A stretch of 64,000 nt of DNA, taken from the IMG/VR virus record IMGVR_UViG_3300009104_001476. One strand, given 5' to 3'. Positions 1 through 64,000 of this stretch are shown piece after piece. Each line of letters begins with the position of its first letter. Positions within the stretch are counted from its first letter, which is position 1. The DNA is from a virus. The position numbers and the translations under genes were made by a program. The notes below the pieces were generated by a model. That model had not been told where the DNA came from. It searched no databases and saw only the letters and a list, made by a program, of their open reading frames with translations.

Positions 1-2082
1 CCCACGAAGAGTGTAACGCCTACGCCTTCGAGTAGCGATGACACAAATACGCCTACGCCAACGAAGACTGTAACGCCTACGCCTTCGAGTAGCGATGAGA
101 CAGATACGCCTACGCCTACTGCGAGTGGCACGCCTACGGCTACTCCCTCGGCTAGCACTGTATTATACTATAAACTGTACCAATGCAAGTGTGACGAAAC
201 TAACGATACCCATCCGAGTATGCTTGGGGTTATTCCTGCGGCCGGACTTGATAGTGTTCCTAATAATCGCATTATTAAAGTTTTACAAAACGGTAATCCA
301 TCGGCAGATACCTTATGCGCGAAGCTCGTGAAGGATCCAACCACAAATCCCAATCAACTCTACGGTCGAGTAGGCGCGGATTGGTATACAGGCTGCGAAA
401 CTGCGGGTTCATCTTGTTGTGCCTCGAACATATCACAGACACCTACCCCGACAGTTACTGTTACGCCCTCAACCAGCGTTCCAATGGTTTTCTGGAGATT
501 TAAAAAATGCACGGGAAATACTGCGGGCCCGGTGGTGTATTGTTCGGTACCAGCGAGTCTATCAGGTAGGCAGGCTTTGTTGAGTATAAAGGCCAAAAAT
601 GATACTGGAGATCCTATTGAAAATTGTCAAGATTGGTGCAATAAGAAATCAAGTGGCCGGCTTGAGCCAACCAATGGGTGCTTCCTATACATCAAAATTG
701 GTACCGATGTTTATAGACTAGCAAGGGGAAGCTCTAGTACAACAAACGGAAACGGGTACTTAAGTCCAACGAGCAGATTACGAGTTGTGAATCAGCCGGA
801 TCAGGATGACACATACGTAACTTTATCTGGTGTGCACACGGCTTACCACATGAAAAAACAAGGCTCTTGGGATGACGACGCCTGCTTCGGAGCAGAGAAT
901 GATAGTGCTTGTGAAATCGCCAAGAACGAACCCGCTAATTGCCCTAACCCGGTCATAAAATTTACTAGCCATCAAGATAATCTACAAGCTTGGAACTTTA
1001 ATTGTGAAGACACAACCAATAAAGTTTCTGAAGCCGTGATGGCCGCGTCCGCAAACTCTATTTCAATAAAATCTCGAATAGAAATAAAAGACTCAGACAA
1101 CAACGGCCTTGAAGAAGGCACGTCGCTTAACCTTAAGATCAAAACAGAGTTCTCAAATGACAATGTGAATACCCAAATGATAGAGAACGAAGACAACGGC
1201 ATGACTTATTGGATGCAGTCAGGAGGAGACGCTCTTCAGCACATTGCCACGGAACCAGAAATTAAACTTCATTACGTGAACAACGAGTGGCAAGCAGTAG
1301 ACGGCCAAAGCCAAATTGATATTGTGAGAACCTACTCAAACGGCATCACTACGTTTGAGATGGAGTTAAAGCTGAATGACTGGAGAGGGTTGCTAACTCA
1401 TATGAAAGATATGACCTCGAGGCCACACCCCATAAACTCTACGGAAACATTTACGCAAACAATAGAAGATAACGGCTCTTCTGAAACGCCGACTATAACA
1501 AACGAAGGGCCGGAATTAGCCTTAACATGGCCTGTACCTAGCGTGTTTATAGCTATAAAGGGCGGCCAGAACGCATCCAATCCTTTGGAAGCGTTTGGAA
1601 CTTGGATCGCAACTGAAGATAGAACAATCTGTACCAAAAGTACTGATTATGATCCGGGAGGGGCTGGTGGCAACACCACCGCCTCGTGCGGAGACTGGGG
1701 GCAACATACTAAAGTTACAGAGCTGATAAATGTTGGAGGAGAAGGAGATCCGGGTCTTTCGTTTACTTGGGAAACTTTGGCTACTTGCACACCAGTAGGA
1801 GACAATGAAAATCAGTGCAATTACGATGGAGCAGTGCCTACTGCGTGGACGACGGCTCTAACTCCTGTACCACCCGCAGCGGACTTAACTTTCTGCACAC
1901 AAGTGGATAGTTCTTTAACTATAAACCCAGACGGGTCAGCAGCTGGACAAGACCTAAGAGAAGGCCTTCATAAGCGTGTAATAACATATGCGGGCGTAGA
2001 GGGAGACACTGGAAATACTCAGTTTACAGCATATATGCATGTACCAAATAGCGCGGTGCAGTTTGAGGATCCCAACGGATAA
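1..2082 (+). CDS. Pro/Thr-repeat, Cys-rich protein, probably virion-associated (5' partial; frame is open from base 1, longer than the 220..2082 track ORF)
   Basis: Frame 1 reads PTKSVTPTPSSSDDTNTPTPTKTVTPTP... without a stop into the ORF at 220; many Cys; second TPTPTVTVTP tract near 440-475. Confidence 0.6.
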   Translation, partial: PTKSVTPTPSSSDDTNTPTPTKTVTPTPSSSDETDTPTPTASGTPTATPSASTVLYYKLYQCKCDETNDTHPSMLGVIPAAGLDSVPNNRIIKVLQNGNPSADTLCAKLVKDPTTNPNQLYGRVGADWYTGCETAGSSCCASNISQTPTPTVTVTPSTSVPMVFWRFKKCTGNTAGPVVYCSVPASLSGRQALLSIKAKNDTGDPIENCQDWCNKKSSGRLEPTNGCFLYIKIGTDVYRLARGSSSTTNGNGYLSPTSRLRVVNQPDQDDTYVTLSGVHTAYHMKKQGSWDDDACFGAENDSACEIAKNEPANCPNPVIKFTSHQDNLQAWNFNCEDTTNKVSEAVMAASANSISIKSRIEIKDSDNNGLEEGTSLNLKIKTEFSNDNVNTQMIENEDNGMTYWMQSGGDALQHIATEPEIKLHYVNNEWQAVDGQSQIDIVRTYSNGITTFEMELKLNDWRGLLTHMKDMTSRPHPINSTETFTQTIEDNGSSETPTITNEGPELALTWPVPSVFIAIKGGQNASNPLEAFGTWIATEDRTICTKSTDYDPGGAGGNTTASCGDWGQHTKVTELINVGGEGDPGLSFTWETLATCTPVGDNENQCNYDGAVPTAWTTALTPVPPAADLTFCTQVDSSLTINPDGSAAGQDLREGLHKRVITYAGVEGDTGNTQFTAYMHVPNSAVQFEDPNG
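4..117 (+). repeat. Two 57-bp in-frame coding tandem repeats (19 aa: TKSVTPTPSSSDDTNTPTP / TKTVTPTPSSSDETDTPTP)
   Basis: Units 4-60 and 61-117 are near-identical, followed by degenerate ACGCCT units. Confidence 0.9.
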
Positions 2083-2096
2083 TATAGGATTAAAAA

Positions 2097-5000
2097 ATGT
2101 CAGTACAATTTTCAGGAACTACAGTAGAAAAGGTGGGAGCAGCGGTAGCTCTTCGTTTTATTATAGCTGTAGCGGGAGGTTATGCATATAAGGAATCAAA
2201 AACCCCAAAATTAGGTGGCAACACGACCGCCCTTGACAATTACAACCAAAAATATCCAAAAGATAAAATAATAACCTCCAGTTTTACAAAGTTTTATAAG
2301 TCTTTAGATATTAAATTAAGCGGTGCAGAATATGAAGGTAAAAATGTACACATGGCACCAACAGAGAGGACAGACAATACTACTAAATTAGTAATAGGTA
2401 ATAAAAGTAAATTAGATCAATTAGGAGAATGGTTGGTTAATGATCACAAAAAGGACATAGAGATCACTCAAGACCAAGGCGGGCAAAAGACGGTTTTCAA
2501 AACGACAGGCGTGAGTGATGGAGATGTAAAATTTTATATAGGTTTAGAGGTATGTTCTTATTCTCCCCAGCTAGGAGCGAATGGAAACATTAAGAATGGC
2601 AAGAACCACAAAAGTATGACTTCTCCTGCTACCGGTTTCGGCACTTATTCTGTTAAATCGTATTCGAGAAAAGCAAAAGTTCAAATTTGCATGGACTTTT
2701 GGAAATGTAAAAGTTCAGATGCGGGCCTAAAGAAGATGGGATTCACTGGAAGTGATGGGGTATATATATCGGACGATTATTTTAAATTAACCACGGCCCT
2801 TGAAAAGAAGATTGGGACTGACGTATTCATGTATACGCATACTGAAGATGACGGCTCGGGAACTTTGAAACCCAAGGCGGTTGGTTTTTGTAAAGCGATG
2901 ATTTCGGAATTTTGTGCAGTGCTGAAGGACGCGGCTGATATAGGAGATGACGAGGACCCAAGCGAATTCAAACAGTTGGTCGAAGGGACTAATGTTGGTC
3001 AGATTGGCGGCGCAGACCTTAAATGCCCCACCAAGGAGGATAAAGCAGAGACAAGCAAGTGTGTAATTTCAGCGAAATACAAGCAGCCCATTTACGATAA
3101 GCTTGTAGAGCACATGACTGCCTCAGGGTTTACTACGATACTTCCGGGTTCTTTTAAGCCGTGCAGCGTTGTGAGAAATACTAATGCCGGAGGCAACAAT
3201 TACCAATATGAGTTTTTCGGTTACGAGATAACCGGAGAGTATGCAAAGATCTCTACTATAGCTTCAGAGTCTGTAAAGATATGGGAGATTGGAGGAGATG
3301 CTCCCGGTGGCAAAATTCGCCTGCTCCCAATTGTGCCGAAGTCTCTTAAGAAAGACCCAAAAACGGGGGCGTATTCTTACGACACAGTTAAGAACTTGGC
3401 GTTTGCCACGACCGTTAAAGATTTAGAGAGATTAAATAAAGACTTTGCGGAGGAGGAGTATAAATTTACTGCAGAAATTTACGCGAACCTTATTAGGGAA
3501 ACAACTTATCAAATGGCTGAAGTGTGGCATCAAACCGCGCAGCTAACCTTAAATGATCCTCGTGAAGAGAAAGACCATATTAATGCTAAAATTATAAAGG
3601 ATAAAATTTACGATAATGGAGGGCAGGAGCATGACGCCTTTTTACAGGGGACTAAATTAGATATGAAAGGGTTTTTATTTAACTCTTTTTCTACCTTTAT
3701 AGGTAACGCAGGTATAAAATTCGGCACCAACAAAGTTAAATTCCAATCAGATATTGTAGCAAGAGAGCTTACCGAGGATGCAGAAGGTAACACGGAGTCT
3801 GGTGAGCCTTTCACTTGGACTGCTACTTCATCCATTACTATCGAAGACTTAATGAGCTTCATAAAATCTGACGATGGAGAAGACAAGGTGCTACTCGACC
3901 CTGAAACAGGGAAACCGATAATCGACCCCGAAACAGGGAAAGAAAAGCGGGGTCGCGTTATGAGTAAAAGCGCCTTCAAAGATAAGCTCCAGATAAATCT
4001 ACCGACCGTTAAGGATGGCGCATATGATATCGATGATATATCATTTTCTTATGATTTTACATGGTGGAATAACTGGAAATTTACATTAGATGTAGATAAA
4101 GACGTTAAGAGCTGGGAGGATGTTGGTTTAAAAGGTGTGTGGGATATAGAAGACGGTAAAGAGCTTACTATTTCTAAGACCGCTGGCGGAAATAAATATG
4201 GTCTAGATATGAGTTGGAGGATAGATGCTACGAACCCAGAAACCTATAATCAAAAAGGTCTTCAAAATATTATTAGTATTCTAGACAAGGCGGTGGTTAA
4301 AAGCGGCATATGTTTTGACGCAGACACTGGAGAAGTAGAGTTCACTGCTGGGATGTCGAAGAAGCTAGCTGAAGGAATAAACGCCTCTATATCACTAACT
4401 GACGCAAATATTACCGCTGACTTTGACAAAAAGTATAAATACGGTCGGTACGGCCAGTTAGATATTGGGTTTACCGGTGGGTTTGGTAAGTCCTTTGATC
4501 TGTTTAATAAAGGGGCGAAAGAGAAGGAGACAGATGGGGGTGACAACCTCGGTGGGGAAAACGTATACGATACGGGTTACTACGATGCTAACCTAAATTT
4601 AGACTTCAATGTTAATTTATTTAGAGTCGCCAATAATTTAGGACGTATAGTTTTTGATGTTAGTGCTGCGACAAGCTTAACTCAAGCTTCTGGAGTAGTT
4701 CGAGGTATTTCTTTAACAAGCGTTATTCAGTGGAAACTCACTTACCAGAATAATATTTGCTCCACCCTTTTAGGTCTGCCAGCGAACGTTCACCCACATA
4801 TAGGAGGGACTATAGGCTTTACGATGCAAGATGTGGAAAGCTCATATTGGGGCACCAAGTATAGCGGGTATAAAATGACCATAGGTACAGGATTGTTTGG
4901 GATAAGCATTGTTGAGCACTCAAGGAAAGACGTTATTGAAGATATAATAGAAAGAAAAAGATACGGGAAACTTCAATTTTTCGGAGCAGGACTTCTCGAA

Positions 5001-8000
5001 GTTTTTGATTTTTTTGGGTGGGTTACAGACGAAGAAACGGATGAAGATTACATAGCGAGAGCATGGCCTTGCTTGGTTTACAACGTGATAAATTGGCAAA
5101 GGGAAGATTATGACAAACAGTTACAAGACGACGTTAAGACCCTTAAGCAGAGAGTAGATTTAAGTGGTTGCGAAATATTAAAGAGTACTCCGGGAGTAGG
5201 TAAAAGTTTCCAAGATTTTTATCAGGAACAATACGGAGCGTGTTATCCTTGCTTGGGCGAAGTAGCAGATGCATTCTACAACGGGGGTAGTCATTACCAA
5301 TTACAGCGCTATGGTTTAGAGCCCGGCTCATACAAGCAGAGCGTCCTCATGGGTCCGAACTCCACGGGTGCTGCGGCAGGGGAACCTAGTGATAGATGGT
5401 ATCATTGGACGAAAATCGATATCCTTTCGGGCGCCATAGGAGGCAAGGCTTATTTTGATACGAGGCCCGGTCTTGTAGATACGGGCGAAAGAAGGCCCGA
5501 GGTAAAGATTCCGCTTTCAGCTAAGACGGGAGATTGGATAAATCAAAATGGAGTTATTCTGAGTGGGAAGTTAGTTCGTCAAGTTCGTGGGTTCAACTCT
5601 TTTTGGGGCTGTCCCATTATAGCTGGAGAAACCAAGTGCCAGAATCCTTTGGACGGATTTCCCAACATGCCAGCAGACGGTTCTATGTGGGGTTCTTCTT
5701 ACGCAGGAGGAAACACCGGCTTCCTCAACAGCGCATGCTTTGCGTTTATGTATATGATGAGAGAGATTATAGAGTTTAGAGCTCCCTTAGGCTATTGCGA
5801 TAAAAAGAACACTAGTGACTGCGAACCTTGTGAAAGTTTAATAGAGAAATGGAAGCTTAATGAAATACGTACAGGGCAAACTAATGCTATTAAGTTGGGA
5901 ATCCAAGGGTCATTAATTCAGAAAAAGGAGCTTTTAGCAGACGAGCTAGATGGATTAACTAAAGAGAGGAGCATTTCTAATACTCTCTTTGAGGCATTCT
6001 CTACAAAATTATTTAAAAACGACGATGTTCGGGGTAAGGGTGCTGCAAACGTCAGAGGTTTCACGTTTGACACGATGAAATACTTAGAGGGCGGAGATGA
6101 TCACTACCCTAGAAACTCTTTATATCAGGAAACCATTGATAGAGAGACCGGAAAGGTTAAAATGGTAGGTTGGATGCCAAAGGGGCCGAATGGCGAGCCT
6201 TGGTTGGATTCAATTCATGAAGTTACAAATTTTGATGGAAGTACTAGAAGAATGAAAATGCTTTCTGCGCACGCGGTAGAAATGGCAATCAAGCAGCGCA
6301 AAAACCCTACGAGGGAAGACGAAGAAGAAAACAGCGAAGAAAGTGCGCTGATCAATTTGCATACAGATCCGGTTTGGGGACTGGTTAAATGTTACTTTAC
6401 CTACATGGCTCCGCTGGGGCCTGCCGAAAGAACAAAAGTAGTGGAAGATGGTGTATACCCAGAAGGCCACCCTGAAGCCGGAAGCAAAAAATACAAGGTA
6501 GAAGAGGACCCTCTCTTCCTTTTACCTTACAATCCGAACACTCCGGAGGCGATCGCAAAAAGAAAAGAGATAAGAGCGAGAAACGCAAGCCTGTCGTCGG
6601 GATTGGAAGCGTTTGAGCAGCAAGATGATGGTGATTATATTCTCTACAACAATGATAACATTCCCAATGGGCCGGATGGGAAACCTCTCTTTGCAGATCC
6701 CGGGCAGTGGCCCACAATAAGAGATAAGTTCGGTAATTTATCTGTAGAAGTATATAAAGATTATCGAGCAGGGTGGGTATATAGAAGGCGTAATCCAGAC
6801 GGAACCGTTGGCGAGATTGAATGGGTCGTCCCCTGTGTACAAGCATATAAGCATACGCATAAAATAGGCAAGGTGGGGAAACTTGGGAAGGTGTTTGACG
6901 CCGTAATAAAGCTTGCGTCAAGCGGTAGAAATCATGCCGTTACTGACGTTTGCGGCTTCCATAAAAACGACAGGGCGGGCTGGAGAAGAGTGGTGGGATG
7001 GTTTGGAGGAATTTGGAATTTTATTAAGAATCTTTTTGTAGGTAGTAGTCAACAATTTTATCGTAATTTGCCTTGGGTATACTTGGATAACAAGAATTAC
7101 GTAGCCAATATAAACGAGGGAGAGGTCCCGCGGATCATCCCCCTCAATTTAAACAGAGGCAAGTTCAGGTATTTCCCCAAAGGGGCGGAAGAGGACGAAT
7201 CAGAGCTTCCGTCGCCACAAACCATGATGCTAGAGGGTGTTCAGCACGGTCTTTATCGAGATTCAGACCGCATAAGTTATCAAGAATGCCCGTGGAAAGG
7301 AAACCCGGCTTCTAGTTATTTAGATTTTTATGAGTTTATGGAGTACGTGCAGAGAGACGCGTTGCAATACTTTTTCCCAGAGATACTTGGGATGGTAACG
7401 TCGGAAGATATTAATAGATTTTGTATTACGAAAGAAAACTCAATTAAGATATTCGGTTACTTCCCTAACAGCATCATTTTAATTGGATGTAAAAAGTGTG
7501 ACACGTGTACGACCAGAGCACCCGTGGACGGAGCCTCAGTGCCTTGGCCAGAAGCGGTAGGATTAAGATCGATGCTTGGTCCTCATGATAACCCAAGCAC
7601 GGATTTAACAGTAACCTTAGATAAGAGTTTAGGATACATAGCAAAAAGAACTTGGCCAGCTTGGCAAAATCTTCAGTTTAGCGAAACCTCGACATTCGTC
7701 TTTGAGGAATCATCCACGGAAGAGCAGAAGCTAGAGGAGCGACAAACAAAAACTTTCGATTCTCTAAGAGACAAATATGATTTCATCATGAAAAGGCTGA
7801 ATTATTTAAATGCCTTCTCTGATTCTTCAGCAAAAGTTTTTGGAGATTCGTCTGTAACTATGCCTTTCCCAGAGAAGAAAGAGTTTTGGTATCCAAATTA
7901 TACGGCTGAGAATAGAGTAAAGTTCGTTTATGAGAAGGGTGAATCTATTTCTAGCATTGGCGAACAAGCCTCTTTAGTAGGTATTCTGACAGACTATTCA

Positions 8001-9851
8001 TCAACAAAGTTATCAGAATATAATCCCAACTTGAAATCTATCCAATTTGATTTTGAGCTTATTGCTTCTGATCCTAAATACGTAGAGCAAAGAGGAGCAA
8101 CATACAAACATAAATTTACTGATTATCGTATAGCTCCTGATAGTTCTTCGATCGGCTCCGTAGCGGGTCAAGGCTGTGTAGGAAAAGGTTCCAGTAACGT
8201 AGTTAATAACAATACAGGAGGAAGGTATTGCACCACTTCTGCTATAGCTAAAGACGTTAACGATTTGGTAGCCTTAACCAAGCCTATTGCGACAGACTTT
8301 ATTGAAACTGCGGGTGGCTTAATGCATGACGAGGGTGCCTTAGGACTGGGATACTTAGATCCGAATGGACACGGAGACGGCTTGTCGGCCGGATCAAAGA
8401 TAGTAAGACAGCCTACCGAAAACGATTGGTCTAATTTTGTAGCAGTACAACAACAGATCGGGCAAACCGCCGTGCTGAATTACCCAATGGACGAAGCGCT
8501 AAGATTTATGGGCGCACCGTATTATTGTTTCCCAGACTTTACTGCAGAATACATGACCAGTAGCCTTAGTCTTTTTGAGAAATTTATTCCTCTTTACGGA
8601 CACGTAAGCTGGCTCTTTGATAAAGATAACCTAGATAATTTAACTAAACAAGAAAAGCAGAATAAGGCTTGGTTTTATAATTACGTTAGAAACGATATAG
8701 ACGCGTCAGCGCTCTTATTCCGCATAAAGATGACTCCTTGGAGGAACATGGCTTTAGATGTTTTAATAAGTTATTGGCAAGGCAAAATACACGAAACAGA
8801 TTTGGTTTGGCACCTTAATAAGAGACTTTTCCCGTTGATATATACCATGAACAAAACTTCTCCCATATTTATACCTAAAGCACAGGAAACAGCTTTCCTA
8901 GGCAGTAAGTATCTGGGTCTTCGTTTCTTTCTTTCAGAAATACCAAATGTCGTAAAGGGCGGGTATCGTACAAGTGCTCATGATACTCATTGCCCTCGTC
9001 AAGGGATTTCGTGGAGTTATTTCCAAGGATCTCGGTGGTCTGGCAATAGGTGGAAAAATCAGGGCTTACGAAAAGAGAACTTTGCTAGGCAAGAAGGGCG
9101 AGTAGTCATAGAGGACGATTTAATATATATGCATAGGAATAATGTTTTAGCGTTATTGTTTGGGGTTGGGAATGTTGAGCAATTCATCAAGGAAGGCAGA
9201 AGGGCGAACAGAATTGAAGATCACATATATAACTGGTGTTCGGCTAGTTATGCTCTATTTAGAATGCAAGTAAATGCTGATGAGTCTATTTATGCAGGCT
9301 ACAATGCAAATAATCCAAATTCTACAGTTAATGTTAAGCCAGAGGAACATCAGCACCCTATCGAAGTTGGACTTATTAACGCTATGACAAGATCTTTTCA
9401 TGATGGCTCCACCGACCCACTTGGCGGCGCTTTGTCTAGTTGTTTTCAAAGGCCTTTTGGAAGGGATAGATATAACGTTTTTCATCCACGTAATCCGGGC
9501 AGTGTGTTTACCAGCAGTGGCTTTGCTACGTATAAAAGCAAATACGGCAACGACCTTCATTTTCATAATATATTTTATTCAGGAGAAAAAATAAGAAGGA
9601 CGACGCCCGCAAATTGGAGGATCCAAGATAATGATAAAAAGATCGAGACAATTTATGGTTTTCCCAATAACAGAAGCGAAGATTGGGTGGAATATCAGTT
9701 CAGGGGCAACGGAGCGATGACTACATATATAGGAGATCCTCAAAGGATTGCTGTCCCCACGGACGCTTCTCATTCCGGAATTACGACCTTGCCTCCGAAA
9801 ACCGCGGAGGAGATCGGAAAAATTAGTCGGAAAACGGGTCAAAAAAAATAA
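2097..9851 (+). CDS. Giant 2584-aa hypothetical protein, possibly virion structural or ejection protein
   Basis: Uninterrupted ORF; no recognisable enzyme motif; beta-rich segment; DPETGK repeats. Confidence 0.75.
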   Translation: MSVQFSGTTVEKVGAAVALRFIIAVAGGYAYKESKTPKLGGNTTALDNYNQKYPKDKIITSSFTKFYKSLDIKLSGAEYEGKNVHMAPTERTDNTTKLVIGNKSKLDQLGEWLVNDHKKDIEITQDQGGQKTVFKTTGVSDGDVKFYIGLEVCSYSPQLGANGNIKNGKNHKSMTSPATGFGTYSVKSYSRKAKVQICMDFWKCKSSDAGLKKMGFTGSDGVYISDDYFKLTTALEKKIGTDVFMYTHTEDDGSGTLKPKAVGFCKAMISEFCAVLKDAADIGDDEDPSEFKQLVEGTNVGQIGGADLKCPTKEDKAETSKCVISAKYKQPIYDKLVEHMTASGFTTILPGSFKPCSVVRNTNAGGNNYQYEFFGYEITGEYAKISTIASESVKIWEIGGDAPGGKIRLLPIVPKSLKKDPKTGAYSYDTVKNLAFATTVKDLERLNKDFAEEEYKFTAEIYANLIRETTYQMAEVWHQTAQLTLNDPREEKDHINAKIIKDKIYDNGGQEHDAFLQGTKLDMKGFLFNSFSTFIGNAGIKFGTNKVKFQSDIVARELTEDAEGNTESGEPFTWTATSSITIEDLMSFIKSDDGEDKVLLDPETGKPIIDPETGKEKRGRVMSKSAFKDKLQINLPTVKDGAYDIDDISFSYDFTWWNNWKFTLDVDKDVKSWEDVGLKGVWDIEDGKELTISKTAGGNKYGLDMSWRIDATNPETYNQKGLQNIISILDKAVVKSGICFDADTGEVEFTAGMSKKLAEGINASISLTDANITADFDKKYKYGRYGQLDIGFTGGFGKSFDLFNKGAKEKETDGGDNLGGENVYDTGYYDANLNLDFNVNLFRVANNLGRIVFDVSAATSLTQASGVVRGISLTSVIQWKLTYQNNICSTLLGLPANVHPHIGGTIGFTMQDVESSYWGTKYSGYKMTIGTGLFGISIVEHSRKDVIEDIIERKRYGKLQFFGAGLLEVFDFFGWVTDEETDEDYIARAWPCLVYNVINWQREDYDKQLQDDVKTLKQRVDLSGCEILKSTPGVGKSFQDFYQEQYGACYPCLGEVADAFYNGGSHYQLQRYGLEPGSYKQSVLMGPNSTGAAAGEPSDRWYHWTKIDILSGAIGGKAYFDTRPGLVDTGERRPEVKIPLSAKTGDWINQNGVILSGKLVRQVRGFNSFWGCPIIAGETKCQNPLDGFPNMPADGSMWGSSYAGGNTGFLNSACFAFMYMMREIIEFRAPLGYCDKKNTSDCEPCESLIEKWKLNEIRTGQTNAIKLGIQGSLIQKKELLADELDGLTKERSISNTLFEAFSTKLFKNDDVRGKGAANVRGFTFDTMKYLEGGDDHYPRNSLYQETIDRETGKVKMVGWMPKGPNGEPWLDSIHEVTNFDGSTRRMKMLSAHAVEMAIKQRKNPTREDEEENSEESALINLHTDPVWGLVKCYFTYMAPLGPAERTKVVEDGVYPEGHPEAGSKKYKVEEDPLFLLPYNPNTPEAIAKRKEIRARNASLSSGLEAFEQQDDGDYILYNNDNIPNGPDGKPLFADPGQWPTIRDKFGNLSVEVYKDYRAGWVYRRRNPDGTVGEIEWVVPCVQAYKHTHKIGKVGKLGKVFDAVIKLASSGRNHAVTDVCGFHKNDRAGWRRVVGWFGGIWNFIKNLFVGSSQQFYRNLPWVYLDNKNYVANINEGEVPRIIPLNLNRGKFRYFPKGAEEDESELPSPQTMMLEGVQHGLYRDSDRISYQECPWKGNPASSYLDFYEFMEYVQRDALQYFFPEILGMVTSEDINRFCITKENSIKIFGYFPNSIILIGCKKCDTCTTRAPVDGASVPWPEAVGLRSMLGPHDNPSTDLTVTLDKSLGYIAKRTWPAWQNLQFSETSTFVFEESSTEEQKLEERQTKTFDSLRDKYDFIMKRLNYLNAFSDSSAKVFGDSSVTMPFPEKKEFWYPNYTAENRVKFVYEKGESISSIGEQASLVGILTDYSSTKLSEYNPNLKSIQFDFELIASDPKYVEQRGATYKHKFTDYRIAPDSSSIGSVAGQGCVGKGSSNVVNNNTGGRYCTTSAIAKDVNDLVALTKPIATDFIETAGGLMHDEGALGLGYLDPNGHGDGLSAGSKIVRQPTENDWSNFVAVQQQIGQTAVLNYPMDEALRFMGAPYYCFPDFTAEYMTSSLSLFEKFIPLYGHVSWLFDKDNLDNLTKQEKQNKAWFYNYVRNDIDASALLFRIKMTPWRNMALDVLISYWQGKIHETDLVWHLNKRLFPLIYTMNKTSPIFIPKAQETAFLGSKYLGLRFFLSEIPNVVKGGYRTSAHDTHCPRQGISWSYFQGSRWSGNRWKNQGLRKENFARQEGRVVIEDDLIYMHRNNVLALLFGVGNVEQFIKEGRRANRIEDHIYNWCSASYALFRMQVNADESIYAGYNANNPNSTVNVKPEEHQHPIEVGLINAMTRSFHDGSTDPLGGALSSCFQRPFGRDRYNVFHPRNPGSVFTSSGFATYKSKYGNDLHFHNIFYSGEKIRRTTPANWRIQDNDKKIETIYGFPNNRSEDWVEYQFRGNGAMTTYIGDPQRIAVPTDASHSGITTLPPKTAEEIGKISRKTGQKK

Positions 9852-9855
9852 GCCA

Positions 9856-9884
9856 TTGCTTTCTTCGTTTAATGTTGCTACATT
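9856..9884 (+). promoter_or_regulatory. sigma70-type promoter TTGCTT-17-TACATT with extended TG
   Basis: -35 at 9856-9861, TG at 9876-77, -10 at 9879-9884; ATG at 9890. Confidence 0.6.
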
Positions 9885-9889
9885 CAGGC

Positions 9890-11380
9890 ATGGCAATTCA
9901 TGCTCAAAGGATAGAAAAACACGTTTTAGCTGGTTTTTTAAATTATCCTGATTTAGTTATAGAGGTAGACACATGGCTTGCTGATAAAGATTTTTTTATT
10001 AGAGAGCATCAAACTATTTTTTCCGTTATTAGAAGTACCGTCATAGAAGGAGAGCAAGAAGTAGATAATGTATTAATAGCTAATAAGATTAATAATCTTG
10101 GAATAACATTTGAGAAAATTAATATTTTTGATTACCTTCGAGCTCTTAAGGGTATAACAATAACAAGGAAAAACGCTATACAAGCTTGTCAAGAACTTTC
10201 AAAGATAAGAATTAGCAGAGAAATTGATGAAGTCTTAGACAAGGGCAAAGACTTTCTTAGAGAAAATTTAAATTCTGATATAGATACTATTTTAACAGGC
10301 TGTGATGAAATTTATAATAGCAAGTTAGATTCTTACACTCTTAAAGAAGAACCCAAAAATCTTTTTGATGGGATTGAAGATTTCATAGAAGAAATTGGCA
10401 ATAACCCAAGAGACGAGACAGGTTTAGCGACAGGCTTCACGGAGTTCAATAGGTTATATGGGGGGTTAATGCCCGGAAATATTTATGCTATTGTATCTAG
10501 GCCGGGACAAGGTAAAAGTACTTGGATCCAAAATTTAGCATTAAAAAGCAGTCAATTAAATAGTGTTAATACACTTATATGCGATACAGAAATGAACTCA
10601 GACGAGAACAAGTTCAGGCTAATAGCTTCTCTTTCCAAAGTTCCATTATGGCATATACAAACAGGCCGATGGAGAGAAGATGAAGAAATGACCGAAAGAG
10701 TCAGGGAAGCATTAAAAAAAGTAAAAGGGTGGAAATATCATCATGTTCACGTAGCTAACAAACCTATCGATCAGGTTTGCTCTTTAATAAGACGTTGGTA
10801 TTATACTAAAGTCGGCAGAGGCAACCCCGCGATAGTAGCGGTAGATTATATAAAATTAACTGGTGAGAAAGTAGGACAAAACTGGGCGGAGCACCAAGCT
10901 ATCGGTGAGAAAATTGATAAACTTAAAAAGCTTGCGGAAGATTTGCAAGTGCCAATCATTACCGCGATGCAGCTTAATAGGACGGGTGAAAGAGGCAGGG
11001 CTAATTCTGTAGTGGATGACGCTTCAGCTATCTCCTTATCTGATAGGCTTCAGTGGTATGCTAGTTTTGTAGCGATCTTTAGACGTAAAACTTTAGACGA
11101 GTTAGCCGCGGATGGAGAAGATTTTGGCTCTCACAAACTAATACCTTTAAAAACTAGGTGGCAAGGCAGAGACGCCTCGGGTCATCAAGATCTTTTTCAG
11201 CGTAGAGAAGACCCTAACGACCCCAATAGCGATTTGGTTTGGGTTAATAATTTTTTAAATTTTGATGTAGACAATTTTGATATAGAAGAGAGAGGTTCCT
11301 TAGCGAATATCATTCGAGCGGAGAACGGAATCGTAGAGGTGACTGATTTAGAGCCCCCTGACGAATTAGATACTTTATAA
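9890..11380 (+). CDS. dnaB: Replicative DNA helicase, DnaB family (track start 9872; 9890 preferred)
   Basis: Walker A SRPGQGKST, DTEM, Walker B VAVDYIKL, AMQLNR, N-terminal DnaB domain. Confidence 0.93.
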   Translation: MAIHAQRIEKHVLAGFLNYPDLVIEVDTWLADKDFFIREHQTIFSVIRSTVIEGEQEVDNVLIANKINNLGITFEKINIFDYLRALKGITITRKNAIQACQELSKIRISREIDEVLDKGKDFLRENLNSDIDTILTGCDEIYNSKLDSYTLKEEPKNLFDGIEDFIEEIGNNPRDETGLATGFTEFNRLYGGLMPGNIYAIVSRPGQGKSTWIQNLALKSSQLNSVNTLICDTEMNSDENKFRLIASLSKVPLWHIQTGRWREDEEMTERVREALKKVKGWKYHHVHVANKPIDQVCSLIRRWYYTKVGRGNPAIVAVDYIKLTGEKVGQNWAEHQAIGEKIDKLKKLAEDLQVPIITAMQLNRTGERGRANSVVDDASAISLSDRLQWYASFVAIFRRKTLDELAADGEDFGSHKLIPLKTRWQGRDASGHQDLFQRREDPNDPNSDLVWVNNFLNFDVDNFDIEERGSLANIIRAENGIVEVTDLEPPDELDTL

Positions 11381-11382
11381 AA

Positions 11383-12321
11383 ATGACAGAAGACCAAGTC
11401 AGAGACATCCTTATGGAAATAGGATACAACTTAAGAGATCAAGATGCCGAATGGTATAGGAGTAATGCTCTTTACAGAGGGGGAAGCAATCCTACTATTC
11501 TTGCTATAAATAAGGAGACAGGGTCTTGGAAAGATTTTAAAACGGGGAGCAAAGGGAACCTGAAAGAATTGATTAGGTTAACTCTAAATATTTCTAACGA
11601 AGAAATAAAAGTTAGATTTAAAGATATTCAGTCTAAAATTAATAACAATAGACCTTCTAGACCAAAACTTTTACCTGAAGATGGTGAAATATTCTCTCCC
11701 TCTATAGTTGATAATTTTATAGAAGATAATTCATACTGGAACGAAAGAGGAATAACTGACGAAACCTTAAAACCTTTTCGAGGAGGAGTGTGCCCAGCCG
11801 GAGTTATGAAAAATCGTTATACTTTTCCTGTGTTTAATTTTAGAGGAGATTTAGTTGGAGTTACGGGAAGATATATTTATAATATAAGAGAAGATTCTTT
11901 TACTAAAAAATGGAAGATCAAAGGGGCTAAAAAAAATTGGAGGTACCCCCTACAAGTAAATTCTAAAATTTTAAAAAAATTTAAAAAACTAATTTTAGTT
12001 GAAAGCATCGGAGACATGTTAGCTTTGTGGCAGTTAGGATACCGTCACGTGATGGTTACTTTTGGCACAGAGATAAGCTTGTCTATAGTGAATTTCATGT
12101 TAAGTTTAGACCCTGACGAAATCATCTTATCTTTTAATGATGACTCAGCGAGGGGGAACGCAGGTAATGATGCAGCTAAAAAAGAATTTAGGAAGCTTTC
12201 TAAATATTTTGATCATAATCAGCTAAGAATATGTTTGCCTAGTGGTGAAAATGACTTTGGCAGTATGAGTGCTGATCAAATAGTAAATTGGGGGACGTCA
12301 AATAATGTCGAAACAGTCTGA
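11383..12321 (+). CDS. DNA primase (TOPRIM) with degenerate zinc-binding domain
   Basis: RYTFPVFNFRGDLVGVTGR, VESIGDML, SFNDD...G; follows the helicase. Confidence 0.85.
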   Translation: MTEDQVRDILMEIGYNLRDQDAEWYRSNALYRGGSNPTILAINKETGSWKDFKTGSKGNLKELIRLTLNISNEEIKVRFKDIQSKINNNRPSRPKLLPEDGEIFSPSIVDNFIEDNSYWNERGITDETLKPFRGGVCPAGVMKNRYTFPVFNFRGDLVGVTGRYIYNIREDSFTKKWKIKGAKKNWRYPLQVNSKILKKFKKLILVESIGDMLALWQLGYRHVMVTFGTEISLSIVNFMLSLDPDEIILSFNDDSARGNAGNDAAKKEFRKLSKYFDHNQLRICLPSGENDFGSMSADQIVNWGTSNNVETV

Positions 12322-13330
12322 AGAAAAAAAGAAATTATATCTTTCTGCTTCTAGAATGAGCACTTACGATAAGTGTTCTTGGCAGTATTGGTGTAAGTAC
12401 GTACTTGGCTTACCGGATAAAACAAATGATGGAGCAATAAGAGGATCCATTTGTCACTTGATATTAGAACTTCTATTAAAACCGAGACATAAAAAACATT
12501 TTGATAGCATTATAGACACCCAAGACATAGCCTCAAGCAAGCCGGTAGATAGAACAGTTATAAAACATTTAAAGCAGCAGGATGCCTATAACGAAGAGAA
12601 TTATAATCTTTGTAATAAGATGATTTATGTAGCTTTGGATAATGATTTTTTTGGAGAAGGAGGCCACATAGAAGGCCCAGAAAAGGAGTTTTTCATAGAA
12701 AATGAGAATCCAAAATATAACATACGTGGGTATATAGATAAGCCCATAGAGTATAAAAAGAAAAAGTTCTTAAAAATAGTAGATTATAAAACGAGTAAAA
12801 GTAAATTTTCTGGAGAAGAGCTAGAGTCCAACATACAGGCGATGATGTATTCTTTAGCGGCTAAAACGCTTTGGCCAAAAATGAAACGTCGGTTGGTCCA
12901 GTTTTTGTTTTTGAAATTCCCTCGTACCCCGAGGCAAGAATTGGAGTTTACTGACGATCAACTTAAAGGGTTTGAGTATCACTTAGAAAATATTAATAAG
13001 GTTCTAGAAGAATTTGATGAGGAATCAGCAAAGTCTAATTACGCTGCGGATAATGGAACGCAATGGCTTTGTGGCCCAGCGAAAAGTGGATGGATCTGCC
13101 CTTTCCATAAGCCCTTTGAGTATTATTCCCTTCTAGATAAAGACGGGGAACAAATAAAATCTTCTTATGAGGACGATCTGAACCCTTCTAAAGGACAGTC
13201 AGTAGAGAAAAGAACATATGATGGGTGTCCTAGGAAGATGGGAGAATCAACGGCTTGCTTATCTCAAAATCAAAATGCTGATGAATTTGATGATTTTTTT
13301 GATTCAGATCTTGACGAATTCGATTTTTAA
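12305..13330 (+). CDS. PD-(D/E)xK nuclease, Cas4/RecB/AddB-like
   Basis: LSASRM...C, RGYID, IVDYKTSK, QAMMY, C-terminal Cys cluster (CGP..CPF..CPR). Confidence 0.85.
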   Translation: MSKQSEEKKKLYLSASRMSTYDKCSWQYWCKYVLGLPDKTNDGAIRGSICHLILELLLKPRHKKHFDSIIDTQDIASSKPVDRTVIKHLKQQDAYNEENYNLCNKMIYVALDNDFFGEGGHIEGPEKEFFIENENPKYNIRGYIDKPIEYKKKKFLKIVDYKTSKSKFSGEELESNIQAMMYSLAAKTLWPKMKRRLVQFLFLKFPRTPRQELEFTDDQLKGFEYHLENINKVLEEFDEESAKSNYAADNGTQWLCGPAKSGWICPFHKPFEYYSLLDKDGEQIKSSYEDDLNPSKGQSVEKRTYDGCPRKMGESTACLSQNQNADEFDDFFDSDLDEFDF

Positions 13331-13339
13331 ACTTAATGT
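13311..13339 (+). promoter_or_regulatory. sigma70-type promoter TTGACG-17-TAATGT
   Basis: Exact 17-nt spacing; ATG 6 nt after the -10 box. Confidence 0.65.
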
Positions 13340-13345
13340 GTTTGG

Positions 13346-14116
13346 ATGTCAGATAAAATAATACCTCTTTTTAAGTCTCATTATAGCTTAGGTAAAAGCA
13401 TTTTGACCTTAGAAAAAGCAGGAGAGACTTTGGAAAATTATCCTGATTCGGTTTTCGATATAGCTAAGGAGAATAAACTAAAGAAGGTCTTTCTTGTTGA
13501 CGATAATATGTCAGGTTTTTTACAAGCTTATGCTAGCTCTAAAGAGGCGGGGGTAGACTTAATTTTTGGGTTGCGTCTAAGTGTTTGTTCTGACATGAAT
13601 CAGAAAGACGACGAGTCTAGAAACGAGACATGCAAATATATTATTTTTATAAAAAACTTGGAGGGCTACAAGAGGTTAGTTAGAATTTTCACGAAGGCTG
13701 CAAAAGATGGTTTTTATTATTACCCGAGGATAGACTTTCAGAATTTAAATAAGATGTGGAGCTCTAGAGACTTAGAGCTAGCAATTCCCTTTTACGATTC
13801 TTTTATTTTTAACAACGTGATGGGCTCGGCTTTTTGCATTCCGGATTTTAGTAAAATAAAACCAGTATTTTTCTTAGAAGAAAATGATTTGCCGTTTGAT
13901 GATTTAGTTAGGTCTCGTGTTGAACAGTATTGTCAGGACAAATACGAGACAGCAGAGACTAAGAGTATCTATTATAATAATAGAAAAGATTTTAAGCCTT
14001 ATTTAACTTTTAAATGTATTAGTAATCGAAGCGTTTTAGATAAACCTCAATTCGATCATATGTGCAGTGATGAGTTTTGTTTTGAAAGCTGGAAGGAAAA
14101 AAATGGTACCGTTTAA
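13346..14116 (+). CDS. Stand-alone PHP domain of DNA polymerase III alpha (N-terminal part of split DnaE)
   Basis: FKSHYSLGKSIL, LVDDNMSG, LIFGLRL, EGYKRLVRI, YYYPRIDF align with the DnaE PHP domain. Confidence 0.8.
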   Translation: MSDKIIPLFKSHYSLGKSILTLEKAGETLENYPDSVFDIAKENKLKKVFLVDDNMSGFLQAYASSKEAGVDLIFGLRLSVCSDMNQKDDESRNETCKYIIFIKNLEGYKRLVRIFTKAAKDGFYYYPRIDFQNLNKMWSSRDLELAIPFYDSFIFNNVMGSAFCIPDFSKIKPVFFLEENDLPFDDLVRSRVEQYCQDKYETAETKSIYYNNRKDFKPYLTFKCISNRSVLDKPQFDHMCSDEFCFESWKEKNGTV

Positions 14117-14468
14117 TCCCAAAAAAGTAGAGAAGGAGTGGGGCTATGAAGTGTGGTTGGCTAACAATAAGGATGAAGATTATTGTGGCAAGATTTTATT
14201 TATCGAGAAGGGTAAGTCTACTTCCATGCATTATCATATAGATAAGCATGAGACTTTTTATGTTATTGATGGAACTTTAAGAGTAGATATGCTGCGAGAT
14301 AAAAATGAACCAGACCATCACCCATTTACAATGACATGTAAGGAGGGGGAATCTATGGAGATGCAAAGAGAACAAGCTCATAAACTAATAGCGGCAGAAG
14401 GGAATGTCACCCTTATTGAGATAAGTAAGTTCCACAGAGACGAGGATAGTCATAGGCTTTACCGATGA
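14103..14468 (+). CDS. Cupin-domain protein (sugar isomerase-like)
   Basis: KEWGYE, SMHYHIDKHETFYV, QAHKL, LIEIS cupin motifs. Confidence 0.8.
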   Translation: MVPFNPKKVEKEWGYEVWLANNKDEDYCGKILFIEKGKSTSMHYHIDKHETFYVIDGTLRVDMLRDKNEPDHHPFTMTCKEGESMEMQREQAHKLIAAEGNVTLIEISKFHRDEDSHRLYR

Positions 14469-15103
14469 ATGAACACTTATTAAGATTTGATAAAGATAAA
14501 GTTTATACCTTTATAGACTGCGAGACAGAGAATCTTTGCCTTAACTCTTTTCATAATTTGCCGTGGCAGATAGCCATGATTAAAGTGAAAGGGGAAGAGA
14601 TTCTTGATAGTAAAGACTATTATGTTAAGTGGGACAGAGAGCTTCACGTTAGCAAAGAAGCGGCAAGGATAACAAGGTTTAGCACTAAAACTCATAAAGA
14701 GAAGGCTCTCCCTTATCAGGAAATATTCCCCACCATTAAAGATTGGCTTGAGGGAGCAGATTATATTGTGGGGCACAATTTATTAGGTTTTGATATATAT
14801 CTTATTAGGGACTTTTATAAGAAAATGGGGGAAGATTATAGACCTTTGATGCCTAAAATTTTAGATACCCTAGCTATAGCTAGAGGATTAAAGAGTGGGG
14901 AGCTTTATAATTCTGAAAAGAATTTCTTGGAGTATCAGTATAAGATGATAAACTATATTAGGAAAGGGATGAGAACATCTTTATCAGCTTTGGGTAAGGA
15001 AAACGATATTGATCATGATTATGACAATCTTCACGATGCTTTAGTCGATTTAGAATTAAACTTAAAGGTATGGAACCATTTAAAATGGAAGGCAGAGATC
15101 TAA
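14465..15103 (+). CDS. DEDDh 3'-5' exonuclease (Pol III epsilon / DnaQ-like)
   Basis: ExoI FIDCETE, ExoII VGHNLLGFD, ExoIII HDALVD. Confidence 0.9.
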   Translation: MNEHLLRFDKDKVYTFIDCETENLCLNSFHNLPWQIAMIKVKGEEILDSKDYYVKWDRELHVSKEAARITRFSTKTHKEKALPYQEIFPTIKDWLEGADYIVGHNLLGFDIYLIRDFYKKMGEDYRPLMPKILDTLAIARGLKSGELYNSEKNFLEYQYKMINYIRKGMRTSLSALGKENDIDHDYDNLHDALVDLELNLKVWNHLKWKAEI

Positions 15104-15420
15104 TGGCTAGCAATGATTTTATATACGATCTTTTGGATCACCTTAAGAAAGATAACATGGATTATCTTTTGATAACGGTTGATAAAGGGGGGGAGGCCGA
15201 TCAGGTTGAACTATTTTACAGCGCAGAGAGTACCCAATCTGAACAATGTATAGTTTATTGTTTTAATAAACTTATTGAAGAAATTAAGAATGGTCAGGGC
15301 CTAGAATCTCCCGACGGAGAGCACACGCAGGTTGATTATGGCTGGGTAAACCAAGAGGAGCTAGATGAATACTCACCCCCATTAAATGAAGACGATGAAG
15401 AGGATGAAGACAAAAACTAA
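15103..15420 (+). CDS. Hypothetical acidic protein
   Basis: ORF coupled to both neighbours; acidic C-terminus. Confidence 0.6.
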   Translation: MASNDFIYDLLDHLKKDNMDYLLITVDKGGEADQVELFYSAESTQSEQCIVYCFNKLIEEIKNGQGLESPDGEHTQVDYGWVNQEELDEYSPPLNEDDEEDEDKN

Positions 15421-17968
15421 ATTTAGCGACAGGTTAAAAAGCATTGATTTGCCCTTACACGGAGTCAGATTGCCTAGTTTCAACATCGAAGACTCTTCTA
15501 AGAGGGAGCTGGGTGTCAGTGAGTCTGTGTCCAATTACGAGTTCTTATGTTCTTTATGCGATCAGGGTCTTGAGCAGGTAATCGGTAAGAAAAATAAAAA
15601 TTATAAAAAATATAAAGAAAGACTAACCTATGAGCTAAAGACTTTAGATAGTTTGAGTTTTGTAGATTATATTCTTTTAGTCTGGAATGTCATTAACTTT
15701 TGTAAGAGAGAGGATATCCCTACAGGCTTGGGTCGAGGGAGCGCGGCAGGTTCTTTAGTTCTGTTTTTAATCGGGGTGACAGGTATAGACCCCATCAAGC
15801 ATGAATTATATTTTGAGAGGTTTATATCAAAAACCCGAGCTAAAAAGAAGGTCGTAGAAGGGGTTACATACTTGGATGGTTCATTAATGTGTGATGTAGA
15901 TTTAGACATTTGCTATTACAATAGAGCTAAAGTAATTGAATACCTTGAAAGTCAATTTAAAGGTAGGACAGCCAAGATTTTAACTTTAAATACTCTTAGT
16001 TCCAAGCTTTTGATAAAGGAGTGTGGCAAGATCGTGGCTCAAAAACCGGAGTCAGAGATGAATAGGGTCACAGCTTTAATACCCAAAGTTTTTGGACAGG
16101 TGAAGGACGCGCAAGAAGCTTATGAAGAGGTCGAGGCTTTTCGGGATTGGTGCGATAAAAATAAAGACGTCTATGAGACCGCTTTGAAACTTCGAAACTT
16201 AGTAAAAAATAAGGGCGTTCATGCATCAGGAATTCTTTTATCTTATGATTTATTAGAAGATAGTATTCCTGTAGAATTATCCTCGGACAAAAATGACGTT
16301 TCCTCTTTCGATATGAACTGGGCCTCTATTCTTAACGTAAAATTAGACCTACTTGGCTTAAGAGGAGTTTCTGTTGCGTACGATGTCTGCAAGCAAGTTG
16401 GAATTGAAATTACAGATATTGATTTAGAAGACCCGTTAATTTATCAAAACTTGTACGAGCTTACTAATCCTCATGGTCTTTTTCAAATCGAAGCGGAGAC
16501 TAATTTTAGAGTATGTCAAAAAGTTAAGCCAAAAAATTTGGACGAGTTAAGTGGCGTCCTTGCGTTAGCTCGACCCGGAGCTTTAGCTTTCGTAGACCAA
16601 TACGCGAACTACACAAATAATGATGTCTACGATGTAATCCACCCATTCTTCGATGATATTTTAGCGTCAACCGGTGGGGTCTGTTTGTACCAAGAGCAGA
16701 TGATGAAGATGGCGAACAAAATTGGATTCTCTCTTGACGAAGCAGAACTACTTCGTCGTATCGTAGGCAAGAAAAAGGTTTCTGAGGTTAAGAAGTGGAA
16801 AAAGAAAATTAAAGACAAGGTTAAGAAGAATAATTTAGACCTTGAGATCGGAGATATACTATGGAGCGTTCTCGAAGACTCCGCTAACTATTCCTTCAAC
16901 AAATCTCATTCTATATCTTATGCGGCTTTATCCGCCATTACGGTTTACCTTAAGTTTAAGTATCCTCAAGAGTTTTTCTTGAGTTTGCTAAAGATGACTC
17001 GCTTCGAACCAGATCCAATAGCTGAAATTTCTAAGATTCAGAGAGAGCTAAACCAGTTCGGGATAAAGCTTTTACCTCCTCACTTAATTAAGTCTGACAT
17101 GGATTTTACTATTGAAGGGAAGGATATTCGGTTCGGATTGCTTTCAATTAAGGGGGTCTCAGATAAGTCTATTGAAAAACTTTACGATTTTAAAAAAGAG
17201 TATTCCACTAAATTTGAGATTTTTCAAGCTGCTCAAGAAGCTAAGATAGGTCTTAGCGTCTTATGCCCATTGATCCAAGCGGGAGCTTTAGAAGGTTTTA
17301 AGCAAACCAGAACTAAAGTCGTTTACGAAGCGCAAGTTTGGAGTATCTTAACAGCGAGGGAGAAAAGGTGGGTGTTAGATTTCGGAAAAGAATTTGATTA
17401 CGACTTGGTTAAGATAGTTAAACATCTTACAGTCTTTAAGGCCGACGGAGATAAGCCTATTATTAAAGAGTCTAGAATTGGGACAATAAAAAAGAAGTCT
17501 GCCCCTTATAAAAAGATTTTTGAAATAAATAGTAAGTCAGAAAGGTTTGCTAATTGGTATTATGAGAATTTGTTATTAGGTTATACTTATGGAAATACCT
17601 TGATTGACATTTATCAACCCTTACGTCCTAACGATACTTTCATGAGGGGGCGTGAGGTTGACGAGCTAGATGTGGACGAGCAGGTTTGTTTCATTGGGGT
17701 CGTTAAGGATGTTTTCTCTGGGACTTCTAAGAATGGAAATGATTATCTTAGAATATATATTGCGGACGAAACGTCTCAAGTTAAAATCATGATCTTCAAT
17801 AAGAAGATGGAGAATTGTATCCATCAGAATTTTGGTGGTAATTTACCCGAGAAAGAAGAGATTGTTCGAGTTACAGGTGTCAAGAAAGAGGAGGTTGTTT
17901 TTGCTGACAACATAAGTCCTCAACCGAATAAGGTTTACACGAAGCTTGCGCAGATTAAAAATTTATGA
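15386..17968 (+). CDS. dnaE: DNA polymerase III alpha catalytic part (palm, thumb, fingers, HhH, OB; no PHP); start may be 15404
   Basis: GRGSAAGSLV, FERF, DVDLD, HASG, YQEQMM, YSFNKSH, C-terminal OB fold. Confidence 0.95.
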   Translation: MKTMKRMKTKTKFSDRLKSIDLPLHGVRLPSFNIEDSSKRELGVSESVSNYEFLCSLCDQGLEQVIGKKNKNYKKYKERLTYELKTLDSLSFVDYILLVWNVINFCKREDIPTGLGRGSAAGSLVLFLIGVTGIDPIKHELYFERFISKTRAKKKVVEGVTYLDGSLMCDVDLDICYYNRAKVIEYLESQFKGRTAKILTLNTLSSKLLIKECGKIVAQKPESEMNRVTALIPKVFGQVKDAQEAYEEVEAFRDWCDKNKDVYETALKLRNLVKNKGVHASGILLSYDLLEDSIPVELSSDKNDVSSFDMNWASILNVKLDLLGLRGVSVAYDVCKQVGIEITDIDLEDPLIYQNLYELTNPHGLFQIEAETNFRVCQKVKPKNLDELSGVLALARPGALAFVDQYANYTNNDVYDVIHPFFDDILASTGGVCLYQEQMMKMANKIGFSLDEAELLRRIVGKKKVSEVKKWKKKIKDKVKKNNLDLEIGDILWSVLEDSANYSFNKSHSISYAALSAITVYLKFKYPQEFFLSLLKMTRFEPDPIAEISKIQRELNQFGIKLLPPHLIKSDMDFTIEGKDIRFGLLSIKGVSDKSIEKLYDFKKEYSTKFEIFQAAQEAKIGLSVLCPLIQAGALEGFKQTRTKVVYEAQVWSILTAREKRWVLDFGKEFDYDLVKIVKHLTVFKADGDKPIIKESRIGTIKKKSAPYKKIFEINSKSERFANWYYENLLLGYTYGNTLIDIYQPLRPNDTFMRGREVDELDVDEQVCFIGVVKDVFSGTSKNGNDYLRIYIADETSQVKIMIFNKKMENCIHQNFGGNLPEKEEIVRVTGVKKEEVVFADNISPQPNKVYTKLAQIKNL

Positions 17969-18879
17969 AAACAGTTCTAGTAACAGGAGGGAAAGGCTTT
18001 ATAGGGGGAGCTCTAGTTGAAGCTTTGGTCAAAAAAGGCAATCGGGTTGTGGTTATAGATAATCAATCAGCGAAAGATGTTGATTTTCTTATAGATGCAA
18101 AAGTTAAATATTACGAAGAAGACGTAGCTAATTTACAGTTCTTCTCTCAACTTTACCAAGAGTACCAAAGGTTTGATATTATCTTTCACTTGGCTGGATT
18201 AGCGAGCGTCTTAGATAGTCTTGATAGACCGGCAATAACTTATTTGGATAATTATTTAGGAACAGCAAACATCCTAGAATTTTCTAGGTTTTCTAGGCCT
18301 CATAAAGTTGTAAACGTTTCTACTTGTGCTGTTTATGGACGTAGTGAGAAAAGTCCTTTCGAGGAGTCTGACGTAACGGAACATAATTTAAACCCTTATT
18401 CTCAATCAAAACGTCATGGGGAAGATCTCTGTAGTCTTTATAACGAAGTTTACGGAGTAGAGGTTTTGACGTTAAGGTTGTTTAATGTTTATGGTCCTCG
18501 TAATAAAAAAAGCGTGGTGAGCAAGTTCTTAAAGGCTAAATCTGAGGGTAAAAATTTAGCCATTCACGGAATGGGTGACCAGACCAGAGATTATGTTCAC
18601 GTTGATGACGTCGTGAACGCTTTAATATTAGCTGCGGAGTCGGGTATATCTTGCTCTGGGGAGGTTTATAACGTGGGGACAGGAAAAGAGCATAGCGTTA
18701 AAGACCTTGCGAAAATGATCGACCCAGAGGGAGAATATGAGGCTAAAGCAGGGGGGAGTAGAGAGGTAAAACAGGCTAAAGCAGGTATTTCTAAAATAAA
18801 AAAAGACTTAGGTTGGAAGCCCAAGCATAAGCTAGAATCTTACATTCAAAAAGAGCTTAAATCCTTGACGAAAGATTAA
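17965..18879 (+). CDS. NAD-dependent nucleotide-sugar epimerase/dehydratase
   Basis: TGGKGFIG, YSQSK (YxxxK), RLFNVYGP, RDYVHVDD. Confidence 0.93.
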   Translation: MKTVLVTGGKGFIGGALVEALVKKGNRVVVIDNQSAKDVDFLIDAKVKYYEEDVANLQFFSQLYQEYQRFDIIFHLAGLASVLDSLDRPAITYLDNYLGTANILEFSRFSRPHKVVNVSTCAVYGRSEKSPFEESDVTEHNLNPYSQSKRHGEDLCSLYNEVYGVEVLTLRLFNVYGPRNKKSVVSKFLKAKSEGKNLAIHGMGDQTRDYVHVDDVVNALILAAESGISCSGEVYNVGTGKEHSVKDLAKMIDPEGEYEAKAGGSREVKQAKAGISKIKKDLGWKPKHKLESYIQKELKSLTKD

Positions 18880-18893
18880 CTATAGTTTATTAT
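18865..18893 (+). promoter_or_regulatory. sigma70-type promoter TTGACG-17-TATTAT
   Basis: 17-nt spacer; ATG at 18901. Confidence 0.65.
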
Positions 18894-18900
18894 TCATAAT

Positions 18901-19473
18901 ATGATACAGTTTTATAAACCCAACAAGAAAGTAACAGGCTCCGCTTGTTCATTTTGGCTTAATGATGACGGGAGCATTATGGCTTCGCTTATAAAGCAGG
19001 ACGGCTGGAACACTCAAAAGAACACGGGCTCTTTTTCTAAAAATAAAGATAATCCTAACGGTAGGGTTATTATCAAGCTAGGGGAGACCGAGGTAGCAGC
19101 AATGGTTGACAGTCTTGAGAACAACCGTAAGTGGTCTACCTACCACAGAAGCTCAAAACAGACTTTGCAAATAAATTTTGGCACTTACGATAGGTCGGGA
19201 GAGCAGGTGGGTTATTCTTTTTCTGTCAACAAACAGGACGCGGAAGACTCTACCAATAAAACGAGCTTTATTATAGGTTTTAATTTTGGAGAAGGTAGAT
19301 ATTTAAAAGAGTTTTTACTTTTTCTTTTAAACAAGAGATTCTCTTCTTTTCAACAAAAAAGAAAAGAGAGTTTCTCTGCTCCAAAAAGAACAAGCAAGCC
19401 CGCTCCCGCCAAACAGAAAATTGATATAGAAGAGATTGATTTATCGGAAGAGGATGACGATCTAGCTTGGTGA
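18901..19473 (+). CDS. Putative single-stranded DNA-binding protein (Whirly/PC4-like fold, acidic tail)
   Basis: Duplicated beta-strand/helix pattern; C-terminus EEIDLSEEDDDLAW; next to replication genes. Confidence 0.55.
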   Translation: MIQFYKPNKKVTGSACSFWLNDDGSIMASLIKQDGWNTQKNTGSFSKNKDNPNGRVIIKLGETEVAAMVDSLENNRKWSTYHRSSKQTLQINFGTYDRSGEQVGYSFSVNKQDAEDSTNKTSFIIGFNFGEGRYLKEFLLFLLNKRFSSFQQKRKESFSAPKRTSKPAPAKQKIDIEEIDLSEEDDDLAW

Positions 19474-19477
19474 TTGA

Positions 19478-21385
19478 ATGGATAAAAGAAAAAAAAGAGT
19501 ACTTTTCCAGAGTGATTTTTCTTTAGCCAAGACTGGCTTTGGTAGAAACGCTAAAGCTATTCTATCTTATTTGTATTCGAAAGGGGATTATGAAATCTTT
19601 CATTTTTGTGGGGGGTTAAATAAAACTCATTCGTCTTTATCTCAAACTCCTTGGAAATCCGTAGGATGTCTTCCTGACAACCCAAAAGAGAGGGAGTACA
19701 TGGAAAGGGACCCAAAAGTTGCGAGGATGGCTGCTTACGGAGCTTACGAGCTAGACAATATTATTAAAGATTTTAGGCCTGATGTCTATATAGCTGCCCA
19801 AGATATATGGGGGGTAGATTTTGCGGTTCAAAAAGATTGGTTTCAGCATACCAACTCTGTCATTTGGACGACCTTGGATTCATTACCTTTAATGAAAACC
19901 TCGTTAGATATAGCTAGTTCAGTAAAAAACTATTGGATATGGAGCGATTTCGCAACGAAAGAATTTCACAGACTGGGCCATACACATGTAGAAACTATGC
20001 ATGGAGCTTTAGAAGATAAATTTTTTAGAAGGCTCCCTGACGAAGACAGAACTCATTTACGTCGGCTTAATAATTTACCTAACGACGACTATATAATTGG
20101 TTACGTATTCAGGAATCAGTTAAGGAAATCTGTGCCTAATTTACTTGAAGGGTTTAGTCTTTTTAAAAAGGATAACCCGAAAGCTAAGCATTCTAAATTG
20201 CTTTTGCATACTCATTTTAGTGAAGGTTGGGACATCCAAAAATTAGCTAAGGAATACAACATTCCTATAACCGATATTCTTACAACTTATGTTTGTCAGT
20301 CTTGTAAGGCTTATGAAGTGAAGGCTTTTGCGGGAGAGAATATGCCTTGTAAAATTTGCGGCAATCAAGAGTCTTTAATAACAACTAATGTAAATATTGG
20401 GGTTAGAGAGAGCGAACTTAACGAAATATATAACCTTATGGATGTTTATTGCCATCCTTTTACTAGCGGAGGGCAAGAGTTTCCCATCCAAGAAGCGAAA
20501 ATGAGCGAGTTGATAACTTTAGTTACGAACTATAGTTGTGGAGAAGATTTATGTGTAGAAGATTCAGGCTCATTACCTTTAGATTGGTTCGAGTATAGAG
20601 AACACCAGACGGAGTTTAAGAAAGCCTCTACAGACCCCAAATCTATAGCTACTCAGTTAAATAAGGTCTTTAACATGAGCGAAAAAGAAAAAAGAGTCAT
20701 TGAAAAAGAATCTAGGCAGTGGGCTCTTGATAATTATTCCATAAGCACCATAGGTTTGAAAATCAAAGACTTTATTGACTCTTGTGGTTATATCGATGAA
20801 GAAGTCTACGACCAAGGACTAAACAAAGATCCGAAAGCTGAAGTGAACGGGGAGTTAGAAAACTCAGAATGGTTAACTGAGTTATATGATAAAATCTTAG
20901 ATCGTAAAATATTAAAGTCTGATCACGGTTTTAAATATTGGGTTCAGCGGATAGATAAAGGAGAGAGTAGAGAGAATATTGAGAACTTCTTTAGACAAGA
21001 AGCTTCGAAGAAAAATTTTAATATAGAGGATTATTTAGACGATGAGGGTGAGGAGAGCAGGATATTATATATAATGCCAAGGACTTCTTCTGACGTGTTT
21101 TTATCCACGAGCCTGTTTGAGTCTATTAAAAAGAATTATAAAGACTGCAATATATATGTTGCCACAGAACCTATTTATTTTCATATATTAGACGGGAATC
21201 CATACGTCCATAAATATATCCCTTATGCCCCTGAATTAGATAATATTTTTTCTTTAGAGGGAAACGGTCAGGAGAAGGGACATTTTAAAGTCGTCTATGC
21301 TCCTCATTTTTATACTCAGAAAATTAGTTGCTATCAACACAACGGCTTGGATGTTATTGATTTCAATACGTTAGCGACTGTTTAA
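19478..21385 (+). CDS. Multi-domain glycosyltransferase: GT4-like (GT-B) with CxxC-CxxC insert, DUF4214-like domain and GT9-like C-terminal segment
   Basis: YVFRNQLRK, HPFTSGGQEFPIQEA; LYDKILDR..GFKYW..R; DVFLSTSL..IKKNY..ILDGNPYV. Confidence 0.8.
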   Translation: MDKRKKRVLFQSDFSLAKTGFGRNAKAILSYLYSKGDYEIFHFCGGLNKTHSSLSQTPWKSVGCLPDNPKEREYMERDPKVARMAAYGAYELDNIIKDFRPDVYIAAQDIWGVDFAVQKDWFQHTNSVIWTTLDSLPLMKTSLDIASSVKNYWIWSDFATKEFHRLGHTHVETMHGALEDKFFRRLPDEDRTHLRRLNNLPNDDYIIGYVFRNQLRKSVPNLLEGFSLFKKDNPKAKHSKLLLHTHFSEGWDIQKLAKEYNIPITDILTTYVCQSCKAYEVKAFAGENMPCKICGNQESLITTNVNIGVRESELNEIYNLMDVYCHPFTSGGQEFPIQEAKMSELITLVTNYSCGEDLCVEDSGSLPLDWFEYREHQTEFKKASTDPKSIATQLNKVFNMSEKEKRVIEKESRQWALDNYSISTIGLKIKDFIDSCGYIDEEVYDQGLNKDPKAEVNGELENSEWLTELYDKILDRKILKSDHGFKYWVQRIDKGESRENIENFFRQEASKKNFNIEDYLDDEGEESRILYIMPRTSSDVFLSTSLFESIKKNYKDCNIYVATEPIYFHILDGNPYVHKYIPYAPELDNIFSLEGNGQEKGHFKVVYAPHFYTQKISCYQHNGLDVIDFNTLATV

Positions 21386-21427
21386 TTTTATTTTTTTAAA
21401 AAAACGTGTATAATATATTGAGAGTTA

Positions 21428-21715
21428 ATGAAGGTTAAGATTTTTGATGGCTTTGTAGCTTTTTTTAATTTTTTGGAGCAGCAGTCGATGCTAGATGCTT
21501 ATCCAGAATTTCAAAGCTTTGTACATCTTTATAAAAAAATAAACGTGGGTTGTGGTTGCCAAAAAGCTGTGAGAGTAAAAAAAACTGAGGAACAATATGA
21601 TTTATTAGCTAGACAAATGAGCCTTTTCCCAGTAATTTTACAGGAAATAAAAAATAGGACAGAGACTGAAGAGGTTCAGTTCCACATGAACGGTGTTTTG
21701 ATTTTTAAGGGATAA
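21428..21715 (+). CDS. Hypothetical protein (GCGC motif)
   Basis: ORF preceded by GTGTATAATA. Confidence 0.6.
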   Translation: MKVKIFDGFVAFFNFLEQQSMLDAYPEFQSFVHLYKKINVGCGCQKAVRVKKTEEQYDLLARQMSLFPVILQEIKNRTETEEVQFHMNGVLIFKG

Positions 21716-21718
21716 AAA

Positions 21719-21937
21719 ATGATAGAAGCGGAAAAACAATCCAGAGTATTGAGATTAAAGTATAATAAAAAATTTATTAATAGGATCATTATAGTTAAAG
21801 ATCGAGCTACTGAAAAAACTTGGAAAGGTAAAATCTTAAATGTCCTAGATCACGAGACTTTCTCAGTGGAAAACAATTCGTCTCGTGAAAGACCTGTCGT
21901 GGAAGTAGATATCTATGATATAGTGAGGGTTATTTGA
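21719..21937 (+). CDS. Hypothetical protein
   Basis: ORF in the + strand gene run. Confidence 0.55.
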   Translation: MIEAEKQSRVLRLKYNKKFINRIIIVKDRATEKTWKGKILNVLDHETFSVENNSSRERPVVEVDIYDIVRVI

Positions 21938-22007
21938 GCATTTTTGTCTCACTTTTATTATTATAATACCAATGCCAGAGTGTCCCACTTTGGCCTTTCT
22001 CCTAAAG

Positions 22008-22037
22008 AAAACCCCTAGAAATAGGGGTTTTTATTTT
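22008..22037 (+). terminator. Rho-independent terminator
   Basis: AAAACCCCT-agaaat-AGGGGTTTT followed by a T-rich tail. Confidence 0.75.
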
Positions 22038-22052
22038 GGCATGGTTTATGCT
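22036..22052 (+). promoter_or_regulatory. sigma54-like (-24/-12) promoter TTGGCATGGTTTATGCT
   Basis: GG-N10-GC spacing matches TGGCACGNNNNTTGC; directly upstream of hsp20. Confidence 0.65.
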
Positions 22053-22063
22053 TTATAAGTGTT

Positions 22064-22411
22064 ATGACTACATTAAAATTAAGAAATACACTGTTCGATA
22101 ACTTTTTTAATACTGGGCTAGACCACGTGCTTTATGAAGATAATGATGATTATTATTATGAAGAGACTGAAGATGCCTATAAATACCAGTTTAATTTAGC
22201 TGGGTTTAAAAAGGAAAGCATTAAGGTCTCCGTAGAGAATAATCTACTTAAAGTAAAAGCGCAGCAAGGAGATCGGGTGTTTTCTAAAGCCTACACCGTA
22301 TCAAGAAAGGCGGATGGTTCCGCTTCGGTAGCAAAATATGAGGATGGAATGTTGTATGTTACAATTAACAAAAAGGTTTCAGAAAAAGCGATTGAATTAG
22401 AGGTGAATTAG
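22064..22411 (+). CDS. Small heat-shock protein Hsp20
   Basis: NLAGFKKESIKVSVENNLLKV, AKYEDGMLYVTI alpha-crystallin motifs. Confidence 0.92.
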   Translation: MTTLKLRNTLFDNFFNTGLDHVLYEDNDDYYYEETEDAYKYQFNLAGFKKESIKVSVENNLLKVKAQQGDRVFSKAYTVSRKADGSASVAKYEDGMLYVTINKKVSEKAIELEVN

Positions 22412-22436
22412 AGGTGAAATAAATCGTCTTTTATGT

Positions 22437-22465
22437 TTGACAGAATGTTAACAATTAGTTAGACT
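22437..22465 (+). promoter_or_regulatory. sigma70-type promoter TTGACA-17-TAGACT
   Basis: Consensus -35 box and 17-nt spacer. Confidence 0.6.
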
Positions 22466-22480
22466 GTCATCGTTAAACAA

Positions 22481-22696
22481 ATGAAAACAAAAAAGAGACA
22501 AACTAAATCCGAAGAAACAACTAATAACATGACAATGGTAAAGACGGGTTACGCTAGAGTAGCCATTCTGCTTCTGGCAGTCAATCTTTGCTTAACCGCA
22601 TACGCGTTTGCTCGTTTAAACGAGTATACTGACGCAAGAATTAGCGCTGCCGAAGGAGAGCAGCAACCCATTGAGGAGGTGAAGAACTCTCAATAA
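22481..22696 (+). CDS. Small single-pass membrane protein
   Basis: Hydrophobic VAILLLAVNLCLTAYAF. Confidence 0.6.
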   Translation: MKTKKRQTKSEETTNNMTMVKTGYARVAILLLAVNLCLTAYAFARLNEYTDARISAAEGEQQPIEEVKNSQ

Positions 22697-22725
22697 GAGA
22701 CTATATAACTAAAAGAATCAACAAA

Positions 22726-22761
22726 CCCCGCTGCAAGTTTTTCTTGTGGCGGGGCTTTTTT
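22726..22761 (+). terminator. Rho-independent terminator
   Basis: CCCCGCTGCAAG...CTTGTGGCGGGG followed by a T run. Confidence 0.75.
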
Positions 22762-22777
22762 ATGTTATTATATTATA

Positions 22778-23581
22778 ATGAATGTCGGAGTAATTGGAAA
22801 TGGTTATGTGGGTAACGCTACAAGCGTTATGGCGAAAAATCATAAGGTAAAAGTGCACGATAAAGATGAATCTAAAAGCGATTCCTCATTAAAGGAACTT
22901 GTTTCTTCTAGCGATTTGATTTTTATATGTGTCCCGACTCCTATGCGTATAGATGGTTCTTGCTGTACGGATATAGTCGAGAGCGTTGTGTCTCAGCTAA
23001 GGCAGTTGAGGGTAGATTTAAATAAGGTTGTGATAAGATCTACTGTACCAGCAGGAACTTCTGAATCTTTAAACTGCAACTTTATGCCTGAATTTTTGAC
23101 CGAAAAAAATTGGGAAAAAGATGTGCTTAATTGTAAAGAGTGGGTATTTGGAGTTCATGATGAAAAAGATTTTAATAAGGATTTATTGTTTGAATTAGCT
23201 GATGGGAAAACGATACATTACTGTACGACTAAAGAAGCTGAACTTTGTAAAAACATTAGGAATGCTTTTCTAGCGACAAAGGTTTCATTTTTTAATGAGG
23301 TTTATGAGCTTTGCGATAAGCTTGGTGTAGATTACGAACAGGCTAAAAAATTAATCTTACTAGACTCAAGAATCAGCGCAAGTCACACGCAAGTTCCCGG
23401 CCATGATGGTAAAAAGGGTTTTGGTGGAACTTGTTTTCCTAAAGACATTCGTTCGTTACTTTTTCAAATGCACGAGGTAAACATGAATAGTTACATTCTA
23501 GAAGCCGCCATAAATAGAAATGAGATTATCGATAGGCCAGAAAAAGAGTGGGAGAGCAATAAAGGAAGAAGTGTCGTTTAA
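22778..23581 (+). CDS. UDP-glucose/GDP-mannose dehydrogenase family (short form without the C-terminal domain)
   Basis: GNGYVG, ICVPTP, RSTVP, PEFL, FGGTCFPKD. Confidence 0.92.
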   Translation: MNVGVIGNGYVGNATSVMAKNHKVKVHDKDESKSDSSLKELVSSSDLIFICVPTPMRIDGSCCTDIVESVVSQLRQLRVDLNKVVIRSTVPAGTSESLNCNFMPEFLTEKNWEKDVLNCKEWVFGVHDEKDFNKDLLFELADGKTIHYCTTKEAELCKNIRNAFLATKVSFFNEVYELCDKLGVDYEQAKKLILLDSRISASHTQVPGHDGKKGFGGTCFPKDIRSLLFQMHEVNMNSYILEAAINRNEIIDRPEKEWESNKGRSVV

Positions 23582-23589
23582 ATTTTTTT

Positions 23590-23666
23590 GCTCTTGTAGC
23601 TCAATTGGATAGAGCATCTGCCTTCTAAGCAGAGGGTTCTGGGTTCGAGTCCCAGCGAGAGTACCA
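23590..23666 (+). tRNA. tRNA-Arg (anticodon TCT) with encoded CCA
   Basis: Acceptor GCTCTTG/CGAGAGT, D arm, anticodon stem TCTGC-CTTCTAA-GCAGA, GGTTCGAGTCC T arm. Confidence 0.95.
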
Positions 23667-23704
23667 TTTTTTTTATTTTGACGTCTTTTGACTTATAATA
23701 AAAC

Positions 23705-24112
23705 GTGGAAGACTTAAGAATCGTTGTCGTGAGTGGATATTTTGACCCCCTTCACGTAGGCCATATAGAATATTTAGAGTTAGCTAAAAGCCTTGGGGAT
23801 AAATTAATTGTTATTGTTAATAATGATAAGCAGGCTTCTCTAAAAAAGGGGGAACCTTTCATGAAAGAGCAGGATCGTTTGATTATCGTGAGTTCTTTAA
23901 GATGCGTGGATAACGTGTTCTTATCTATAGATGAAGGTAAAGACGTTTGTAAAAGTTTAGCTTATCTGAACCCAGACATTTTTGCTAATGGTGGTGATAG
24001 ATTAAATAGAGAGATTCCCGAGGCAAAAGTGTGTGACGAGTTAGGTATAGCTTTAGTAGACGGTTTAGGCACAAAAATAAGATCATCTTCTGACTATACA
24101 GGATTAAAATAA
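23705..24112 (+). CDS. Cytidylyltransferase-like nucleotidyltransferase (HIGH family)
   Basis: SGYFDPLHVGH, NGGDR, KIRSSS; GTG start. Confidence 0.9.
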   Translation: MEDLRIVVVSGYFDPLHVGHIEYLELAKSLGDKLIVIVNNDKQASLKKGEPFMKEQDRLIIVSSLRCVDNVFLSIDEGKDVCKSLAYLNPDIFANGGDRLNREIPEAKVCDELGIALVDGLGTKIRSSSDYTGLK

Positions 24113-24140
24113 TTTATTATTTTTTATTATTTTTAATATT

Positions 24141-25103
24141 ATGTTTGATATGAAAAGATTTTCAGTAGTCGCCATCGGTCTCAGCCTTATTATTTCTCAA
24201 GTAGTGGGCGCTGAGAAAAAAACTACTACAGCAGATCATCTTCAAAATGTTTCTGTTACTATTCGCTCAGAAGGAGAATATTCTAATGGGGAAGGTTCTG
24301 GGGTGATTTTTACCAGAAAAGACTCTAAAGGTAATCAGGTCAATTTCGTGTGGACTGCAGGGCACGTTATAGACAATCTTCGAAAGACTAGAAAGACAGT
24401 AGTCAATGGCACGCCCAAAACTATCGTAGAGTTTAAAGATCCGATGGTAGTCAAAGAGATTCGACAAAACGGCAGGACTGTTGGTAGGCTTCAAATGGAT
24501 GCGGAAGTATTGAAGTACTCAGATGCTACTGACGGTCATGACCTTGCCTTACTAAGGGTTCGTAAGTTCAATTTTGTCACCGATTCGGTGACATTCTATT
24601 TAGACAAAGAGATCCCAAAACTGGGGGAAGATTTACTTCATGTTGGGAGCTTATTGGGTCAGATGGGCGCGAATAGTATGACTGATGGAATTTATTCTCA
24701 GCATGGGAGAATTTTGAAGAGTTTAAATAAGCATATCTTCGACCAAACTACTGTCACAGCTTTTCCGGGGTCTTCGGGTGGAGGCGTATACTTGAAAACA
24801 GATGCTCGTTATATCGGGATGCTTGTTCGCGGAGCGGGGGAAGGGTTTAACCTTATCGTACCTGTTCGTAGGATGCAAGAGTATTGCGAAAGACATAAAA
24901 TGACATGGGCTTTAGATAGAAATGTACCCATGCCCACAGAAGAAGAGTTGAAGAAGATGCCTATCGAACACGAGCCTAAAGATAAGGAAGAAGAGGACGG
25001 TGCTGAAGATGATCCAGACGCAAAAGAGACTAATAAAATGTTTCCATTTAGATTGAGGGTGACGTATCCAAAAGTGATTATTCTTCATTCTAAGACGGAA
25101 TAA
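24141..25103 (+). CDS. Trypsin-like serine protease with signal peptide
   Basis: TAGHV (His), DLALL (Asp), FPGSSGGG (Ser); hydrophobic N-terminus ending VGA. Confidence 0.9.
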   Translation: MFDMKRFSVVAIGLSLIISQVVGAEKKTTTADHLQNVSVTIRSEGEYSNGEGSGVIFTRKDSKGNQVNFVWTAGHVIDNLRKTRKTVVNGTPKTIVEFKDPMVVKEIRQNGRTVGRLQMDAEVLKYSDATDGHDLALLRVRKFNFVTDSVTFYLDKEIPKLGEDLLHVGSLLGQMGANSMTDGIYSQHGRILKSLNKHIFDQTTVTAFPGSSGGGVYLKTDARYIGMLVRGAGEGFNLIVPVRRMQEYCERHKMTWALDRNVPMPTEEELKKMPIEHEPKDKEEEDGAEDDPDAKETNKMFPFRLRVTYPKVIILHSKTE

Positions 25104-25138
25104 AATAGGGTGTCTTATTGGTGGGGGTATCCTATACT

Positions 25139-25176
25139 AAAACGTGGCGGCTGAAATATGTCGTCACGTTTTTTAT
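25139..25176 (+). terminator. Rho-independent terminator
   Basis: AAAACGTGGCGGC-tgaaatat-GTCGTCACGTTTT plus T tail. Confidence 0.7.
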
Positions 25177-25208
25177 TTATTTTTTAAAATTCTCTGAAAC
25201 ATTTTATA

Positions 25209-26549
25209 ATGGATATGCCGAGAAAGACGAAAACAACCAAGGCGAAAGCCACCAAAGCTAAAACCGCTAAAGCGAAAAGGGCAACTTCTAGAAGGAAGGA
25301 AGAAACAATATTTATATCTTTAGCTAGCTATAGAGACAAAGAGCTTGTACCGACAATAGAAGATATTATTTCCCAAGCAAGCCAGCCAAAAAATCTAAGG
25401 TTTGGTATTTGTTGGCAGAGAGGGGAGGAAGAAAATTTAGATCAATATATTAATGATCCTAGGTTTATTATCATAGACGTTCCTTACAAAGAAGCAAAAG
25501 GAGTATGCTGGGCTCGAAATTTAATTCAAAAACAATTTAATAATGAAACATATATTCTTCAACTAGATTCTCATCATCGTTTTAAAAAAGGGTGGGATAC
25601 AATTCTAAAGAATAAGTTAAAACTTTTAAAAAAGAAGGGTACGAAAAAACCGATAATAAGTACTTATATCCCTAGCTATGAACCAGATAGAGAGCCAAAA
25701 GGGAGATGTCAAGATGTTTGGAATTTAAGTTTTGATAGATTTATGCCCGAGGGGGCAGTATTTCTTAGGCCGAATGGAATGCCAGAAGAATGGGTGAGTA
25801 AAAAGAAAAAGACGATGCCGAGAGGTAGGTTCCTAAGTGGTCATTTTATTTTTACTGATGGGCATTTTTATAAAAACGTTCCGTATGATCCTCATCTTTA
25901 TTTTCATGGAGAAGAAACCTCTTATGCTGTCAGAGCTTATACTCATGGCTATGACATATTTCAAATGGACGAGATCGTTGCGTGGCACTTTTACCATAGA
26001 GACGGAAATATTCGACACTGGGACGAGCACTCTGATTGGGACGACATAAATAAAAATAGTTTTAAAAGGTTTAAAAAACTTTTCAATGTAGACGGAGAAG
26101 GAGATGACAAGGTTATGTGGGGTCCTTATGGTCTTGGTAAAGAAAGAACTCTACAAGAGTTTGAACGTTTTGCTGGAATAGACTTTGAGAACAGAAGGGT
26201 CCATAAGGAGACCAAGTTGTTTCTTGAGCCTCCTGTTTCTAATTACGAAGAAGGATTGACGAGCGAGTTTAAATATTGCATAGACCTTCACCAAAACGAT
26301 GTCCCAGAAAAGGATTGCGATTGGATGGCTGTAGCTTTTGAAAACGAAGATGGGGAAGAAGTTGCCCGAATTGACGCGGACGAGTCAGAAGTTATCTCGT
26401 TACTAAGAGAGGCTTCTCAAGGAGATGGTTGGTTAAGGATATGGCGTACCATTGAAGTCTCAGAAGTCCCTAAGAGCTGGGTAGTTTGGCCTCATAGCAA
26501 GACTAAAGGGTTTTTAGAGAGAATACAGAGAGATTTACCAAAGGTTTAG
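25209..26549 (+). CDS. GT60-like (GlcNAc transferase family) glycosyltransferase with basic N-terminal tail
   Basis: IFISLASYRD, GVCWAR, LQLDSHHRF, YFHGEE, AYTHGYDIF. Confidence 0.82.
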   Translation: MDMPRKTKTTKAKATKAKTAKAKRATSRRKEETIFISLASYRDKELVPTIEDIISQASQPKNLRFGICWQRGEEENLDQYINDPRFIIIDVPYKEAKGVCWARNLIQKQFNNETYILQLDSHHRFKKGWDTILKNKLKLLKKKGTKKPIISTYIPSYEPDREPKGRCQDVWNLSFDRFMPEGAVFLRPNGMPEEWVSKKKKTMPRGRFLSGHFIFTDGHFYKNVPYDPHLYFHGEETSYAVRAYTHGYDIFQMDEIVAWHFYHRDGNIRHWDEHSDWDDINKNSFKRFKKLFNVDGEGDDKVMWGPYGLGKERTLQEFERFAGIDFENRRVHKETKLFLEPPVSNYEEGLTSEFKYCIDLHQNDVPEKDCDWMAVAFENEDGEEVARIDADESEVISLLREASQGDGWLRIWRTIEVSEVPKSWVVWPHSKTKGFLERIQRDLPKV

Positions 26550-26553
26550 AACT

Positions 26554-27807
26554 GTGAAAAAAGATACTATTTTTGTGCAGATGGCTGCTTATTCGGATCC
26601 GGAATTGGTGCCTACGGTTCTAGATATTTTTGATAAAGCTAAATATCCCGATAGGATAAAGGTCTGTGTTTGTTGGCAGCATAAGCCTGAAGAGAACATT
26701 GATGAGATTGCGGAAGATGATAGAGTTTTAATTTTAGATGTTCCGCATGAGGAGACGAAAGGGGTATGTTGGGCAAGGAATTTAATCCAGAAACAGTACG
26801 ATGGAGAAACTTATACCTTACAGTTAGATTCTCACCATCGCTTTGAGCAGGATTGGGATGAAATTTCCATCAAAATGATGAGGAATTTAAAGAAGGCTGG
26901 ATATAAAAAGCCAATATTAACGGGATATATTAGTTCTTATGATCCTCCTAATGATCCAGAGGGCAGAGCGAAAGAGCCTTGGCAGATGTGTTTTGATCGA
27001 TTTACCCCAGAGGGCGCGGTATTTTTTAAGCCGGAAGGTATACCGGATTGGAAAACAAGAAAGCTTCCTCCTAGGGGGAGATGGTTCTCAGGTCATTTTG
27101 CTTTTGCTGATGGGATAATGTGTGAAGAAGTGCCTCACGATCCTAATTATTGGTTCCATGGTGAAGAAATTAGTATCGCTGCGAGAGCCTACACTCATGG
27201 CTATGATATATTTTATCCTCACAAAATGATTGCATACCACGAATATACTAGACAGTATAGAGGCCCCAAAGTTTGGGACGACCAGCCTGAAAAGACTTCA
27301 AAACTAAACGAGGCCTCTCTTTTAAGGAATAGAAAACTTTTTGAAATGGATGGGGAGAAAAGAGATATCGATTTTGGCCCGTATGGATTCGGTAAAGAAA
27401 GGACTTTGAGAGATTACGAAAAGTATGCAGGGATACTTTTTGGTGAGAGATCCGTGCAAAAAGAAACTTTAGATAATGTAGAGCCTCCGAATTCTTGCGA
27501 GCACGATACGGAAGAAGAATGGGAGAATTCTTTTTGTCGGATATTTAAACATTGCATCGACATCCCCTACGAGGCTGTACCCCTAGATGATTATCACTTT
27601 TGGTGCGTAGTATTAAGAGACGAGGAAGGCAAAGAGATATATAGAGAAGACGCTAGCGATCAAGATATAACTCGTATGAAAAACGATCCGGATGGTTATT
27701 GTAAAGTGTGGGTGGATGCGGTCTTAGATAAAAAGCCACACAGTTGGATGATATGGCCGAATAGTCGCAGTCAGGGCTGGTGTGAGCAAATAGAAAGCAC
27801 GCTATAA
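26554..27807 (+). CDS. GT60-like glycosyltransferase, tandem paralog
   Basis: IFVQMAAYSD, GVCWAR, LQLDSHHRF, FHGEEI, AYTHGYDIF; shared C-terminal domain. Confidence 0.82.
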   Translation: MKKDTIFVQMAAYSDPELVPTVLDIFDKAKYPDRIKVCVCWQHKPEENIDEIAEDDRVLILDVPHEETKGVCWARNLIQKQYDGETYTLQLDSHHRFEQDWDEISIKMMRNLKKAGYKKPILTGYISSYDPPNDPEGRAKEPWQMCFDRFTPEGAVFFKPEGIPDWKTRKLPPRGRWFSGHFAFADGIMCEEVPHDPNYWFHGEEISIAARAYTHGYDIFYPHKMIAYHEYTRQYRGPKVWDDQPEKTSKLNEASLLRNRKLFEMDGEKRDIDFGPYGFGKERTLRDYEKYAGILFGERSVQKETLDNVEPPNSCEHDTEEEWENSFCRIFKHCIDIPYEAVPLDDYHFWCVVLRDEEGKEIYREDASDQDITRMKNDPDGYCKVWVDAVLDKKPHSWMIWPNSRSQGWCEQIESTL

Positions 27808-27810
27808 TAA

Positions 27811-30177
27811 ATGAATACTAATTCAAAAGATAAGGGAGACTTAACAATAGTAACTGGAATATGGGATTTGAAAAGGTCTGAAGCCGGGGAGGGCTTCAAG
27901 AGACCTTTCTCTCATTACGTAGAGAATTTTGTGAAGCTGTTAAAAACAGACGTGAACATGTATATTTATATTGAGAAAGAATATGAAGATCTAGTTTGGG
28001 AGCATAGAAGCGTAGAAAATACTTACGTACATATTAAAGAGGTCGAGGAGTTTAAAAAATTTGACTTTTACGATAAGGTCCAAGAGATAAGGAAAAGCGA
28101 GGAATGGCTTACGGCGACGGGAAGCACTTGGCTTAGAGATAGCACTCAGGCTACGCTAGAGTTTTATAATCCAATGGTTATGAGTAAAATGTTCATGCTC
28201 AACGATGCAGTAATAAGCAACCCTTTCGACACGGATTACTTTGCTTGGATTGATGGGGGCATTACGAATACTGTTCACGAAGGATACTTTACGCATGATA
28301 AGGTTTTCGATAAGGTCGCGCCCCTATTGAAAAAGTTTTTCTTTTTATGTTTTCCTTATGAGACAGATTATGAAATCCATGGCTTCCCAATTAAAGAAAT
28401 GGATAAGAAGGCGGGGGAACATGTAAACAGAGTTGCTAGAGGAGGATTTTTTGGAGGGCATAAAAAGTATATACCTGAGGTGAACGCTATGTATCATGGA
28501 CTTTTAAAGTCCTCTATAGAGGGAGGCCTTATGGGTACGGAGGAAAGCATATTCTCTTTGATGACTTACCTGAATCCTAAAACTTGCAAGTACTACCCTA
28601 TAGAAGAGAACGGGTTGATAAGTAAGTTTTTTGAAGACTTAAAAAACAACGATATCGAGATCGAAAGCTCTGACACTAATTTATATGTTGTGACATTTAA
28701 TTTCCCAGACCAATTGGAATACTTGCTTGACTCTTACAAGGAGACGGGATTTTTAAATGAAACGAAAAAATATTTAATTAATAATTCTACAGACGACTCA
28801 ACAGACGCAGCTTATCAAGAGATTTGTGATAGGTATGGTTTTAAACATCTAAAGCAAGAAGAAAATATAGGTATTTGTGGAGCTAGACAATACGCTGCTG
28901 AACATTTTGCAGAAACGAATTCGCAGTATATGATTTTTCTTGAAGATGACATGCTTTTGAAACGCGCGAATGATTCGTCTCTGTGTCAGATGGGCTTCAC
29001 TTCTCACTCGGAAAATCTTTATGAAAAATTATTAAACATCATGAGTGAAGAGAAATATCACTTTCTCAAATTTTCATTTACTGAATTTTATGGGACGAAC
29101 TCCAATCAGTGGGCTTGGTATAATGTACCTCAAGATAAAAGAGAGGAGTATTGGCCAGAGTACAATAAATTGCCAGAGTTCGGTTTAGACCCAAACTGTC
29201 CTTTAACTAATTTTAAAAATATAAAATCCAAAGACGGATTACCTTATGCTGATGGAGAGATTTATTATTGTAATTGGCCTCAAATTATTAGCAAAGAAGG
29301 GAGTAAGAGAATGTTCTTGGAAACTGTATGGAGAACCCCTCATGAGCAAACTTGGATGTCTCACATTTTCCAGCTAATCAAAGCGGAAAAAGTCAGAGGG
29401 GGGATACTCTTAGCTTCTCCAATATTTCATGATCGAAAATATCATTACAAAGCTGAAGAAAGGGTTGAGTCACGAGCAACTGAACAACCGTATTACCTAA
29501 ACGAAGAGACTCAAGAGGAAGAGCAGCAAGAAGAACCAGCCCAAGTAATAACAGGAGGATTCACTGTGCGCACCGAGGACTTATCGGGACATCCGTACGA
29601 TATCATGACAATGCAGAACGACGGGGTCAAAGAGGTTTTCCCTAACTTTTTAGAGCAAGTTAAACCTAAAAGAATAGTAGAAATTGGGACATTCGCAGGA
29701 GGGCTTACCTTATTGCTTAGAGGCATGTTGGATGAACTAGGATTAAACGATACCCATATTAAAACCTTTGAGTATCTTGATAGTGATTTCTCTCACATTT
29801 TTGATGGGAAAAATATTGAGTCTGTCGCGGGAGTTAATATTTTTGATGAAGAATTTAATTTAATTAAGTCAGAGTATGTGGATGAGTATATCAAAGGCGA
29901 CGGAACAACCGTGGTTTTATGTGATGGAGGAAGAAAGAGTAAAGAGTTCCAACAGCTGAGTCCTCTCTTAAAAGAGGGGGACATTATAATGGTTCACGAC
30001 TACATCGATACAGAAAAGAATTTTCACAGCAACTTTAAAAATAAAATTTGGAACTGGCACGAGGTCTCGCAAAATATGCTGGAAGAAGATTGCGAGAAAA
30101 ATAATTTATATCCATTTTTTGAAGAAGAAATGAAACGAGTAGTGTGGGGCTGCTTCAGGAAGGGCAATAAAAATTAA
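27811..30177 (+). CDS. Fusion protein: HtrL/WlaTC-like glycosyltransferase + GT2-like domain + class I methyltransferase-like domain
   Basis: YFAWIDGG, GGFFGG, MGTEES; IFLEDD; VEIGTFAGG, VVLCDGG. Confidence 0.72.
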   Translation: MNTNSKDKGDLTIVTGIWDLKRSEAGEGFKRPFSHYVENFVKLLKTDVNMYIYIEKEYEDLVWEHRSVENTYVHIKEVEEFKKFDFYDKVQEIRKSEEWLTATGSTWLRDSTQATLEFYNPMVMSKMFMLNDAVISNPFDTDYFAWIDGGITNTVHEGYFTHDKVFDKVAPLLKKFFFLCFPYETDYEIHGFPIKEMDKKAGEHVNRVARGGFFGGHKKYIPEVNAMYHGLLKSSIEGGLMGTEESIFSLMTYLNPKTCKYYPIEENGLISKFFEDLKNNDIEIESSDTNLYVVTFNFPDQLEYLLDSYKETGFLNETKKYLINNSTDDSTDAAYQEICDRYGFKHLKQEENIGICGARQYAAEHFAETNSQYMIFLEDDMLLKRANDSSLCQMGFTSHSENLYEKLLNIMSEEKYHFLKFSFTEFYGTNSNQWAWYNVPQDKREEYWPEYNKLPEFGLDPNCPLTNFKNIKSKDGLPYADGEIYYCNWPQIISKEGSKRMFLETVWRTPHEQTWMSHIFQLIKAEKVRGGILLASPIFHDRKYHYKAEERVESRATEQPYYLNEETQEEEQQEEPAQVITGGFTVRTEDLSGHPYDIMTMQNDGVKEVFPNFLEQVKPKRIVEIGTFAGGLTLLLRGMLDELGLNDTHIKTFEYLDSDFSHIFDGKNIESVAGVNIFDEEFNLIKSEYVDEYIKGDGTTVVLCDGGRKSKEFQQLSPLLKEGDIIMVHDYIDTEKNFHSNFKNKIWNWHEVSQNMLEEDCEKNNLYPFFEEEMKRVVWGCFRKGNKN

Positions 30178-30208
30178 TATTAATAGATCAGACGTTCTCT
30201 CTCAGTCA

Positions 30209-31525
30209 TTGGATTTTTTCCCAGAAGAATGGGTGAAAAATTTCCCGTGGCTGTCTGGCGTCGACAATGGTGTGGCGGACCCCCAGTATAGGTTATTAAA
30301 ATATTTATCCAGCATCCATGACGGAGTAACTATATTAGATTTTGGGACAAGCCAAGGTCATTCAGCTTTAGCTTTAGCTCAGAACAAAAGCAATAAAGTT
30401 ATTACTTATGGCCTTAATCTTAATGGCGGGGCGGTTTCTCTTCTGGGCAAAGCTCCTAATGTTGAAATCGCAGCCCTTTCCGTCCAAGAAATAGAAGAGG
30501 AAGTGATTCTTTCTTCTTCATTCGTATTCTTGGATCTTGACCCTCATGATGGCATACAGGAGGCGGGGGTCATTGAAAGACTAAAGTCGATTGGCTACAA
30601 GGGGTTTGTCGTGTGTGATGATATTAACTGGCCAGCAGGTATGAAAGAATGGTGGGATAGTGTCGACTTAAATAAATATGACGTTACGGAAGTAGGACAC
30701 GCTTCAGGAACAGGAATAATATCTTTTAGTAATGAAGAGTTCAATGTCATACAGGATAGAAAAAAGGATTATAATTATTGCTTCACCGCCTTAGCGATAG
30801 GCAAAGAGTACGAAGATCTGTCTGTAAAGCGCTACAATTCCCTAAGAGAAAAAACTAAATCGTGTGATTTTCATTTAACAGTCAATAATTCAGAACTGCA
30901 AGACTTGGGAGACAGGGCTTTCCTGAACGAGTTACATTTGGACAAATTTAGAGACGAGGGGAGGCCGCAGTTTGGTTGTTATTTAAATATGAAGTGTCTT
31001 GCTCTCAAAGCGACTTTAGAAAAATATTCTGGAAAGCATTATGATTATATAGTATACACAGATGGAGATTGGCAAATGCATGACAAATTTGAAGAAGAAA
31101 AAGTTTTTAAATGCTTTGATTTACTAGAAGAAAATGAAAATTTAGATTTCATTTACGAAAGACCCGGCACCGTTGGCGACCACAAAAAAACTCCCGACAA
31201 TTTAAGGCAGGCGTGGGCTACGGTAAAAATTGAAGACTACAACCTTCGGGATCATGACCTTTGGGATGATGCGATAATGCCCAATGAGCAGATTTATATA
31301 TTTAAAAATAGTTGGAAATTTAAAATGTTTGTTCAAGAGTGGGAAAAATTTTTGTGGTATACCGTAGCGAATAACATGGATAATTTTGGAGAGTGCTTCG
31401 AGACAGGAGTATCAGCTCTATTGGCGGGGATGAAAGGTACGTGGCATCCTTTTCATAGCGGTTCCGTATTAAGTCAGTGTTTTTATTTTTACTGTAGGAA
31501 TGGGATACGCCATGAAAGATTTTAA
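30209..31525 (+). CDS. Methyltransferase-like N-terminal domain fused to a putative glycosyltransferase-like domain (TTG start)
   Basis: ILDFGTSQGHSAL, VCDDI; YTDGD in the C-terminal half. Confidence 0.6.
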   Translation: MDFFPEEWVKNFPWLSGVDNGVADPQYRLLKYLSSIHDGVTILDFGTSQGHSALALAQNKSNKVITYGLNLNGGAVSLLGKAPNVEIAALSVQEIEEEVILSSSFVFLDLDPHDGIQEAGVIERLKSIGYKGFVVCDDINWPAGMKEWWDSVDLNKYDVTEVGHASGTGIISFSNEEFNVIQDRKKDYNYCFTALAIGKEYEDLSVKRYNSLREKTKSCDFHLTVNNSELQDLGDRAFLNELHLDKFRDEGRPQFGCYLNMKCLALKATLEKYSGKHYDYIVYTDGDWQMHDKFEEEKVFKCFDLLEENENLDFIYERPGTVGDHKKTPDNLRQAWATVKIEDYNLRDHDLWDDAIMPNEQIYIFKNSWKFKMFVQEWEKFLWYTVANNMDNFGECFETGVSALLAGMKGTWHPFHSGSVLSQCFYFYCRNGIRHERF

Positions 31526-32225
31526 AGACAAAATAATTTCTTTTAGTCTGTATAATCACCCTTCTAAAGCGGGCGACCTAACTTATTACATTGGGGCTGA
31601 AAAAAATTTAAAGTTAAATAATCGTTTTTTACCTGATTGGAAAACGGTCATTTATTATCATAAAGACAGAATTGATGAGGAGTGGGTTCCTAAACTTGCT
31701 GATCTAGGAGCTTGTATGATTGAAGTGTCAGAAAACGAGCGTTTAAAGGGGGAGCTTTCAACTATGCAGGATATGATGTGGAGACTTTTAAGCATTTATG
31801 AAGAAAATGTATGCATAATTAGAGACTTAGATAGTAGAATGACTCAGAGAGAAGCGAATTATATAAATGATTGGCTTAATTCCGAGTGTAAATATTTCAT
31901 AATAAGGGATCATCCTTGGCACGCGTCAGTTCCCGGTGGCTTATTCGGGATTAAAGGGGCGGATAAAAAGCTTGAGGATCATATTTCTGATTTCTTAAAA
32001 AATAATGAGCTTGTTTGGGGATCAGACCAAGAAATGTTAGCCCTTTACAGAGAGAACAATATTGATGATAAAGATTTATATTATTGTGGTTACGATGATC
32101 AAAAAAATTATATACCAAGAGATGATAAAGGTTTTTTCATAGGGGTACAGGTTGACGAGAACGATAAAATAACTAAAGAGAATTCAATATTAGCATTAGA
32201 AATGTTAGAGGAGATGAACCTATGA
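31512..32225 (+). CDS. Putative GT-A-like glycosylation protein
   Basis: IISFSLY, MMWR, IIRDLDSR, RDHPWH, GGLFG, DQEML. Confidence 0.55.
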   Translation: MKDFKDKIISFSLYNHPSKAGDLTYYIGAEKNLKLNNRFLPDWKTVIYYHKDRIDEEWVPKLADLGACMIEVSENERLKGELSTMQDMMWRLLSIYEENVCIIRDLDSRMTQREANYINDWLNSECKYFIIRDHPWHASVPGGLFGIKGADKKLEDHISDFLKNNELVWGSDQEMLALYRENNIDDKDLYYCGYDDQKNYIPRDDKGFFIGVQVDENDKITKENSILALEMLEEMNL

Positions 32226-32914
32226 TTAAAAATTGGAAATACGGGCCATGCTATGGAGCAGGAAGGCCCTTTATAAAAGAATACATAAAAGAAAATAATT
32301 TTAATACTATAGACGTTGGTGCGTCAGCACGTTATTGGTCTTACCCCGAGTGTAAAGTCGTTGTGGATAGTTATCACCCAAATTATTTTGCGCAAGCACT
32401 CGGCCGCCCAAATCCTAATTATCAAGATGTTTTATTTTTCGATTTAAATATCGAAGATGTGGACAGTTGGAACGAGATATTAGAGTACGTAGACGATAAT
32501 GATAAGTTCGATTTTTCGATTTGCTCACATACATTAGAGGATGTTTTCAATCCGATTGACCTCGCTCGGATGTTGGAAAAAGTATCACATCGAGGCTACA
32601 TCGCAGTGCCTTCAAAATATGATGAACTTACAAACCTCTTTGGCCACCCTTACAGGGGTAACGCGCATCATAAGCAAATATTTGACGTTGTTGAGGATGA
32701 ATTAGTTATATATCCTAAATTCTCTTGGATAGAAACGGATGGAAGAAGTGATAAAATTGTAGAAAATTCTTTGGGTCCTGAATTAGAATTGACATGGGAG
32801 GGGGAAATTCCGATAAAGGTATTTCCCTCGCTGCCGCCCAATCTCGCCGGCCATGGAGGTGATGAAGGATTAATAAATAGATATTACCAAGAGCTAATGA
32901 TGAAAAGAAAATAA
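32222..32914 (+). CDS. Class I SAM-dependent methyltransferase-like protein
   Basis: IDVGAS, FDFSICSHTLED. Confidence 0.7.
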   Translation: MIKNWKYGPCYGAGRPFIKEYIKENNFNTIDVGASARYWSYPECKVVVDSYHPNYFAQALGRPNPNYQDVLFFDLNIEDVDSWNEILEYVDDNDKFDFSICSHTLEDVFNPIDLARMLEKVSHRGYIAVPSKYDELTNLFGHPYRGNAHHKQIFDVVEDELVIYPKFSWIETDGRSDKIVENSLGPELELTWEGEIPIKVFPSLPPNLAGHGGDEGLINRYYQELMMKRK

Positions 32915-32921
32915 AAATATT

Positions 32922-33974
32922 ATGAAAACTATAAAAGTGTCTAGACAGGGGTTCGCTAACTTTGGGTGTCATAGTTGGCTTAGATATATTATGTTTGTTT
33001 TATCTAAAAAATACAACGTTATAATTGACGCCGTTAATCCAGATTTAATTTTGCAAACGAATTGGCAAGTTGATTATAACGAGGTAGATCCTCAAACCAA
33101 AGAGTTACCTACAGATTTTAAACCAGAAGAAAATAAAAACATAAAATTCTTACGTGTTACAGGGGAAGCGGGTGCGGATTCCTTCGCACTTAAAGATGAG
33201 AATGTTTGGATTATGGACTATCAAAATCTTGATCACCCTAGACATTTAAGGCAACCGTCAGGAGCTTTTGATGTATGGACTATGTTTGACGAGGCTAGAG
33301 TGGTGGATTCTCCTTTGTCTTGGTTGACAGAAAAAAGAGATTATGAAAAAATTAAAGATAGAAATACGGGCCTCTGTTGCGTAACTCAAAATAGTAATAG
33401 TGACCTTAGGGCAAAAATATTTGATAAACTTAGTGAATATAAACAGGTTGTATCTTCTGGTGCTTGGAGAGGTAATGCGGCAGTAGAAGACAAAGACCAG
33501 AATGGAAACATATCAGCACGGAAATGGGGTGACAATCCTATATATAGGGGTAGACATGACGGTTTAGTTTATAAGGAAAAAATAGAATTTTCTAATAACT
33601 ATAAGTTTTTCATGGCTATTCATTGGACAGATACAGACTATATTCTTCAAGAGAAAATTTATCATGGGTTTTTCTCAGGGTGCATACCCTTGTTTTATGG
33701 TAATAAATATATTTCTGAAGTGGATAAGTTTAATCCCGATTCTTTTATTAATCTTCATGATTATTGTTCTTCAGAACAAGGGAAAATACAAGATTGGAAA
33801 AATTATCAAGATATAGACCTTGATAAACTTTTAGAAGACGTGAAAGAGATTGATACTAATGAATCTTTACGTAAAAAATATATAGAGGCTCCTATATTCA
33901 TAGACAATAAACTTCCGGATTATTATAGCTTCGATTACGTTTTAGACTTCTTAGAGAGAATGATAGAGAGTTAG
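32922..33974 (+). CDS. GT10 (alpha-1,3-fucosyltransferase)-like protein, divergent
   Basis: KQVVSSG, YKFFMAI..DYILQEKI..GCIPLFYG, FNPDSFINLHDY. Confidence 0.7.
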   Translation: MKTIKVSRQGFANFGCHSWLRYIMFVLSKKYNVIIDAVNPDLILQTNWQVDYNEVDPQTKELPTDFKPEENKNIKFLRVTGEAGADSFALKDENVWIMDYQNLDHPRHLRQPSGAFDVWTMFDEARVVDSPLSWLTEKRDYEKIKDRNTGLCCVTQNSNSDLRAKIFDKLSEYKQVVSSGAWRGNAAVEDKDQNGNISARKWGDNPIYRGRHDGLVYKEKIEFSNNYKFFMAIHWTDTDYILQEKIYHGFFSGCIPLFYGNKYISEVDKFNPDSFINLHDYCSSEQGKIQDWKNYQDIDLDKLLEDVKEIDTNESLRKKYIEAPIFIDNKLPDYYSFDYVLDFLERMIES

Positions 33975-33982
33975 CTTGGAGA

Positions 33983-34978
33983 ATGAACATTTTAATAACA
34001 GGAGTGGCGGGTCTTTTAGGCTCTAGATTAGCGGATTGGATAATAGAAAATACCGATAATAAAGTTATTGGTATTGATGATTTAAGTGGTGGCTATATAG
34101 AAAACGTGAACCCAAAGGTCGAATTTCATGAATTTAATTTAATAGACTTAAATAAAGTCGATGAGATTTTTAAAAATAACCATATAGATATAGTCTATCA
34201 CTTTGCGGCTTACGCTGCGGAAGGATTAAGTCCCTTTATTAGAAAATTCAATTATGAAAATAATTTGATTTCGTCTGTGAACTTAATTACAAGCAGTATA
34301 AAATATAATATATCCAGATTTGTATTTGCTAGCTCTATGGCTGTGTACGGAGATGAACATAAGCCCCCATTTGACGAGGAGTTAACGTTAAGACCCATAG
34401 ACCCCTATGGAGTAGCAAAGTATTCCGTAGAACAAGATTTAAAAATAGCGCATGAGCAGCACGGTTTAAACTATACGATTGTTAGACCTCATAATTTTTA
34501 CGGCGTTAATCAAAACATTTGGGATAAGTATAGAAACGTATTAGGTATCTGGATGTATCAAATCATGAACGGGATGCGACCAACGATCTTTGGTGATGGC
34601 TCGCAGAAGAGAGCATTCAGCTACGTAGACGATTCAATTATCCCCCTTTGGAATGCCTCTCAGAAAGATGATTGCGTAGGCCATGTTATAAACCTAGGAG
34701 GAATAGAAGAGTGCTCTATACAGGAAGCCTGCAATACCGTGTTAAAAGTTACAGGGACCGAACTGAAGCCCTCTTACCATGAATACAGGCATGAAACTAA
34801 ATATGCTTGGTCTACTTGGCGCAAATCCGCAGAATTACTTGATTTTAAATACGAGACAAGCCTAGAAGAGGGTCTTACGAAGACATGGGTTTGGGCTCAG
34901 GCTCAGCCCAATAGAGAAAGGTTCATTTGGCCCAGCTATGAATTAGAGAAAGGCGTTTACTCTTACTGGAAAAGATAA
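33983..34978 (+). CDS. NAD-dependent nucleotide-sugar epimerase/dehydratase
   Basis: TGVAGLLG, HFAAYAAEG, YGVAK, RPHNFYG. Confidence 0.93.
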   Translation: MNILITGVAGLLGSRLADWIIENTDNKVIGIDDLSGGYIENVNPKVEFHEFNLIDLNKVDEIFKNNHIDIVYHFAAYAAEGLSPFIRKFNYENNLISSVNLITSSIKYNISRFVFASSMAVYGDEHKPPFDEELTLRPIDPYGVAKYSVEQDLKIAHEQHGLNYTIVRPHNFYGVNQNIWDKYRNVLGIWMYQIMNGMRPTIFGDGSQKRAFSYVDDSIIPLWNASQKDDCVGHVINLGGIEECSIQEACNTVLKVTGTELKPSYHEYRHETKYAWSTWRKSAELLDFKYETSLEEGLTKTWVWAQAQPNRERFIWPSYELEKGVYSYWKR

Positions 34979-34994
34979 CTCCATAATGGGGGGC

Positions 34995-35324
34995 TCAATT
35001 TACGTTTCGGATACTTTTAATCTGACCCAGTAAATTTGGAGTATTTTCGCATCTAATGTAAGGAACCTGTATTGTCATAGGGTAATTTAACTCAGTGTCT
35101 ATTCTAACTCCCTCTATCTTCCATTCTGGTTGGACAAAGTCATCCACAAAGTCAAACCAGCCCTTCTCTTTGAGGAAGTTATAGTAAAAATCTTCTGCCT
35201 TTTTTTCTGCCTCAATGACTACAGAATATCTCAGGGTCTGCTTAGCCTCCATAGTTACGTGGCGAAAGAATAACCCTTCTGACGGAGGGTCGGTGCTTAA
35301 TTTTGCGGAGATTATTAGATTCAT
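34995..35324 (-). CDS. Hypothetical protein
   Basis: Overlaps the upstream minus-strand gene (ATGA-type coupling); no + strand gene here. Confidence 0.6.
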   Translation of the reverse strand: MNLIISAKLSTDPPSEGLFFRHVTMEAKQTLRYSVVIEAEKKAEDFYYNFLKEKGWFDFVDDFVQPEWKIEGVRIDTELNYPMTIQVPYIRCENTPNLLGQIKSIRNVN

Positions 35325-35962
35325 TTATCTGAATTATAAAAATAATAAGGACTGTTGCCGTAAGTTCTATCTATATCTTCTGACGTCATTTGATCGCTGA
35401 AGATTTTGATTTTAGGTACATTATCTTTATCGTAAGGTACGATAAAGTCTGGGTTATGCCACCTTAATAGGTTGTTGGGTGGGATGCATAGGTTGCCATC
35501 GTCCAAAGCTATGAGGTGATAACATTTACTGTCTTGGTCATTAGAGTAACCCACGTTAAGTTCATTTAAATCTCCTTCGTAATCATCTATTGTAGTAATG
35601 TATTTCCCGCTTCTCCACACCTTATCTCTACAATGGACGTCTACTTTTTTATTTTGCAGGAAAGAGAAAGTTGTGACTGCTATATTGTTTGATTGGCAAT
35701 CCCAAGTTTGCAATAGGGAGAGCCTGCGCTCTTCGTCTTCTGATAATACATCAAAATCTTTTTTGTGACAAAACGCGGAGATTGGCATCATCCAAAAGTT
35801 CGCGCCAAAGTTCGATTGAAAATGAAAATGCATAGGTCTATTGATCATAGACTTGCAGCCGAATATATAACCTTCCGTTACTCCTCCATCGTCTTTAGGA
35901 AATATATATTTATTTCTTATAAAACATTGGACGTATGGTAAGTTAGCGTTTAGTTGACCCAT
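35321..35962 (-). CDS. Conserved phage-type hypothetical protein
   Basis: LNANLP, MPISAF, LQTWDC, KCYHLIALDDGN..PNN resemble a recurrent marine-phage family (recalled, unverified). Confidence 0.7.
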   Translation of the reverse strand: MGQLNANLPYVQCFIRNKYIFPKDDGGVTEGYIFGCKSMINRPMHFHFQSNFGANFWMMPISAFCHKKDFDVLSEDEERRLSLLQTWDCQSNNIAVTTFSFLQNKKVDVHCRDKVWRSGKYITTIDDYEGDLNELNVGYSNDQDSKCYHLIALDDGNLCIPPNNLLRWHNPDFIVPYDKDNVPKIKIFSDQMTSEDIDRTYGNSPYYFYNSDK

Positions 35963-35968
35963 GTTAGT

Positions 35969-35993
35969 AATTACACGGTTAAAAGGTGTAATT
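35969..35993. promoter_or_regulatory. Inverted repeat AATTACAC-N9-GTGTAATT between divergent genes
   Basis: Perfect 8-bp inverted repeat at the only divergent junction in the window. Confidence 0.6.
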
Positions 35994-36014
35994 TATTTGA
36001 AGCTCCCCCACTAG

Positions 36015-36335
36015 ATGAAAGCAATACTGAAGAACCAGATAAAAAGAATAACGAAGAAGGCTCAAGAGGTAGGTCTTAGGGTAAAAATTCAAGAGTCTTT
36101 AGACAATCCTGAGATAATTATGATTGGTTGTCCCAAAAATAAGAAGGTCGTTATGCTCGTGGTGGATCAACTTTCTAGAGCGACAAAAAATACGTTGAGA
36201 GCTTTTACTATTAATTTAAAGAAATGGAACTGGGCAGAGGCTGAAGGGTTTACAGATAAAGACCTAATAGGAACGCTTTCTGATCAAGTGTTTAAAGAAA
36301 TTAAGCTCTCTGAAATAGTCCAAAAACTATCATAA
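36015..36335 (+). CDS. Hypothetical protein
   Basis: ORF track. Confidence 0.6.
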   Translation: MKAILKNQIKRITKKAQEVGLRVKIQESLDNPEIIMIGCPKNKKVVMLVVDQLSRATKNTLRAFTINLKKWNWAEAEGFTDKDLIGTLSDQVFKEIKLSEIVQKLS

Positions 36336-36394
36336 GGCTAGTGTCTCCTTTTAAATAAAAATTTGTTTTTCATATCTCCATGTTTATAATAAAC

Positions 36395-36547
36395 ATGAGG
36401 GTCAAGAAGGATAAATACTATGTTATTGTAAATAATAAAAATTATGTGCAAGGAGCCTTCCCCTTTACTGAAGAAGGAAAGAAAGAGGCCCAGAAATACT
36501 TAAGAAAAATAAATAAAAATAAAGAATATCACATTGAAGAAAGATAA
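36395..36547 (+). CDS. Small hypothetical protein (50 aa, not in track)
   Basis: MRVKKDKYYVIVNNKNYVQGAFPFTEEGKKEAQKYL...; TATAAT upstream. Confidence 0.55.
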   Translation: MRVKKDKYYVIVNNKNYVQGAFPFTEEGKKEAQKYLRKINKNKEYHIEER

Positions 36548-36643
36548 GCCATTATTCGTCATAATGTCTGATTATGTGTGAGCCGCTCGCATTTATTTTC
36601 TGTACAGACAAGCGGCTTGCTGGTAGATTGGGGTTGAAGTCAG

Positions 36644-36931
36644 ATGACAAAAAAAGAAATAAAAAAACAAGAAGAGTACCTGAGTCGTCAGTCGGAAATT
36701 TTGAACGAGAGTTTAGATTTTTGGCAGATTAAGACTTTAGAACAAGTTAACTGGGTCGATCAGATGCAGAAAAAATCTCATCTTGAAGATGATGATTTCT
36801 TTGCTGACTCCCCTCAAGATGAGGCGACTAAAGAGTTAGATTATTGTATGATGAAACTTCAATGGGAGAATAGTCAAATGAATAATCTTGACAATAAGAT
36901 ACAATACTTTTTAAAAGAAAAAAATAAATGA
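36644..36931 (+). CDS. Hypothetical protein
   Basis: ORF track. Confidence 0.55.
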   Translation: MTKKEIKKQEEYLSRQSEILNESLDFWQIKTLEQVNWVDQMQKKSHLEDDDFFADSPQDEATKELDYCMMKLQWENSQMNNLDNKIQYFLKEKNK

Positions 36932-37512
36932 CCTTTGATTACGTTACGTGTGAGTACCCTTTGCCCTTACCAGAAGAAGAGCGGGAGAATTTCGAAGAGA
37001 TCGATTGGTCACAGTTCGAATTTCAAACTAACGCTTTTCTTTTATCTAAAGAAGGAGAAGAATTTTTCGGTATAGATTCTTACGCTATTGATACCGAAGG
37101 CGAAATTTATAAGCAGGTGATGGACAGGCATTATGAAGAGGACGCTCATGGGCTTTTAGATGTTAAAGAGAGTTTTAGAGGTGTGGAAAGGGTAGATTAT
37201 ACGGGAGAATTAAGCTTTAATGGGCTTCACATACATGAGAAGTATGATTATTTTTTAGAGTTTAAAGCCCTTTTTTGGAAGGGGGATCTTAAAGAGCTAT
37301 CTTTAGCGGACTGGAAAAAGGAAGACAATTTTGATAGAGTGAAAGCTCAAAAAACTCTGGAGGAGAAATTCAAAAACGCTCAGAGGAAAGACGCTGGTTT
37401 ATTAAAAAAGTTTTGGAATAACTTAATAAAGTTCCCTCTAATGATTGTTAGATATATTTTAGCTGTCTTAATGAAGGTCTCTTATACCATAGAAAGGTGG
37501 TTTTCTCTTTAA
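36928..37512 (+). CDS. Hypothetical protein
   Basis: ORF track; FDYVTCEYPLP, FQT, YTGELSF. Confidence 0.6.
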   Translation: MTFDYVTCEYPLPLPEEERENFEEIDWSQFEFQTNAFLLSKEGEEFFGIDSYAIDTEGEIYKQVMDRHYEEDAHGLLDVKESFRGVERVDYTGELSFNGLHIHEKYDYFLEFKALFWKGDLKELSLADWKKEDNFDRVKAQKTLEEKFKNAQRKDAGLLKKFWNNLIKFPLMIVRYILAVLMKVSYTIERWFSL

Positions 37513-37518
37513 AAAAAC

Positions 37519-37546
37519 TTGCAAAATGATATTATAAATTTATAAT
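37519..37546 (+). promoter_or_regulatory. sigma70-type promoter TTGCAA-16-TATAAT
   Basis: ATG 6 nt after the -10 box. Confidence 0.6.
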
Positions 37547-37552
37547 ATATAA

Positions 37553-38110
37553 ATGAGGTTAGATCATATAGCTTACAGATCTAAAGATCGTAATAAGACC
37601 GCAGAATTCTTCGCGGACACCCTTGGTTATACAATAGGCACAGAGTTTCAGGTAAAGTTTGATGACGGAGGGAAAGCCGACTGTTTAGCCTTAGTTCCGC
37701 CAGAGAATAGAACTGAAGAAACTAACCTCTGGAGACTCGAGACCTATCTCTCCATGAACGAAATTGAAACGGAAAGTCCCGTAGAATATCATGCTCCACC
37801 TGAAATTTTTGTTAGTGACGGCCCTGAAGGGAGTATTGTGGGTGATTGGGTTGCCGATCGCGGTGGCGTTGGCGGTATTCATCACATCGCTTATCAAGTG
37901 GAAGATGTGGAAAGAACAATGAAGGAGTGGAAGGGCAAGGGGTATGCTGAATTTTATTCAGAAGAACCTATGACTTGTCCCGGCCTTACTCAAGTTTTTA
38001 CAAAACCATCCGAATTAACAGGAGTTATTTATGAGCTTATATCTAGAGAAGGTAAAGGGTTTTGCGAGCTTAATGTTAAAGGACTTATGCAAAGCACTAA
38101 AGGAGAGTAA
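37553..38110 (+). CDS. VOC/glyoxalase-superfamily metalloenzyme
   Basis: RLDHIAY, GIHHIAYQVEDV, QVFT, YELISR. Confidence 0.85.
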   Translation: MRLDHIAYRSKDRNKTAEFFADTLGYTIGTEFQVKFDDGGKADCLALVPPENRTEETNLWRLETYLSMNEIETESPVEYHAPPEIFVSDGPEGSIVGDWVADRGGVGGIHHIAYQVEDVERTMKEWKGKGYAEFYSEEPMTCPGLTQVFTKPSELTGVIYELISREGKGFCELNVKGLMQSTKGE

Positions 38111-38111
38111 C

Positions 38112-39641
38112 ATGAGAGATTTCGAAGGTAGAAATTACATAAACGGAGAGTGGCGAGCTACTTCCGAAATGTATACAAAAATTAATCCGTCAACGGGTAA
38201 AGCTCAAGGGGCGTTTCCGTCAAGCGGCCCAAGTGAAGTTTCTAAAGCTGTACTGTCTGCGAGAAAAGCTTTTAAAAAATGGAGAAAGGTTAGCAGGTTT
38301 GTTCGTTCTGATTATATGAACAAGGTCGCTCAAATTATTGAAAGAGATAAAGAAAAGTTGGCTAAAATCATATCTTTAGAAACGGGTAAAAATTATAATG
38401 AAAGCATCGCAGAGGTTAATGAGGCTTTGCATATGGCTCAATTTGCTTTCGGCTCTGGTCGTTATAGCCATGGAGAGGCAGTATCTTCAGAGATTGAAGA
38501 TAAAGATGCTTACATGCTTAGGAAGCCTAAAGGTGTAATAGCTATCGTAACTCCTTTCAACTTTCCTCTGGCAATAGGTATGTTTTGGAACGCTGCACCA
38601 GCATTGGTGGAAGGAAATACAATAGTAATTAAACCAAGTGAAGATGCTCCGATGTCAACTCAAGCGGCTGTTCAAATTTATGCGGAAGCTGGTATCCCAC
38701 GTGGAGTCATTAATTTGGTGCATGGTGACGGTACTACTGGCAACCTTTTGGTTCATGATGATGTTGATCATATTTGTTTTACTGGTAGTGCCGATGTCGG
38801 ACAGCATATTCGTAAAGTGGCTGCAGAGTCTTGGCATAAGACTACCTCTTGTGAACTAGGCAGCAAATCTGCTTGCATCATTTTTGATGACGTTGAATTT
38901 AAATTAAGCATGGAGGCTGCGATCGCAAGCGCTTTTAAATTATCAGGGCAACGGTGTGTCTCTTCTGGTAGAATGATAGTGCAAAGAACTATCTATAGCG
39001 AGTTCGCAAAAAGATTTGCGGAGGAGGCGGCAAAATTAAAGACAGGGAATCCATTCAAGTCCATGCTTGGCACCTCAGGCTGCCCAGATGGTATGGTTTG
39101 GGAAGAGCTTGTGGCTGACGAAGACGTTTATTATGGTCCGATTATAAATGAGCAAGGGTTTTCTAAAATTAGGAGCATGAATAAAATGGTTATAGATGAC
39201 CCAGAAGCCGAAGTCCTTTTAGCTCCAGCTTACACCGGAGACCATAAATCTTATTACTCTACCCCAATGGTATATAAAACCGAGTGGAGAGACGTAAAGT
39301 ATTTAAAAAATGAGGTGTTTGGTCCTCACGTGGCGATTATCCCTTTTGATACGATGGAAGATGCGATTCGTATTTATAACGATACAGATTACGGTCTTGC
39401 GGTTGGGATTTTAACTAACGATTTTAGAAAAGCGAGAGTTATGAGGGACGAATGTGACGCAGGTATGATCTATTGGAATGGCGGGTCAATCGCAGCGGAA
39501 TCTCACTTAGCTTTTGGAGGAGTTAAGAAGTCCGGAAACGGATTCCCAAGCGCGGCCAGAACTTTTAGAGCAGTTACTCATGAAATAAGCTGGACTGTGA
39601 ACCATGCAGATGCTCTAACTTTTCCTCAGGGGATGAAGTGA
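38112..39641 (+). CDS. Aldehyde dehydrogenase (candidate aminoadipate-semialdehyde / P5C-type)
   Basis: TPFNFP, KPSE, FTGS, ELGSK (Glu), GQRCVS (Cys), EVFGP, FGGVKKSG. Confidence 0.95.
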   Translation: MRDFEGRNYINGEWRATSEMYTKINPSTGKAQGAFPSSGPSEVSKAVLSARKAFKKWRKVSRFVRSDYMNKVAQIIERDKEKLAKIISLETGKNYNESIAEVNEALHMAQFAFGSGRYSHGEAVSSEIEDKDAYMLRKPKGVIAIVTPFNFPLAIGMFWNAAPALVEGNTIVIKPSEDAPMSTQAAVQIYAEAGIPRGVINLVHGDGTTGNLLVHDDVDHICFTGSADVGQHIRKVAAESWHKTTSCELGSKSACIIFDDVEFKLSMEAAIASAFKLSGQRCVSSGRMIVQRTIYSEFAKRFAEEAAKLKTGNPFKSMLGTSGCPDGMVWEELVADEDVYYGPIINEQGFSKIRSMNKMVIDDPEAEVLLAPAYTGDHKSYYSTPMVYKTEWRDVKYLKNEVFGPHVAIIPFDTMEDAIRIYNDTDYGLAVGILTNDFRKARVMRDECDAGMIYWNGGSIAAESHLAFGGVKKSGNGFPSAARTFRAVTHEISWTVNHADALTFPQGMK

Positions 39642-40087
39642 TGAATGGAAAGGGAGATAAACCAAGACCTATGAATTTCAAAAGGTATCATCAAAATTAT
39701 GATGCTATTTTTAGTAAAAAAAAAGGAAAGAAAATGGAATTCCATATAGCGACAAAAGGAACGAAAGAGGATCAAAAACCTGTCGTCCTCGTAGACATTG
39801 ACGAAACTATTTGTTTTTACTCTGGTAATCGTAGATACGACCTAGCTGAACCGAGTAAAGAAAACATCGGCAAAATAAACAAGATGTATGACGAAGGGTG
39901 GAAAGTTATATATTGGACAGCTAGAGGTTCCGTATCAAAAAAAGATTATTATCAATACACTTGGGATCAGTTGGAGTCTTGGGGCTGTAAGTTCCATGAC
40001 TTATCTACAGGTACAGGAGGAACACACCCAAAACCTAATTATGATTTAGTTATTGACGATAAAGCAAAAAGAATAGAGGAAATATAA
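39638..40087 (+). CDS. HAD-family phosphatase-like protein with a short N-terminal GKGDKPRP extension
   Basis: LVDIDETI, YWTAR, PKP.YDLVIDDKA. Confidence 0.75.
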   Translation: MMNGKGDKPRPMNFKRYHQNYDAIFSKKKGKKMEFHIATKGTKEDQKPVVLVDIDETICFYSGNRRYDLAEPSKENIGKINKMYDEGWKVIYWTARGSVSKKDYYQYTWDQLESWGCKFHDLSTGTGGTHPKPNYDLVIDDKAKRIEEI

Positions 40088-40089
40088 TT

Positions 40090-40194
40090 ATGGCTAACAA
40101 AGAAAAGAGAAAAAAAGAAAAAAAGAAACCTGCTAAAAAGACACCAGCGGAAAAAAGAAAAGAGAAGAGAGAAAAGAAAAGAAGAGGCAAGTAA
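40090..40194 (+). CDS. 34-aa very basic peptide (not in track)
   Basis: MANKEKRKKEKKKPAKKTPAEKRKEKREKKRRGK; its TAA abuts the next ATG. Confidence 0.6.
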   Translation: MANKEKRKKEKKKPAKKTPAEKRKEKREKKRRGK

Positions 40195-41289
40195 ATGAGA
40201 GCTTATGTTCTAGGAGTCGGCAGGATGGGAACAGCCATTGCTTGGGCGATGGATAAATTAGGTTTTGAAGTGACAGGTATGGACACTAACCCTGACGCCG
40301 CAAACAATATGACAGGCTCTTTTTTTGTTGTTGATGACGCGGATGATATTTGTAAAGGCATCGTAGCAAACGGTCCAAGGCCAGACATTGTTATTAGCAG
40401 CTTGCCTTACCACCAAACGGAAGTGGTAGGCAAGTGGTGCGTAGATAACGAAGTACGCTATTGCGACTTAGGCGGCAGAGTAGATGTCTCGAAAAATATT
40501 AATGATCACGCCGAGCAGTTTGCGACTCGACCAGTTTTCACAGATTTAGGCTTAGCTCCCGGCTGGGTAAATATATTAGCCGAAGAGGGATGCAGGAAAT
40601 TCCATGGCTCTGCTGAAGAAGTTAAAATGATGGTCGGGGGCTTACCCGACTATTTAGAGAGCTCGAATAATCCATTGCGTTACGCACTTACTTGGTCTGT
40701 TGATGGATTGATCAATGAATATAGAGACGATTGCCTTATCCTTGAAGACGGAGAAGTAAAAACTGTAAAAGGAATGTCTGGGGTAGAACAGATAGAGGGC
40801 GAAAAGTTTGGACCCATGGAGGCTTTTTATACAAGTGGTGGCGCGTCACATTCAATTCACGACATGCAACGAAGAGGAGTTAAGAATTGCTCCTATAAAA
40901 CCATAAGGTACAGGGGTCATGGAGATATGGTTAGATTTTTGATTAGAGATTGCGATCTAGACGATGGAGCGTTAACTAAAATTTTCCGAGAAGGTTGCGG
41001 TACGGTAGATAAAGACGAGGTGTTTATCGTAGCAGAAGTGAAGGGCGGGGATAAAACTTGGAGACAGGAGAAGGTGATCAAATCTGACGAACAATTTTCA
41101 GCCATGCAAAAAGCTACGGCGTTTTCCATTTCCTCTGTAGCAGCGATTATGGCTCAAGGAAAGCTAGAGGGGAACATGGAACAGCGTAGAGACTATTGGA
41201 CTCAGTACCCAGCGGCCTTATCTTATGATAATGTGCCTTTTAATGAATTTAATAATAACTTAGAAAGATTATTGACTAGTGCTTTATAA
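40195..41289 (+). CDS. Saccharopine dehydrogenase / lysine 6-dehydrogenase family oxidoreductase
   Basis: GVGRMG, YCDLGG, GLAPG, VGGLP, YALTWSVDGLINEY, EAFYTSGG, YKTIRY.GH. Confidence 0.9.
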   Translation: MRAYVLGVGRMGTAIAWAMDKLGFEVTGMDTNPDAANNMTGSFFVVDDADDICKGIVANGPRPDIVISSLPYHQTEVVGKWCVDNEVRYCDLGGRVDVSKNINDHAEQFATRPVFTDLGLAPGWVNILAEEGCRKFHGSAEEVKMMVGGLPDYLESSNNPLRYALTWSVDGLINEYRDDCLILEDGEVKTVKGMSGVEQIEGEKFGPMEAFYTSGGASHSIHDMQRRGVKNCSYKTIRYRGHGDMVRFLIRDCDLDDGALTKIFREGCGTVDKDEVFIVAEVKGGDKTWRQEKVIKSDEQFSAMQKATAFSISSVAAIMAQGKLEGNMEQRRDYWTQYPAALSYDNVPFNEFNNNLERLLTSAL

Positions 41290-41300
41290 AAGTATATCTT
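41272..41300 (+). promoter_or_regulatory. sigma70-type promoter TTGACT-17-TATCTT
   Basis: ATG 6 nt after the -10 box. Confidence 0.5.
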
Positions 41301-41306
41301 TTCCAG

Positions 41307-41918
41307 ATGATTAATTATTGCGATTTCTCAGAAAAAGAACTAATAAGTAAATCTGTAGAAGGTGAGAAAAAAGCCTTTGAAGAACTCTTGTCTAGAAATA
41401 AAGGCAGGGTAGAGGGGTGGATTTTATCATTCACCAAGCAGTCTGAAATTGTTCAGGATATTTTTCAAATAACTTCTCTAAAAGCTTGGAGATTCTTAGA
41501 TAAATTTAGAGGTGATTGCAAATTCAGCACTTGGATGTGCAATATTGCTAGAAATAGTTATTATGATTTTTATAGGGCGAAGCAAAGACGTCCAGAGATT
41601 TCTTTAGATGCCCTATTAGAGGAACAGAAGAAGAATGGAGGAGCTTTTGAGTTTTATAATTGTGAGACAGAAGAGCATCCGAGAAATAAAGAACAAGATT
41701 CAAATTATTATTTAACTGAAATAAGTAAAAAATTGGAGTTTTTAGACCCAAGACATAGAGACCCATTGATAATGTTTGTTGGAGAAGGCTTAGAGTATTC
41801 TGAAATTGCGGAGAAGTTGAATTGTCCGGTGGGGACTGTAATGTCTAGAATTTTTTACGCTAGAAAAAAAGCCCAAAAGATTTTGAGTCCTTTGAGAAAT
41901 GAGCTTATCACAAAATAG
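41307..41918 (+). CDS. ECF-type RNA polymerase sigma factor
   Basis: Region 2 KAWRFLDKFRGDCKFSTWMCNIARN; region 4 YSEIAEKLNCPVGTVMSRIFYARKK. Confidence 0.92.
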   Translation: MINYCDFSEKELISKSVEGEKKAFEELLSRNKGRVEGWILSFTKQSEIVQDIFQITSLKAWRFLDKFRGDCKFSTWMCNIARNSYYDFYRAKQRRPEISLDALLEEQKKNGGAFEFYNCETEEHPRNKEQDSNYYLTEISKKLEFLDPRHRDPLIMFVGEGLEYSEIAEKLNCPVGTVMSRIFYARKKAQKILSPLRNELITK

Positions 41919-42375
41919 ACTAACTTGGTCAGAATACGCTTTAAACATAGCGGAAGCTGCTTCATTGAGGAGCGAAGACCCTTACGTGAAGGTTGGAGCT
42001 TGTGCTTTAGATCATGACTATAGAGTGTTAGGGGTTGGTTACAATGGGGTAGCCTCTGGTAAAGATACGGGCTATGATTTTTGGAGAGATAGAGATTCTC
42101 GTAGGCCTTTTATTATCCATGCGGAAGCTAATTGTTTGTCCCTCTTTAAAAGAGGTGAATGTCAAATTTTAGCTGTTACGCTCTTACCATGCTCTCATTG
42201 TGCTACAATGATCGCTGGTTATGGGATAGGTCAAGTGGTTTATAGAGATGAGTACGAAAAAGATGAAGGCGCTAAAAAAATTTTTGATTTCTATGGGATT
42301 CGGTATCGTAAAATAAAAAAAACTGAAAAATTTTCCGAAGACCAAAAAAATCCCAAAGTGGACGATATACTATAG
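41899..42375 (+). CDS. dCMP deaminase
   Basis: KVGAC, HAEAN, PCSHC. Confidence 0.92.
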   Translation: MSLSQNRLTWSEYALNIAEAASLRSEDPYVKVGACALDHDYRVLGVGYNGVASGKDTGYDFWRDRDSRRPFIIHAEANCLSLFKRGECQILAVTLLPCSHCATMIAGYGIGQVVYRDEYEKDEGAKKIFDFYGIRYRKIKKTEKFSEDQKNPKVDDIL

Positions 42376-42391
42376 TGGACGATATACAGAG

Positions 42392-42562
42392 ATGGCTAAA
42401 AAACACAGAAAATATTTTAGGACTAAAAAAGGCAAGAAAGCTTTAAGAAAAGCGCGTAAAGCTTATGACGAGAGAGACCCCGAAAGAAGAAGACGTCAGA
42501 AAAGAGAGTACATGAGGAGGAAAAGGCAAAAAGAAAGAGAGCAAAGAGAGGAAATAGAATGA
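42392..42562 (+). CDS. 56-aa Arg/Lys-rich protein (not in track)
   Basis: MAKKTQKYFRTKKGKKALRKARKAYDERDPERRRRQKREYMRRKRQKE...; overlaps next ATG. Confidence 0.6.
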   Translation: MAKKHRKYFRTKKGKKALRKARKAYDERDPERRRRQKREYMRRKRQKEREQREEIE

Positions 42563-43473
42563 ATGTCCTTTTAACATCTGTGGGCTGTATGGGTTATGTG
42601 GGCTTAATAAAAGCTTTTCAAAAAGAGGAGTGTAAAGTTTTTGGCGTAGATTGCTCCAGTGATGCTGTCGGTTTTAGTTTTTGTGATGGCTCCGCAGTAG
42701 TCCCTCACGGAGATAACGAAGCTTACACCACTGAATTATTAAAAGTCTGTAAGGATTATAATATAGAATTAATTGTGCCTTCTTCTGATAACGAAATATT
42801 AAAAGTGGCAGAGGACAGGCCGATGTTTGAAGGCTTGGGCGTGTCGGTATTATTGCCTTCTGACAACTCTTTGAGGATTTGTAATGATAAGAGTCATTTT
42901 TATGAGCACTTATTTGGGTGGGGCATACTCCATCCGGAAGTTCGTAACCCTTTAGACGCAGAATTTCCAGCTATACTAAAACCGAAAGTGGGAAAAGGCT
43001 CCACGGGTGTTCGTGTTATCACGAAGATGGATCAGTTAAAACCGTGGAGGGAGTGGAATACAAATTGCATTCTTCAAGATTTTATAAAAGGGGATGAATA
43101 TACCGTAGATATTCTAGCGAATAAGAGTTCTACAATTTTGTCTATGGTTCAAAGAAAAAGAACTCGCGTAGAATCTGGAATTAGCGTGGCGGCGGAAGTG
43201 GTAGAGGATGAGCATGGTAGAGCCATTTGTAGCCAGCTAAACGATAGATTACAGATGCGCGGAATGTACTGTGTTCAATACATCAAGAACTCAAACGGCA
43301 TATATGTATTAGAGATTAACCCTAGATTTGGCGGGGGGAGCGTTTTATCTTTAAGAGCTGACCCTACAATTATTTTAAATTATTTAAACATTGCTCAAGA
43401 TAAGCCTATAGAGGTCTTATGCGATCCAGCGAAAATAAAAATGAGGCGTTATTATGCGGAAGTCTTCGAATAA
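42559..43473 (+). CDS. ATP-grasp ligase (CarB/PylC-like)
   Basis: ICNDK, ILKPKVGKGS, QDFIKGDEYTVD, LEINPRFGG. Confidence 0.9.
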   Translation: MNVLLTSVGCMGYVGLIKAFQKEECKVFGVDCSSDAVGFSFCDGSAVVPHGDNEAYTTELLKVCKDYNIELIVPSSDNEILKVAEDRPMFEGLGVSVLLPSDNSLRICNDKSHFYEHLFGWGILHPEVRNPLDAEFPAILKPKVGKGSTGVRVITKMDQLKPWREWNTNCILQDFIKGDEYTVDILANKSSTILSMVQRKRTRVESGISVAAEVVEDEHGRAICSQLNDRLQMRGMYCVQYIKNSNGIYVLEINPRFGGGSVLSLRADPTIILNYLNIAQDKPIEVLCDPAKIKMRRYYAEVFE

Positions 43474-44164
43474 AGTACTAGTAATTAGCCCTCATTCTGA
43501 CGATAGTGAATATGGCTTAGGAGGTACTATTATTCGCCATTTGCAGGAAGGGGATTATGTCCATATAGGGTTAGTTGTCGCGGATTCTGTAGATTTCGTT
43601 CACGTGGACAGCGCTATTGTCCCTAGCGATGTCAGGGTTAGAGAATTTATGGAGGTTATACAAGCTTATTCCAAATATGGGAATATAAGGTCTAGCATAT
43701 GGATGACAGACGAGACGAATGATTATGGTTTTGGTTTGGAAAGCAGGCTCGACGCGATACCCATTCGAGACGTAGTGAATTATGTAGAGAAAGAGATGAA
43801 AAGCCTTAAACCTAACGTATTATATTATCCGAGTAAAAGTCACCATCAGGATCATCGCGTGGTTTACGAAGCTTGCTCGACTGCTTGTAGGCCGACCCAG
43901 CCGTTTTTACCAGACGAAATATATCTTTACGAGTTGCCCACCTCTTTTTGGAATAACAATAAAGAGAGATATTTCGTGCCAAATACTTATGTTTCAATAG
44001 ATATTGACAAGAAATCAGAAGTGGTGGGGCTTCATAAGTCCCAAATAAGACCTCAAGACAATAAGTTAAGTGCTGAGTCTATAATAGATCAAGCTAAAGT
44101 TAGAGGAGATGAGGTCGGGGAGAGGTATTGTGAGGCTTTTGAGTTAATAAGAAGTAAAAGATGA
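43454..44164 (+). CDS. PIG-L/LmbE family deacetylase
   Basis: PHSDDSEYG.GG, HHQDH, HKSQ, EAF. Confidence 0.9.
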   Translation: MRKSSNKVLVISPHSDDSEYGLGGTIIRHLQEGDYVHIGLVVADSVDFVHVDSAIVPSDVRVREFMEVIQAYSKYGNIRSSIWMTDETNDYGFGLESRLDAIPIRDVVNYVEKEMKSLKPNVLYYPSKSHHQDHRVVYEACSTACRPTQPFLPDEIYLYELPTSFWNNNKERYFVPNTYVSIDIDKKSEVVGLHKSQIRPQDNKLSAESIIDQAKVRGDEVGERYCEAFELIRSKR

Positions 44165-44877
44165 AAATAAATTACTTATTTGATATAGACGGAACCTTGA
44201 CTCCCCCTCGAAGTAAAATGACTAGTGAGTTTTCTTTCTTTTTTTTAAATTGGATGACAGGCAGAAACATTTACTTGGTGACGGGTAGCGATAGGGAAAA
44301 AATTATACAACAAGTTCCAAACAGTATATTAGTTAGGTGCAAGGGTGTTTTTTCATCTATGGCTAACGAATTCAGAAGTGAGGATCAGTTGATTTATAGT
44401 AATGATTGGAATCCTTCCCCTAAGTTAATTAAAGACTTAACAATGATTCGTGCAAGCTCAAACTATGATCTGAAAAAAGAGAATTACATAGAGTACAGGA
44501 AGGGCATGGTTAATTTTTCGGTAGCCGGTAGAGAATCTACCATAAAACAAAGGCGGAGATATTCGGCTTGGGATAAAGAGAATAATGAAAGAGAAGGTAT
44601 CGTAAAAACCTTAAGAGCTAAATATAAAAGGCTTGAATTTTGTCTAGGCGGAGAAATAAGCATAGATATACAGCCGAAAGGCAAGAATAAGTCTCAAGCG
44701 AGCAAATGGATTCGTAAATATGAAGGTGGAAAAATAGTATTTTTTGGAGATAAATGCATGGAAGGCGGGAATGATTATGATATTGTTGAAGATATCAAAA
44801 AAAACAAGAAGGACAAGTATTTTCAGGTTGACAATTTTTTAACTACCCGTAAACTATTAGAAGCGGATGAAGAATAA
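44161..44877 (+). CDS. Eukaryote-type phosphomannomutase (HAD IIB)
   Basis: FDIDGTLT, GMVNFS, GGEISIDI, FFGDK..GGNDY. Confidence 0.88.
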   Translation: MKINYLFDIDGTLTPPRSKMTSEFSFFFLNWMTGRNIYLVTGSDREKIIQQVPNSILVRCKGVFSSMANEFRSEDQLIYSNDWNPSPKLIKDLTMIRASSNYDLKKENYIEYRKGMVNFSVAGRESTIKQRRRYSAWDKENNEREGIVKTLRAKYKRLEFCLGGEISIDIQPKGKNKSQASKWIRKYEGGKIVFFGDKCMEGGNDYDIVEDIKKNKKDKYFQVDNFLTTRKLLEADEE

Positions 44878-45073
44878 GCAACAAGCTTTAGCTCTGTTGG
44901 AAGATTTAATAGAGGCTTCTTCTAATATAGATGAATTACATAAGAAAAAATCTATACAGGAAGGCAAAGCGGTAAGAGCGGTGGGCGAGAGTTGGCTGTT
45001 GTTCCATTTAAGAGTGTTGCGCGACTTAATTAACGAGGAAGAAGCTCATGGACAAAAAGAAACTAAAAACTAA
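44867..45073 (+). CDS. Hypothetical protein
   Basis: ORF track. Confidence 0.55.
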   Translation: MKNKQQALALLEDLIEASSNIDELHKKKSIQEGKAVRAVGESWLLFHLRVLRDLINEEEAHGQKETKN

Positions 45074-45590
45074 AGACGGTAGCGAATTCACTGTTTTTTA
45101 TTTAAAAACAGAGCCCAAATGGGGAAAAGATAAATTCGGACACAATGCCGATGAGAACAAATACTATTTAACGCCCGAAGAGGCGGAACCTATAGTGCAA
45201 GATAATTACGCTTCTTGGGAAATAAAAGAGGCAGGGCTGTGGGACATTTACGGTCACCTTTATAAAGACCAAGAAAAGTCTTTAGAGGGTGACTTTTTTG
45301 ACTTTCCTTTCCCCTCTTTTGGTTTACCTTTCTCCAAGAAAGAAGAAGTCGTGATAGACGATAGAATAGAGTCGGATGCAGTTTTAACCCCTTTAAAGGG
45401 CTGTGTATATAGATATTCACAAGATATGCGTCTTTATAGGTACGTCTCAGAAAAAATGGTAGATCAGGAGCCCCTTTGGGAGCTTGCAGATAACAAGAAG
45501 AATATTTACCTTGTGCCAGCGGAAGATTGCTATCTTTATGCCGTTAACCAAAACGAGCTAGATGAATTTTTGAGAAAGGAGACTGGCTGA
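45048..45590 (+). CDS. Hypothetical protein
   Basis: ORF track. Confidence 0.55.
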   Translation: MDKKKLKTKDGSEFTVFYLKTEPKWGKDKFGHNADENKYYLTPEEAEPIVQDNYASWEIKEAGLWDIYGHLYKDQEKSLEGDFFDFPFPSFGLPFSKKEEVVIDDRIESDAVLTPLKGCVYRYSQDMRLYRYVSEKMVDQEPLWELADNKKNIYLVPAEDCYLYAVNQNELDEFLRKETG

Positions 45591-45591
45591 C

Positions 45592-46242
45592 ATGGCTTTT
45601 TTAGATGTTAATAACCTACTCTCTACGCCCAAGTGGCGACATATTAGCGGTCAAGGAATGTGTCACAGACCTCACAAAAGGCTTATTTTGCAAAGTTTAG
45701 TTTCCGTTTTAGAGTCTCATGTAGAAGGGGATATAGTCGAGTTAGGTTGTCACGAGGGCGGACTAAGCAAATATCTCAAACTCGTATTAGATTTATACGA
45801 CGTGTACCCGCATCGTAAGAAGCTTTATCTTTATGATAGCTTTGAAGGACTCCCAACCAGTCGCCGTGCTCACGAAGCGGGATGGGAGGGGATGGAGACA
45901 ACAGTAGAGGAAGTCCTCCTATCTTTTGAAATTAATAATATCTCCCCCCCATATAAAATACATAAAGGTTGGTTCAAAGAACTTAAACCGGAGGACTTGC
46001 CCGAAAAAATCGCTTTCGCTTTTTATGATGGTGATTTATATGAGAGTATTTACGATAGCTTTGAAAAGACTTACCACTTGGTTTCCGAAGGGGGTACGAT
46101 AGTAATTCACGATTACGGAGACCCTAGGTTTAAAGGGGTCGAAGAGGCTTGTCTCGATTTTTTAGGGGACAAAGCCCAAGATATTGTAATGTCCGATGAG
46201 TCAGCCGAATGCCGGTTCGTAGGAGTTTTACAAAAAAAATAA
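45592..46242 (+). CDS. TylF/MycF/NovP-family sugar O-methyltransferase
   Basis: EGDIVELGC, YDSFEGLP, GWF, DGDLYES, IHDY. Confidence 0.88.
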   Translation: MAFLDVNNLLSTPKWRHISGQGMCHRPHKRLILQSLVSVLESHVEGDIVELGCHEGGLSKYLKLVLDLYDVYPHRKKLYLYDSFEGLPTSRRAHEAGWEGMETTVEEVLLSFEINNISPPYKIHKGWFKELKPEDLPEKIAFAFYDGDLYESIYDSFEKTYHLVSEGGTIVIHDYGDPRFKGVEEACLDFLGDKAQDIVMSDESAECRFVGVLQKK

Positions 46243-46359
46243 TATAATGAAAAATAAAAAATACAACATTGATCATAAGAATAATAAATTCGATGATAAT
46301 CGCTTATCGAACCTTAAACTTATTAAGATTGAACCAAATAAACCAAAGAAGCCTTTAAA

Positions 46360-46590
46360 ATGAAAAAATCCTTATATAAAGCCTTAGAATCCAGATACAA
46401 AGCCGAACTGCATGAAGCAGAAGCCACCCTTGAGGTATATTTCAACAATGCCGTTGGAATTGGCGAACATCCTCAAATGGTAGAAGAAATGGCAAAACAG
46501 TTAGAGAAAATGTCCAACGCGGAAGACTGTTTACTGACCTTGGAAGAAAACTTCAAAGAGGAGGAAGAGTACAGGTGTAAGCCTTTATGA
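46360..46590 (+). CDS. Conserved phage-type hypothetical protein
   Basis: Y..N.VGIGEHP..VEE motif (recalled from marine phages, unverified). Confidence 0.65.
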   Translation: MKKSLYKALESRYKAELHEAEATLEVYFNNAVGIGEHPQMVEEMAKQLEKMSNAEDCLLTLEENFKEEEEYRCKPL

Positions 46591-46591
46591 A

Positions 46592-46780
46592 ATGCCGTTG
46601 TCTCACAAGGAATTTATTGAAGCTTTAACAGAGATAGAACAGGAATACATAAAATTAAGAAGTAGTGACTCTTCACACGAAAGAAGAACAGCCCAATTAG
46701 CTTTGCTTGTTTTAAATAGACTGAAGAGAAGAATAACAAAGAAGATAATTGAGAAACATGGAAATCAAACTAAAACATAA
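46592..46780 (+). CDS. Hypothetical protein
   Basis: ORF track. Confidence 0.5.
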
Positions 46781-46970
46781 AGACGGCAGATCAATGCCTC
46801 TCGAAAGAGCTTTGAGAATTCTTAAGAAGAAGCTTGATAAAGAGGGCACTATTAAAGAGGTTAGAAAACGTAGATTTTACGAGAAGAAAAGCGTTAAAAA
46901 ATACAGGAAAAAGAAAAACGCTAAATATGCCGCTAAGATGCAAGCTAAAGAAAACGAACTTTGGCGTTGA
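46758..46970 (+). CDS. rpsU: Ribosomal protein bS21 homolog
   Basis: [29 protein letters not shown] pattern; small and basic. Confidence 0.88.
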
Positions 46971-46995
46971 CTTTGTTTTAACCTTCATGTAATAT
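46967..46995 (+). promoter_or_regulatory. sigma70-type promoter TTGACT-17-TAATAT
   Basis: ATG 6 nt after the -10 box. Confidence 0.65.
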
Positions 46996-47001
46996 AAATA
47001 C

Positions 47002-47547
47002 ATGGAGAACAAAAATGTTTTAGATAAGACTCGTACCTATTTAGTGGGACATATGCAATACTCCGATGGTAGAGATTGGAGAGAGCATGTCGAAAAAGAG
47101 TTAGAGTCTTTAAACATCACAGTCTTTAATCCTTATAAAAAACCTTTCGTAAAGGATGTCAATGAAGACGAAACTGCTCGAACAAGAATGTCGGAAGACA
47201 TGGTTAATGGTTACTACAGTGATGTAGCCGAAAGGATGAGCACGGTTCGTAGTTACGATCTTAACCTAGTAGATAGATCTGATTTTATTATAGCTCATTT
47301 ACTTCCAGATGTTGCAAGCTGGGGCAGCGCAGAAGAAATTGTTACCGCAGTAAGAATGAAGAAACCTATATTCATTTCAATGGAAGGCGGAAAATCCCAA
47401 ACACCTCTTTGGATTATGGGTATGCTTCCGCATCATTATATTTATGATAGTGTTGATGATGTTTTATCAATGATTCACCAAATAAACGACGGAAATAAAG
47501 CTATTGATAGCGATAGGTGGAGGCTTTTAAGAAAGGAGTTACGATAA
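47002..47547 (+). CDS. Nucleoside 2-deoxyribosyltransferase / nucleotide N-glycosidase-like protein
   Basis: YLVGHM, D..LVDRSDFIIA, GSAEEI. Confidence 0.7.
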   Translation: MENKNVLDKTRTYLVGHMQYSDGRDWREHVEKELESLNITVFNPYKKPFVKDVNEDETARTRMSEDMVNGYYSDVAERMSTVRSYDLNLVDRSDFIIAHLLPDVASWGSAEEIVTAVRMKKPIFISMEGGKSQTPLWIMGMLPHHYIYDSVDDVLSMIHQINDGNKAIDSDRWRLLRKELR

Positions 47548-47550
47548 TCT

Positions 47551-47682
47551 ATGTTACCCGATTGGCTATATAAAATAGAGAGGAAGTTAGATGATTGTAA
47601 TCATATCATGGAGCTAGGTAGAACCTGTTTAGCTCTTTGCACTTTAGTGCTTCAAGTTGTAATACTGTTAAAATTATTTAAT
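47551..47682 (+). CDS. Small membrane peptide (43 aa, not in track)
   Basis: MLPDW...RTCLALCTLVLQVVILLKLF. Confidence 0.45.
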
Positions 47683-47690
47683 GTGATTTG

Positions 47691-48098
47691 ATGAAAACGG
47701 GTTTCGTAGCTAGTTGTTTTGATATGCTTCATGCGGGACATTGTCTTATGTTAAAAGACGCGTCTTTTCAATGTGATCATTTAGTAGCAGCACTTCAGAC
47801 AGATCCGACAATAGATCGTCCGGAAAAAAATAGGCCAATACAGTCTTTCCCAGAAAGAATGCTTCAGCTTGAAGCCGTCCGTTATATTGATGAAATTGTT
47901 GTTTACAATACTGAAGAAGAATTAGTTGAGTGGCTAAAAGTGATTAAGCCAGATGTCCGTATTCTGGGTAGTGACTACAAAGATAAGTTTTATTATACGG
48001 GCAAAGATTTAGAAGAGCACTTAGGTATAGAGATATATTTTCATGATAGAAATTATCATTGGTCTACCAGCGAGTTAAGGGAAAGGGTATTAAAGTGA
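47691..48098 (+). CDS. Glycerol-3-phosphate cytidylyltransferase-like (TagD family)
   Basis: [29 protein letters not shown]. Confidence 0.88.
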
Positions 48099-49255
48099 GA
48101 ATTGAGCCTGAAATGAAGTTAGATTATAAGGACGTTCTTTTGCGTCCTAAGCGTTCAGAGTTAACGTCTCGTAAGGACGTTAATTTGATGCGTGAGTTTA
48201 CCTTTAAGAACGCTGGAGGGGAAGGGTCAGACCCTAAAGCGTATAGCTGGAAGGGCATCCCTATTGTGGCGGCAAATATGGATACCGTGGGGACTTTTGA
48301 AACGGCCAAGGCTCTTGCCCAACATCATATGTTGACTTGTATCAGTAAGCATAGTGATGTAGATAGGTGGATTCATAAGCTGTGTGGCTATGGGGTTTAC
48401 AAAACCAAAGAGCAAAAGAAAGCTAATGAAGGAAGCTGGAAATATGAACGAGGAGCAAAGGATTGGCAAAGCAGAATTTATGACCATATTTGTCCTTCTA
48501 TCGGTATTAAATATGATCCAAATAAAATGGATGATATAGATTATTTAAACAGTATTCAGTGGAACTTTTATCATAATAGGTTCGTATGTATTGATGCAGC
48601 GAATGGATATACATCAAGGTTTTGTGATTTTATTAAACGAGTCAGAGAAGAACACCCCGCTCTTATTATCATAGCGGGAAATGTTGTCACTGGCGAAATG
48701 ACAGAGGAGATATTATTAAGTGGAGCAGATATTGTTAAAGTGGGTATTGGCGGCGGGTCTGTTTGCACTACTCGTATACAAACTGGTGTGGGTTATCCTC
48801 AACTCAGCGCAGTCATTGAATGCGCGGATGCTGCTCATGGGATTGGTGGGCATATTATGGCTGACGGTGGGTGTGTATCTGCTGGCGACGTGGCCAAAGC
48901 CTTTTGTGCTGGTGCTGATTTTGTTATGCTGGGCGGGATGTTGGCGGGTCATACTGAATCAGAAGGGCAAGAGGAAGAAGTAGACGGAGAGAAATATAAA
49001 ACATTTTATGGAATGAGTTCCGACACGGCCATGAACAAATATCATGGCGGAGTTGCGAACTATCGCTCCTCAGAAGGAAAAACAATAAGGATAAAACATC
49101 GTGGACTTATTAAGCATACTGTGGAACATATTCTTGGTGGCTTGCGTAGTGCTTGTACTTATATTGGTGCTAAGGAGTTAAAAGATATGCCTAAGTGCGC
49201 TACCTTTATAAGAGTTAGTCAGCAATCAAACGAAGTGTTTGGAAAAAATATTTAA
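48095..49255 (+). CDS. guaC: GMP reductase (GTG start inferred)
   Basis: [53 protein letters not shown]. Confidence 0.92.
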
Positions 49256-49873
49256 ATGGGCGGTTATACTAATCATAAATATTACAATAGCAATATAAGA
49301 GGTTCCGCTTGGAATAGGAGTATTTCTAAGGGTTCTAGATCTAACGGTTTTCTACCTAAAGATCAATACATTGCGAATTTAAAAGCGGGTAATAAATGGG
49401 ATAATTACGCTTCTTATTACAAGAGCCCAGAGTGGAAAAGTAAAAGACTCAAGATAATAGAAAAAAATAACAATACTTGCGAAAGATGCTATAGGGTTTT
49501 CCCTTCGGAAGAGTTAGACGTACACCATCAACGATATAGTGTGCGTGTTGGTGAAGATGATGAGGCGGATTTAGAATGTTTATGTAGTAATTGTCATATG
49601 CTACACAATGAAGTATGTGATATAGCAGGTGTCTATAAAGGAGGTGAAGCTCTTTTCATAAAACCTGATATGAAAGGGAGAATTGCGAGAGCTATGTATC
49701 AATATGCGCCTTGGATGTTTGAAGATGTTGATTTCGATCCCGATTGGGACTATTTAGATGATTTAGATTATGATATAGTACTTAAAAAAATGAAGACTTT
49801 CCTTGGGAAATGGATGATGAACGTACCACAAGAAGACAATGTTCCCGATAAGGATTATTTAGATGATTTCTAA
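49256..49873 (+). CDS. HNH endonuclease-like protein
   Basis: CERC, LDVHH, LCSNCH. Confidence 0.75.
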   Translation: MGGYTNHKYYNSNIRGSAWNRSISKGSRSNGFLPKDQYIANLKAGNKWDNYASYYKSPEWKSKRLKIIEKNNNTCERCYRVFPSEELDVHHQRYSVRVGEDDEADLECLCSNCHMLHNEVCDIAGVYKGGEALFIKPDMKGRIARAMYQYAPWMFEDVDFDPDWDYLDDLDYDIVLKKMKTFLGKWMMNVPQEDNVPDKDYLDDF

Positions 49874-49918
49874 TAAAATAAATTATATTTAATTTTTAAT
49901 AAAACTATAATAAATAGT

Positions 49919-50410
49919 ATGAATACTTTCACTAAATGGTTCTTATTAAATGCTGTTATGTTGACAGCCATTTTTTTTGCACAGCAAAGAGACTTAATCT
50001 CAACAATGATAGAGGGGGATTTATCCCATATTTCAGTGCTTATAATGATTTTATACATACTGATGTCCGCTTTCGTGGGTAGGCTTTGCTATTTATCTGA
50101 TAAAATAAGTAAAGATAGTAAGATTAAAAGAGTTAAAGAGAAAGACTACTTAACTAAACGAGCAGATGTAGGTTGGTTTGCGGCAGAGCATTTCTTCTCT
50201 TTGGGCCTTTTGGGGACTATTATTGGGCTTATATTAGCTACACAGGGGAGTCTTGATAGCTCCACACCCACAAGTGAAATAGTGGCGGGGTTGAAGAAGG
50301 GTCTGAACACGGCGTTTTATACGACAGTGTGCGGTATAGTTTTCAGTTTACCTCTTCAGGTTCAGCTTATGATATTAAAGTTTAAGTTGGAGAAAAAAGA
50401 AGATGCGTAG
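49919..50410 (+). CDS. MotA/TolQ/ExbB proton-channel family protein
   Basis: Four hydrophobic segments; GLLGTIIGL; AFYTTVCG. Confidence 0.85.
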   Translation: MNTFTKWFLLNAVMLTAIFFAQQRDLISTMIEGDLSHISVLIMILYILMSAFVGRLCYLSDKISKDSKIKRVKEKDYLTKRADVGWFAAEHFFSLGLLGTIIGLILATQGSLDSSTPTSEIVAGLKKGLNTAFYTTVCGIVFSLPLQVQLMILKFKLEKKEDA

Positions 50411-50993
50411 ATTTTTTTCATTTCGGCCATTTATTGACGTTTTATTTTGCTGCTTACTCATGTTAGTAGCGATACTTTTCTTATTGAAAACCGAAGAGGA
50501 GAAAACTAAAATGCGCCCACCAAATGTCATCTATGAAGTTGTTTTAACTTGGGATGGTAAAAGCGGTGACGATTTAGACCTATACGTTCAGGCGGCTTCA
50601 GGACACGTCGTAAGCTTCAATAATAGAGAAGGGGGTAGCGGCAGTTTAATTAGCTTAGATCATGATGCTCTTGGCTTAAGGAACAATAGTCTCGGAGAAG
50701 GACAAGAGGGGCAGATTACGCCCTTTCATGAAGAAGTGGTATCTTTCAGGGGAGTTCTTGAGGGAGAGAACGTAGTGACTATTCATGTCTACGCAAAAAG
50801 GGACGACGAACCAATAAAAGCTACTATTAAATTAATTAGGGTTAAGCCTTTTAAAGAAGTCGTTACGAAAGAAATAGTATTTGAATCCGTAGGGCAAGAA
50901 AAAACCGCCTTTAGATTTAAGACAAGTAAGACCGCAGAGGTCATAGACATTAACGAGTTACCTGCTAAATTGGTTAGGTCTTTAGGACAATGA
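50403..50993 (+). CDS. ExbD/TolR-like TM helix fused to a YfaP/DUF2135-like domain
   Basis: PFIDV (conserved Asp) then TM; LTWD..DDLDLYV, LDHD. Confidence 0.7.
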   Translation: MRRFFSFRPFIDVLFCCLLMLVAILFLLKTEEEKTKMRPPNVIYEVVLTWDGKSGDDLDLYVQAASGHVVSFNNREGGSGSLISLDHDALGLRNNSLGEGQEGQITPFHEEVVSFRGVLEGENVVTIHVYAKRDDEPIKATIKLIRVKPFKEVVTKEIVFESVGQEKTAFRFKTSKTAEVIDINELPAKLVRSLGQ

Positions 50994-51112
50994 AAAAACT
51001 AGAAAAAACCAAGGATTTGTTTTTATTAGCTTTTTGGGGCACCGCTTATCTCTTAAAAGCTATAGTTGAGATTCCTTACTTGTGGATCAAATCGTTATTT
51101 GATAAAAAATGA
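50990..51112 (+). CDS. Small hydrophobic peptide (40 aa, not in track)
   Basis: Overlap-coupled at both ends. Confidence 0.45.
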   Translation: MKKLEKTKDLFLLAFWGTAYLLKAIVEIPYLWIKSLFDKK

Positions 51113-51645
51113 TTTATTTATTATATGGTCAACCAGCGTCAGGCAAGACGACCCTAGGAGGTCTACTTGCTAAACAATTAGACACGCCATTCATCATAGA
51201 TGGAGATGAGTTTAGGGAAATGTTTACTAATAAAAATTATGGGCGTGAAGGGCGTGAGGAGAACATTAGAAACGCAAACGCCGTAGCAACCTATTTGAAC
51301 AAAAAGGGCAAAAATGGGAATTGGAAGGCTGTTTATACGAACAATGGAGAAAATAGCTGGGAAAGCCATCCTATCAATAAAGAAACTCACGTGGTTATGT
51401 CTTTAGTAAACCCCTACAAACACTTGAGAGATGAATTGACTCAAAATAATATGCGGGAGTTCCCCCCTCAAGAGGATGGTTGGGTTCGGAATGAGGTGGT
51501 GGAGATATTATTGCGGTCAGGCAGAGACTTAAGGAAAGAGTACCATGTAGAAGATTTTGAAGAGGGTAATCCAAATTATATTATAAACACAGATCAAGAA
51601 GTAGGAGAGAGTTGGGATTACTTGAAGACTTTATTAGATTTATGA
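51109..51645 (+). CDS. Adenylylsulfate kinase (CysC)-like P-loop kinase
   Basis: GQPASGKTT, IDGDEFRE, R.ENIR, VMSLVNPY. Confidence 0.72.
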   Translation: MIYLLYGQPASGKTTLGGLLAKQLDTPFIIDGDEFREMFTNKNYGREGREENIRNANAVATYLNKKGKNGNWKAVYTNNGENSWESHPINKETHVVMSLVNPYKHLRDELTQNNMREFPPQEDGWVRNEVVEILLRSGRDLRKEYHVEDFEEGNPNYIINTDQEVGESWDYLKTLLDL

Positions 51646-51890
51646 GATTACTATTATTACTATTATTAGTCTTGTCTATAGGCTGCAAGACCTATTACGC
51701 TCCGAGCGGTAAAGCTTTTCCTTGGGGTTGGGGTCAACCTCCACAAATACAGACAAAAGATTATGTTCCTCTTCCAGATGGGTACGGACACGGGAGCAGC
51801 ACGCTAAAAAGTTGGATAAAGCTAAATAAACAGAAAGTCCAAGTACAAAAGGCCCTTAATGAAATGAATGAACATGGGAGGAGTTATTGA
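51642..51890 (+). CDS. Small lipoprotein
   Basis: MRLLLLLLLVLSIG-C lipobox. Confidence 0.65.
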   Translation: MRLLLLLLLVLSIGCKTYYAPSGKAFPWGWGQPPQIQTKDYVPLPDGYGHGSSTLKSWIKLNKQKVQVQKALNEMNEHGRSY

Positions 51891-51973
51891 ATGATACCAC
51901 TCATAGCAGTAGGAGTAGCGATAGGAATAACGATATTAATATGTATCTGGTTAACTAAGTTCATAGAGCTAAA

Positions 51974-52540
51974 ATGAAAATTAACACAATAAAAAATGAC
52001 GTTCTTGATAACAAGGACATGGCCTTTGTAGATAAGATCTTAAACGAAGAGTATAAGCAATATTATCTAGATTTATCAGGAAGGGAGCATTATAGATTGT
52101 TGTCATATTTATCCGAACAAATTTCAGACGCACAAATATTGGACATAGGTACGCTCAAAGGATGCAGCGCGCTGGCATTTGCTAGCAATTCCACAAATAA
52201 AGTATTTTCATTTAATATAGCTCACCAATTACAACTAAAAGACCCTCCATCGAATATAAAATTTATTATTGATGATGTCACACATCCACAATATGTGCCT
52301 TTAATACAAGAATCCAAAATAATAATGCTAGATACAATGCATGACGGTTCATTTGAAGTTCAATTTTTACAGCATTTACTAGATATCGGTTTTAGAGGCG
52401 AACTAATACTTGATGATATATATCTCAATCCTGCTATGGAAAATTTTTGGGCTGGTATTCAATTACCCAAAATAGATATTACACATATTGGCCATTCTAC
52501 AGGCACAGGAGTAGTATTTTTTAATAATAATGAAGAATAA
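51974..52540 (+). CDS. Class I methyltransferase-like protein (paralog of the N-terminal domain of 30209..31525)
   Basis: ILDIGTLKGCSAL, HDG, LILDDI, GHSTGTG. Confidence 0.7.
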   Translation: MKINTIKNDVLDNKDMAFVDKILNEEYKQYYLDLSGREHYRLLSYLSEQISDAQILDIGTLKGCSALAFASNSTNKVFSFNIAHQLQLKDPPSNIKFIIDDVTHPQYVPLIQESKIIMLDTMHDGSFEVQFLQHLLDIGFRGELILDDIYLNPAMENFWAGIQLPKIDITHIGHSTGTGVVFFNNNEE

Positions 52541-52721
52541 AAAATGATTAATGAAAGTGACATTTTTGGCGGTAAGACATGGACGAAGGAGCAGCAGTTT
52601 GAGCATGAGATGGAAAGCATGAAGTACCAAATGAAATATACGATACAAAGCTACAGGAGGCTAAAGAAGGGTGAATGGAGGAAGATACAAGAGTTTATTG
52701 ATGGAATAGAAAGATGATAAA

Positions 52722-53006
52722 ATGCCAGACCAAGAAAAATTCATAAAATGCAGTTGTCACGGCGAGGGTATGCTACTTACCAAGTTTGACGACGAAGAAG
52801 AAATCTACGTTAGTTTTTGGCGAGAGGGCATAAATCCTGTTAAGCTAAGTTGGTGGATGAGGTTAAAGTTATGTTGGATGGCACTAACAAAAGGCAGCTA
52901 TTACGATGATCAGGTTATTCTAAATAGACAAAAATCTGTGGAACTTGCGTGTTGGTTAATTTTAGAATCTGGAGTATTAGACAAAAAAGATGAGAATAAC
53001 AATTGA
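52722..53006 (+). CDS. Hypothetical protein (C.CH.E motif)
   Basis: ORF track. Confidence 0.6.
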   Translation: MPDQEKFIKCSCHGEGMLLTKFDDEEEIYVSFWREGINPVKLSWWMRLKLCWMALTKGSYYDDQVILNRQKSVELACWLILESGVLDKKDENNN

Positions 53007-53211
53007 ACCATCAAAAGACCAAAGAGGTGAAACGTATCCGTACTCTAAAGTTTCAGTAGAGTACCCACACGATGATGTTGATATTAAAACCATGATGGGC
53101 GAAGTAGTTAAGGCTGTCCAAGCGTGGGGTTTTGATAATACAAATATTGCAGAATACTTAGACGAAGAATTTGCCAAACAAAGGGGATTAATTAGAAATG
53201 AAAAACTTTGA
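52990..53211 (+). CDS. Hypothetical protein
   Basis: ORF track. Confidence 0.55.
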   Translation: MRITIEPSKDQRGETYPYSKVSVEYPHDDVDIKTMMGEVVKAVQAWGFDNTNIAEYLDEEFAKQRGLIRNEKL

Positions 53212-53357
53212 AAAATGGTGGGAAGAAAGCGATGGTCGCCAGTGTGCAGCAGATTTTTCGTTAAAGACTTTAGCGGTATTAGATTTAACAAAAAAACTCT
53301 GTCAACGAGCCTTTGAAGCGGGGCAAAAGTACGAAGCGCAAAGAGTGACGAGAGAAA

Positions 53358-53909
53358 ATGAAGACTGAAAGAAAAATAGTATCAAAAAAAGTCGTACCTA
53401 GAATGCTTGGCGACATTACGGGTAAGATACCATTTTTCAAGAAATGGTTTTACTATAAGCCGAGTTGGTGGTGGATGGATTTTTCCTATTGGGTTAGGCG
53501 TAAATGGCAAAGGTTGACTACGGGATTCGAGCATCGTGAATCTTATGACTATTTTCACTGGAATGCAAAAATGGCTGTTCCGAGGCTAAAAATGTTGAGA
53601 GATAACTTAAATGGCTGTCCATCAGAATTTGCGCCAGAAGGTAAGGATGTAGAAGAGGGTGCCAAAGAGTGGAAAAAAATATTAAATAAAATAATTTGGT
53701 CTTTTGAAAATTTAGATAACGAGCCATCCCCCAAGAAGCCAGACGATTATGACCCTCGACACACTAGAATTGAGTATGATGATGGCTCTGTAGCCTATGA
53801 ACCTTTCGATGGCAGAAAATGGGATTGGTCAGAAGCGGAAGAACACGCTAAAAAAGTACAAGAGGGATTAGATTTGTACGGTAAGTATTATTTGAATTTG
53901 TGGGATTGA
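53358..53909 (+). CDS. Conserved phage-type hypothetical protein
   Basis: W..IL.KIIWSFE; QEGLDLYGKYY..LWD. Confidence 0.65.
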   Translation: MKTERKIVSKKVVPRMLGDITGKIPFFKKWFYYKPSWWWMDFSYWVRRKWQRLTTGFEHRESYDYFHWNAKMAVPRLKMLRDNLNGCPSEFAPEGKDVEEGAKEWKKILNKIIWSFENLDNEPSPKKPDDYDPRHTRIEYDDGSVAYEPFDGRKWDWSEAEEHAKKVQEGLDLYGKYYLNLWD

Positions 53910-53912
53910 TTT

Positions 53913-54206
53913 ATGAAAACAGATAAAAAATACAAAGGAATACCCCTTAACGACGACACCCTTGAAGAAGTCATGACTAGTGATTTTCCGAGAGTTTATA
54001 TACATGACGTGAAAGATAACCCAGACGACACCTGCTCTATGGAAATTTCTACCAATAAAGCTTTTGACGAACTCTTTAAGAAAGAAAAAAATCGTAAGCG
54101 AGTTAGCAATAAAGGAATACGGGAGTTTTTTATAGAGCTACTCGAAAAGGGCATAGCTAAAGAAGATGGGTACGATTTAAAAAAGGCAAGTGAACTTTAC
54201 AAATAG
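53913..54206 (+). CDS. Hypothetical protein
   Basis: ORF track. Confidence 0.55.
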   Translation: MKTDKKYKGIPLNDDTLEEVMTSDFPRVYIHDVKDNPDDTCSMEISTNKAFDELFKKEKNRKRVSNKGIREFFIELLEKGIAKEDGYDLKKASELYK

Positions 54207-54221
54207 ACGGATAAATATAAA

Positions 54222-54809
54222 ATGAATATAGCATTACCAGTTTTATTATTAGTATTTGGTGGATTAAGCTTTTGGGTACTGAATGAGTCGAAGCTCAAGT
54301 GGTATTTTAAAACTATTTGCATAAGTACTTTCTGCGTTTTTACCATCGTGTTTTGGTCTTCTATTCACACTTTCTTAGGTTGGCCAGCTTTAGAGAAAGA
54401 CGTTCCCGATAAGGTTCTTCTGCATTGGGTGATAATCAAAGAGCCGAATAAAATTACAGAGTTTAAAGGCAGGATTTATTTTCTAGTAGAGTCTGGTAAA
54501 TATTCTGCGCCAGACCCGCTTGCTAAATTTTTTGGCTACAAGAAAGAGGATGTAGAGCCTCGTTTATACGGGGTGAAATATAACAGACAACTGCATGAAC
54601 GTTTAGAGAAAGGCATAATACCTAAATTAAAAAAAGGTCAGCCTGTTTTAGGAAGATTGTCTAAAGCTGAGCGAAAAGAAGGAGGGGTGGGAAAAAACGG
54701 AGAAAATAAACAAGAAAATGAAGAAGGAGATGGAAGTGAGTCTCAGGAGCAAGATTGGCAATTTCACGAGTTGAGACCTTCCGATATACAGGGAAAACCA
54801 ACAGACTAA
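54222..54809 (+). CDS. Membrane protein (two N-terminal TM helices), candidate partner of the ExbB/ExbD-like pair
   Basis: TM helices; GWP, KEP, IYFLV, PRLY..Y. Confidence 0.6.
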   Translation: MNIALPVLLLVFGGLSFWVLNESKLKWYFKTICISTFCVFTIVFWSSIHTFLGWPALEKDVPDKVLLHWVIIKEPNKITEFKGRIYFLVESGKYSAPDPLAKFFGYKKEDVEPRLYGVKYNRQLHERLEKGIIPKLKKGQPVLGRLSKAERKEGGVGKNGENKQENEEGDGSESQEQDWQFHELRPSDIQGKPTD

Positions 54810-54827
54810 GGAGTGTAAATATTAAAA

Positions 54828-55379
54828 ATGAATAGGAGAGATTTCATAAAAAAGGCGTCCGTTATGGGTGCGCTAACTACTTGGACAGTGACTTGTAAAT
54901 ACGAGGAAGAAGAGCACCACCCAAAGGGGGAAGAGGGCGAAGTTGGAGAGACTGGTTATAACTGGGATTATAGAGTTTATTGTTATGAGCGTCAGCAGGG
55001 TGAATGGATATTCAGTCAAAACACCAGAGGTAGTTTTTCTTATCAGAGAGAATATATGCTTGAGGAAGATAACCCTAGTCCTTACGCTGGTTGGATGGAC
55101 GGAGGTAAGTTACATTTTGTGACACTCGAAGAAGCTCAAGACTTTGTTGATTGTCATGTTAGAGCTAAAGATGATACCAATCTTATAGATTCTATTTATG
55201 ATATTTATTATATCAAGAGGAATCTAGATGTCGTTGATGGGGCAGATACAATCGAAGAGGTTTGGAGGGAAACAGAAATAAAAGTAGCTCATTATTGGTT
55301 TAACGGAGAGACGGGTAGACAAATACACTGGGTCGCAGAGAAGCCTTATACAGATTGGAGTAAAGTAGAAAGCTCTTAA
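54828..55379 (+). CDS. Hypothetical protein with twin-arginine (Tat) signal
   Basis: MNRRDFIKK followed by a hydrophobic stretch and Cys. Confidence 0.6.
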   Translation: MNRRDFIKKASVMGALTTWTVTCKYEEEEHHPKGEEGEVGETGYNWDYRVYCYERQQGEWIFSQNTRGSFSYQREYMLEEDNPSPYAGWMDGGKLHFVTLEEAQDFVDCHVRAKDDTNLIDSIYDIYYIKRNLDVVDGADTIEEVWRETEIKVAHYWFNGETGRQIHWVAEKPYTDWSKVESS

Positions 55380-55385
55380 TTAAAA

Positions 55386-56105
55386 ATGACTAAAGGTATT
55401 TTATATATTTGTTATGATGGAGGAGTTGAGGTAAAAGTACCTTATTTTAAAGAGGTCAAAAGAAGTATCTCTAGCTTGAGGAAGTATTGTAAATTGCCTA
55501 TTACTATTTATACAAACGGTAACGTAAAAAACGAGGATTTTAACCAAGGGCTTGAGGATGTTAACGTCTTGATAAGGAACGAAATCAAATCTAGTCTTCC
55601 TTCTGAGCCCAGATTAGACCCACAACGAAGGGGGTGGACTTTTCCTAAATTACATTGTTTTAAAAATCTACCTTACGACATGACTATCTTTGTTGATACA
55701 GATACGGTATTTTTTGATGATCCGTCTGGATTAATTTCCGAAGATTATGATTTAGCTATATGCCGAGATGTGTATTACAAGAAGCGAAGGAAGGCCGGTC
55801 AATTAACCAAACACTTTAATACCGGATTTTTTATAGCTCGAAGAGGAGAGCCTTTTAAGAAGCTCATAGACATGGCCTTAGACCTAGTTGGGAAAGAAGA
55901 GTTTTCTAAAGAAAGTAGGTATACGAGTGAAAACCATGATAATCGTGATCAGCCTCTTTTCAATTTAGCTCTAGACTTTATTCACGATATTAATATTAGA
56001 ATTTTACCTCAAAAATGGAACGTTAGAGGTCATATTTCAAGTTTTATAGACGAGCCTAAGATGATTCATGATAGGAGGCTTATCAGTTTTGGAGGGCTGT
56101 CATGA
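55386..56105 (+). CDS. GT8-like (GT-A) glycosyltransferase
   Basis: FVDTD (DxD), FNTGFF, DQPLFN, KWN. Confidence 0.75.
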   Translation: MTKGILYICYDGGVEVKVPYFKEVKRSISSLRKYCKLPITIYTNGNVKNEDFNQGLEDVNVLIRNEIKSSLPSEPRLDPQRRGWTFPKLHCFKNLPYDMTIFVDTDTVFFDDPSGLISEDYDLAICRDVYYKKRRKAGQLTKHFNTGFFIARRGEPFKKLIDMALDLVGKEEFSKESRYTSENHDNRDQPLFNLALDFIHDINIRILPQKWNVRGHISSFIDEPKMIHDRRLISFGGLS

Positions 56106-56281
56106 TAAAAGGGTGGAAAGAGGTGAGCGTGGATTGGAAAAAAAATATGCTTATCTTTATGAAAGTGATTGGTGAGGAGACGGGAGATTGGTGTCCTGAA
56201 CATTGGGAAGAATACGGTATAAGTAGGGAAGACGCCCAGATAATTTTAGACGAATATGAAAAGACGTTTCCAGAGGATTAA
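56102..56281 (+). CDS. Small hypothetical protein (59 aa, not in track)
   Basis: ATGA overlap with the upstream gene. Confidence 0.5.
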   Translation: MIKGWKEVSVDWKKNMLIFMKVIGEETGDWCPEHWEEYGISREDAQIILDEYEKTFPED

Positions 56282-56283
56282 AA

Positions 56284-58122
56284 ATGTGTGGAATAATTGG
56301 ATACATTGGAGAGGAGAAAGCCTCAGATAAGATATATTCGGGATTAGAAAAATTAGAATATAGAGGTTACGATTCTTGCGGCGTTGCGGTATTTAATAAA
56401 AATACTAATGAATTAGCTTGTTCCTACCACCTCTCTGCGCCTAGTGAAATCGAATCTTATAACGCTTTACCTGAATCTTTTTGCGGCATAGGTCATACAA
56501 GATGGGCGACACACGGCGCGGTCACCTTAACTAATACTCATCCTCATAAAAGCTGTGACGACACCGTATACCTTGTCCATAATGGGGTTATAGAAAATGC
56601 TGATCAAATAAAGAAGGGGCTAGAAAACGAGGAGTGTGAATTTTATAGCGAGACAGACACAGAAGCTCTCGTTAATTTAATTGCATTTTGTTATAACGAC
56701 TCTAGCGATAAAGAGCCCGTTTTAGCAATTAACCAAGCTTTGAAAGAGGTCGAAGGGACTTACGGTCTTGCTATTATGTTTAAAGATCACCCTAGCGTCA
56801 TCTTTGCGGTTAGAAGAAGCTCTCCTTTAGTGTTGGGACTCAAAGAGGAAGAAACTTATATCTCTAGCGATACGAACGCTTTGCCTTCTGATACGGAGAA
56901 GGTTGTATATTTGGAAGATGGAGACGTAGCGGAGGTTAAAAAAGACAGCTTTAAGATTTATGATAGAAATAGCAAACAATACGATAGTAGGCGCACCGCT
57001 ATAAAAATAAAAATACCAAAAAGACACCATCAGCTTGGGAGTTACGAAACATTTTTAGAAAAAGAGATTTATGAGCAACCAGACTCGATAAGGGAGACAA
57101 CGAGAGGTCGGTTCAATAAGGATTTTGATTCTGTGATTTTAGGGGGCATAGATACCGAAAGGGACATTAAGAGGGTTCTGTTTATAGGTTGCGGCACCGC
57201 TTACCACGCTGGCCTTTTGGGTAAATACTTTATAGAAAACATAGCTAAGGTTCCCGCTAGTGTAGAGATCGCTTCAGAGTATAAATATAAGAATAACCCC
57301 ACGGAAGACGGGACTCTTGTGGTTGTGATAAGCCAGTCTGGTGAAACCATAGATACTCTAGCGGCACTGAAGGAGGCTCAAGATAGGGGGCTTGATACAA
57401 TAGCTATAACAAATACCGTCATGAGCAGTATAGCTCGTCAGGTTGAGGAGGGAATCTACCAACGTGTCGGCCCTGAGGTTTCAGTGGCTTCAACTAAGGC
57501 TTTTACGTCTCAAATAACTCTAGCTTTGATGCTGGCTATTTTAATTGGGCGTAAGAATGGGATGAGTTTATTGGAGTCAAAAAGGATGATTGGGTATTTA
57601 AGGAGGTTACCGAGCTTGATAGATCAAACTTTAAGTATGACCAAAGAAAAGGCGCGTAAGCTTGCGGTTGGACATTCTTTATTAAAAGAGATGACCTTTT
57701 TGGGTAGGCAGTATATGTACCCAATAGCTTTAGAAGCGGCGTTAAAAACGAGAGAGCTTGCCTATGTAAATACTATCGGTTATACGTCTGGAGAAATGAA
57801 ACACGGGCCGTTAGCCTCTATAAGTAGCCATTCTTTTGTTTGGGTTTTAGCTCCCCAAGAAGGATTGAAAGAAAAAAATATAACGACGATTAAAGAACTT
57901 AGCTCTAGAGGGGTAAACCATATAACCGTGGTAAAGCAGGAGGGGCAAGATTTCCCAAAAGATTGTCATGATAATTTTATAAATATACCTAAAGCTCCAG
58001 AGTTTCTTTTACCCGTGTTGGCGACTATCCCCATCCAGTTGTTTGCTTTAGAGATGGCCAAAGTCAGAAATTTAAATGTAGACAAGCCGAGGCATTTAGC
58101 GAAATCTGTTACAGTAGAATGA
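56284..58122 (+). CDS. glmS: Glutamine--fructose-6-phosphate aminotransferase
   Basis: MCGIIG, GHTRWATHG, HNG, SQSGET, STKAF, GEMKHGP, KPR.LAKSVTVE. Confidence 0.96.
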   Translation: MCGIIGYIGEEKASDKIYSGLEKLEYRGYDSCGVAVFNKNTNELACSYHLSAPSEIESYNALPESFCGIGHTRWATHGAVTLTNTHPHKSCDDTVYLVHNGVIENADQIKKGLENEECEFYSETDTEALVNLIAFCYNDSSDKEPVLAINQALKEVEGTYGLAIMFKDHPSVIFAVRRSSPLVLGLKEEETYISSDTNALPSDTEKVVYLEDGDVAEVKKDSFKIYDRNSKQYDSRRTAIKIKIPKRHHQLGSYETFLEKEIYEQPDSIRETTRGRFNKDFDSVILGGIDTERDIKRVLFIGCGTAYHAGLLGKYFIENIAKVPASVEIASEYKYKNNPTEDGTLVVVISQSGETIDTLAALKEAQDRGLDTIAITNTVMSSIARQVEEGIYQRVGPEVSVASTKAFTSQITLALMLAILIGRKNGMSLLESKRMIGYLRRLPSLIDQTLSMTKEKARKLAVGHSLLKEMTFLGRQYMYPIALEAALKTRELAYVNTIGYTSGEMKHGPLASISSHSFVWVLAPQEGLKEKNITTIKELSSRGVNHITVVKQEGQDFPKDCHDNFINIPKAPEFLLPVLATIPIQLFALEMAKVRNLNVDKPRHLAKSVTVE

Positions 58123-58703
58123 GCACTCCTAGACAATACATAGAAGAAGTTGAGCGACTTATAAATGAGTGGCACGTTCCCTTACATGAAAATAAAACAA
58201 CTTTGACGGAAGCTCTGAAATCTATGGAGGGTTTTAAATTAGAGGCGGAAGATGTCCCTTTGATTATCAAATTGGTAGAAAACCCCAAGTACGACATCGG
58301 TTTATTCGCAGGTAATGTTTCTCTTCATAATCATGACTGTATTCATTTACTTCTTGGTAGAGGTCTTAGAGTGAAAGATGAGGCTTTCGTAATAGGTTAT
58401 ACGATGGGAAGCACAAAGAAGATGTGGAGATGGAGAAGAAATTTATATATGTTCTGTGCCAAATACTTATTTCCGAAAGGTTATAGATTCGGAGAGGAAG
58501 AAAGGTTTGTATTTAACGTAGGAGTGATGTTAGGGGAGAGTTGTGACACGGATCTTTCCGAAGTCGATTTTAAGGCTTTAGGAAAATATAGAATAGAGAA
58601 AGTTAGGAGATTACTCGGTATAGATAAAGAATTATTAAAAAGTTATTATGAAATTGAAAAAAAATGTTTCTTAAATAGCGAGGAGAGTCAAAGACTAACA
58701 TAA
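58119..58703 (+). CDS. Coq4-like protein (HDxxH-x11-E)
   Basis: HDCIH-LLLGRGLRVKD-E. Confidence 0.5.
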   Translation: MSTPRQYIEEVERLINEWHVPLHENKTTLTEALKSMEGFKLEAEDVPLIIKLVENPKYDIGLFAGNVSLHNHDCIHLLLGRGLRVKDEAFVIGYTMGSTKKMWRWRRNLYMFCAKYLFPKGYRFGEEERFVFNVGVMLGESCDTDLSEVDFKALGKYRIEKVRRLLGIDKELLKSYYEIEKKCFLNSEESQRLT

Positions 58704-58963
58704 TGGAAGATTACAAAGAAATTTGGGAAAAGTATCATGAAAAGATTATCGAAAGGCTTGGATGGGTTGGGGCGTTTCTTGTGGTATTGGGCTATTACCT
58801 TAATGCTCAACATTATCTATGTTGTTGGCTTGTATGGACGGTGGGTAATGCGTTTATTGCGGGGTATTCGATCCACAAAAAAGCATACCCAACGGCGTTA
58901 ATGTCTTTAATTATCGCTATAATGAATATATATGGATACATAGAATGGAAGGAGGCTTTATGA
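58703..58963 (+). CDS. Small three-TM membrane protein (PnuC/SemiSWEET-like)
   Basis: LGWVG..LVVLGY, WLVWTVGN, NIYG. Confidence 0.55.
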   Translation: MEDYKEIWEKYHEKIIERLGWVGAFLVVLGYYLNAQHYLCCWLVWTVGNAFIAGYSIHKKAYPTALMSLIIAIMNIYGYIEWKEAL

Positions 58964-59157
58964 AAAACACAAAAAAGAGAATGCACCGAACGTCAGACCC
59001 GACTTGGCATACCTACACATATAGTGGAGAGACAAAAAGCCCATTTGACATAGAAATGATTAAATATTATAATGAATCCGAAGGCAGGGATCAAATATTG
59101 TTCCTTTATAAAGATAAAACCGATGGGAAAATTTTTAAATATAGAATATTACAGTGA
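58960..59157 (+). CDS. Hypothetical protein
   Basis: AGGAGG upstream; ORF. Confidence 0.5.
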   Translation: MKNTKKRMHRTSDPTWHTYTYSGETKSPFDIEMIKYYNESEGRDQILFLYKDKTDGKIFKYRILQ

Positions 59158-60257
59158 TCGATGAAGATAAAAAAATACTTAATGACTTTTTTGAGTCCTT
59201 GGTAGTAGGAAAGGAGACTTTTATAGGTTATCCCGTTAATACCCTTTTCGATTATTCTGAATTATTTAAATTTTTATCTATACCCCTGAACAACGTAGGC
59301 GACCCCTTTTGTTCTAGTTATTATGGCCTCGATTCAAGACTGATGGAAAGAGAGGTGTTGGATTGGTTTGCCAAACTCCACAACGCTCCATTAGATAATT
59401 ATTGGGGTTACGTTACAAATGGAGGTACGGAAGGTAATATGTATGGTCTTTATCTCGCTAGGGAACTGTATCCCAAAGGGGTTGTTTATTATTCGCAAGA
59501 CACGCATTATAGCGTGAGTAAAAATATTCGTATGTTAAACATGGAACACGTTATGATAAAGTCTCGTCGTAGCGGAGAAATGGATTACCAAGATTTACAT
59601 GAAATGATTTCAACTTGGCGTTCGGCTCCTCCTGTTATTTTCGCTAACGTGGGGACAACAATGAGAGAGGGTTTCGATGATATAAATGAAATAAAAAAAG
59701 TTTTAAGAGCTTTAGCCATCCCAGAGTATTATATTCATGCGGATGCGGCATTAGGAGGAATGACATTACCATTTATAGAAAATTCCCCTGCTTTTGATTT
59801 TACGACAGGCGTACAAAGTATGTCTATTAGTGGTCATAAATTTATAGGCTCTCCTTTGCCGTGCGGAGTTGTTTTAGCTTTAAAAAGTAATGTAGGTAGA
59901 GTAGCGAGGGCGGTAGAGTATGTAGGGTCTTTGGATAGCACGGTTAGTGGCTCTAGAAATGGCTTTACTCCCATACTTTTATGGTACGCGATAAAGAAAT
60001 TTGGATTTAATGGCTTCAAGAAAATGGTTAGAGGTTGCGTCAGAACAGCAGAATTAGCCGTTAGAAAGATGAACGACAGCAATATAAAGGCTTGGAAAAA
60101 CGACTATGCTATAACGGTAGTTTTCCCTAGACCCGCTGAAAATGTGGTAAAAAAGTGGAAATTAGCGGTACAAGACGATATTGCTCATATTATTTGTATG
60201 CCTCAAGTTAATGGGGATGTAATTAATAATGTAATAAAAGACATAAGAGAAAGGTGA
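59154..60257 (+). CDS. PLP-dependent group II decarboxylase, histidine/serine decarboxylase clade
   Basis: WGYVTNGGTEGN, YSQDTHYS, HADAALGG, SGHK (PLP Lys), GSRNG. Confidence 0.9.
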   Translation: MIDEDKKILNDFFESLVVGKETFIGYPVNTLFDYSELFKFLSIPLNNVGDPFCSSYYGLDSRLMEREVLDWFAKLHNAPLDNYWGYVTNGGTEGNMYGLYLARELYPKGVVYYSQDTHYSVSKNIRMLNMEHVMIKSRRSGEMDYQDLHEMISTWRSAPPVIFANVGTTMREGFDDINEIKKVLRALAIPEYYIHADAALGGMTLPFIENSPAFDFTTGVQSMSISGHKFIGSPLPCGVVLALKSNVGRVARAVEYVGSLDSTVSGSRNGFTPILLWYAIKKFGFNGFKKMVRGCVRTAELAVRKMNDSNIKAWKNDYAITVVFPRPAENVVKKWKLAVQDDIAHIICMPQVNGDVINNVIKDIRER

Positions 60258-60263
60258 TGTTTT

Positions 60264-60428
60264 ATGGAAGAAAAATGGGTGGCAATTGTTTATAATGGAG
60301 GAGACAAAGTAGGTTCTCGAATCTTTGAGGGCGAGGAGTCACAAACCCGACCAGAAGCGAGGCGTTGGGTCATCTCCCAATTTGGTGAGGGTACGGACTG
60401 GTCTTTTCATCATGTAATAGAGCGTTAA
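60264..60428 (+). CDS. Small hypothetical protein (54 aa, not in track)
   Basis: ORF filling the gap between decarboxylase and ProDH. Confidence 0.5.
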   Translation: MEEKWVAIVYNGGDKVGSRIFEGEESQTRPEARRWVISQFGEGTDWSFHHVIER

Positions 60429-60442
60429 TTGGAATATGAAGA

Positions 60443-61285
60443 ATGAATTTTTTATATCCATTAGCGAAAAGGTTTATTGCTGGCTATGATTTGGAATCTG
60501 CCAGAGATAATATTCAACGCCTAATGGATGAAGGCTACGAGGTTTCAATAGATTACGTCGGTGAGAATAGTAAAAGTCAGGAGGACTGTTTGAAAGCTTT
60601 TAAGCAGTATGTCAAAATTATAAAATTTTATAAAAATAAAAAAATAAACATCTCCATTAAGCCTTCTCAATTAGGAATAAACATCCACCCAATACTTTCT
60701 TATTCTCACATTTCCAAATTAGCTGAACTAGCTAAAAAACATAACCATACAATCCGTTTAGATATGGAAGATTCAAAAGTTACAGAGCTTACGAGGAATC
60801 TTGCTGTTTGTTTAAATAGGAGGTTTGGAAATGTGGGAGTAGCGATACAAGCTAATTTACATAGAAGTAATAAAGACATTGATAATCTAATAAAGGAAGG
60901 GGTTTCTGTTCGTTTAGTTAAGGGGGCATATAAAGAAAATGAGAAAGTAGCTTATCAAAATTATTTTGATATAACTGGCTCTTTTTTTGATTATGCTGCT
61001 AGGTTGTATTCAAGAAAGGCAAATAAACCAGCACTCGCCACCCATGATGAAGAGTTGTTAGGGGATGTAGAGGAACTTATACCCCATCCTGATTATTTTG
61101 AATATGAGTTTCTTTATGGAGTTCGTAGAGATTTACAAAAAAGCTTGAAAGATAAAGGGTATACGGTTAGAGTATATATACCATTTGGAAAGAATTGGCT
61201 ACCTTATACGTTGAGGAGACTTAAAGAGTGGAAGAACTTAAAGTTTGTAATAAAAAATATACTGTATGAGATATTTAAGCGATGA
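60443..61285 (+). CDS. Monofunctional proline dehydrogenase
   Basis: RLDME, QANL.RS, RLVKGAYKE, ATHD, EFLYGVR, VRVYIPFG, YTLRRL.E. Confidence 0.92.
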   Translation: MNFLYPLAKRFIAGYDLESARDNIQRLMDEGYEVSIDYVGENSKSQEDCLKAFKQYVKIIKFYKNKKINISIKPSQLGINIHPILSYSHISKLAELAKKHNHTIRLDMEDSKVTELTRNLAVCLNRRFGNVGVAIQANLHRSNKDIDNLIKEGVSVRLVKGAYKENEKVAYQNYFDITGSFFDYAARLYSRKANKPALATHDEELLGDVEELIPHPDYFEYEFLYGVRRDLQKSLKDKGYTVRVYIPFGKNWLPYTLRRLKEWKNLKFVIKNILYEIFKR

Positions 61286-62180
61286 AGAAGTTTCCGGCTT
61301 ATTGGAAAATAAATGGAGTCAAATAATAAACTCTATCGAATCTGCTTTTCTTGACCCATCTGTAGACATGGTTCCTAAAATTTACCTTAAGGGTGAAGGT
61401 GGAGATTTTAGAGCTATGCCAGCGGCACTTGGCAAATATGCGGCTATCAAGTGGATTGGAGTGTTCCCAGACAACTATCAGATTCCAATACCCACAACGA
61501 ATGGTTCGCTTATTTTGAGTGACAGGGAAACAGGAGTGCCTCTAATGGGTATGGACTGTACCACTCTTACAGCATATAGAACTGCGGCTACTTCAGCGAT
61601 AGCCGCCAAGTATTGCTCTCCTGAAGCTGAGAACTTTGCGATCATAGGTTGTGGGTTACAAGCCAAATATCATATTGAGGCTTATGAAACTATCTTTAGT
61701 CACATGAAGATGGATGTTGAGCTTTACGATAAAAATGAAAAAATACAAAAGGATGTATTTAATTGGTTAGGTAGCGAAAATCTTTGTAGGGCTTGGGGCA
61801 GAAATAAATCAGTAAAGGAAGCGGTTAAATATGCAGACGTTATTACTACTCTTACACCATCTACATCACCTTATTTGGACATCCATGATGTTAAAAGTGA
61901 TTGTCATATCAACGCTGTCGGTGCGGATGCAGTCGGGAAAAGAGAATTGATGACTAACATCATTGATGGGTCATCGTTTATTGTCTGTGACGATGAAGAA
62001 CAAGCTTTGCATTCTGGAGAGCTACAATATAACACATGGCCGAACTTACAACCGCAGTCTATTAATTCTCTAATTAAGAACAAAAAAATCCCAAATAAAG
62101 GAGTATCAGTGTTTGATTCCACGGGAGTAGCTATTGAAGATGTAGCTATCGCAGCATTAATCTACAAATTATCGGAGTAA
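61266..62180 (+). CDS. Ornithine cyclodeaminase / mu-crystallin family
   Basis: AMPA, KWIGVFPDN, TAYRTAA, GCGLQA..H, HINAVGAD, FDSTG.AIED. Confidence 0.92.
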   Translation: MRYLSDEEVSGLLENKWSQIINSIESAFLDPSVDMVPKIYLKGEGGDFRAMPAALGKYAAIKWIGVFPDNYQIPIPTTNGSLILSDRETGVPLMGMDCTTLTAYRTAATSAIAAKYCSPEAENFAIIGCGLQAKYHIEAYETIFSHMKMDVELYDKNEKIQKDVFNWLGSENLCRAWGRNKSVKEAVKYADVITTLTPSTSPYLDIHDVKSDCHINAVGADAVGKRELMTNIIDGSSFIVCDDEEQALHSGELQYNTWPNLQPQSINSLIKNKKIPNKGVSVFDSTGVAIEDVAIAALIYKLSE

Positions 62181-62288
62181 TATGAACGAGGCAGATAGAT
62201 TAAAATGGAAAATTACCAGACTCAATTCTATAATAAGAGATTTAGAATCAGAGAATAAAAAATTAAAAAAAGGGTTTGGGGTGAGAAG

Positions 62289-62699
62289 GTGTTGCAAACG
62301 TACATATTCGATACGCAAGCTGGACAAGACTTTTACAAAAGACTAGATGATCTACATGATGAATATGTATACCATTTATTATTAAGCGGTCTAGCAGAAA
62401 AAGGATTAGATTTAGAGTCTATAAAAATGACAAAGAATCCTGACGTAAGCGAAAAGTATTGCAAAAGAGTAGTAGGTGGGCTGGTAAACGTAAAACCCCA
62501 AATAATAGTAAAGCTAACCGAAGACAAGAAACCTAGACTGGAGTGTATATTTACAGTCCTTAATGATAACGAGTACGTCAGGAATGAGTTGTTTATGATA
62601 CAGAACGTGATGGATTGGCCGCAATTAGGAAAATATAGTTGCCAAATATGGTATTTAGGCGAGACTGCCCTAGAAGAAGTGAGGAAGAAGTGGGAATGA
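62289..62699 (+). CDS. Hypothetical protein
   Basis: ORF track. Confidence 0.55.
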   Translation: MLQTYIFDTQAGQDFYKRLDDLHDEYVYHLLLSGLAEKGLDLESIKMTKNPDVSEKYCKRVVGGLVNVKPQIIVKLTEDKKPRLECIFTVLNDNEYVRNELFMIQNVMDWPQLGKYSCQIWYLGETALEEVRKKWE

Positions 62700-62896
62700 A
62701 AGCATCGAGAAACGGACAAAGACCTTGTTATACTCCTCCTTTTTCAAGACGTAAAGATTTTTGTAGGAAAGTCAGAGAGACAGAGAAGCAAATACAGCGA
62801 TGTAAAGATGAAGGGGCTTGGAAGAAGGCGAGTCACCTTCAATGGGTTCTAAGAAATGTTTGGTGGGGCTATAAAAGATACCAGTATGAAAATTGA
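62696..62896 (+). CDS. Hypothetical protein
   Basis: ATG overlap with the previous gene. Confidence 0.45.
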   Translation: MKASRNGQRPCYTPPFSRRKDFCRKVRETEKQIQRCKDEGAWKKASHLQWVLRNVWWGYKRYQYEN

Positions 62897-63155
62897 AGAA
62901 GACTTAAACGATTACGGTAAATATTTAGAATATGATTTTGATAACAGAATCAGTTATGATGAAGACTCAGACTCTATGTATATCTATGTAGCTCCACCTC
63001 AAGGTCAGGTTGGCGCGGTGATGGTTTACGCAGACAAGCAGCATAATATGGTGTCAATAGATACCGATGAAGTAAATACCCAAGTAGGGATAGAGATAGT
63101 CGGAGTATCGAGGTTAATGAAAAAATTTAATTTAAATAAAATAAAAAATAATTAA
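62886..63155 (+). CDS. DUF2283-like protein
   Basis: YDEDSDSMYI ... ID.D....VGIEIVGVS. Confidence 0.65.
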   Translation: MKIEEDLNDYGKYLEYDFDNRISYDEDSDSMYIYVAPPQGQVGAVMVYADKQHNMVSIDTDEVNTQVGIEIVGVSRLMKKFNLNKIKNN

Positions 63156-63159
63156 CATC

Positions 63160-63684
63160 ATGGAAGACCAACCTTATTTGTTCCCAGAGTTTGCTCGTAG
63201 GGCAAAGATGCTTCAAACGATCCTGAAAGAACAGGCTATGGACATTTCTAAAATTAATATTCATTTTGATGGAGAATCAGAAATGCACATCAAATCTAAT
63301 AGAAAAGTGAAACAGCTTCAATCATTGGAGGAAAAAAGGTTTTATGCTTTTAAAGGAGATGAAGAAAATCCAATGCCGTATATTAAAAATATCAAAACGG
63401 GGAAAGTTCTAAAGATTGCTTATACTAGGGATAAATACCCCTGTATTACTTTAGGGCATCGTGACACTCTGACGACAACCCCAGTTCATAGATTACTTGC
63501 TATGTGTTTTATAGAGAACCCTGACCCTAGTAAACTTATGGAGGTTGACCATTTAAATGGAAATAAGAGAGATTGGAGGTTAGAGAATTTAGAGTGGGTT
63601 AGCTCTAGTGAAAATAACAAAAGGAGGAAGATTCTTAAAAAGCAGCAAGAGGACTCCCAAACTCCACCAAATTATCATATATGA
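63160..63684 (+). CDS. HNH homing endonuclease (HNH_3 type)
   Basis: VHRLLAMCFIENP, VDHLNGNK.D..LENLEWV..SEN. Confidence 0.88.
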   Translation: MEDQPYLFPEFARRAKMLQTILKEQAMDISKINIHFDGESEMHIKSNRKVKQLQSLEEKRFYAFKGDEENPMPYIKNIKTGKVLKIAYTRDKYPCITLGHRDTLTTTPVHRLLAMCFIENPDPSKLMEVDHLNGNKRDWRLENLEWVSSSENNKRRKILKKQQEDSQTPPNYHI

Positions 63685-63932
63685 AAAAGTATTGGGATCA
63701 TAGCACTAAACCCTCTACTTATGTAATTGTGATTGACGGGGAGGAGGCGTTTCGTGGTAATTATGCTGACGGTATGATGTATGTTAAATCTTTAGAAAAT
63801 GACGGTATGATAAGTTTCAAAGATGATTATCTTCCCGAAATGAATCGTATATCAAAGATAACTTACCGTGCGCTCCATGTCGAAAAAGAATTGAGACGAG
63901 AAATAATTAAATTAAAAAAAGAGCTTAAATAA
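63681..63932 (+). CDS. Hypothetical protein
   Basis: ORF track. Confidence 0.5.
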   Translation: MKKYWDHSTKPSTYVIVIDGEEAFRGNYADGMMYVKSLENDGMISFKDDYLPEMNRISKITYRALHVEKELRREIIKLKKELK

Positions 63933-63951
63933 CGGGAGTGTAAAAGGGCTT

Positions 63952-64000
63952 ATGGAAGACAAAATAAAAAAAATTTTAGAAAAGTATGCAGACCTTCAAA
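63952..64000 (+). CDS. Hypothetical protein, 3' partial
   Basis: MEDKIKKILEKYADLQ..., preceded by GTGTAA. Confidence 0.45.
   Translation, partial: MEDKIKKILEKYADLQ

Follow-up and report, generated by a model that had tools for sequence, protein, structure and literature searches.

A putative lysine-catabolic auxiliary module in an uncultured marine phage

An uncultured marine phage carries adjacent genes for a VOC metalloenzyme, an aldehyde dehydrogenase (ALDH), a small HAD-superfamily protein and a dehydrogenase similar to L-lysine 6-dehydrogenase (LysDH), which raises the question of whether they act in one pathway and on which substrate. A sequence-only reading of this DNA had proposed a lysine-catabolism-like auxiliary module, and the analysis supports this core proposal. 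A phage-borne lysine-catabolic auxiliary module is the best explanation of the locus, with a probability of roughly 0.55. The sequence-only reading knew of no such multi-gene pathway in phages, and no paper describing such a lysine module in phages was found in the literature either.

Genomic setting of the gene cluster

The window (the whole analysed stretch, 64,000 nucleotides) is part of IMG/VR record IMGVR_UViG_3300009104_001476, of 117.5 kb and 69% complete. The proposal depended on the contig being viral and not cellular, and gene annotation of the record revealed a large terminase, a portal and RIIA, as well as DnaB, primase and a PolIII-alpha-type (DnaE-type) polymerase. The four ORFs are all open, intact, on the same strand and tightly packed (Table 1). 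ATG 38112, 1 base past the VOC stop codon, is the likely start of the ALDH, because the alternative, longer frame opening at 38031 runs into the VOC gene and homologues are 509-512 aa long. The HAD protein likely starts at ATG 39671 (138 aa). The small ORF that abuts the dehydrogenase start was absent from the sequence-only reading, and the small ORFs found at its position in other loci are unrelated to it.

Table 1. Features of the module and a possible associated gene (positions in the window).
Feature	Position	Strand	Size	Basis
Nucleotide-sugar-dehydrogenase-like protein, without C-terminal domain	22778..23581	+	267 aa	Possible associated part
Sigma-70-like promoter candidate, TTGCAA-16 nt-TATAAT, ends 6 nt before VOC start	37519..37546	+		Motif match
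VOC metalloenzyme, single domain; proposed alpha-keto-acid oxygenase	37553..38110	+	185 aa	Glyoxalase_4, E 2e-08; Pfam Glyoxalase
NAD(P)-dependent ALDH; proposed aminoadipate-semialdehyde (P6C) dehydrogenase	38112..39641	+	509 aa	Aldedh, E 1e-124
Small HAD-superfamily phosphatase-like protein, DIDET motif (DxDxT type)	39638..40087	+		phrog_1238, E 3e-23; weak HAD_PNKP match
Lys/Arg-rich ORF, putative coding	40090..40194	+	34 aa	ORF scan
LysDH-like NAD-dependent dehydrogenase, saccharopine dehydrogenase family; proposed L-lysine 6(epsilon)-dehydrogenase	40195..41289	+	364 aa	Sacchrp_dh_C, E 2e-22; Sacchrp_dh NADP domain

Concerning transcription, one promoter had been proposed to precede tightly coupled genes. 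The coupling and a promoter-like site are present, but the site is weak evidence because such sites are no commoner in the stretch than in shuffled sequence (15 versus 15.2 expected). The limits of the operon are not defined by gene spacing, since co-directional tight packing runs on downstream into genes for a sigma factor and a dCMP deaminase.

Sugar and nucleotide genes are mixed in the 30-kb island around the module, with a large glycosyltransferase/epimerase island (17965-34978) on one side and ATP-grasp, PIG-L and PMM-like genes (42559-44877) on the other. This position would suit a biosynthetic role, in which 2-aminoadipate, pipecolate or another lysine-derived acid serves as an osmolyte or as a glycan or virion substituent added by the neighbouring glycosyltransferase and ATP-grasp genes. 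The short nucleotide-sugar-dehydrogenase-like gene, possibly a part of the module, agrees with this role, as in other phages its homologue immediately precedes the LysDH-like gene within an operon; moreover, aminoadipate is described as an osmolyte that Ruegeria pomeroyi makes by the lysDH route (PMC4334477). Nevertheless, the ATP-grasp, PIG-L and glycosyltransferase genes of the window do not recur in 160 related loci, and the proposed oxygenase role of the VOC protein, like the parallel with cellular operons described below, points to degradation past 2-aminoadipate, so a biosynthetic role is improbable.

The dehydrogenase and its aldehyde dehydrogenase partner

A family profile of the dehydrogenase, made from 91 family representatives, was run against the PDB. 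The best match was the LysDH of P. horikoshii (PH1688, 3abi), at full length with 180.7 bits (E = 4e-52), followed at a distance by AASS (94 bits) and saccharopine reductase (81 bits). The AF2 model (pLDDT 94.7) also had 3abi as its top Foldseek match (TM 0.79-0.84). Residues Y234, T236, R238 and H242 are invariant across the phage and cellular lysDH sequences. The Y234-x-T236-x-R238 pattern is that of Tyr238/Thr240/Arg242 in LysEDH from G. stearothermophilus, residues said, on a model of that enzyme, to hold lysine by its alpha-amino and alpha-carboxyl groups (PMC6697735). Compared with known LysDH enzymes (EC 1.4.1.18: PH1688, LysEDH and SPO0234 of R. pomeroyi), the phage enzyme has the same two-domain saccharopine-dehydrogenase fold of about 365 aa and shares the motifs VGGLP, TWS..GL.NEY, EAF.TSGG and YKT.RY.GH, which include the Tyr/Thr/Arg residues. 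On the other hand, it has YCDLGG where cellular lysDH have YFDLTED, its identity is 23% to 3abi and 31-34% to the closest cellular lysDH, and the phage dehydrogenases form their own, mostly viral clade in the tree.

The sequence-only reading would have failed had this enzyme grouped with polyamine synthesis. Carboxy(nor)spermidine dehydrogenase and homospermidine synthase (HSS) belong to the same superfamily, and virus-encoded HSS is known from chloroviruses and phage phiRSL1 (PMC9992855). However, carboxyspermidine dehydrogenase (CASDH) structures reached only 21-32 bits with the family profile, over the Rossmann part alone; their Foldseek TM scores and E-values were poorer than those of LysDH, and HSS ranked far lower. 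CASDH and HSS are also longer than the phage enzyme, and the His-Glu-Glu triad of CASDH (PMC10413350) is absent from the invariant residues of the phage family. In the grouping analysis, the phage enzyme joined LysDH and the lysDH clade of cellular lysDH-P6CDH operons. A polyamine-synthesis function is thus very improbable, and the enzyme is placed with L-lysine 6-dehydrogenase. It would differ from the viral HSS in subfamily and predicted reaction; in the survey of viral polyamine enzymes, lysine 6-dehydrogenase appears solely as an HSS relative (PMC9992855).

As regards the ALDH, 37 members of its family all retain Asn150, Glu248 and Cys282 (counting from the start at 38112), so the intact Cys and Glu of the sequence-only reading stand, but its ALDH7-type assignment does not. 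An orthologue of ALDH7/P6CDH was considered and rejected, as the protein scores 266 bits against a cut-off of 730 and several other ALDH models score slightly higher; no equivalog cut-off of NCBIfam was reached. It fits the models of glutamate-semialdehyde, aminobutyraldehyde and succinate-semialdehyde dehydrogenases as well as that of P6CDH. As the protein falls far below the P6CDH cut-off, its proposed substrate comes from context only.

This context is found in cellular genomes. Among the closest cellular relatives of the dehydrogenase, an ALDH gene lies directly next in 64 of 80 loci. In three of the genomes this ALDH passes the NCBIfam equivalog cut-off of 730 bits for L-piperidine-6-carboxylate dehydrogenase, with 827 bits in Roseateles, 756 in a Coxiellaceae MAG and 796 in an Akkermansia-labelled MAG. 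The series continues in 16-17 loci (Roseateles/Mitsuaria/Pelomonas and allied Burkholderiales) with genes for a DUF1338/HglS-like protein and a GlcD-like oxidase. The lysDH and AASADH genes of R. pomeroyi (SPO0234/SPO0235) are likewise adjacent (PMC4334477), as the LysDH-like gene of the phage has an ALDH partner nearby. The same three enzyme types are therefore clustered in the phage and in bacterial lysDH-P6CDH(-HglS-like-GlcD-like) operons such as that of Roseateles sp. MS654 (locus L184). Unlike these operons, the phage module starts with the VOC gene, its ALDH is not an ALDH7-type P6C dehydrogenase, its VOC protein is a single HMS/HPPD-like domain and not DUF1338, and the 117.5 kb yielded no 2-hydroxyglutarate dehydrogenase-like gene.

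The VOC protein

The predicted structure of the VOC protein (AF2, pLDDT 89) resembles the catalytic C-terminal domain of hydroxymandelate synthase (HMS) and HPPD. HMS was the top structural match by VIA-align (2r5v_B, Z 17.2, rmsd 2.5 over 153 residues); methylmalonyl-CoA epimerase (MMCE) had Z 13.7, and rice hydroxyglutarate synthase FLO7 with bound 2-oxoadipate (6w1k) was fourth with Z 12.4. All of 29 sequences share residues H5, R9, H80, E84, H110, H111, Q147, E161 and R165, and the tail QVFTKP..YELIxR..GFCxxNVxxLMEST is also conserved. Invariant His, His and Glu (H5, H111 and E161) are common to HMS/HPPD, and the C-terminal stretch matches TIGR01263 (4HPPD) at model positions 304-342 of 353. 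However, the whole N-terminal domain is missing (HMS/HPPD have about 350 aa), and the score is 25.8 against an HPPD family cut-off of 277. HPPD has QH before the second metal ligand, whereas the phage protein has HH and an Arg at His+4.

By sequence profile, MMCE scores above HPPD and is the best PDB match (47 bits), with a similar size and a common GxHHxA motif. Nevertheless, MMCE lacks the C-terminal helix and motif of the phage protein, which stays below the NCBIfam MMCE cut-off (48.7 versus 114.95).

R9 lies 4 residues past the first metal-binding His, H5. The same His-x-x-x-Arg spacing occurs in HglS, where the Arg of His70/Arg74 is the 2-oxoadipate-specificity residue (PMC7286885), and in the DUF1338 protein of Roseateles (DH95xxxR99). 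Both the phage module and the bacterial operons include a VOC-superfamily enzyme that has His-His-Glu and this Arg. The HglS-like nature proposed for the VOC protein is consistent with this Arg and with FLO7 among the structural matches, but the protein is not a member of the DUF1338 (HglS) family.

Recurrence in other phages and the proposed route

Over a hundred related phage fragments carry clustered module genes. The ALDH and LysDH-like genes cluster in 64 non-redundant IMG/VR loci, at about 0-5 kb from each other in most of them (median span 4.1 kb), with the VOC gene in 40 and the HAD gene in 31, the latter mostly between the ALDH and dehydrogenase genes. The HAD gene is recurrent, but it has no place in the pathway and is an unexplained frequent passenger.

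It could be argued that the four genes share no pathway and are independent auxiliary genes, neighbours only because one phage lineage has passed on a variable island. Other phages carry each of them singly, the VOC gene in about 20 contigs, many of them from huge phages, and the LysDH-like gene in L012-L014, L080, L082, L085 and L088. Furthermore, ClpP-like, aldolase, methyltransferase and kinase-like genes are inserted between module genes in some loci, and the island around the module is mixed. Against this, clustering persists through rearrangement, the dehydrogenase preceding VOC-ALDH in L028 and the VOC standing apart from the ALDH in L022; in the L092 sublineage, start and stop codons overlap and the cassette separates the two halves of a split polymerase gene; and cellular lysine operons hold the same three enzyme types. 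Independent genes are therefore an unlikely explanation.

The L092 operon contains, in order, the VOC, the ALDH, an arginine-dihydrolase-like protein, an L-lysine 6-transaminase family protein (TIGR03251, 484 bits; next family 228), a short dehydrogenase and the LysDH-like enzyme. The transaminase-family (LAT) and LysDH-like genes of such an operon would be redundant if both acted on lysine. Because of its arginine-dihydrolase-like gene, which would yield ornithine, and its separate transaminase-family gene, the LysDH-like enzyme of L092 may serve a different substrate. The module as a whole could use the same chemistry on ornithine, giving glutamate semialdehyde, or on a diamine, giving an aminoaldehyde, which the ALDH would oxidize to glutamate or an omega-amino acid, and would then scavenge basic amino acids or amines in general; the broad model scores of the ALDH fit this as well. 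However, the Tyr/Thr/Arg motif is common to LysDH and saccharopine reductase and points to an alpha-amino-acid end of the aminoadipate-semialdehyde type, P6C dehydrogenase accompanies the closest cellular clade, and this genome yielded neither an AdoMetDC-like nor an arginine-dihydrolase-like gene. Another substrate is unlikely, although the least so of the alternatives.

The lysine-catabolic reading withstood the contig and dehydrogenase analyses, and some related phage operons add the L-lysine 6-transaminase-family gene to it. The analysis establishes the enzyme families, their conserved residues, the clustering of the genes and the cellular counterpart of the operon; the substrates of the three enzymes are inferred, and so is the physiological purpose, for which the sequence-only reading had suggested a supply of NAD(P)H, ammonia or osmolyte. 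The LysDH-like enzyme would convert lysine into 2-aminoadipate 6-semialdehyde, in equilibrium with P6C, releasing ammonia and NADH, and the ALDH would oxidize the semialdehyde to 2-aminoadipate with a second NAD(P)H. The later steps are possible ones: a host transaminase would give 2-oxoadipate, the VOC protein could form 2-hydroxyglutarate by an Fe(II)/O2-dependent decarboxylating hydroxylation of the HMS/HglS type, and host enzymes would produce 2-oxoglutarate. A route from lysine to D-2-hydroxyglutarate through 2-aminoadipate and 2-oxoadipate exists in Pseudomonas putida (PMC7286885). The steps between ALDH and VOC and past VOC would need host enzymes, since neither an aminotransferase nor an FAD-linked oxidase was found in the 117.5 kb of the 69% complete record. 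If this route is true, infection would free nitrogen, carbon and reducing power from lysine in the cell.

Gene layout and viral context

Four intact genes on the + strand, between 37553 and 41289, encode a VOC protein, an ALDH, a HAD-like protein and a saccharopine-dehydrogenase-family protein. The start of the ALDH is most likely the ATG at 38112, one base past the VOC stop, since its homologues are 509-512 aa long and start there. The sequence-only reading placed one promoter ahead of tightly coupled genes. A sigma-70-like site does lie just upstream of the VOC gene, and sites of this kind occur at least as often in shuffled sequence. Co-directional tight packing runs on past the module, through genes for a sigma factor and a dCMP deaminase, which leaves the operon without clear ends.

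Coordinates of the module genes, of neighbouring features of the window and of the related locus L092
Feature	Coordinates	Strand	Description
VOC-fold protein	37553-38110	+	Pfam Glyoxalase_4/Glyoxalase
ALDH	38112-39641	+	Aldedh, E 1e-124
HAD-like protein	39638/39671-40087	+	
Lys/Arg-rich ORF, 34 aa	40090-40194	+	occupies the gap ahead of the dehydrogenase; nearly all Lys, Arg and Glu; terminates exactly at the LysDH-like start
Saccharopine-dehydrogenase-family protein	40195-41289	+	Sacchrp_dh_C, E 2e-22
Sigma-70-like site	37519-37546		good match
ORF of 2,584 aa	2097-9851		
Sugar island	17965-34978		two SDR epimerase/dehydratases, two GT60-like GlcNAc transferases, HtrL/GT2 and GT10-like proteins
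Nucleotide-sugar-dehydrogenase-like protein, 267 aa	22778-23581		without the C-terminal nucleotide-sugar-binding domain
Genes downstream of the module	42559-46242		ATP-grasp ligase (PylC-like N-domain), PIG-L deacetylase, PMM-like HAD, TylF-type methyltransferase
Nucleotide-metabolism genes	47002-49255		nucleoside 2-deoxyribosyltransferase-like and IMPDH/GMP-reductase-family genes, among others of nucleotide metabolism
Region of locus L092	L092:3027-13392		six-gene operon and an RNase_T-family exonuclease gene, between two halves of PolIII-alpha
Two genes within the L092 module	L092:7181-9168		arginine-dihydrolase-like and L-lysine 6-transaminase-family genes

The viral nature of the contig, on which the earlier reading depended, is borne out by a large terminase, a portal-like protein and RIIA, all encoded by the same IMG/VR record (117.5 kb, estimated 69% complete). 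Replication genes are also present in the contig (DnaB, primase, exonuclease and a DnaE-type polymerase). In related loci, the genes of the sugar island and those at 42559-46242 were not found to recur beside the module.

The HAD protein carries a DIDET motif of the DxDxT type, and its only matches are phrog_1238 and, below threshold, HAD_PNKP and Acid_phosphat_B. It recurs beside the module yet has no role in the lysine scheme. The Lys/Arg-rich ORF may encode a leader peptide or a small basic protein, or may have arisen by chance in an A-rich spacer; the small ORFs found at this spot in related loci are unrelated to it.

The dehydrogenase, its cellular relatives and the ALDH

The last gene of the module had been read as a lysine or saccharopine dehydrogenase. 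The comparisons of two-domain fold, length, profile and structure agree in placing it nearer to L-lysine 6-dehydrogenase (LysDH) than to saccharopine reductase, carboxyspermidine dehydrogenase (CASDH) or homospermidine synthase (HSS). In a single-sequence search of the PDB, the top match, aligned over the full length, was P. horikoshii PH1688 (3abi), which is named L-lysine 6-dehydrogenase in later literature (PMC10413350). A profile built from 91 representatives, whose identity to the dehydrogenase is 32-59%, gave 180.7 bits against 3abi (E 4e-52, full length), compared with 94 bits for human AASS and 81 and 68 bits for saccharopine reductases. Furthermore, the AlphaFold model (pLDDT 94.7) ranked 3abi first in Foldseek (TM 0.79-0.84, E 1e-24), and the protein has the length of LysDH, without the ~30-130 extra residues of the reductases, CASDH and HSS. 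The alternative that it groups with polyamine-synthesis enzymes is counted against by two results. The profile reached 21-32 bits with CASDHs (4ina, 8deb, 8h4z), over the Rossmann part alone (at most profile positions 1-148), and the catalytic His-Glu-Glu triad of CASDH (PMC10413350) was not found among the invariant columns of the 91 representatives.

Y234, T236, R238 and H242 are invariant in these representatives, and the first three are also invariant in the cellular lysDH-clade proteins. An engineering study of G. stearothermophilus LysEDH, which used a homology model, has Y238 and T240 holding the alpha-amino group and R242 the alpha-carboxylate of the lysine substrate, and it shows that binding requires this carboxylate (PMC6697735). 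Matched by motif pattern, the Y-x-T-x-R of the phage dehydrogenase appears identical to that of LysEDH. T-L-R is found in 3abi and in saccharopine reductase too. Saccharopine reductase binds the same aminoadipate-semialdehyde skeleton.

Regarding annotation, NCBIfam holds no model matching the dehydrogenase, PHROGs gave no useful function for it or for the VOC, and tblastn with the dehydrogenase found no match among GenBank phages. Ten distant cluster representatives were all metagenome proteins without names.

Scanning 185,579 species genomes with the dehydrogenase alignment gave 80 loci with 30-36% identity (44% in one MAG locus among them). These loci are mostly from Burkholderiales, the others including Bosea, Pseudomonas, Coxiellaceae, Legionellaceae and a MAG labelled Akkermansia. 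An ALDH gene comes directly next after the dehydrogenase in 64 of the 80. Three such ALDHs were scanned, from Roseateles (827 bits), a Coxiellaceae MAG (756) and the MAG labelled Akkermansia (796), and all exceed the equivalog cut-off of 730 bits of NCBIfam NF050084 (L-piperidine-6-carboxylate dehydrogenase, P6CDH, of ALDH7 type). Since these neighbours pass the P6CDH cut-off, the nearest cellular clade is, judging from sequence, the lysDH of lysDH-P6CDH operons, for which the adjacent SPO0234/SPO0235 of Ruegeria pomeroyi are a precedent (PMC4334477). In 17 of the 80 loci (Roseateles/Mitsuaria/Pelomonas and related Burkholderiales) a DUF1338 gene is next, followed in 16 of them by a GlcD-like FAD oxidase. 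The cellular DUF1338 protein matches 3iuz with E 1e-106 and the hydroxyglutarate synthase HglS (6w1g) with E 1.5e-4. This cellular set fits the route from lysine through 2-aminoadipate, 2-oxoadipate and 2-hydroxyglutarate to 2-oxoglutarate (PMC7286885).

In a maximum-likelihood tree without outgroup, the phage-type dehydrogenases form their own clade, split from the cellular lysDH clade with support 99/96. The phage clade takes in two contigs, L177 and L178, from MAG bins labelled Planctomycetota and SAR202, and L178 also carries a phage-type ALDH (61% identity). Phage or prophage DNA that was binned with these MAGs is the probable source of both contigs.

The Cys and Glu of the ALDH, reported earlier as intact, are confirmed as such: the catalytic C282 and the general base E248, and also the oxyanion residue N150, are invariant in 37 sequences. 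The proposal of an ALDH7-type P6CDH was not upheld, as the phage ALDH scores 266.3 bits with NF050084 versus the cut-off of 730. It reaches no NCBIfam equivalog, and its best models are those of dehydrogenases for alpha-ketoglutarate semialdehyde (AlphKGSA_gudD) with 318 bits, for betaine aldehyde and aminobutyraldehyde with 303 bits, and for succinate semialdehyde with 297 bits. Because of these scores and of an identity of 29% to cellular P6CDH, the phage ALDH is assigned as non-orthologous to P6CDH, with a putative substrate drawn from its context only. Among GenBank phages, an ALDH match appeared in one uncultured huge-phage record only, alone among uninformative neighbours.

The VOC-fold protein as a candidate oxygenase

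The VOC is a single domain of 185 aa and does not have the two-domain architecture of HPPD and hydroxymandelate synthase (HMS). Its sequence profile reached 47 bits with methylmalonyl-CoA epimerase (MMCE) and 32 bits, in two pieces, with HPPD in the PDB. Membership of MMCE was considered and rejected (TIGR03081, 48.7 bits against an equivalog cut-off of 114.95). The HPPD/HMS model TIGR01263 gave 25.8 bits, with a cut-off of 277, through a match of the C-terminal tail only. The same part of the VOC contains a conserved stretch, QVFTKP..YELIxR..GFCxxNVxxLMEST.

The predicted structure (pLDDT 89), searched against representatives, ranked the catalytic domain of HMS first. Residues 1-185 lie on residues 157-347 of HMS 2r5v_B (Z 17.2, rmsd 2.5, 153 residues), and the model has the catalytic-domain fold with the C-terminal gating helix of HPPD/HMS. 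MMCE followed with Z 13.7. The complex of rice hydroxyglutarate synthase FLO7 and 2-oxoadipate (6w1k) gave Z 12.4 over 159 aligned residues, and two other DUF1338 structures, 3lho and 3iuz, gave Z 10.9 and 10.3.

H5, R9, H110, H111 and E161 are invariant in the VOC family, R9 being four residues past H5, on the first strand. [quoted passage not shown] By sequence spacing, the His-His-Glu triad of the VOC together with its His+4 arginine would thus resemble HglS His70/Arg74. In the Roseateles DUF1338 protein the same motifs read DH95xxxR99 and HE314FIQR. A place for the VOC within DUF1338 (PF07063) was rejected, as Pfam gives Glyoxalase families only and hhalign against the Roseateles protein gave a probability of 0.3%, which is not significant. 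Hence, the suggestion of an HglS-type enzyme stands as to the triad, the His+4 arginine and the similarity of the barrel, and falls as to DUF1338 sequence membership. Because of the HMS-first structure ranking and the HglS-like invariant residues, including R9, the VOC is probably a single-domain alpha-keto-acid oxygenase taking a dicarboxylic 2-oxo acid.

Module distribution and a possible lysine route

In a large protein collection, relatives of the dehydrogenase form 830 clusters and those of the VOC 1,471, nearly all from marine metagenomes and on contigs of up to ~198 kb. From IMG/VR, 158 loci with either gene were fetched, and in 64 non-redundant loci the ALDH and the dehydrogenase lie within 2.5-11 kb, with the VOC present in 40 and the HAD in 31 of these 64. 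The VOC is almost always directly upstream of the ALDH. On the other hand, gene order varies, the dehydrogenase being first in one locus (L028) and the VOC detached in another (L022), and some loci contain unrelated inserts (ClpP-like, aldolase, methyltransferase). Each module gene also occurs alone, which counts against strict coupling, and the dehydrogenase is found alone in other phage lineages.

The VOC without ALDH or LysDH-like gene within 10 kb was seen in ~20 contigs of 35-533 kb, about half of them >200 kb, including LR756511.1 (L096), LR756504.1 (L098) and the IMG/VR loci L142-L159. In LR756511 an ALDH is present too, 124 kb from the VOC. Among GenBank phages, a VOC match appeared in two uncultured huge-phage records only, alone among uninformative neighbours.

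A sublineage of seven loci, represented by L092, has one operon of six genes whose ends overlap or abut. These encode, in order, the VOC, the ALDH, an arginine-dihydrolase-like protein (NF052232, 254 bits, below the cut-off of 450), a protein of the L-lysine 6-transaminase (LAT) family (TIGR03251, 484 bits with a cut-off of 520.8; next family 228), a short nucleotide-sugar-dehydrogenase-like protein and the LysDH-like enzyme. Judged by their predicted products, the arginine-dihydrolase-like and LAT-family genes point to a wider catabolism of basic amino acids in this phage group. The cassette and an RNase_T-family exonuclease gene are sited between two separately encoded halves of PolIII-alpha, one half containing the PHP and NTPase domains and the second the finger, HhH and OB domains, and this location suggests that the cassette moves as a unit. 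In at least eight related loci, the gene immediately ahead of the LysDH-like one, with codons that overlap, encodes a homologue of the protein at 22778-23581. This protein might act in the proposed pathway as a reductase or dehydrogenase.

Lysine transaminase and LysDH yield the same semialdehyde. The LAT-family gene beside the ALDH is therefore an independent argument that the ALDH acts on aminoadipate semialdehyde. Since LAT and the LysDH-like enzyme share one operon, some LysDH-like family members may use another substrate, for example ornithine from the arginine-dihydrolase-like enzyme. No AdoMetDC-like or arginine-dihydrolase-like gene was found in the 117.5-kb record (69% complete).

A tentative reading, with a probability of about 0.3, is that the VOC represents a new minimal class of 2-oxoadipate-decarboxylating hydroxylase, performing the HglS reaction with an HMS/HPPD-like domain, and that abundant marine phages, including huge phages with the VOC alone, use it with the viral LysDH and ALDH so that, in the infected cell, host lysine yields 2-oxoglutarate, ammonia and NAD(P)H. 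Host enzymes would supply the steps from 2-aminoadipate to 2-oxoadipate and from 2-hydroxyglutarate to 2-oxoglutarate, because neither an aminotransferase of classes I/II, III or DegT type nor an FAD-linked oxidase was found in this 69% complete record. A meta-cleavage pair (extradiol dioxygenase with semialdehyde dehydrogenase), phosphonate catabolism, pyrrolysine-like chemistry with the PylC-like ATP-grasp gene and DNA hypermodification found no support and were dropped.

In the literature, no report was found that connects auxiliary metabolic genes of phages with lysine degradation, lysine 6-dehydrogenase or saccharopine dehydrogenase. A survey of polyamine enzymes encoded by viruses mentions LysDH only for its relatedness to HSS (PMC9992855). 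New here are the link of the phage module to cellular lysDH-P6CDH-HglS-like operons, a phage operon containing LAT, the HMS-first structural ranking of the VOC and its His+4 arginine. Lysine is rich in nitrogen, and surface-ocean microbes are often nitrogen-limited. The divergent viral LysDH clade is of interest for amine-dehydrogenase engineering, and the module also offers an ALDH that was recruited from a family other than ALDH7 and a predicted half-size HPPD-like oxygenase. If the proposed route is true, lysine would yield its nitrogen, carbon and reducing power to a widespread phage module, and amino-acid catabolism would join the known means by which marine phages alter host metabolism.

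What the first reader, a model, noticed from the sequence alone, without database searches (positions are those of the whole stretch)
60443..62180. Coupled proline dehydrogenase and ornithine cyclodeaminase genes
Seen: overlapping, motif-intact ProDH and OCD/mu-crystallin genes. Known: OCD converts ornithine to proline and ammonia (homologs convert lysine to pipecolate or reduce cyclic imines); ProDH oxidises proline to P5C and passes electrons to quinone; an ALDH finishes the route to glutamate. Inference: with the ALDH at 38112 this could form a full ornithine-to-glutamate route, or a Pro/P5C (or pipecolate/P6C) redox cycle feeding respiration during infection and supplying N for GlmS.
Basis: partly seen in the sequence, partly recalled or inferred. 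Interest (0 to 1): 0.7.

Follow-up and report, generated by a model that had tools for sequence, protein, structure and literature searches.

The report
Phage proline dehydrogenase with AlaDH-type partner
The pair therefore looks like an amino-acid-burning module, not an ornithine-to-proline step.

Summary
ORF 60443-61285 is a complete minimal proline dehydrogenase (ProDH, PF01619). ORF 61266-62180 is a complete OCD/mu-crystallin-family enzyme (PF02423). They overlap by 20 nt, behind a perfect sigma-70 promoter at 59045 and a histidine decarboxylase gene.

The second enzyme is not cyclodeaminase-type. It has Arg49 where true cyclodeaminases, including a natural arginase-OCD fusion, have the Glu that holds the distal amino group. 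At all six signature positions it matches Archaeoglobus alanine dehydrogenase, which is its best sequence and fold match (1OMO, TM 0.91).

Both genes belong to large clades in uncultured marine phage contigs of up to about 200 kb. They are translationally coupled in both gene orders in relatives, but each also occurs without the other. One complete relative has the OCD-family gene and no ProDH.

The ALDH at 38031 lies in every large related record and 1.6-4 kb from ProDH in some. By homology it is a generic ALDH, not a recognisable P5C or P6C dehydrogenase.

Best reading: a viral module that oxidises free amino acids for reducing power, ammonium and carbon. No substrate was tested. First readers flagged the same pair in at least three other genomes of this scan; no follow-up was shown for them.

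The parts
59045..59073 (+). Perfect sigma-70-type promoter (TTGACA-17-TATAAT), probable start of the HDC-orf54-ProDH-OCD-family transcription unit
   Evidence: 12 of 12 matches, the only perfect site in 55500-64000. No + strand terminator-like site was found after 59868 in that scan, so none lies between the ProDH start and the end of the OCD-family gene. Function is inferred, not shown.
59154..60257 (+). PLP-dependent histidine decarboxylase (group II), first gene of the unit
   Evidence: NCBIfam NF002748 at 490 bits, cut-off 305. PF00282. In relatives it is directly coupled to ProDH by an ATGA overlap.
60264..60428 (+). Small conserved ORF (54 aa), function unknown
   Evidence: A 50%-identical homologue was seen in L008 and L016, two loci cut from the same contig, and 62% in L136. 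No family hit.
60443..61285 (+). Minimal monofunctional FAD proline dehydrogenase (280 aa). It starts at helix alphaC of the Thermus enzyme.
   Evidence: PF01619; best PDB matches 2EKG/2G37 at 137 bits; all proline- and flavin-binding residues invariant.
61266..62180 (+). NAD-dependent OCD/mu-crystallin-family enzyme of the archaeal alanine-dehydrogenase (AF1665) type (304 aa). Its start overlaps the ProDH end by 20 nt.
37553..41289 (+). Separate operon of VOC (37553-38110), ALDH (38031-39641), a 149-aa ORF and a saccharopine-DH-like gene (40195-41289). The ALDH is a candidate but unproven downstream enzyme.
58119..58963 (+). Coq4-motif protein (58119-58703) and an 86-aa PnuC-C-terminus-like membrane protein (58703-58963). 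This pair lies near ProDH in many relatives.

Best explanation
The two genes form a co-expressed auxiliary metabolic module of a large uncultured marine phage.

Gene 1 is a minimal monofunctional flavoenzyme. It oxidises L-proline to P5C and, on established family knowledge, passes the electrons through FAD to the host quinone pool.

Gene 2 is an NAD(H)-dependent member of the OCD/mu-crystallin family. It belongs to the Archaeoglobus alanine-dehydrogenase subtype, not to the cyclodeaminases. Its most likely reaction is the reversible oxidative deamination of L-alanine, or of another small 2-amino acid, to the 2-oxo acid, ammonium and NADH.

Together with the upstream histidine decarboxylase, the unit would convert the infected cell's free amino acids into reducing power (QH2, NADH), ammonium, and pyruvate or glutamate precursors.

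Shown here: gene integrity, family and subtype assignment, conservation, and coupling. Inferred: substrates, reaction direction, electron acceptor and the benefit to the phage.
For: ProDH:
- PF01619 and the Thermus ProDH model match residues 6-274. Best PDB matches are the monofunctional enzymes 2EKG/2G37 and 4H6Q.
- K73, R258 and R259 (proline carboxylate), the E41-R258 gate pair, RLVKGAY and ATH are invariant in 26 phage homologues.
- The protein begins at helix alphaC. The equivalent deltaAB truncation of the Thermus enzyme is a highly active tetramer (PMC6017737).

Second enzyme:
- A. fulgidus AlaDH 1OMO scores 170 bits, against 87 for mu-crystallin and 79 for P. putida OCD.
- TIGR02371 ala_DH_arch is the top NCBIfam model.
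- The AF2 model (pLDDT 93) fits 1OMO best, at TM 0.91 and 36% identity.
- Ungapped alignment puts K38, R49, K62, R105, D221 and K225 on AlaDH K41, R52, K65, R108, D219 and K223.
- Watanabe 2014 equates the OCD triad E56-D228-K232 with AlaDH R52-D219-K223 and reports that AF1665 is not an OCD (PMC4141209).
- Among 134 family representatives, 70 carry the triad R-D-K at positions 49, 221 and 225, including every full-length hit above the first exception (P0265, about 152 bits). All have Lys at positions 38 and 62 and Arg at 105. Eight carry the E-D-K triad. One of those eight is an OCD domain fused to an arginase, with Glu exactly at the phage Arg49 position.

Physiological precedent: Haloferax volcanii grown on alanine co-induces an AF1665-type ala gene, a ProDH and a P5C-dehydrogenase-type ALDH (PMC6801745).

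Coupling:
- 20-nt overlap in the window.
- ProDH>OCD overlaps of about 11-17 nt, or gaps of 8-11 nt, and OCD>ProDH TAATG or ATGA junctions, in independent contigs.
- 9 of 30 well-flanked metagenome ProDH loci have the OCD-family gene directly adjacent, and 4 more have it within 700 bp.
Against: - No enzyme assay exists for any phage member.
- Identity to AF1665 is only about 36-40%, and the TIGR02371 score (184) is far below its equivalog cut-off (409).
- In the T. litoralis enzyme, introducing R-D-K abolished AlaDH activity but kept Pyr2C reductase activity. The triad alone therefore does not prove alanine as the substrate.
- Tight coupling to ProDH in two independent gene orders is more simply explained by a shared metabolite (proline) than by a shared purpose.
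- Each gene also occurs without the other: G031, a complete genome, has the OCD-family gene and no ProDH; 14 of 30 well-flanked ProDH loci have no OCD-family gene. The partnership is therefore facultative.
Confidence: 0.5

Rival explanations
1. Imino-acid reductase feeding ProDH. The OCD-family enzyme reduces delta1-pyrroline-2-carboxylate (or piperideine-2-carboxylate) to L-proline (or pipecolate), as LhpI does. ProDH then oxidises the product. The pair would channel hydroxyproline-, D-proline- or D-ornithine-derived Pyr2C into P5C and glutamate.
For: - T. litoralis LhpI lies in the subfamily next to AF1665, is clustered with proline dehydrogenase genes, and is the third-best fold match (6T3E).
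- An R-D-K version of that enzyme keeps Pyr2C reductase activity.
- A shared metabolite would explain the translational coupling in both gene orders.
Against: - Native LhpI has L-V-A at the triad, not R-D-K. 6T3E scores 83 bits against 170 for AlaDH.
- The Pyr2C reductase NCBIfam models are far below cut-off.
- No hit to a Pyr2C-producing enzyme (hydroxyproline dehydratase or D-amino-acid dehydrogenase) appeared among the window ORFs or the relatives' neighbouring genes that were scanned. This was not a full annotation.
- Phage clades with the OCD-family gene but no ProDH are common.
Confidence: 0.17
2. The enzyme is a true ornithine (or lysine) cyclodeaminase. Ornithine goes to proline, then P5C (ProDH), then glutamate (the ALDH). 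This would be a split analogue of the cyanobacterial AgrE-PutA arginine catabolic pathway.
For: - Coupling to ProDH.
- The ALDH is present in all 11 large related records and lies 1.6-4 kb from ProDH(-OCD) in L141, L142, L150, L155 and L184.
- Clade II relatives encode an arginine-dihydrolase-like protein (NF052232 254 bits, ArgZ 248 bits) beside the ALDH, so ornithine could be supplied.
- The AgrE-PutA pathway exists in cyanobacteria (PMC8262935).
Against: - Arg, not Glu, sits at the position that binds the distal amino group. It is invariant in the phage clades and the whole subfamily, whereas the arginase-fused OCD and P. putida OCD have Glu.
- AF1665, with the same signature, is reported not to be an OCD.
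- The OCD NCBIfam model scores 133 against a cut-off of 350.
- The phages with the arginine-dihydrolase-like gene lack ProDH and carry an aminotransferase instead.
- The ALDH shows no specific P5CDH signal.
Confidence: 0.13
3. No functional link. The two genes are independent cassettes that happen to be neighbours in a hypervariable accessory region. Alternatively, the OCD-family enzyme acts on another substrate altogether, for example by opine-type reductive condensation or on an acidic amino acid.
For: - Gene order in this region is shuffled among relatives. ProDH is also found directly coupled to HDC, or followed by unrelated ORFs (L136, L179, L213, L214).
- 14 of 30 well-flanked ProDH loci have no OCD-family gene.
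- The family includes tauropine/strombine and N-methylalanine dehydrogenases.
Against: Start/stop overlaps in two different orders in independent contigs argue for selected co-expression. In the subclade that contains the window's gene, 10 of 11 OCD-family genes have ProDH on the same contig.
Confidence: 0.2

Closest known systems
Archaeoglobus fulgidus alanine dehydrogenase AF1665 (PDB 1OMO/1VLL; TIGR02371), and H. volcanii HVO_0454
   Same: Same family and subtype. It is the best sequence match (170 bits) and the best fold match (TM 0.91). The six-residue signature K-R-K-R-D-K and the NAD-type Asp are identical.
   Different: Only about 36-40% identical and below the equivalog cut-off. The phage sequences form their own long-branched clades. 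The gene is encoded by a phage and coupled to ProDH. None of 80 cellular homologue loci has a ProDH within 5 kb.
Monofunctional proline dehydrogenase of Thermus thermophilus / Deinococcus radiodurans (2G37, 4H6Q)
   Same: Same beta8-alpha8 flavoenzyme family. All substrate, gate and flavin residues are conserved, and helices alphaC and alpha8 are retained.
   Different: Lacks the N-terminal helices alphaA and alphaB, so it is a natural 'deltaAB' form of 280 aa. About 30% identity. Phage-borne.
Pseudomonas putida ornithine cyclodeaminase (1X7D) and Streptomyces lysine cyclodeaminase (5GZJ/5YU0)
   Same: Same fold and NAD binding. K62, R105, D221 and K225 are equivalent to K69, R112, D228 and K232.
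   Different: Arg replaces the Glu (E56/E63) that positions the distal amino group, and Lys replaces R45. About 25% identity. The equivalog model is far below cut-off.
Thermococcus litoralis LhpI (Pyr2C reductase, 6T3E) clustered with proline dehydrogenase genes
   Same: A member of the neighbouring OCD-family subfamily sits next to proline dehydrogenase genes in a proline/hydroxyproline catabolic cluster.
   Different: Its triad is L-V-A. Its partner ProDH is the heterooligomeric archaeal type, not PF01619. A hydroxyproline dehydratase is present there and was not seen here.
Cyanobacterial AgrE (arginine dihydrolase/ornithine cyclodeaminase) plus PutA pathway
   Same: At the pathway level, arginine/ornithine goes to proline and then glutamate, with release of ammonium. 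Related phages carry an ArgZ/AgrE-N-domain-like gene beside the ALDH.
   Different: No arginine dihydrolase gene is in this phage record or in G009. ProDH and the ALDH are separate proteins. Whether the AgrE cyclodeaminase domain belongs to this family could not be checked (paper not held).

Membership tests
Proline dehydrogenase (PF01619, monofunctional type) | Profile match above the curated threshold over the whole catalytic barrel | tested here: met
   PF01619 at 109 bits against a cut-off of 27, covering profile positions 2-270 of 278. The NF045947 Thermus-type model scores 180 bits, below its strict equivalog cut-off of 500.
Proline dehydrogenase (PF01619, monofunctional type) | Proline-carboxylate binders Lys99, Arg288, Arg289; the Glu65-Arg288 gate; and flavin-site motifs (Thermus numbering) | tested here: met
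   K73, R258, R259, E41, R157-LVKGAY and T200-H201 are all invariant in 26 homologues.
Proline dehydrogenase (PF01619, monofunctional type) | Helix alphaC packing on alpha8, which the Thermus enzyme needs for activity | tested here: met
   The N-terminus LAKRFIAG aligns with LVRRYVAG. A8, F11 and I12 fall at V32, Y35 and V36.
Proline dehydrogenase (PF01619, monofunctional type) | FAD-dependent oxidation of L-proline with a quinone as acceptor | not testable with these tools
   Needs an enzyme assay.
Ornithine/lysine cyclodeaminase (EC 4.3.1.12 / 4.3.1.28) | OCD/mu-crystallin fold with bound NAD | tested here: met
   PF02423 at 209 bits. The fold matches 1X7D at TM 0.87.
Ornithine/lysine cyclodeaminase (EC 4.3.1.12 / 4.3.1.28) | Glu (E56 in P. 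putida, E63 in S. pristinaespiralis) that holds the distal amino group; cyclisation triad E-D-K | tested here: not met
   R49 occupies this position and is invariant. The triad is R-D-K. The arginase-fused OCD P0368 has Glu here.
Ornithine/lysine cyclodeaminase (EC 4.3.1.12 / 4.3.1.28) | NCBIfam equivalog score | tested here: not met
   NF005762 scores 132.6 against a cut-off of 350. NF006141 scores 121 against 408.
Archaeal-type alanine dehydrogenase (AF1665; TIGR02371) | Active-site set K41, R52, K65, R108, D219, K223 and the NAD-specific Asp | tested here: met
   K38, R49, K62, R105, D221, K225 and D155, by ungapped alignment to 1OMO.
Archaeal-type alanine dehydrogenase (AF1665; TIGR02371) | Equivalog-level profile score | tested here: not met
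   TIGR02371 is the best model at 184 bits, but its cut-off is 409. The protein is therefore filed as AF1665-type, not as a proven AlaDH.
Archaeal-type alanine dehydrogenase (AF1665; TIGR02371) | NAD-dependent interconversion of alanine and pyruvate plus ammonium | not testable with these tools
   Needs an enzyme assay.
Pyr2C reductase of the T. litoralis LhpI type | Triad L52-V224-A228, and closest relationship to LhpI | tested here: not met
   The triad is R-D-K. 6T3E scores 83 bits against 170 for 1OMO.
P5C / glutamate-semialdehyde dehydrogenase (for the ALDH at 38031-39641) | Specific profile or closest solved relatives of the ALDH4/PutA/RocA type | tested here: not met
   PRK03137 scores 284 against a cut-off of 648. 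TIGR01237 scores 259 against 660. Six other ALDH families score higher. No entry named as a P5C or P6C dehydrogenase is among the 60 best PDB hits.

The most novel reading that the evidence does not exclude
This phage group carries a modular viral pathway from arginine and proline to glutamate, built round one highly conserved ALDH acting as glutamate-semialdehyde dehydrogenase. Interchangeable feeder cassettes would supply it: ProDH (with or without the OCD-family enzyme) in one lineage, and an arginine dihydrolase plus an omega-aminotransferase in another. The AF1665-type dehydrogenase would act as the terminal deaminating, NADH-yielding step. The Coq4-motif protein and the neighbouring ExbB/ExbD-like channel genes would tie the electrons and protons to the host membrane. 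In effect, the phage would re-plumb host nitrogen and respiratory metabolism with its own enzymes.
Probability: 0.2. Interest if true: 0.7.

Novelty: new variant of a known kind. Interest (0 to 1): 0.5.

Why it matters
Auxiliary metabolic genes of marine phages are best known for photosynthesis, carbon, phosphate, sulfur and nucleotide metabolism (my own knowledge). A respiratory-chain-linked amino-acid dehydrogenase is unusual.

- Protein searches of 50,697 deposited phage records found seven ProDH matches at 26-33% identity. The one I inspected lies among bacterial genes, and the others looked like bacterial contigs from their names and annotation only.
- Full-text searches found one paper holding ProDH together with 'auxiliary metabolic' and 'viral'. 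It concerns eukaryotic giant viruses.

Yet the two genes head clades of more than 100 sequence clusters each, at 61-99% identity (ProDH) and 65-83% identity (OCD family). They include Tara Oceans and other marine metagenome sequences on contigs up to about 200 kb.

If the enzymes work as inferred, infected cells would burn proline and alanine under viral control. That would bear on nitrogen regeneration and energy budgets during infection in the ocean.

The result also corrects a tempting annotation. Records name the enzyme either 'ornithine cyclodeaminase' or 'alanine dehydrogenase'. The Arg/Glu signature, backed by a natural arginase fusion, gives a simple test to tell them apart.

Tried and rejected
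- blastn of 59000-63000 against deposited phages found no match.
- Protein searches of the same collection found only distant hits. The Microcystis phage MaAM05 ProDH lies among fliM, ompA, murJ and pcnB genes, so I did not count it as a phage gene. The others I judged bacterial-looking from their names and annotation only.
- A single-sequence scan of viral contigs for the OCD-family gene found nothing. A profile scan then found 41 loci.
Neighbourhoods therefore came from viral, genome and metagenome locus scans instead.
- The protein atlas gave only generic 'OCD family' clusters.
- I looked for a ProDH next to cellular AF1665-type genes: none in 80 loci. The pairing was therefore not inherited as a cellular cassette.
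- I looked for a ProDH-OCD fusion among long representatives: none. This turned up an arginase-OCD fusion and a tandem OCD instead.
- A Pro/P5C redox cycle was rejected because this family reduces 2-imino acids (established knowledge).
- Lysine cyclodeaminase was rejected for the same missing Glu.
- A PDB profile search for the Coq4-motif protein found nothing. Its fold model is weak (pLDDT 68) and its Coq4-like fold hits are not significant.
- The original AF1665 paper and the AgrE structure paper are not held. Their content is cited only through PMC4141209 and PMC8262935.
- The host was not identified. The DnaE-type polymerase has only distant relatives (about 25-32% identity) among deposited phages.
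Full report
**What is there**

The window is part of a 117.5-kb IMG/VR virus record, estimated 69% complete. It has a DnaB-type helicase, a DnaE-type polymerase, many sugar-metabolism genes, and almost all genes on the + strand.

ORF 60443-61285 (280 aa) and ORF 61266-62180 (304 aa) overlap by 20 nt. Upstream lie a 54-aa ORF and a histidine decarboxylase gene that passes its NCBIfam equivalog cut-off (490 bits against 305). Before these sits the only perfect TTGACA-17-TATAAT site of the region, at 59045-59073. No + strand terminator-like site follows 59868 in that scan. The four genes therefore probably form one transcription unit. This is inferred, not shown.

**Gene 1 is a proline dehydrogenase**

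- It matches PF01619 (E 4e-31) and the Thermus-type ProDH model over residues 6-274.
- Its best solved relatives are the monofunctional enzymes of Thermus (2EKG/2G37, 137 bits) and Deinococcus (4H6Q).
- Every residue that the literature names is present and invariant in 26 phage homologues. These cover proline binding (Lys99, Arg288, Arg289), the Glu65-Arg288 gate and the flavin pocket. In the phage protein they are K73, R258, R259, E41, R157-LVKGAY163 and T200-H201.
- The protein starts at helix alphaC. In the Thermus enzyme, removing helices A and B gives a highly active tetramer, whereas removing helix C as well nearly abolishes activity (PMC6017737). The phage enzyme is thus a natural minimal but plausibly active form.

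**Gene 2 is in the OCD/mu-crystallin family but is not cyclodeaminase-type**

PF02423 matches at E 1e-61. The ranking of characterised relatives is one-sided:

| Relative | Score |
|---|---|
| A. fulgidus alanine dehydrogenase (1OMO) | 170 bits |
| mu-crystallin | 87 bits |
| T. litoralis Pyr2C reductase | 83 bits |
| P. putida OCD | 79 bits |

. The top NCBIfam model is ala_DH_arch at 184 bits. That is below its equivalog cut-off of 409.

An AlphaFold2 model (pLDDT 93) fits 1OMO best, at TM 0.91 and 36% identity. Its identity to 6T3E and 1X7D is 25%.

Ungapped alignment places phage K38, R49, K62 and R105 on AlaDH K41, R52, K65 and R108, and phage D221 and K225 on D219 and K223. Watanabe et al. 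(PMC4141209) state that the OCD cyclisation triad E56-D228-K232 corresponds to R52-D219-K223 in the AlaDH and to L52-V224-A228 in the Pyr2C reductase. They also state that Glu56 binds the delta-amino group of ornithine, and that AF1665 is an AlaDH and not an OCD. Lysine cyclodeaminase likewise uses Glu63 (PMC5935100).

I tested the signature on 134 family representatives:

- 70 carry the triad R-D-K at positions 49, 221 and 225, including every full-length hit above the first exception (P0265, about 152 bits). All 70 have Lys at 38 and 62 and Arg at 105.
- 8 carry the E-D-K triad.
- One of those eight is an OCD domain fused to an arginase. This fusion strongly suggests ornithine as its substrate, and it has Glu exactly where the phage protein has Arg49.

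The cyclodeaminase membership test therefore fails at a defining residue. The AF1665-type test is met at the residue level but not at the equivalog-score level.

One caution remains. In the T. litoralis scaffold, an engineered R-D-K triad abolished AlaDH activity and kept Pyr2C reductase activity. The substrate therefore remains an inference.

**Distribution and linkage**

Both genes head large clades: more than 100 clusters each at 61-99% identity (ProDH) and 65-83% identity (OCD family). They include Tara Oceans and other marine metagenome sequences on contigs up to about 200 kb.

The OCD-family tree shows two long-branched, fully supported phage clades beside the cellular AF1665-type proteins. 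The cellular proteins come from Archaeoglobales, Halobacteria, Chloroflexota, Myxococcota and others, and are at most 40% identical. None of 80 cellular loci has a ProDH within 5 kb.

ProDH association is confined to one 11-member subclade of phage clade I. In that subclade, 10 of 11 members have ProDH on the same contig.

Junctions occur in both gene orders:

- ProDH>OCD with overlaps of about 11-17 nt, or gaps of 8-11 nt.
- OCD>ProDH with TAATG or ATGA overlaps, or gaps of 20-32 nt.

Among 30 metagenome ProDH loci with at least 1.2 kb on both sides, the OCD-family gene was positioned as follows:

| Position relative to ProDH | Loci |
|---|---|
| Directly adjacent | 9 |
| Within 700 bp | 4 |
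| Farther away | 3 |
| Absent | 14 |

G031, a complete 161-kb relative, has the OCD-family gene but no ProDH. ProDH is also directly coupled to the histidine decarboxylase gene by an ATGA overlap in L179, L213 and L214. In L136 it follows HDC-orf54 with no OCD-family gene after it.

Co-expression of ProDH and its partner is thus repeatedly selected but not obligatory.

**The ALDH**

The gene at 38031-39641 sits in a VOC-ALDH-149-aa-saccharopine-DH-like operon, 22 kb upstream.

- It scores best against alpha-ketoglutaric semialdehyde, betaine aldehyde, aminobutyraldehyde and succinate semialdehyde dehydrogenase models.
- The P5CDH models rank 7th and 15th, and none reaches its cut-off.
- The 60 best PDB hits are generic ALDH1/2, GAPN, SSADH and BADH entries.

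Yet it is the most conserved of these genes, at 73-93% identity among the 120 best clusters. It is present in all 11 related records that are at least 40% complete. It lies only 1.6-4 kb from ProDH(-OCD) in L141, L142, L150, L155 and L184.

In clade II phages the operon reads VOC, ALDH, arginine-dihydrolase-like (NF052232 254 bits; ArgZ 248 bits), lysine-6-transaminase-like (TIGR03251 484 bits against 521), a 279-aa ORF (its family's representative in another phage has UDP-glucose-dehydrogenase-like N-terminal and central domains) and saccharopine-DH-like. Those records lack ProDH.

This is compatible with the ALDH oxidising glutamate semialdehyde, or aminoadipate semialdehyde, supplied by alternative feeders. 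It does not show it.

**Most likely mechanism**

ProDH oxidises proline and reduces the quinone pool. The AF1665-type enzyme interconverts alanine (or a similar small amino acid) and its 2-oxo acid, with NAD(H) and ammonium. The decarboxylase adds a third amino-acid-consuming step.

A cellular precedent exists. Haloferax volcanii growing on alanine as its nitrogen source co-induces an AF1665-type ala gene, a ProDH and a P5CDH-type ALDH (PMC6801745).

I put about 0.5 on this reading.

**Novelty**

The enzymes belong to known families. The new element is their presence, minimal form and coupling as a widespread module of uncultured marine phages.

- In deposited phage records I found no convincing phage homologue. 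The one match I inspected is bacterial-looking, and the rest I judged from their names and annotation only.
- Full-text searches found no paper describing a phage ProDH or a phage AF1665-type enzyme.
- First readers of this scan flagged the same pair in at least three other genomes, read as 'ornithine cyclodeaminase' or as the OCD family. No follow-up was shown for them.

Noticed in passing
window 58119-58963: The 194-aa protein has an invariant H72-D73-x-x-H76-x11-E88 pattern, which matches the Coq4 zinc motif as I recall it. PF05019 (Coq4) is the top weak Pfam hit in 2 of 10 family members (E 0.017). The three best Foldseek hits of a low-confidence model (pLDDT 68) are the cyanobacterial Coq4 homologues 3MSQ and 6E12, but none is significant. 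It is always followed by a 75-88-aa membrane protein that resembles the C-terminus of PnuC. The pair lies near ProDH in many relatives. A quinone-related helper for ProDH is a lead only.
   Followed up: partly
window 59154-60257; L179, L213, L214, L136: The histidine decarboxylase gene is directly coupled to ProDH by an ATGA overlap in three relatives. In L136 it precedes orf54-ProDH with no OCD-family gene after it. HDC itself is sporadic: it was found in 2 of the 26 related records searched (G009, G010), besides the window's own record.
   Followed up: partly
L135:7511-13412 (+) and L134:7017-11844 (-): Clade II relatives carry a tightly coupled six-gene operon: VOC, ALDH, arginine-dihydrolase-like (ArgZ/AgrE N-domain type), lysine-6-transaminase-like, a 279-aa ORF (its family's representative in another phage has UDP-glucose-dehydrogenase-like domains) and saccharopine-DH-like. 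In L135 the last gene ends at 13412; in L134 its position was not determined. The records with this operon have no ProDH. This looks like a viral arginine/ornithine or lysine catabolic unit.
   Followed up: partly
P0368 (metagenomic protein, 644 aa): A natural fusion of an OCD-family domain (signature R-E-K-R-D-K) with an arginase domain. It is useful as an internal standard for true cyclodeaminases.
   Followed up: partly
L216 (MW495066.1, 'Microcystis phage MaAM05', 98265-109062): The annotated ProDH of this deposited 'phage' lies among fliM, ompA, pomA, murJ, bioD and pcnB genes. This part of the record looks like bacterial chromosome.
   Followed up: no
L043:11314-12369 (-) and L044:7344-8327 (-): Relatives encode a Volactin-family actin-like protein (PF25216, E 5e-74) and a class I fructose-bisphosphate aldolase, between the ALDH and the saccharopine-DH-like gene.
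   Followed up: no
window 38031-39641: The longest ALDH ORF (536 aa) overlaps the VOC gene by 80 nt. Most homologues are 505-516 aa, so the true start is probably about 25 codons downstream.
   Followed up: no
window 23590-23666: A single tRNA-Arg (anticodon TCT) gene.
   Followed up: no
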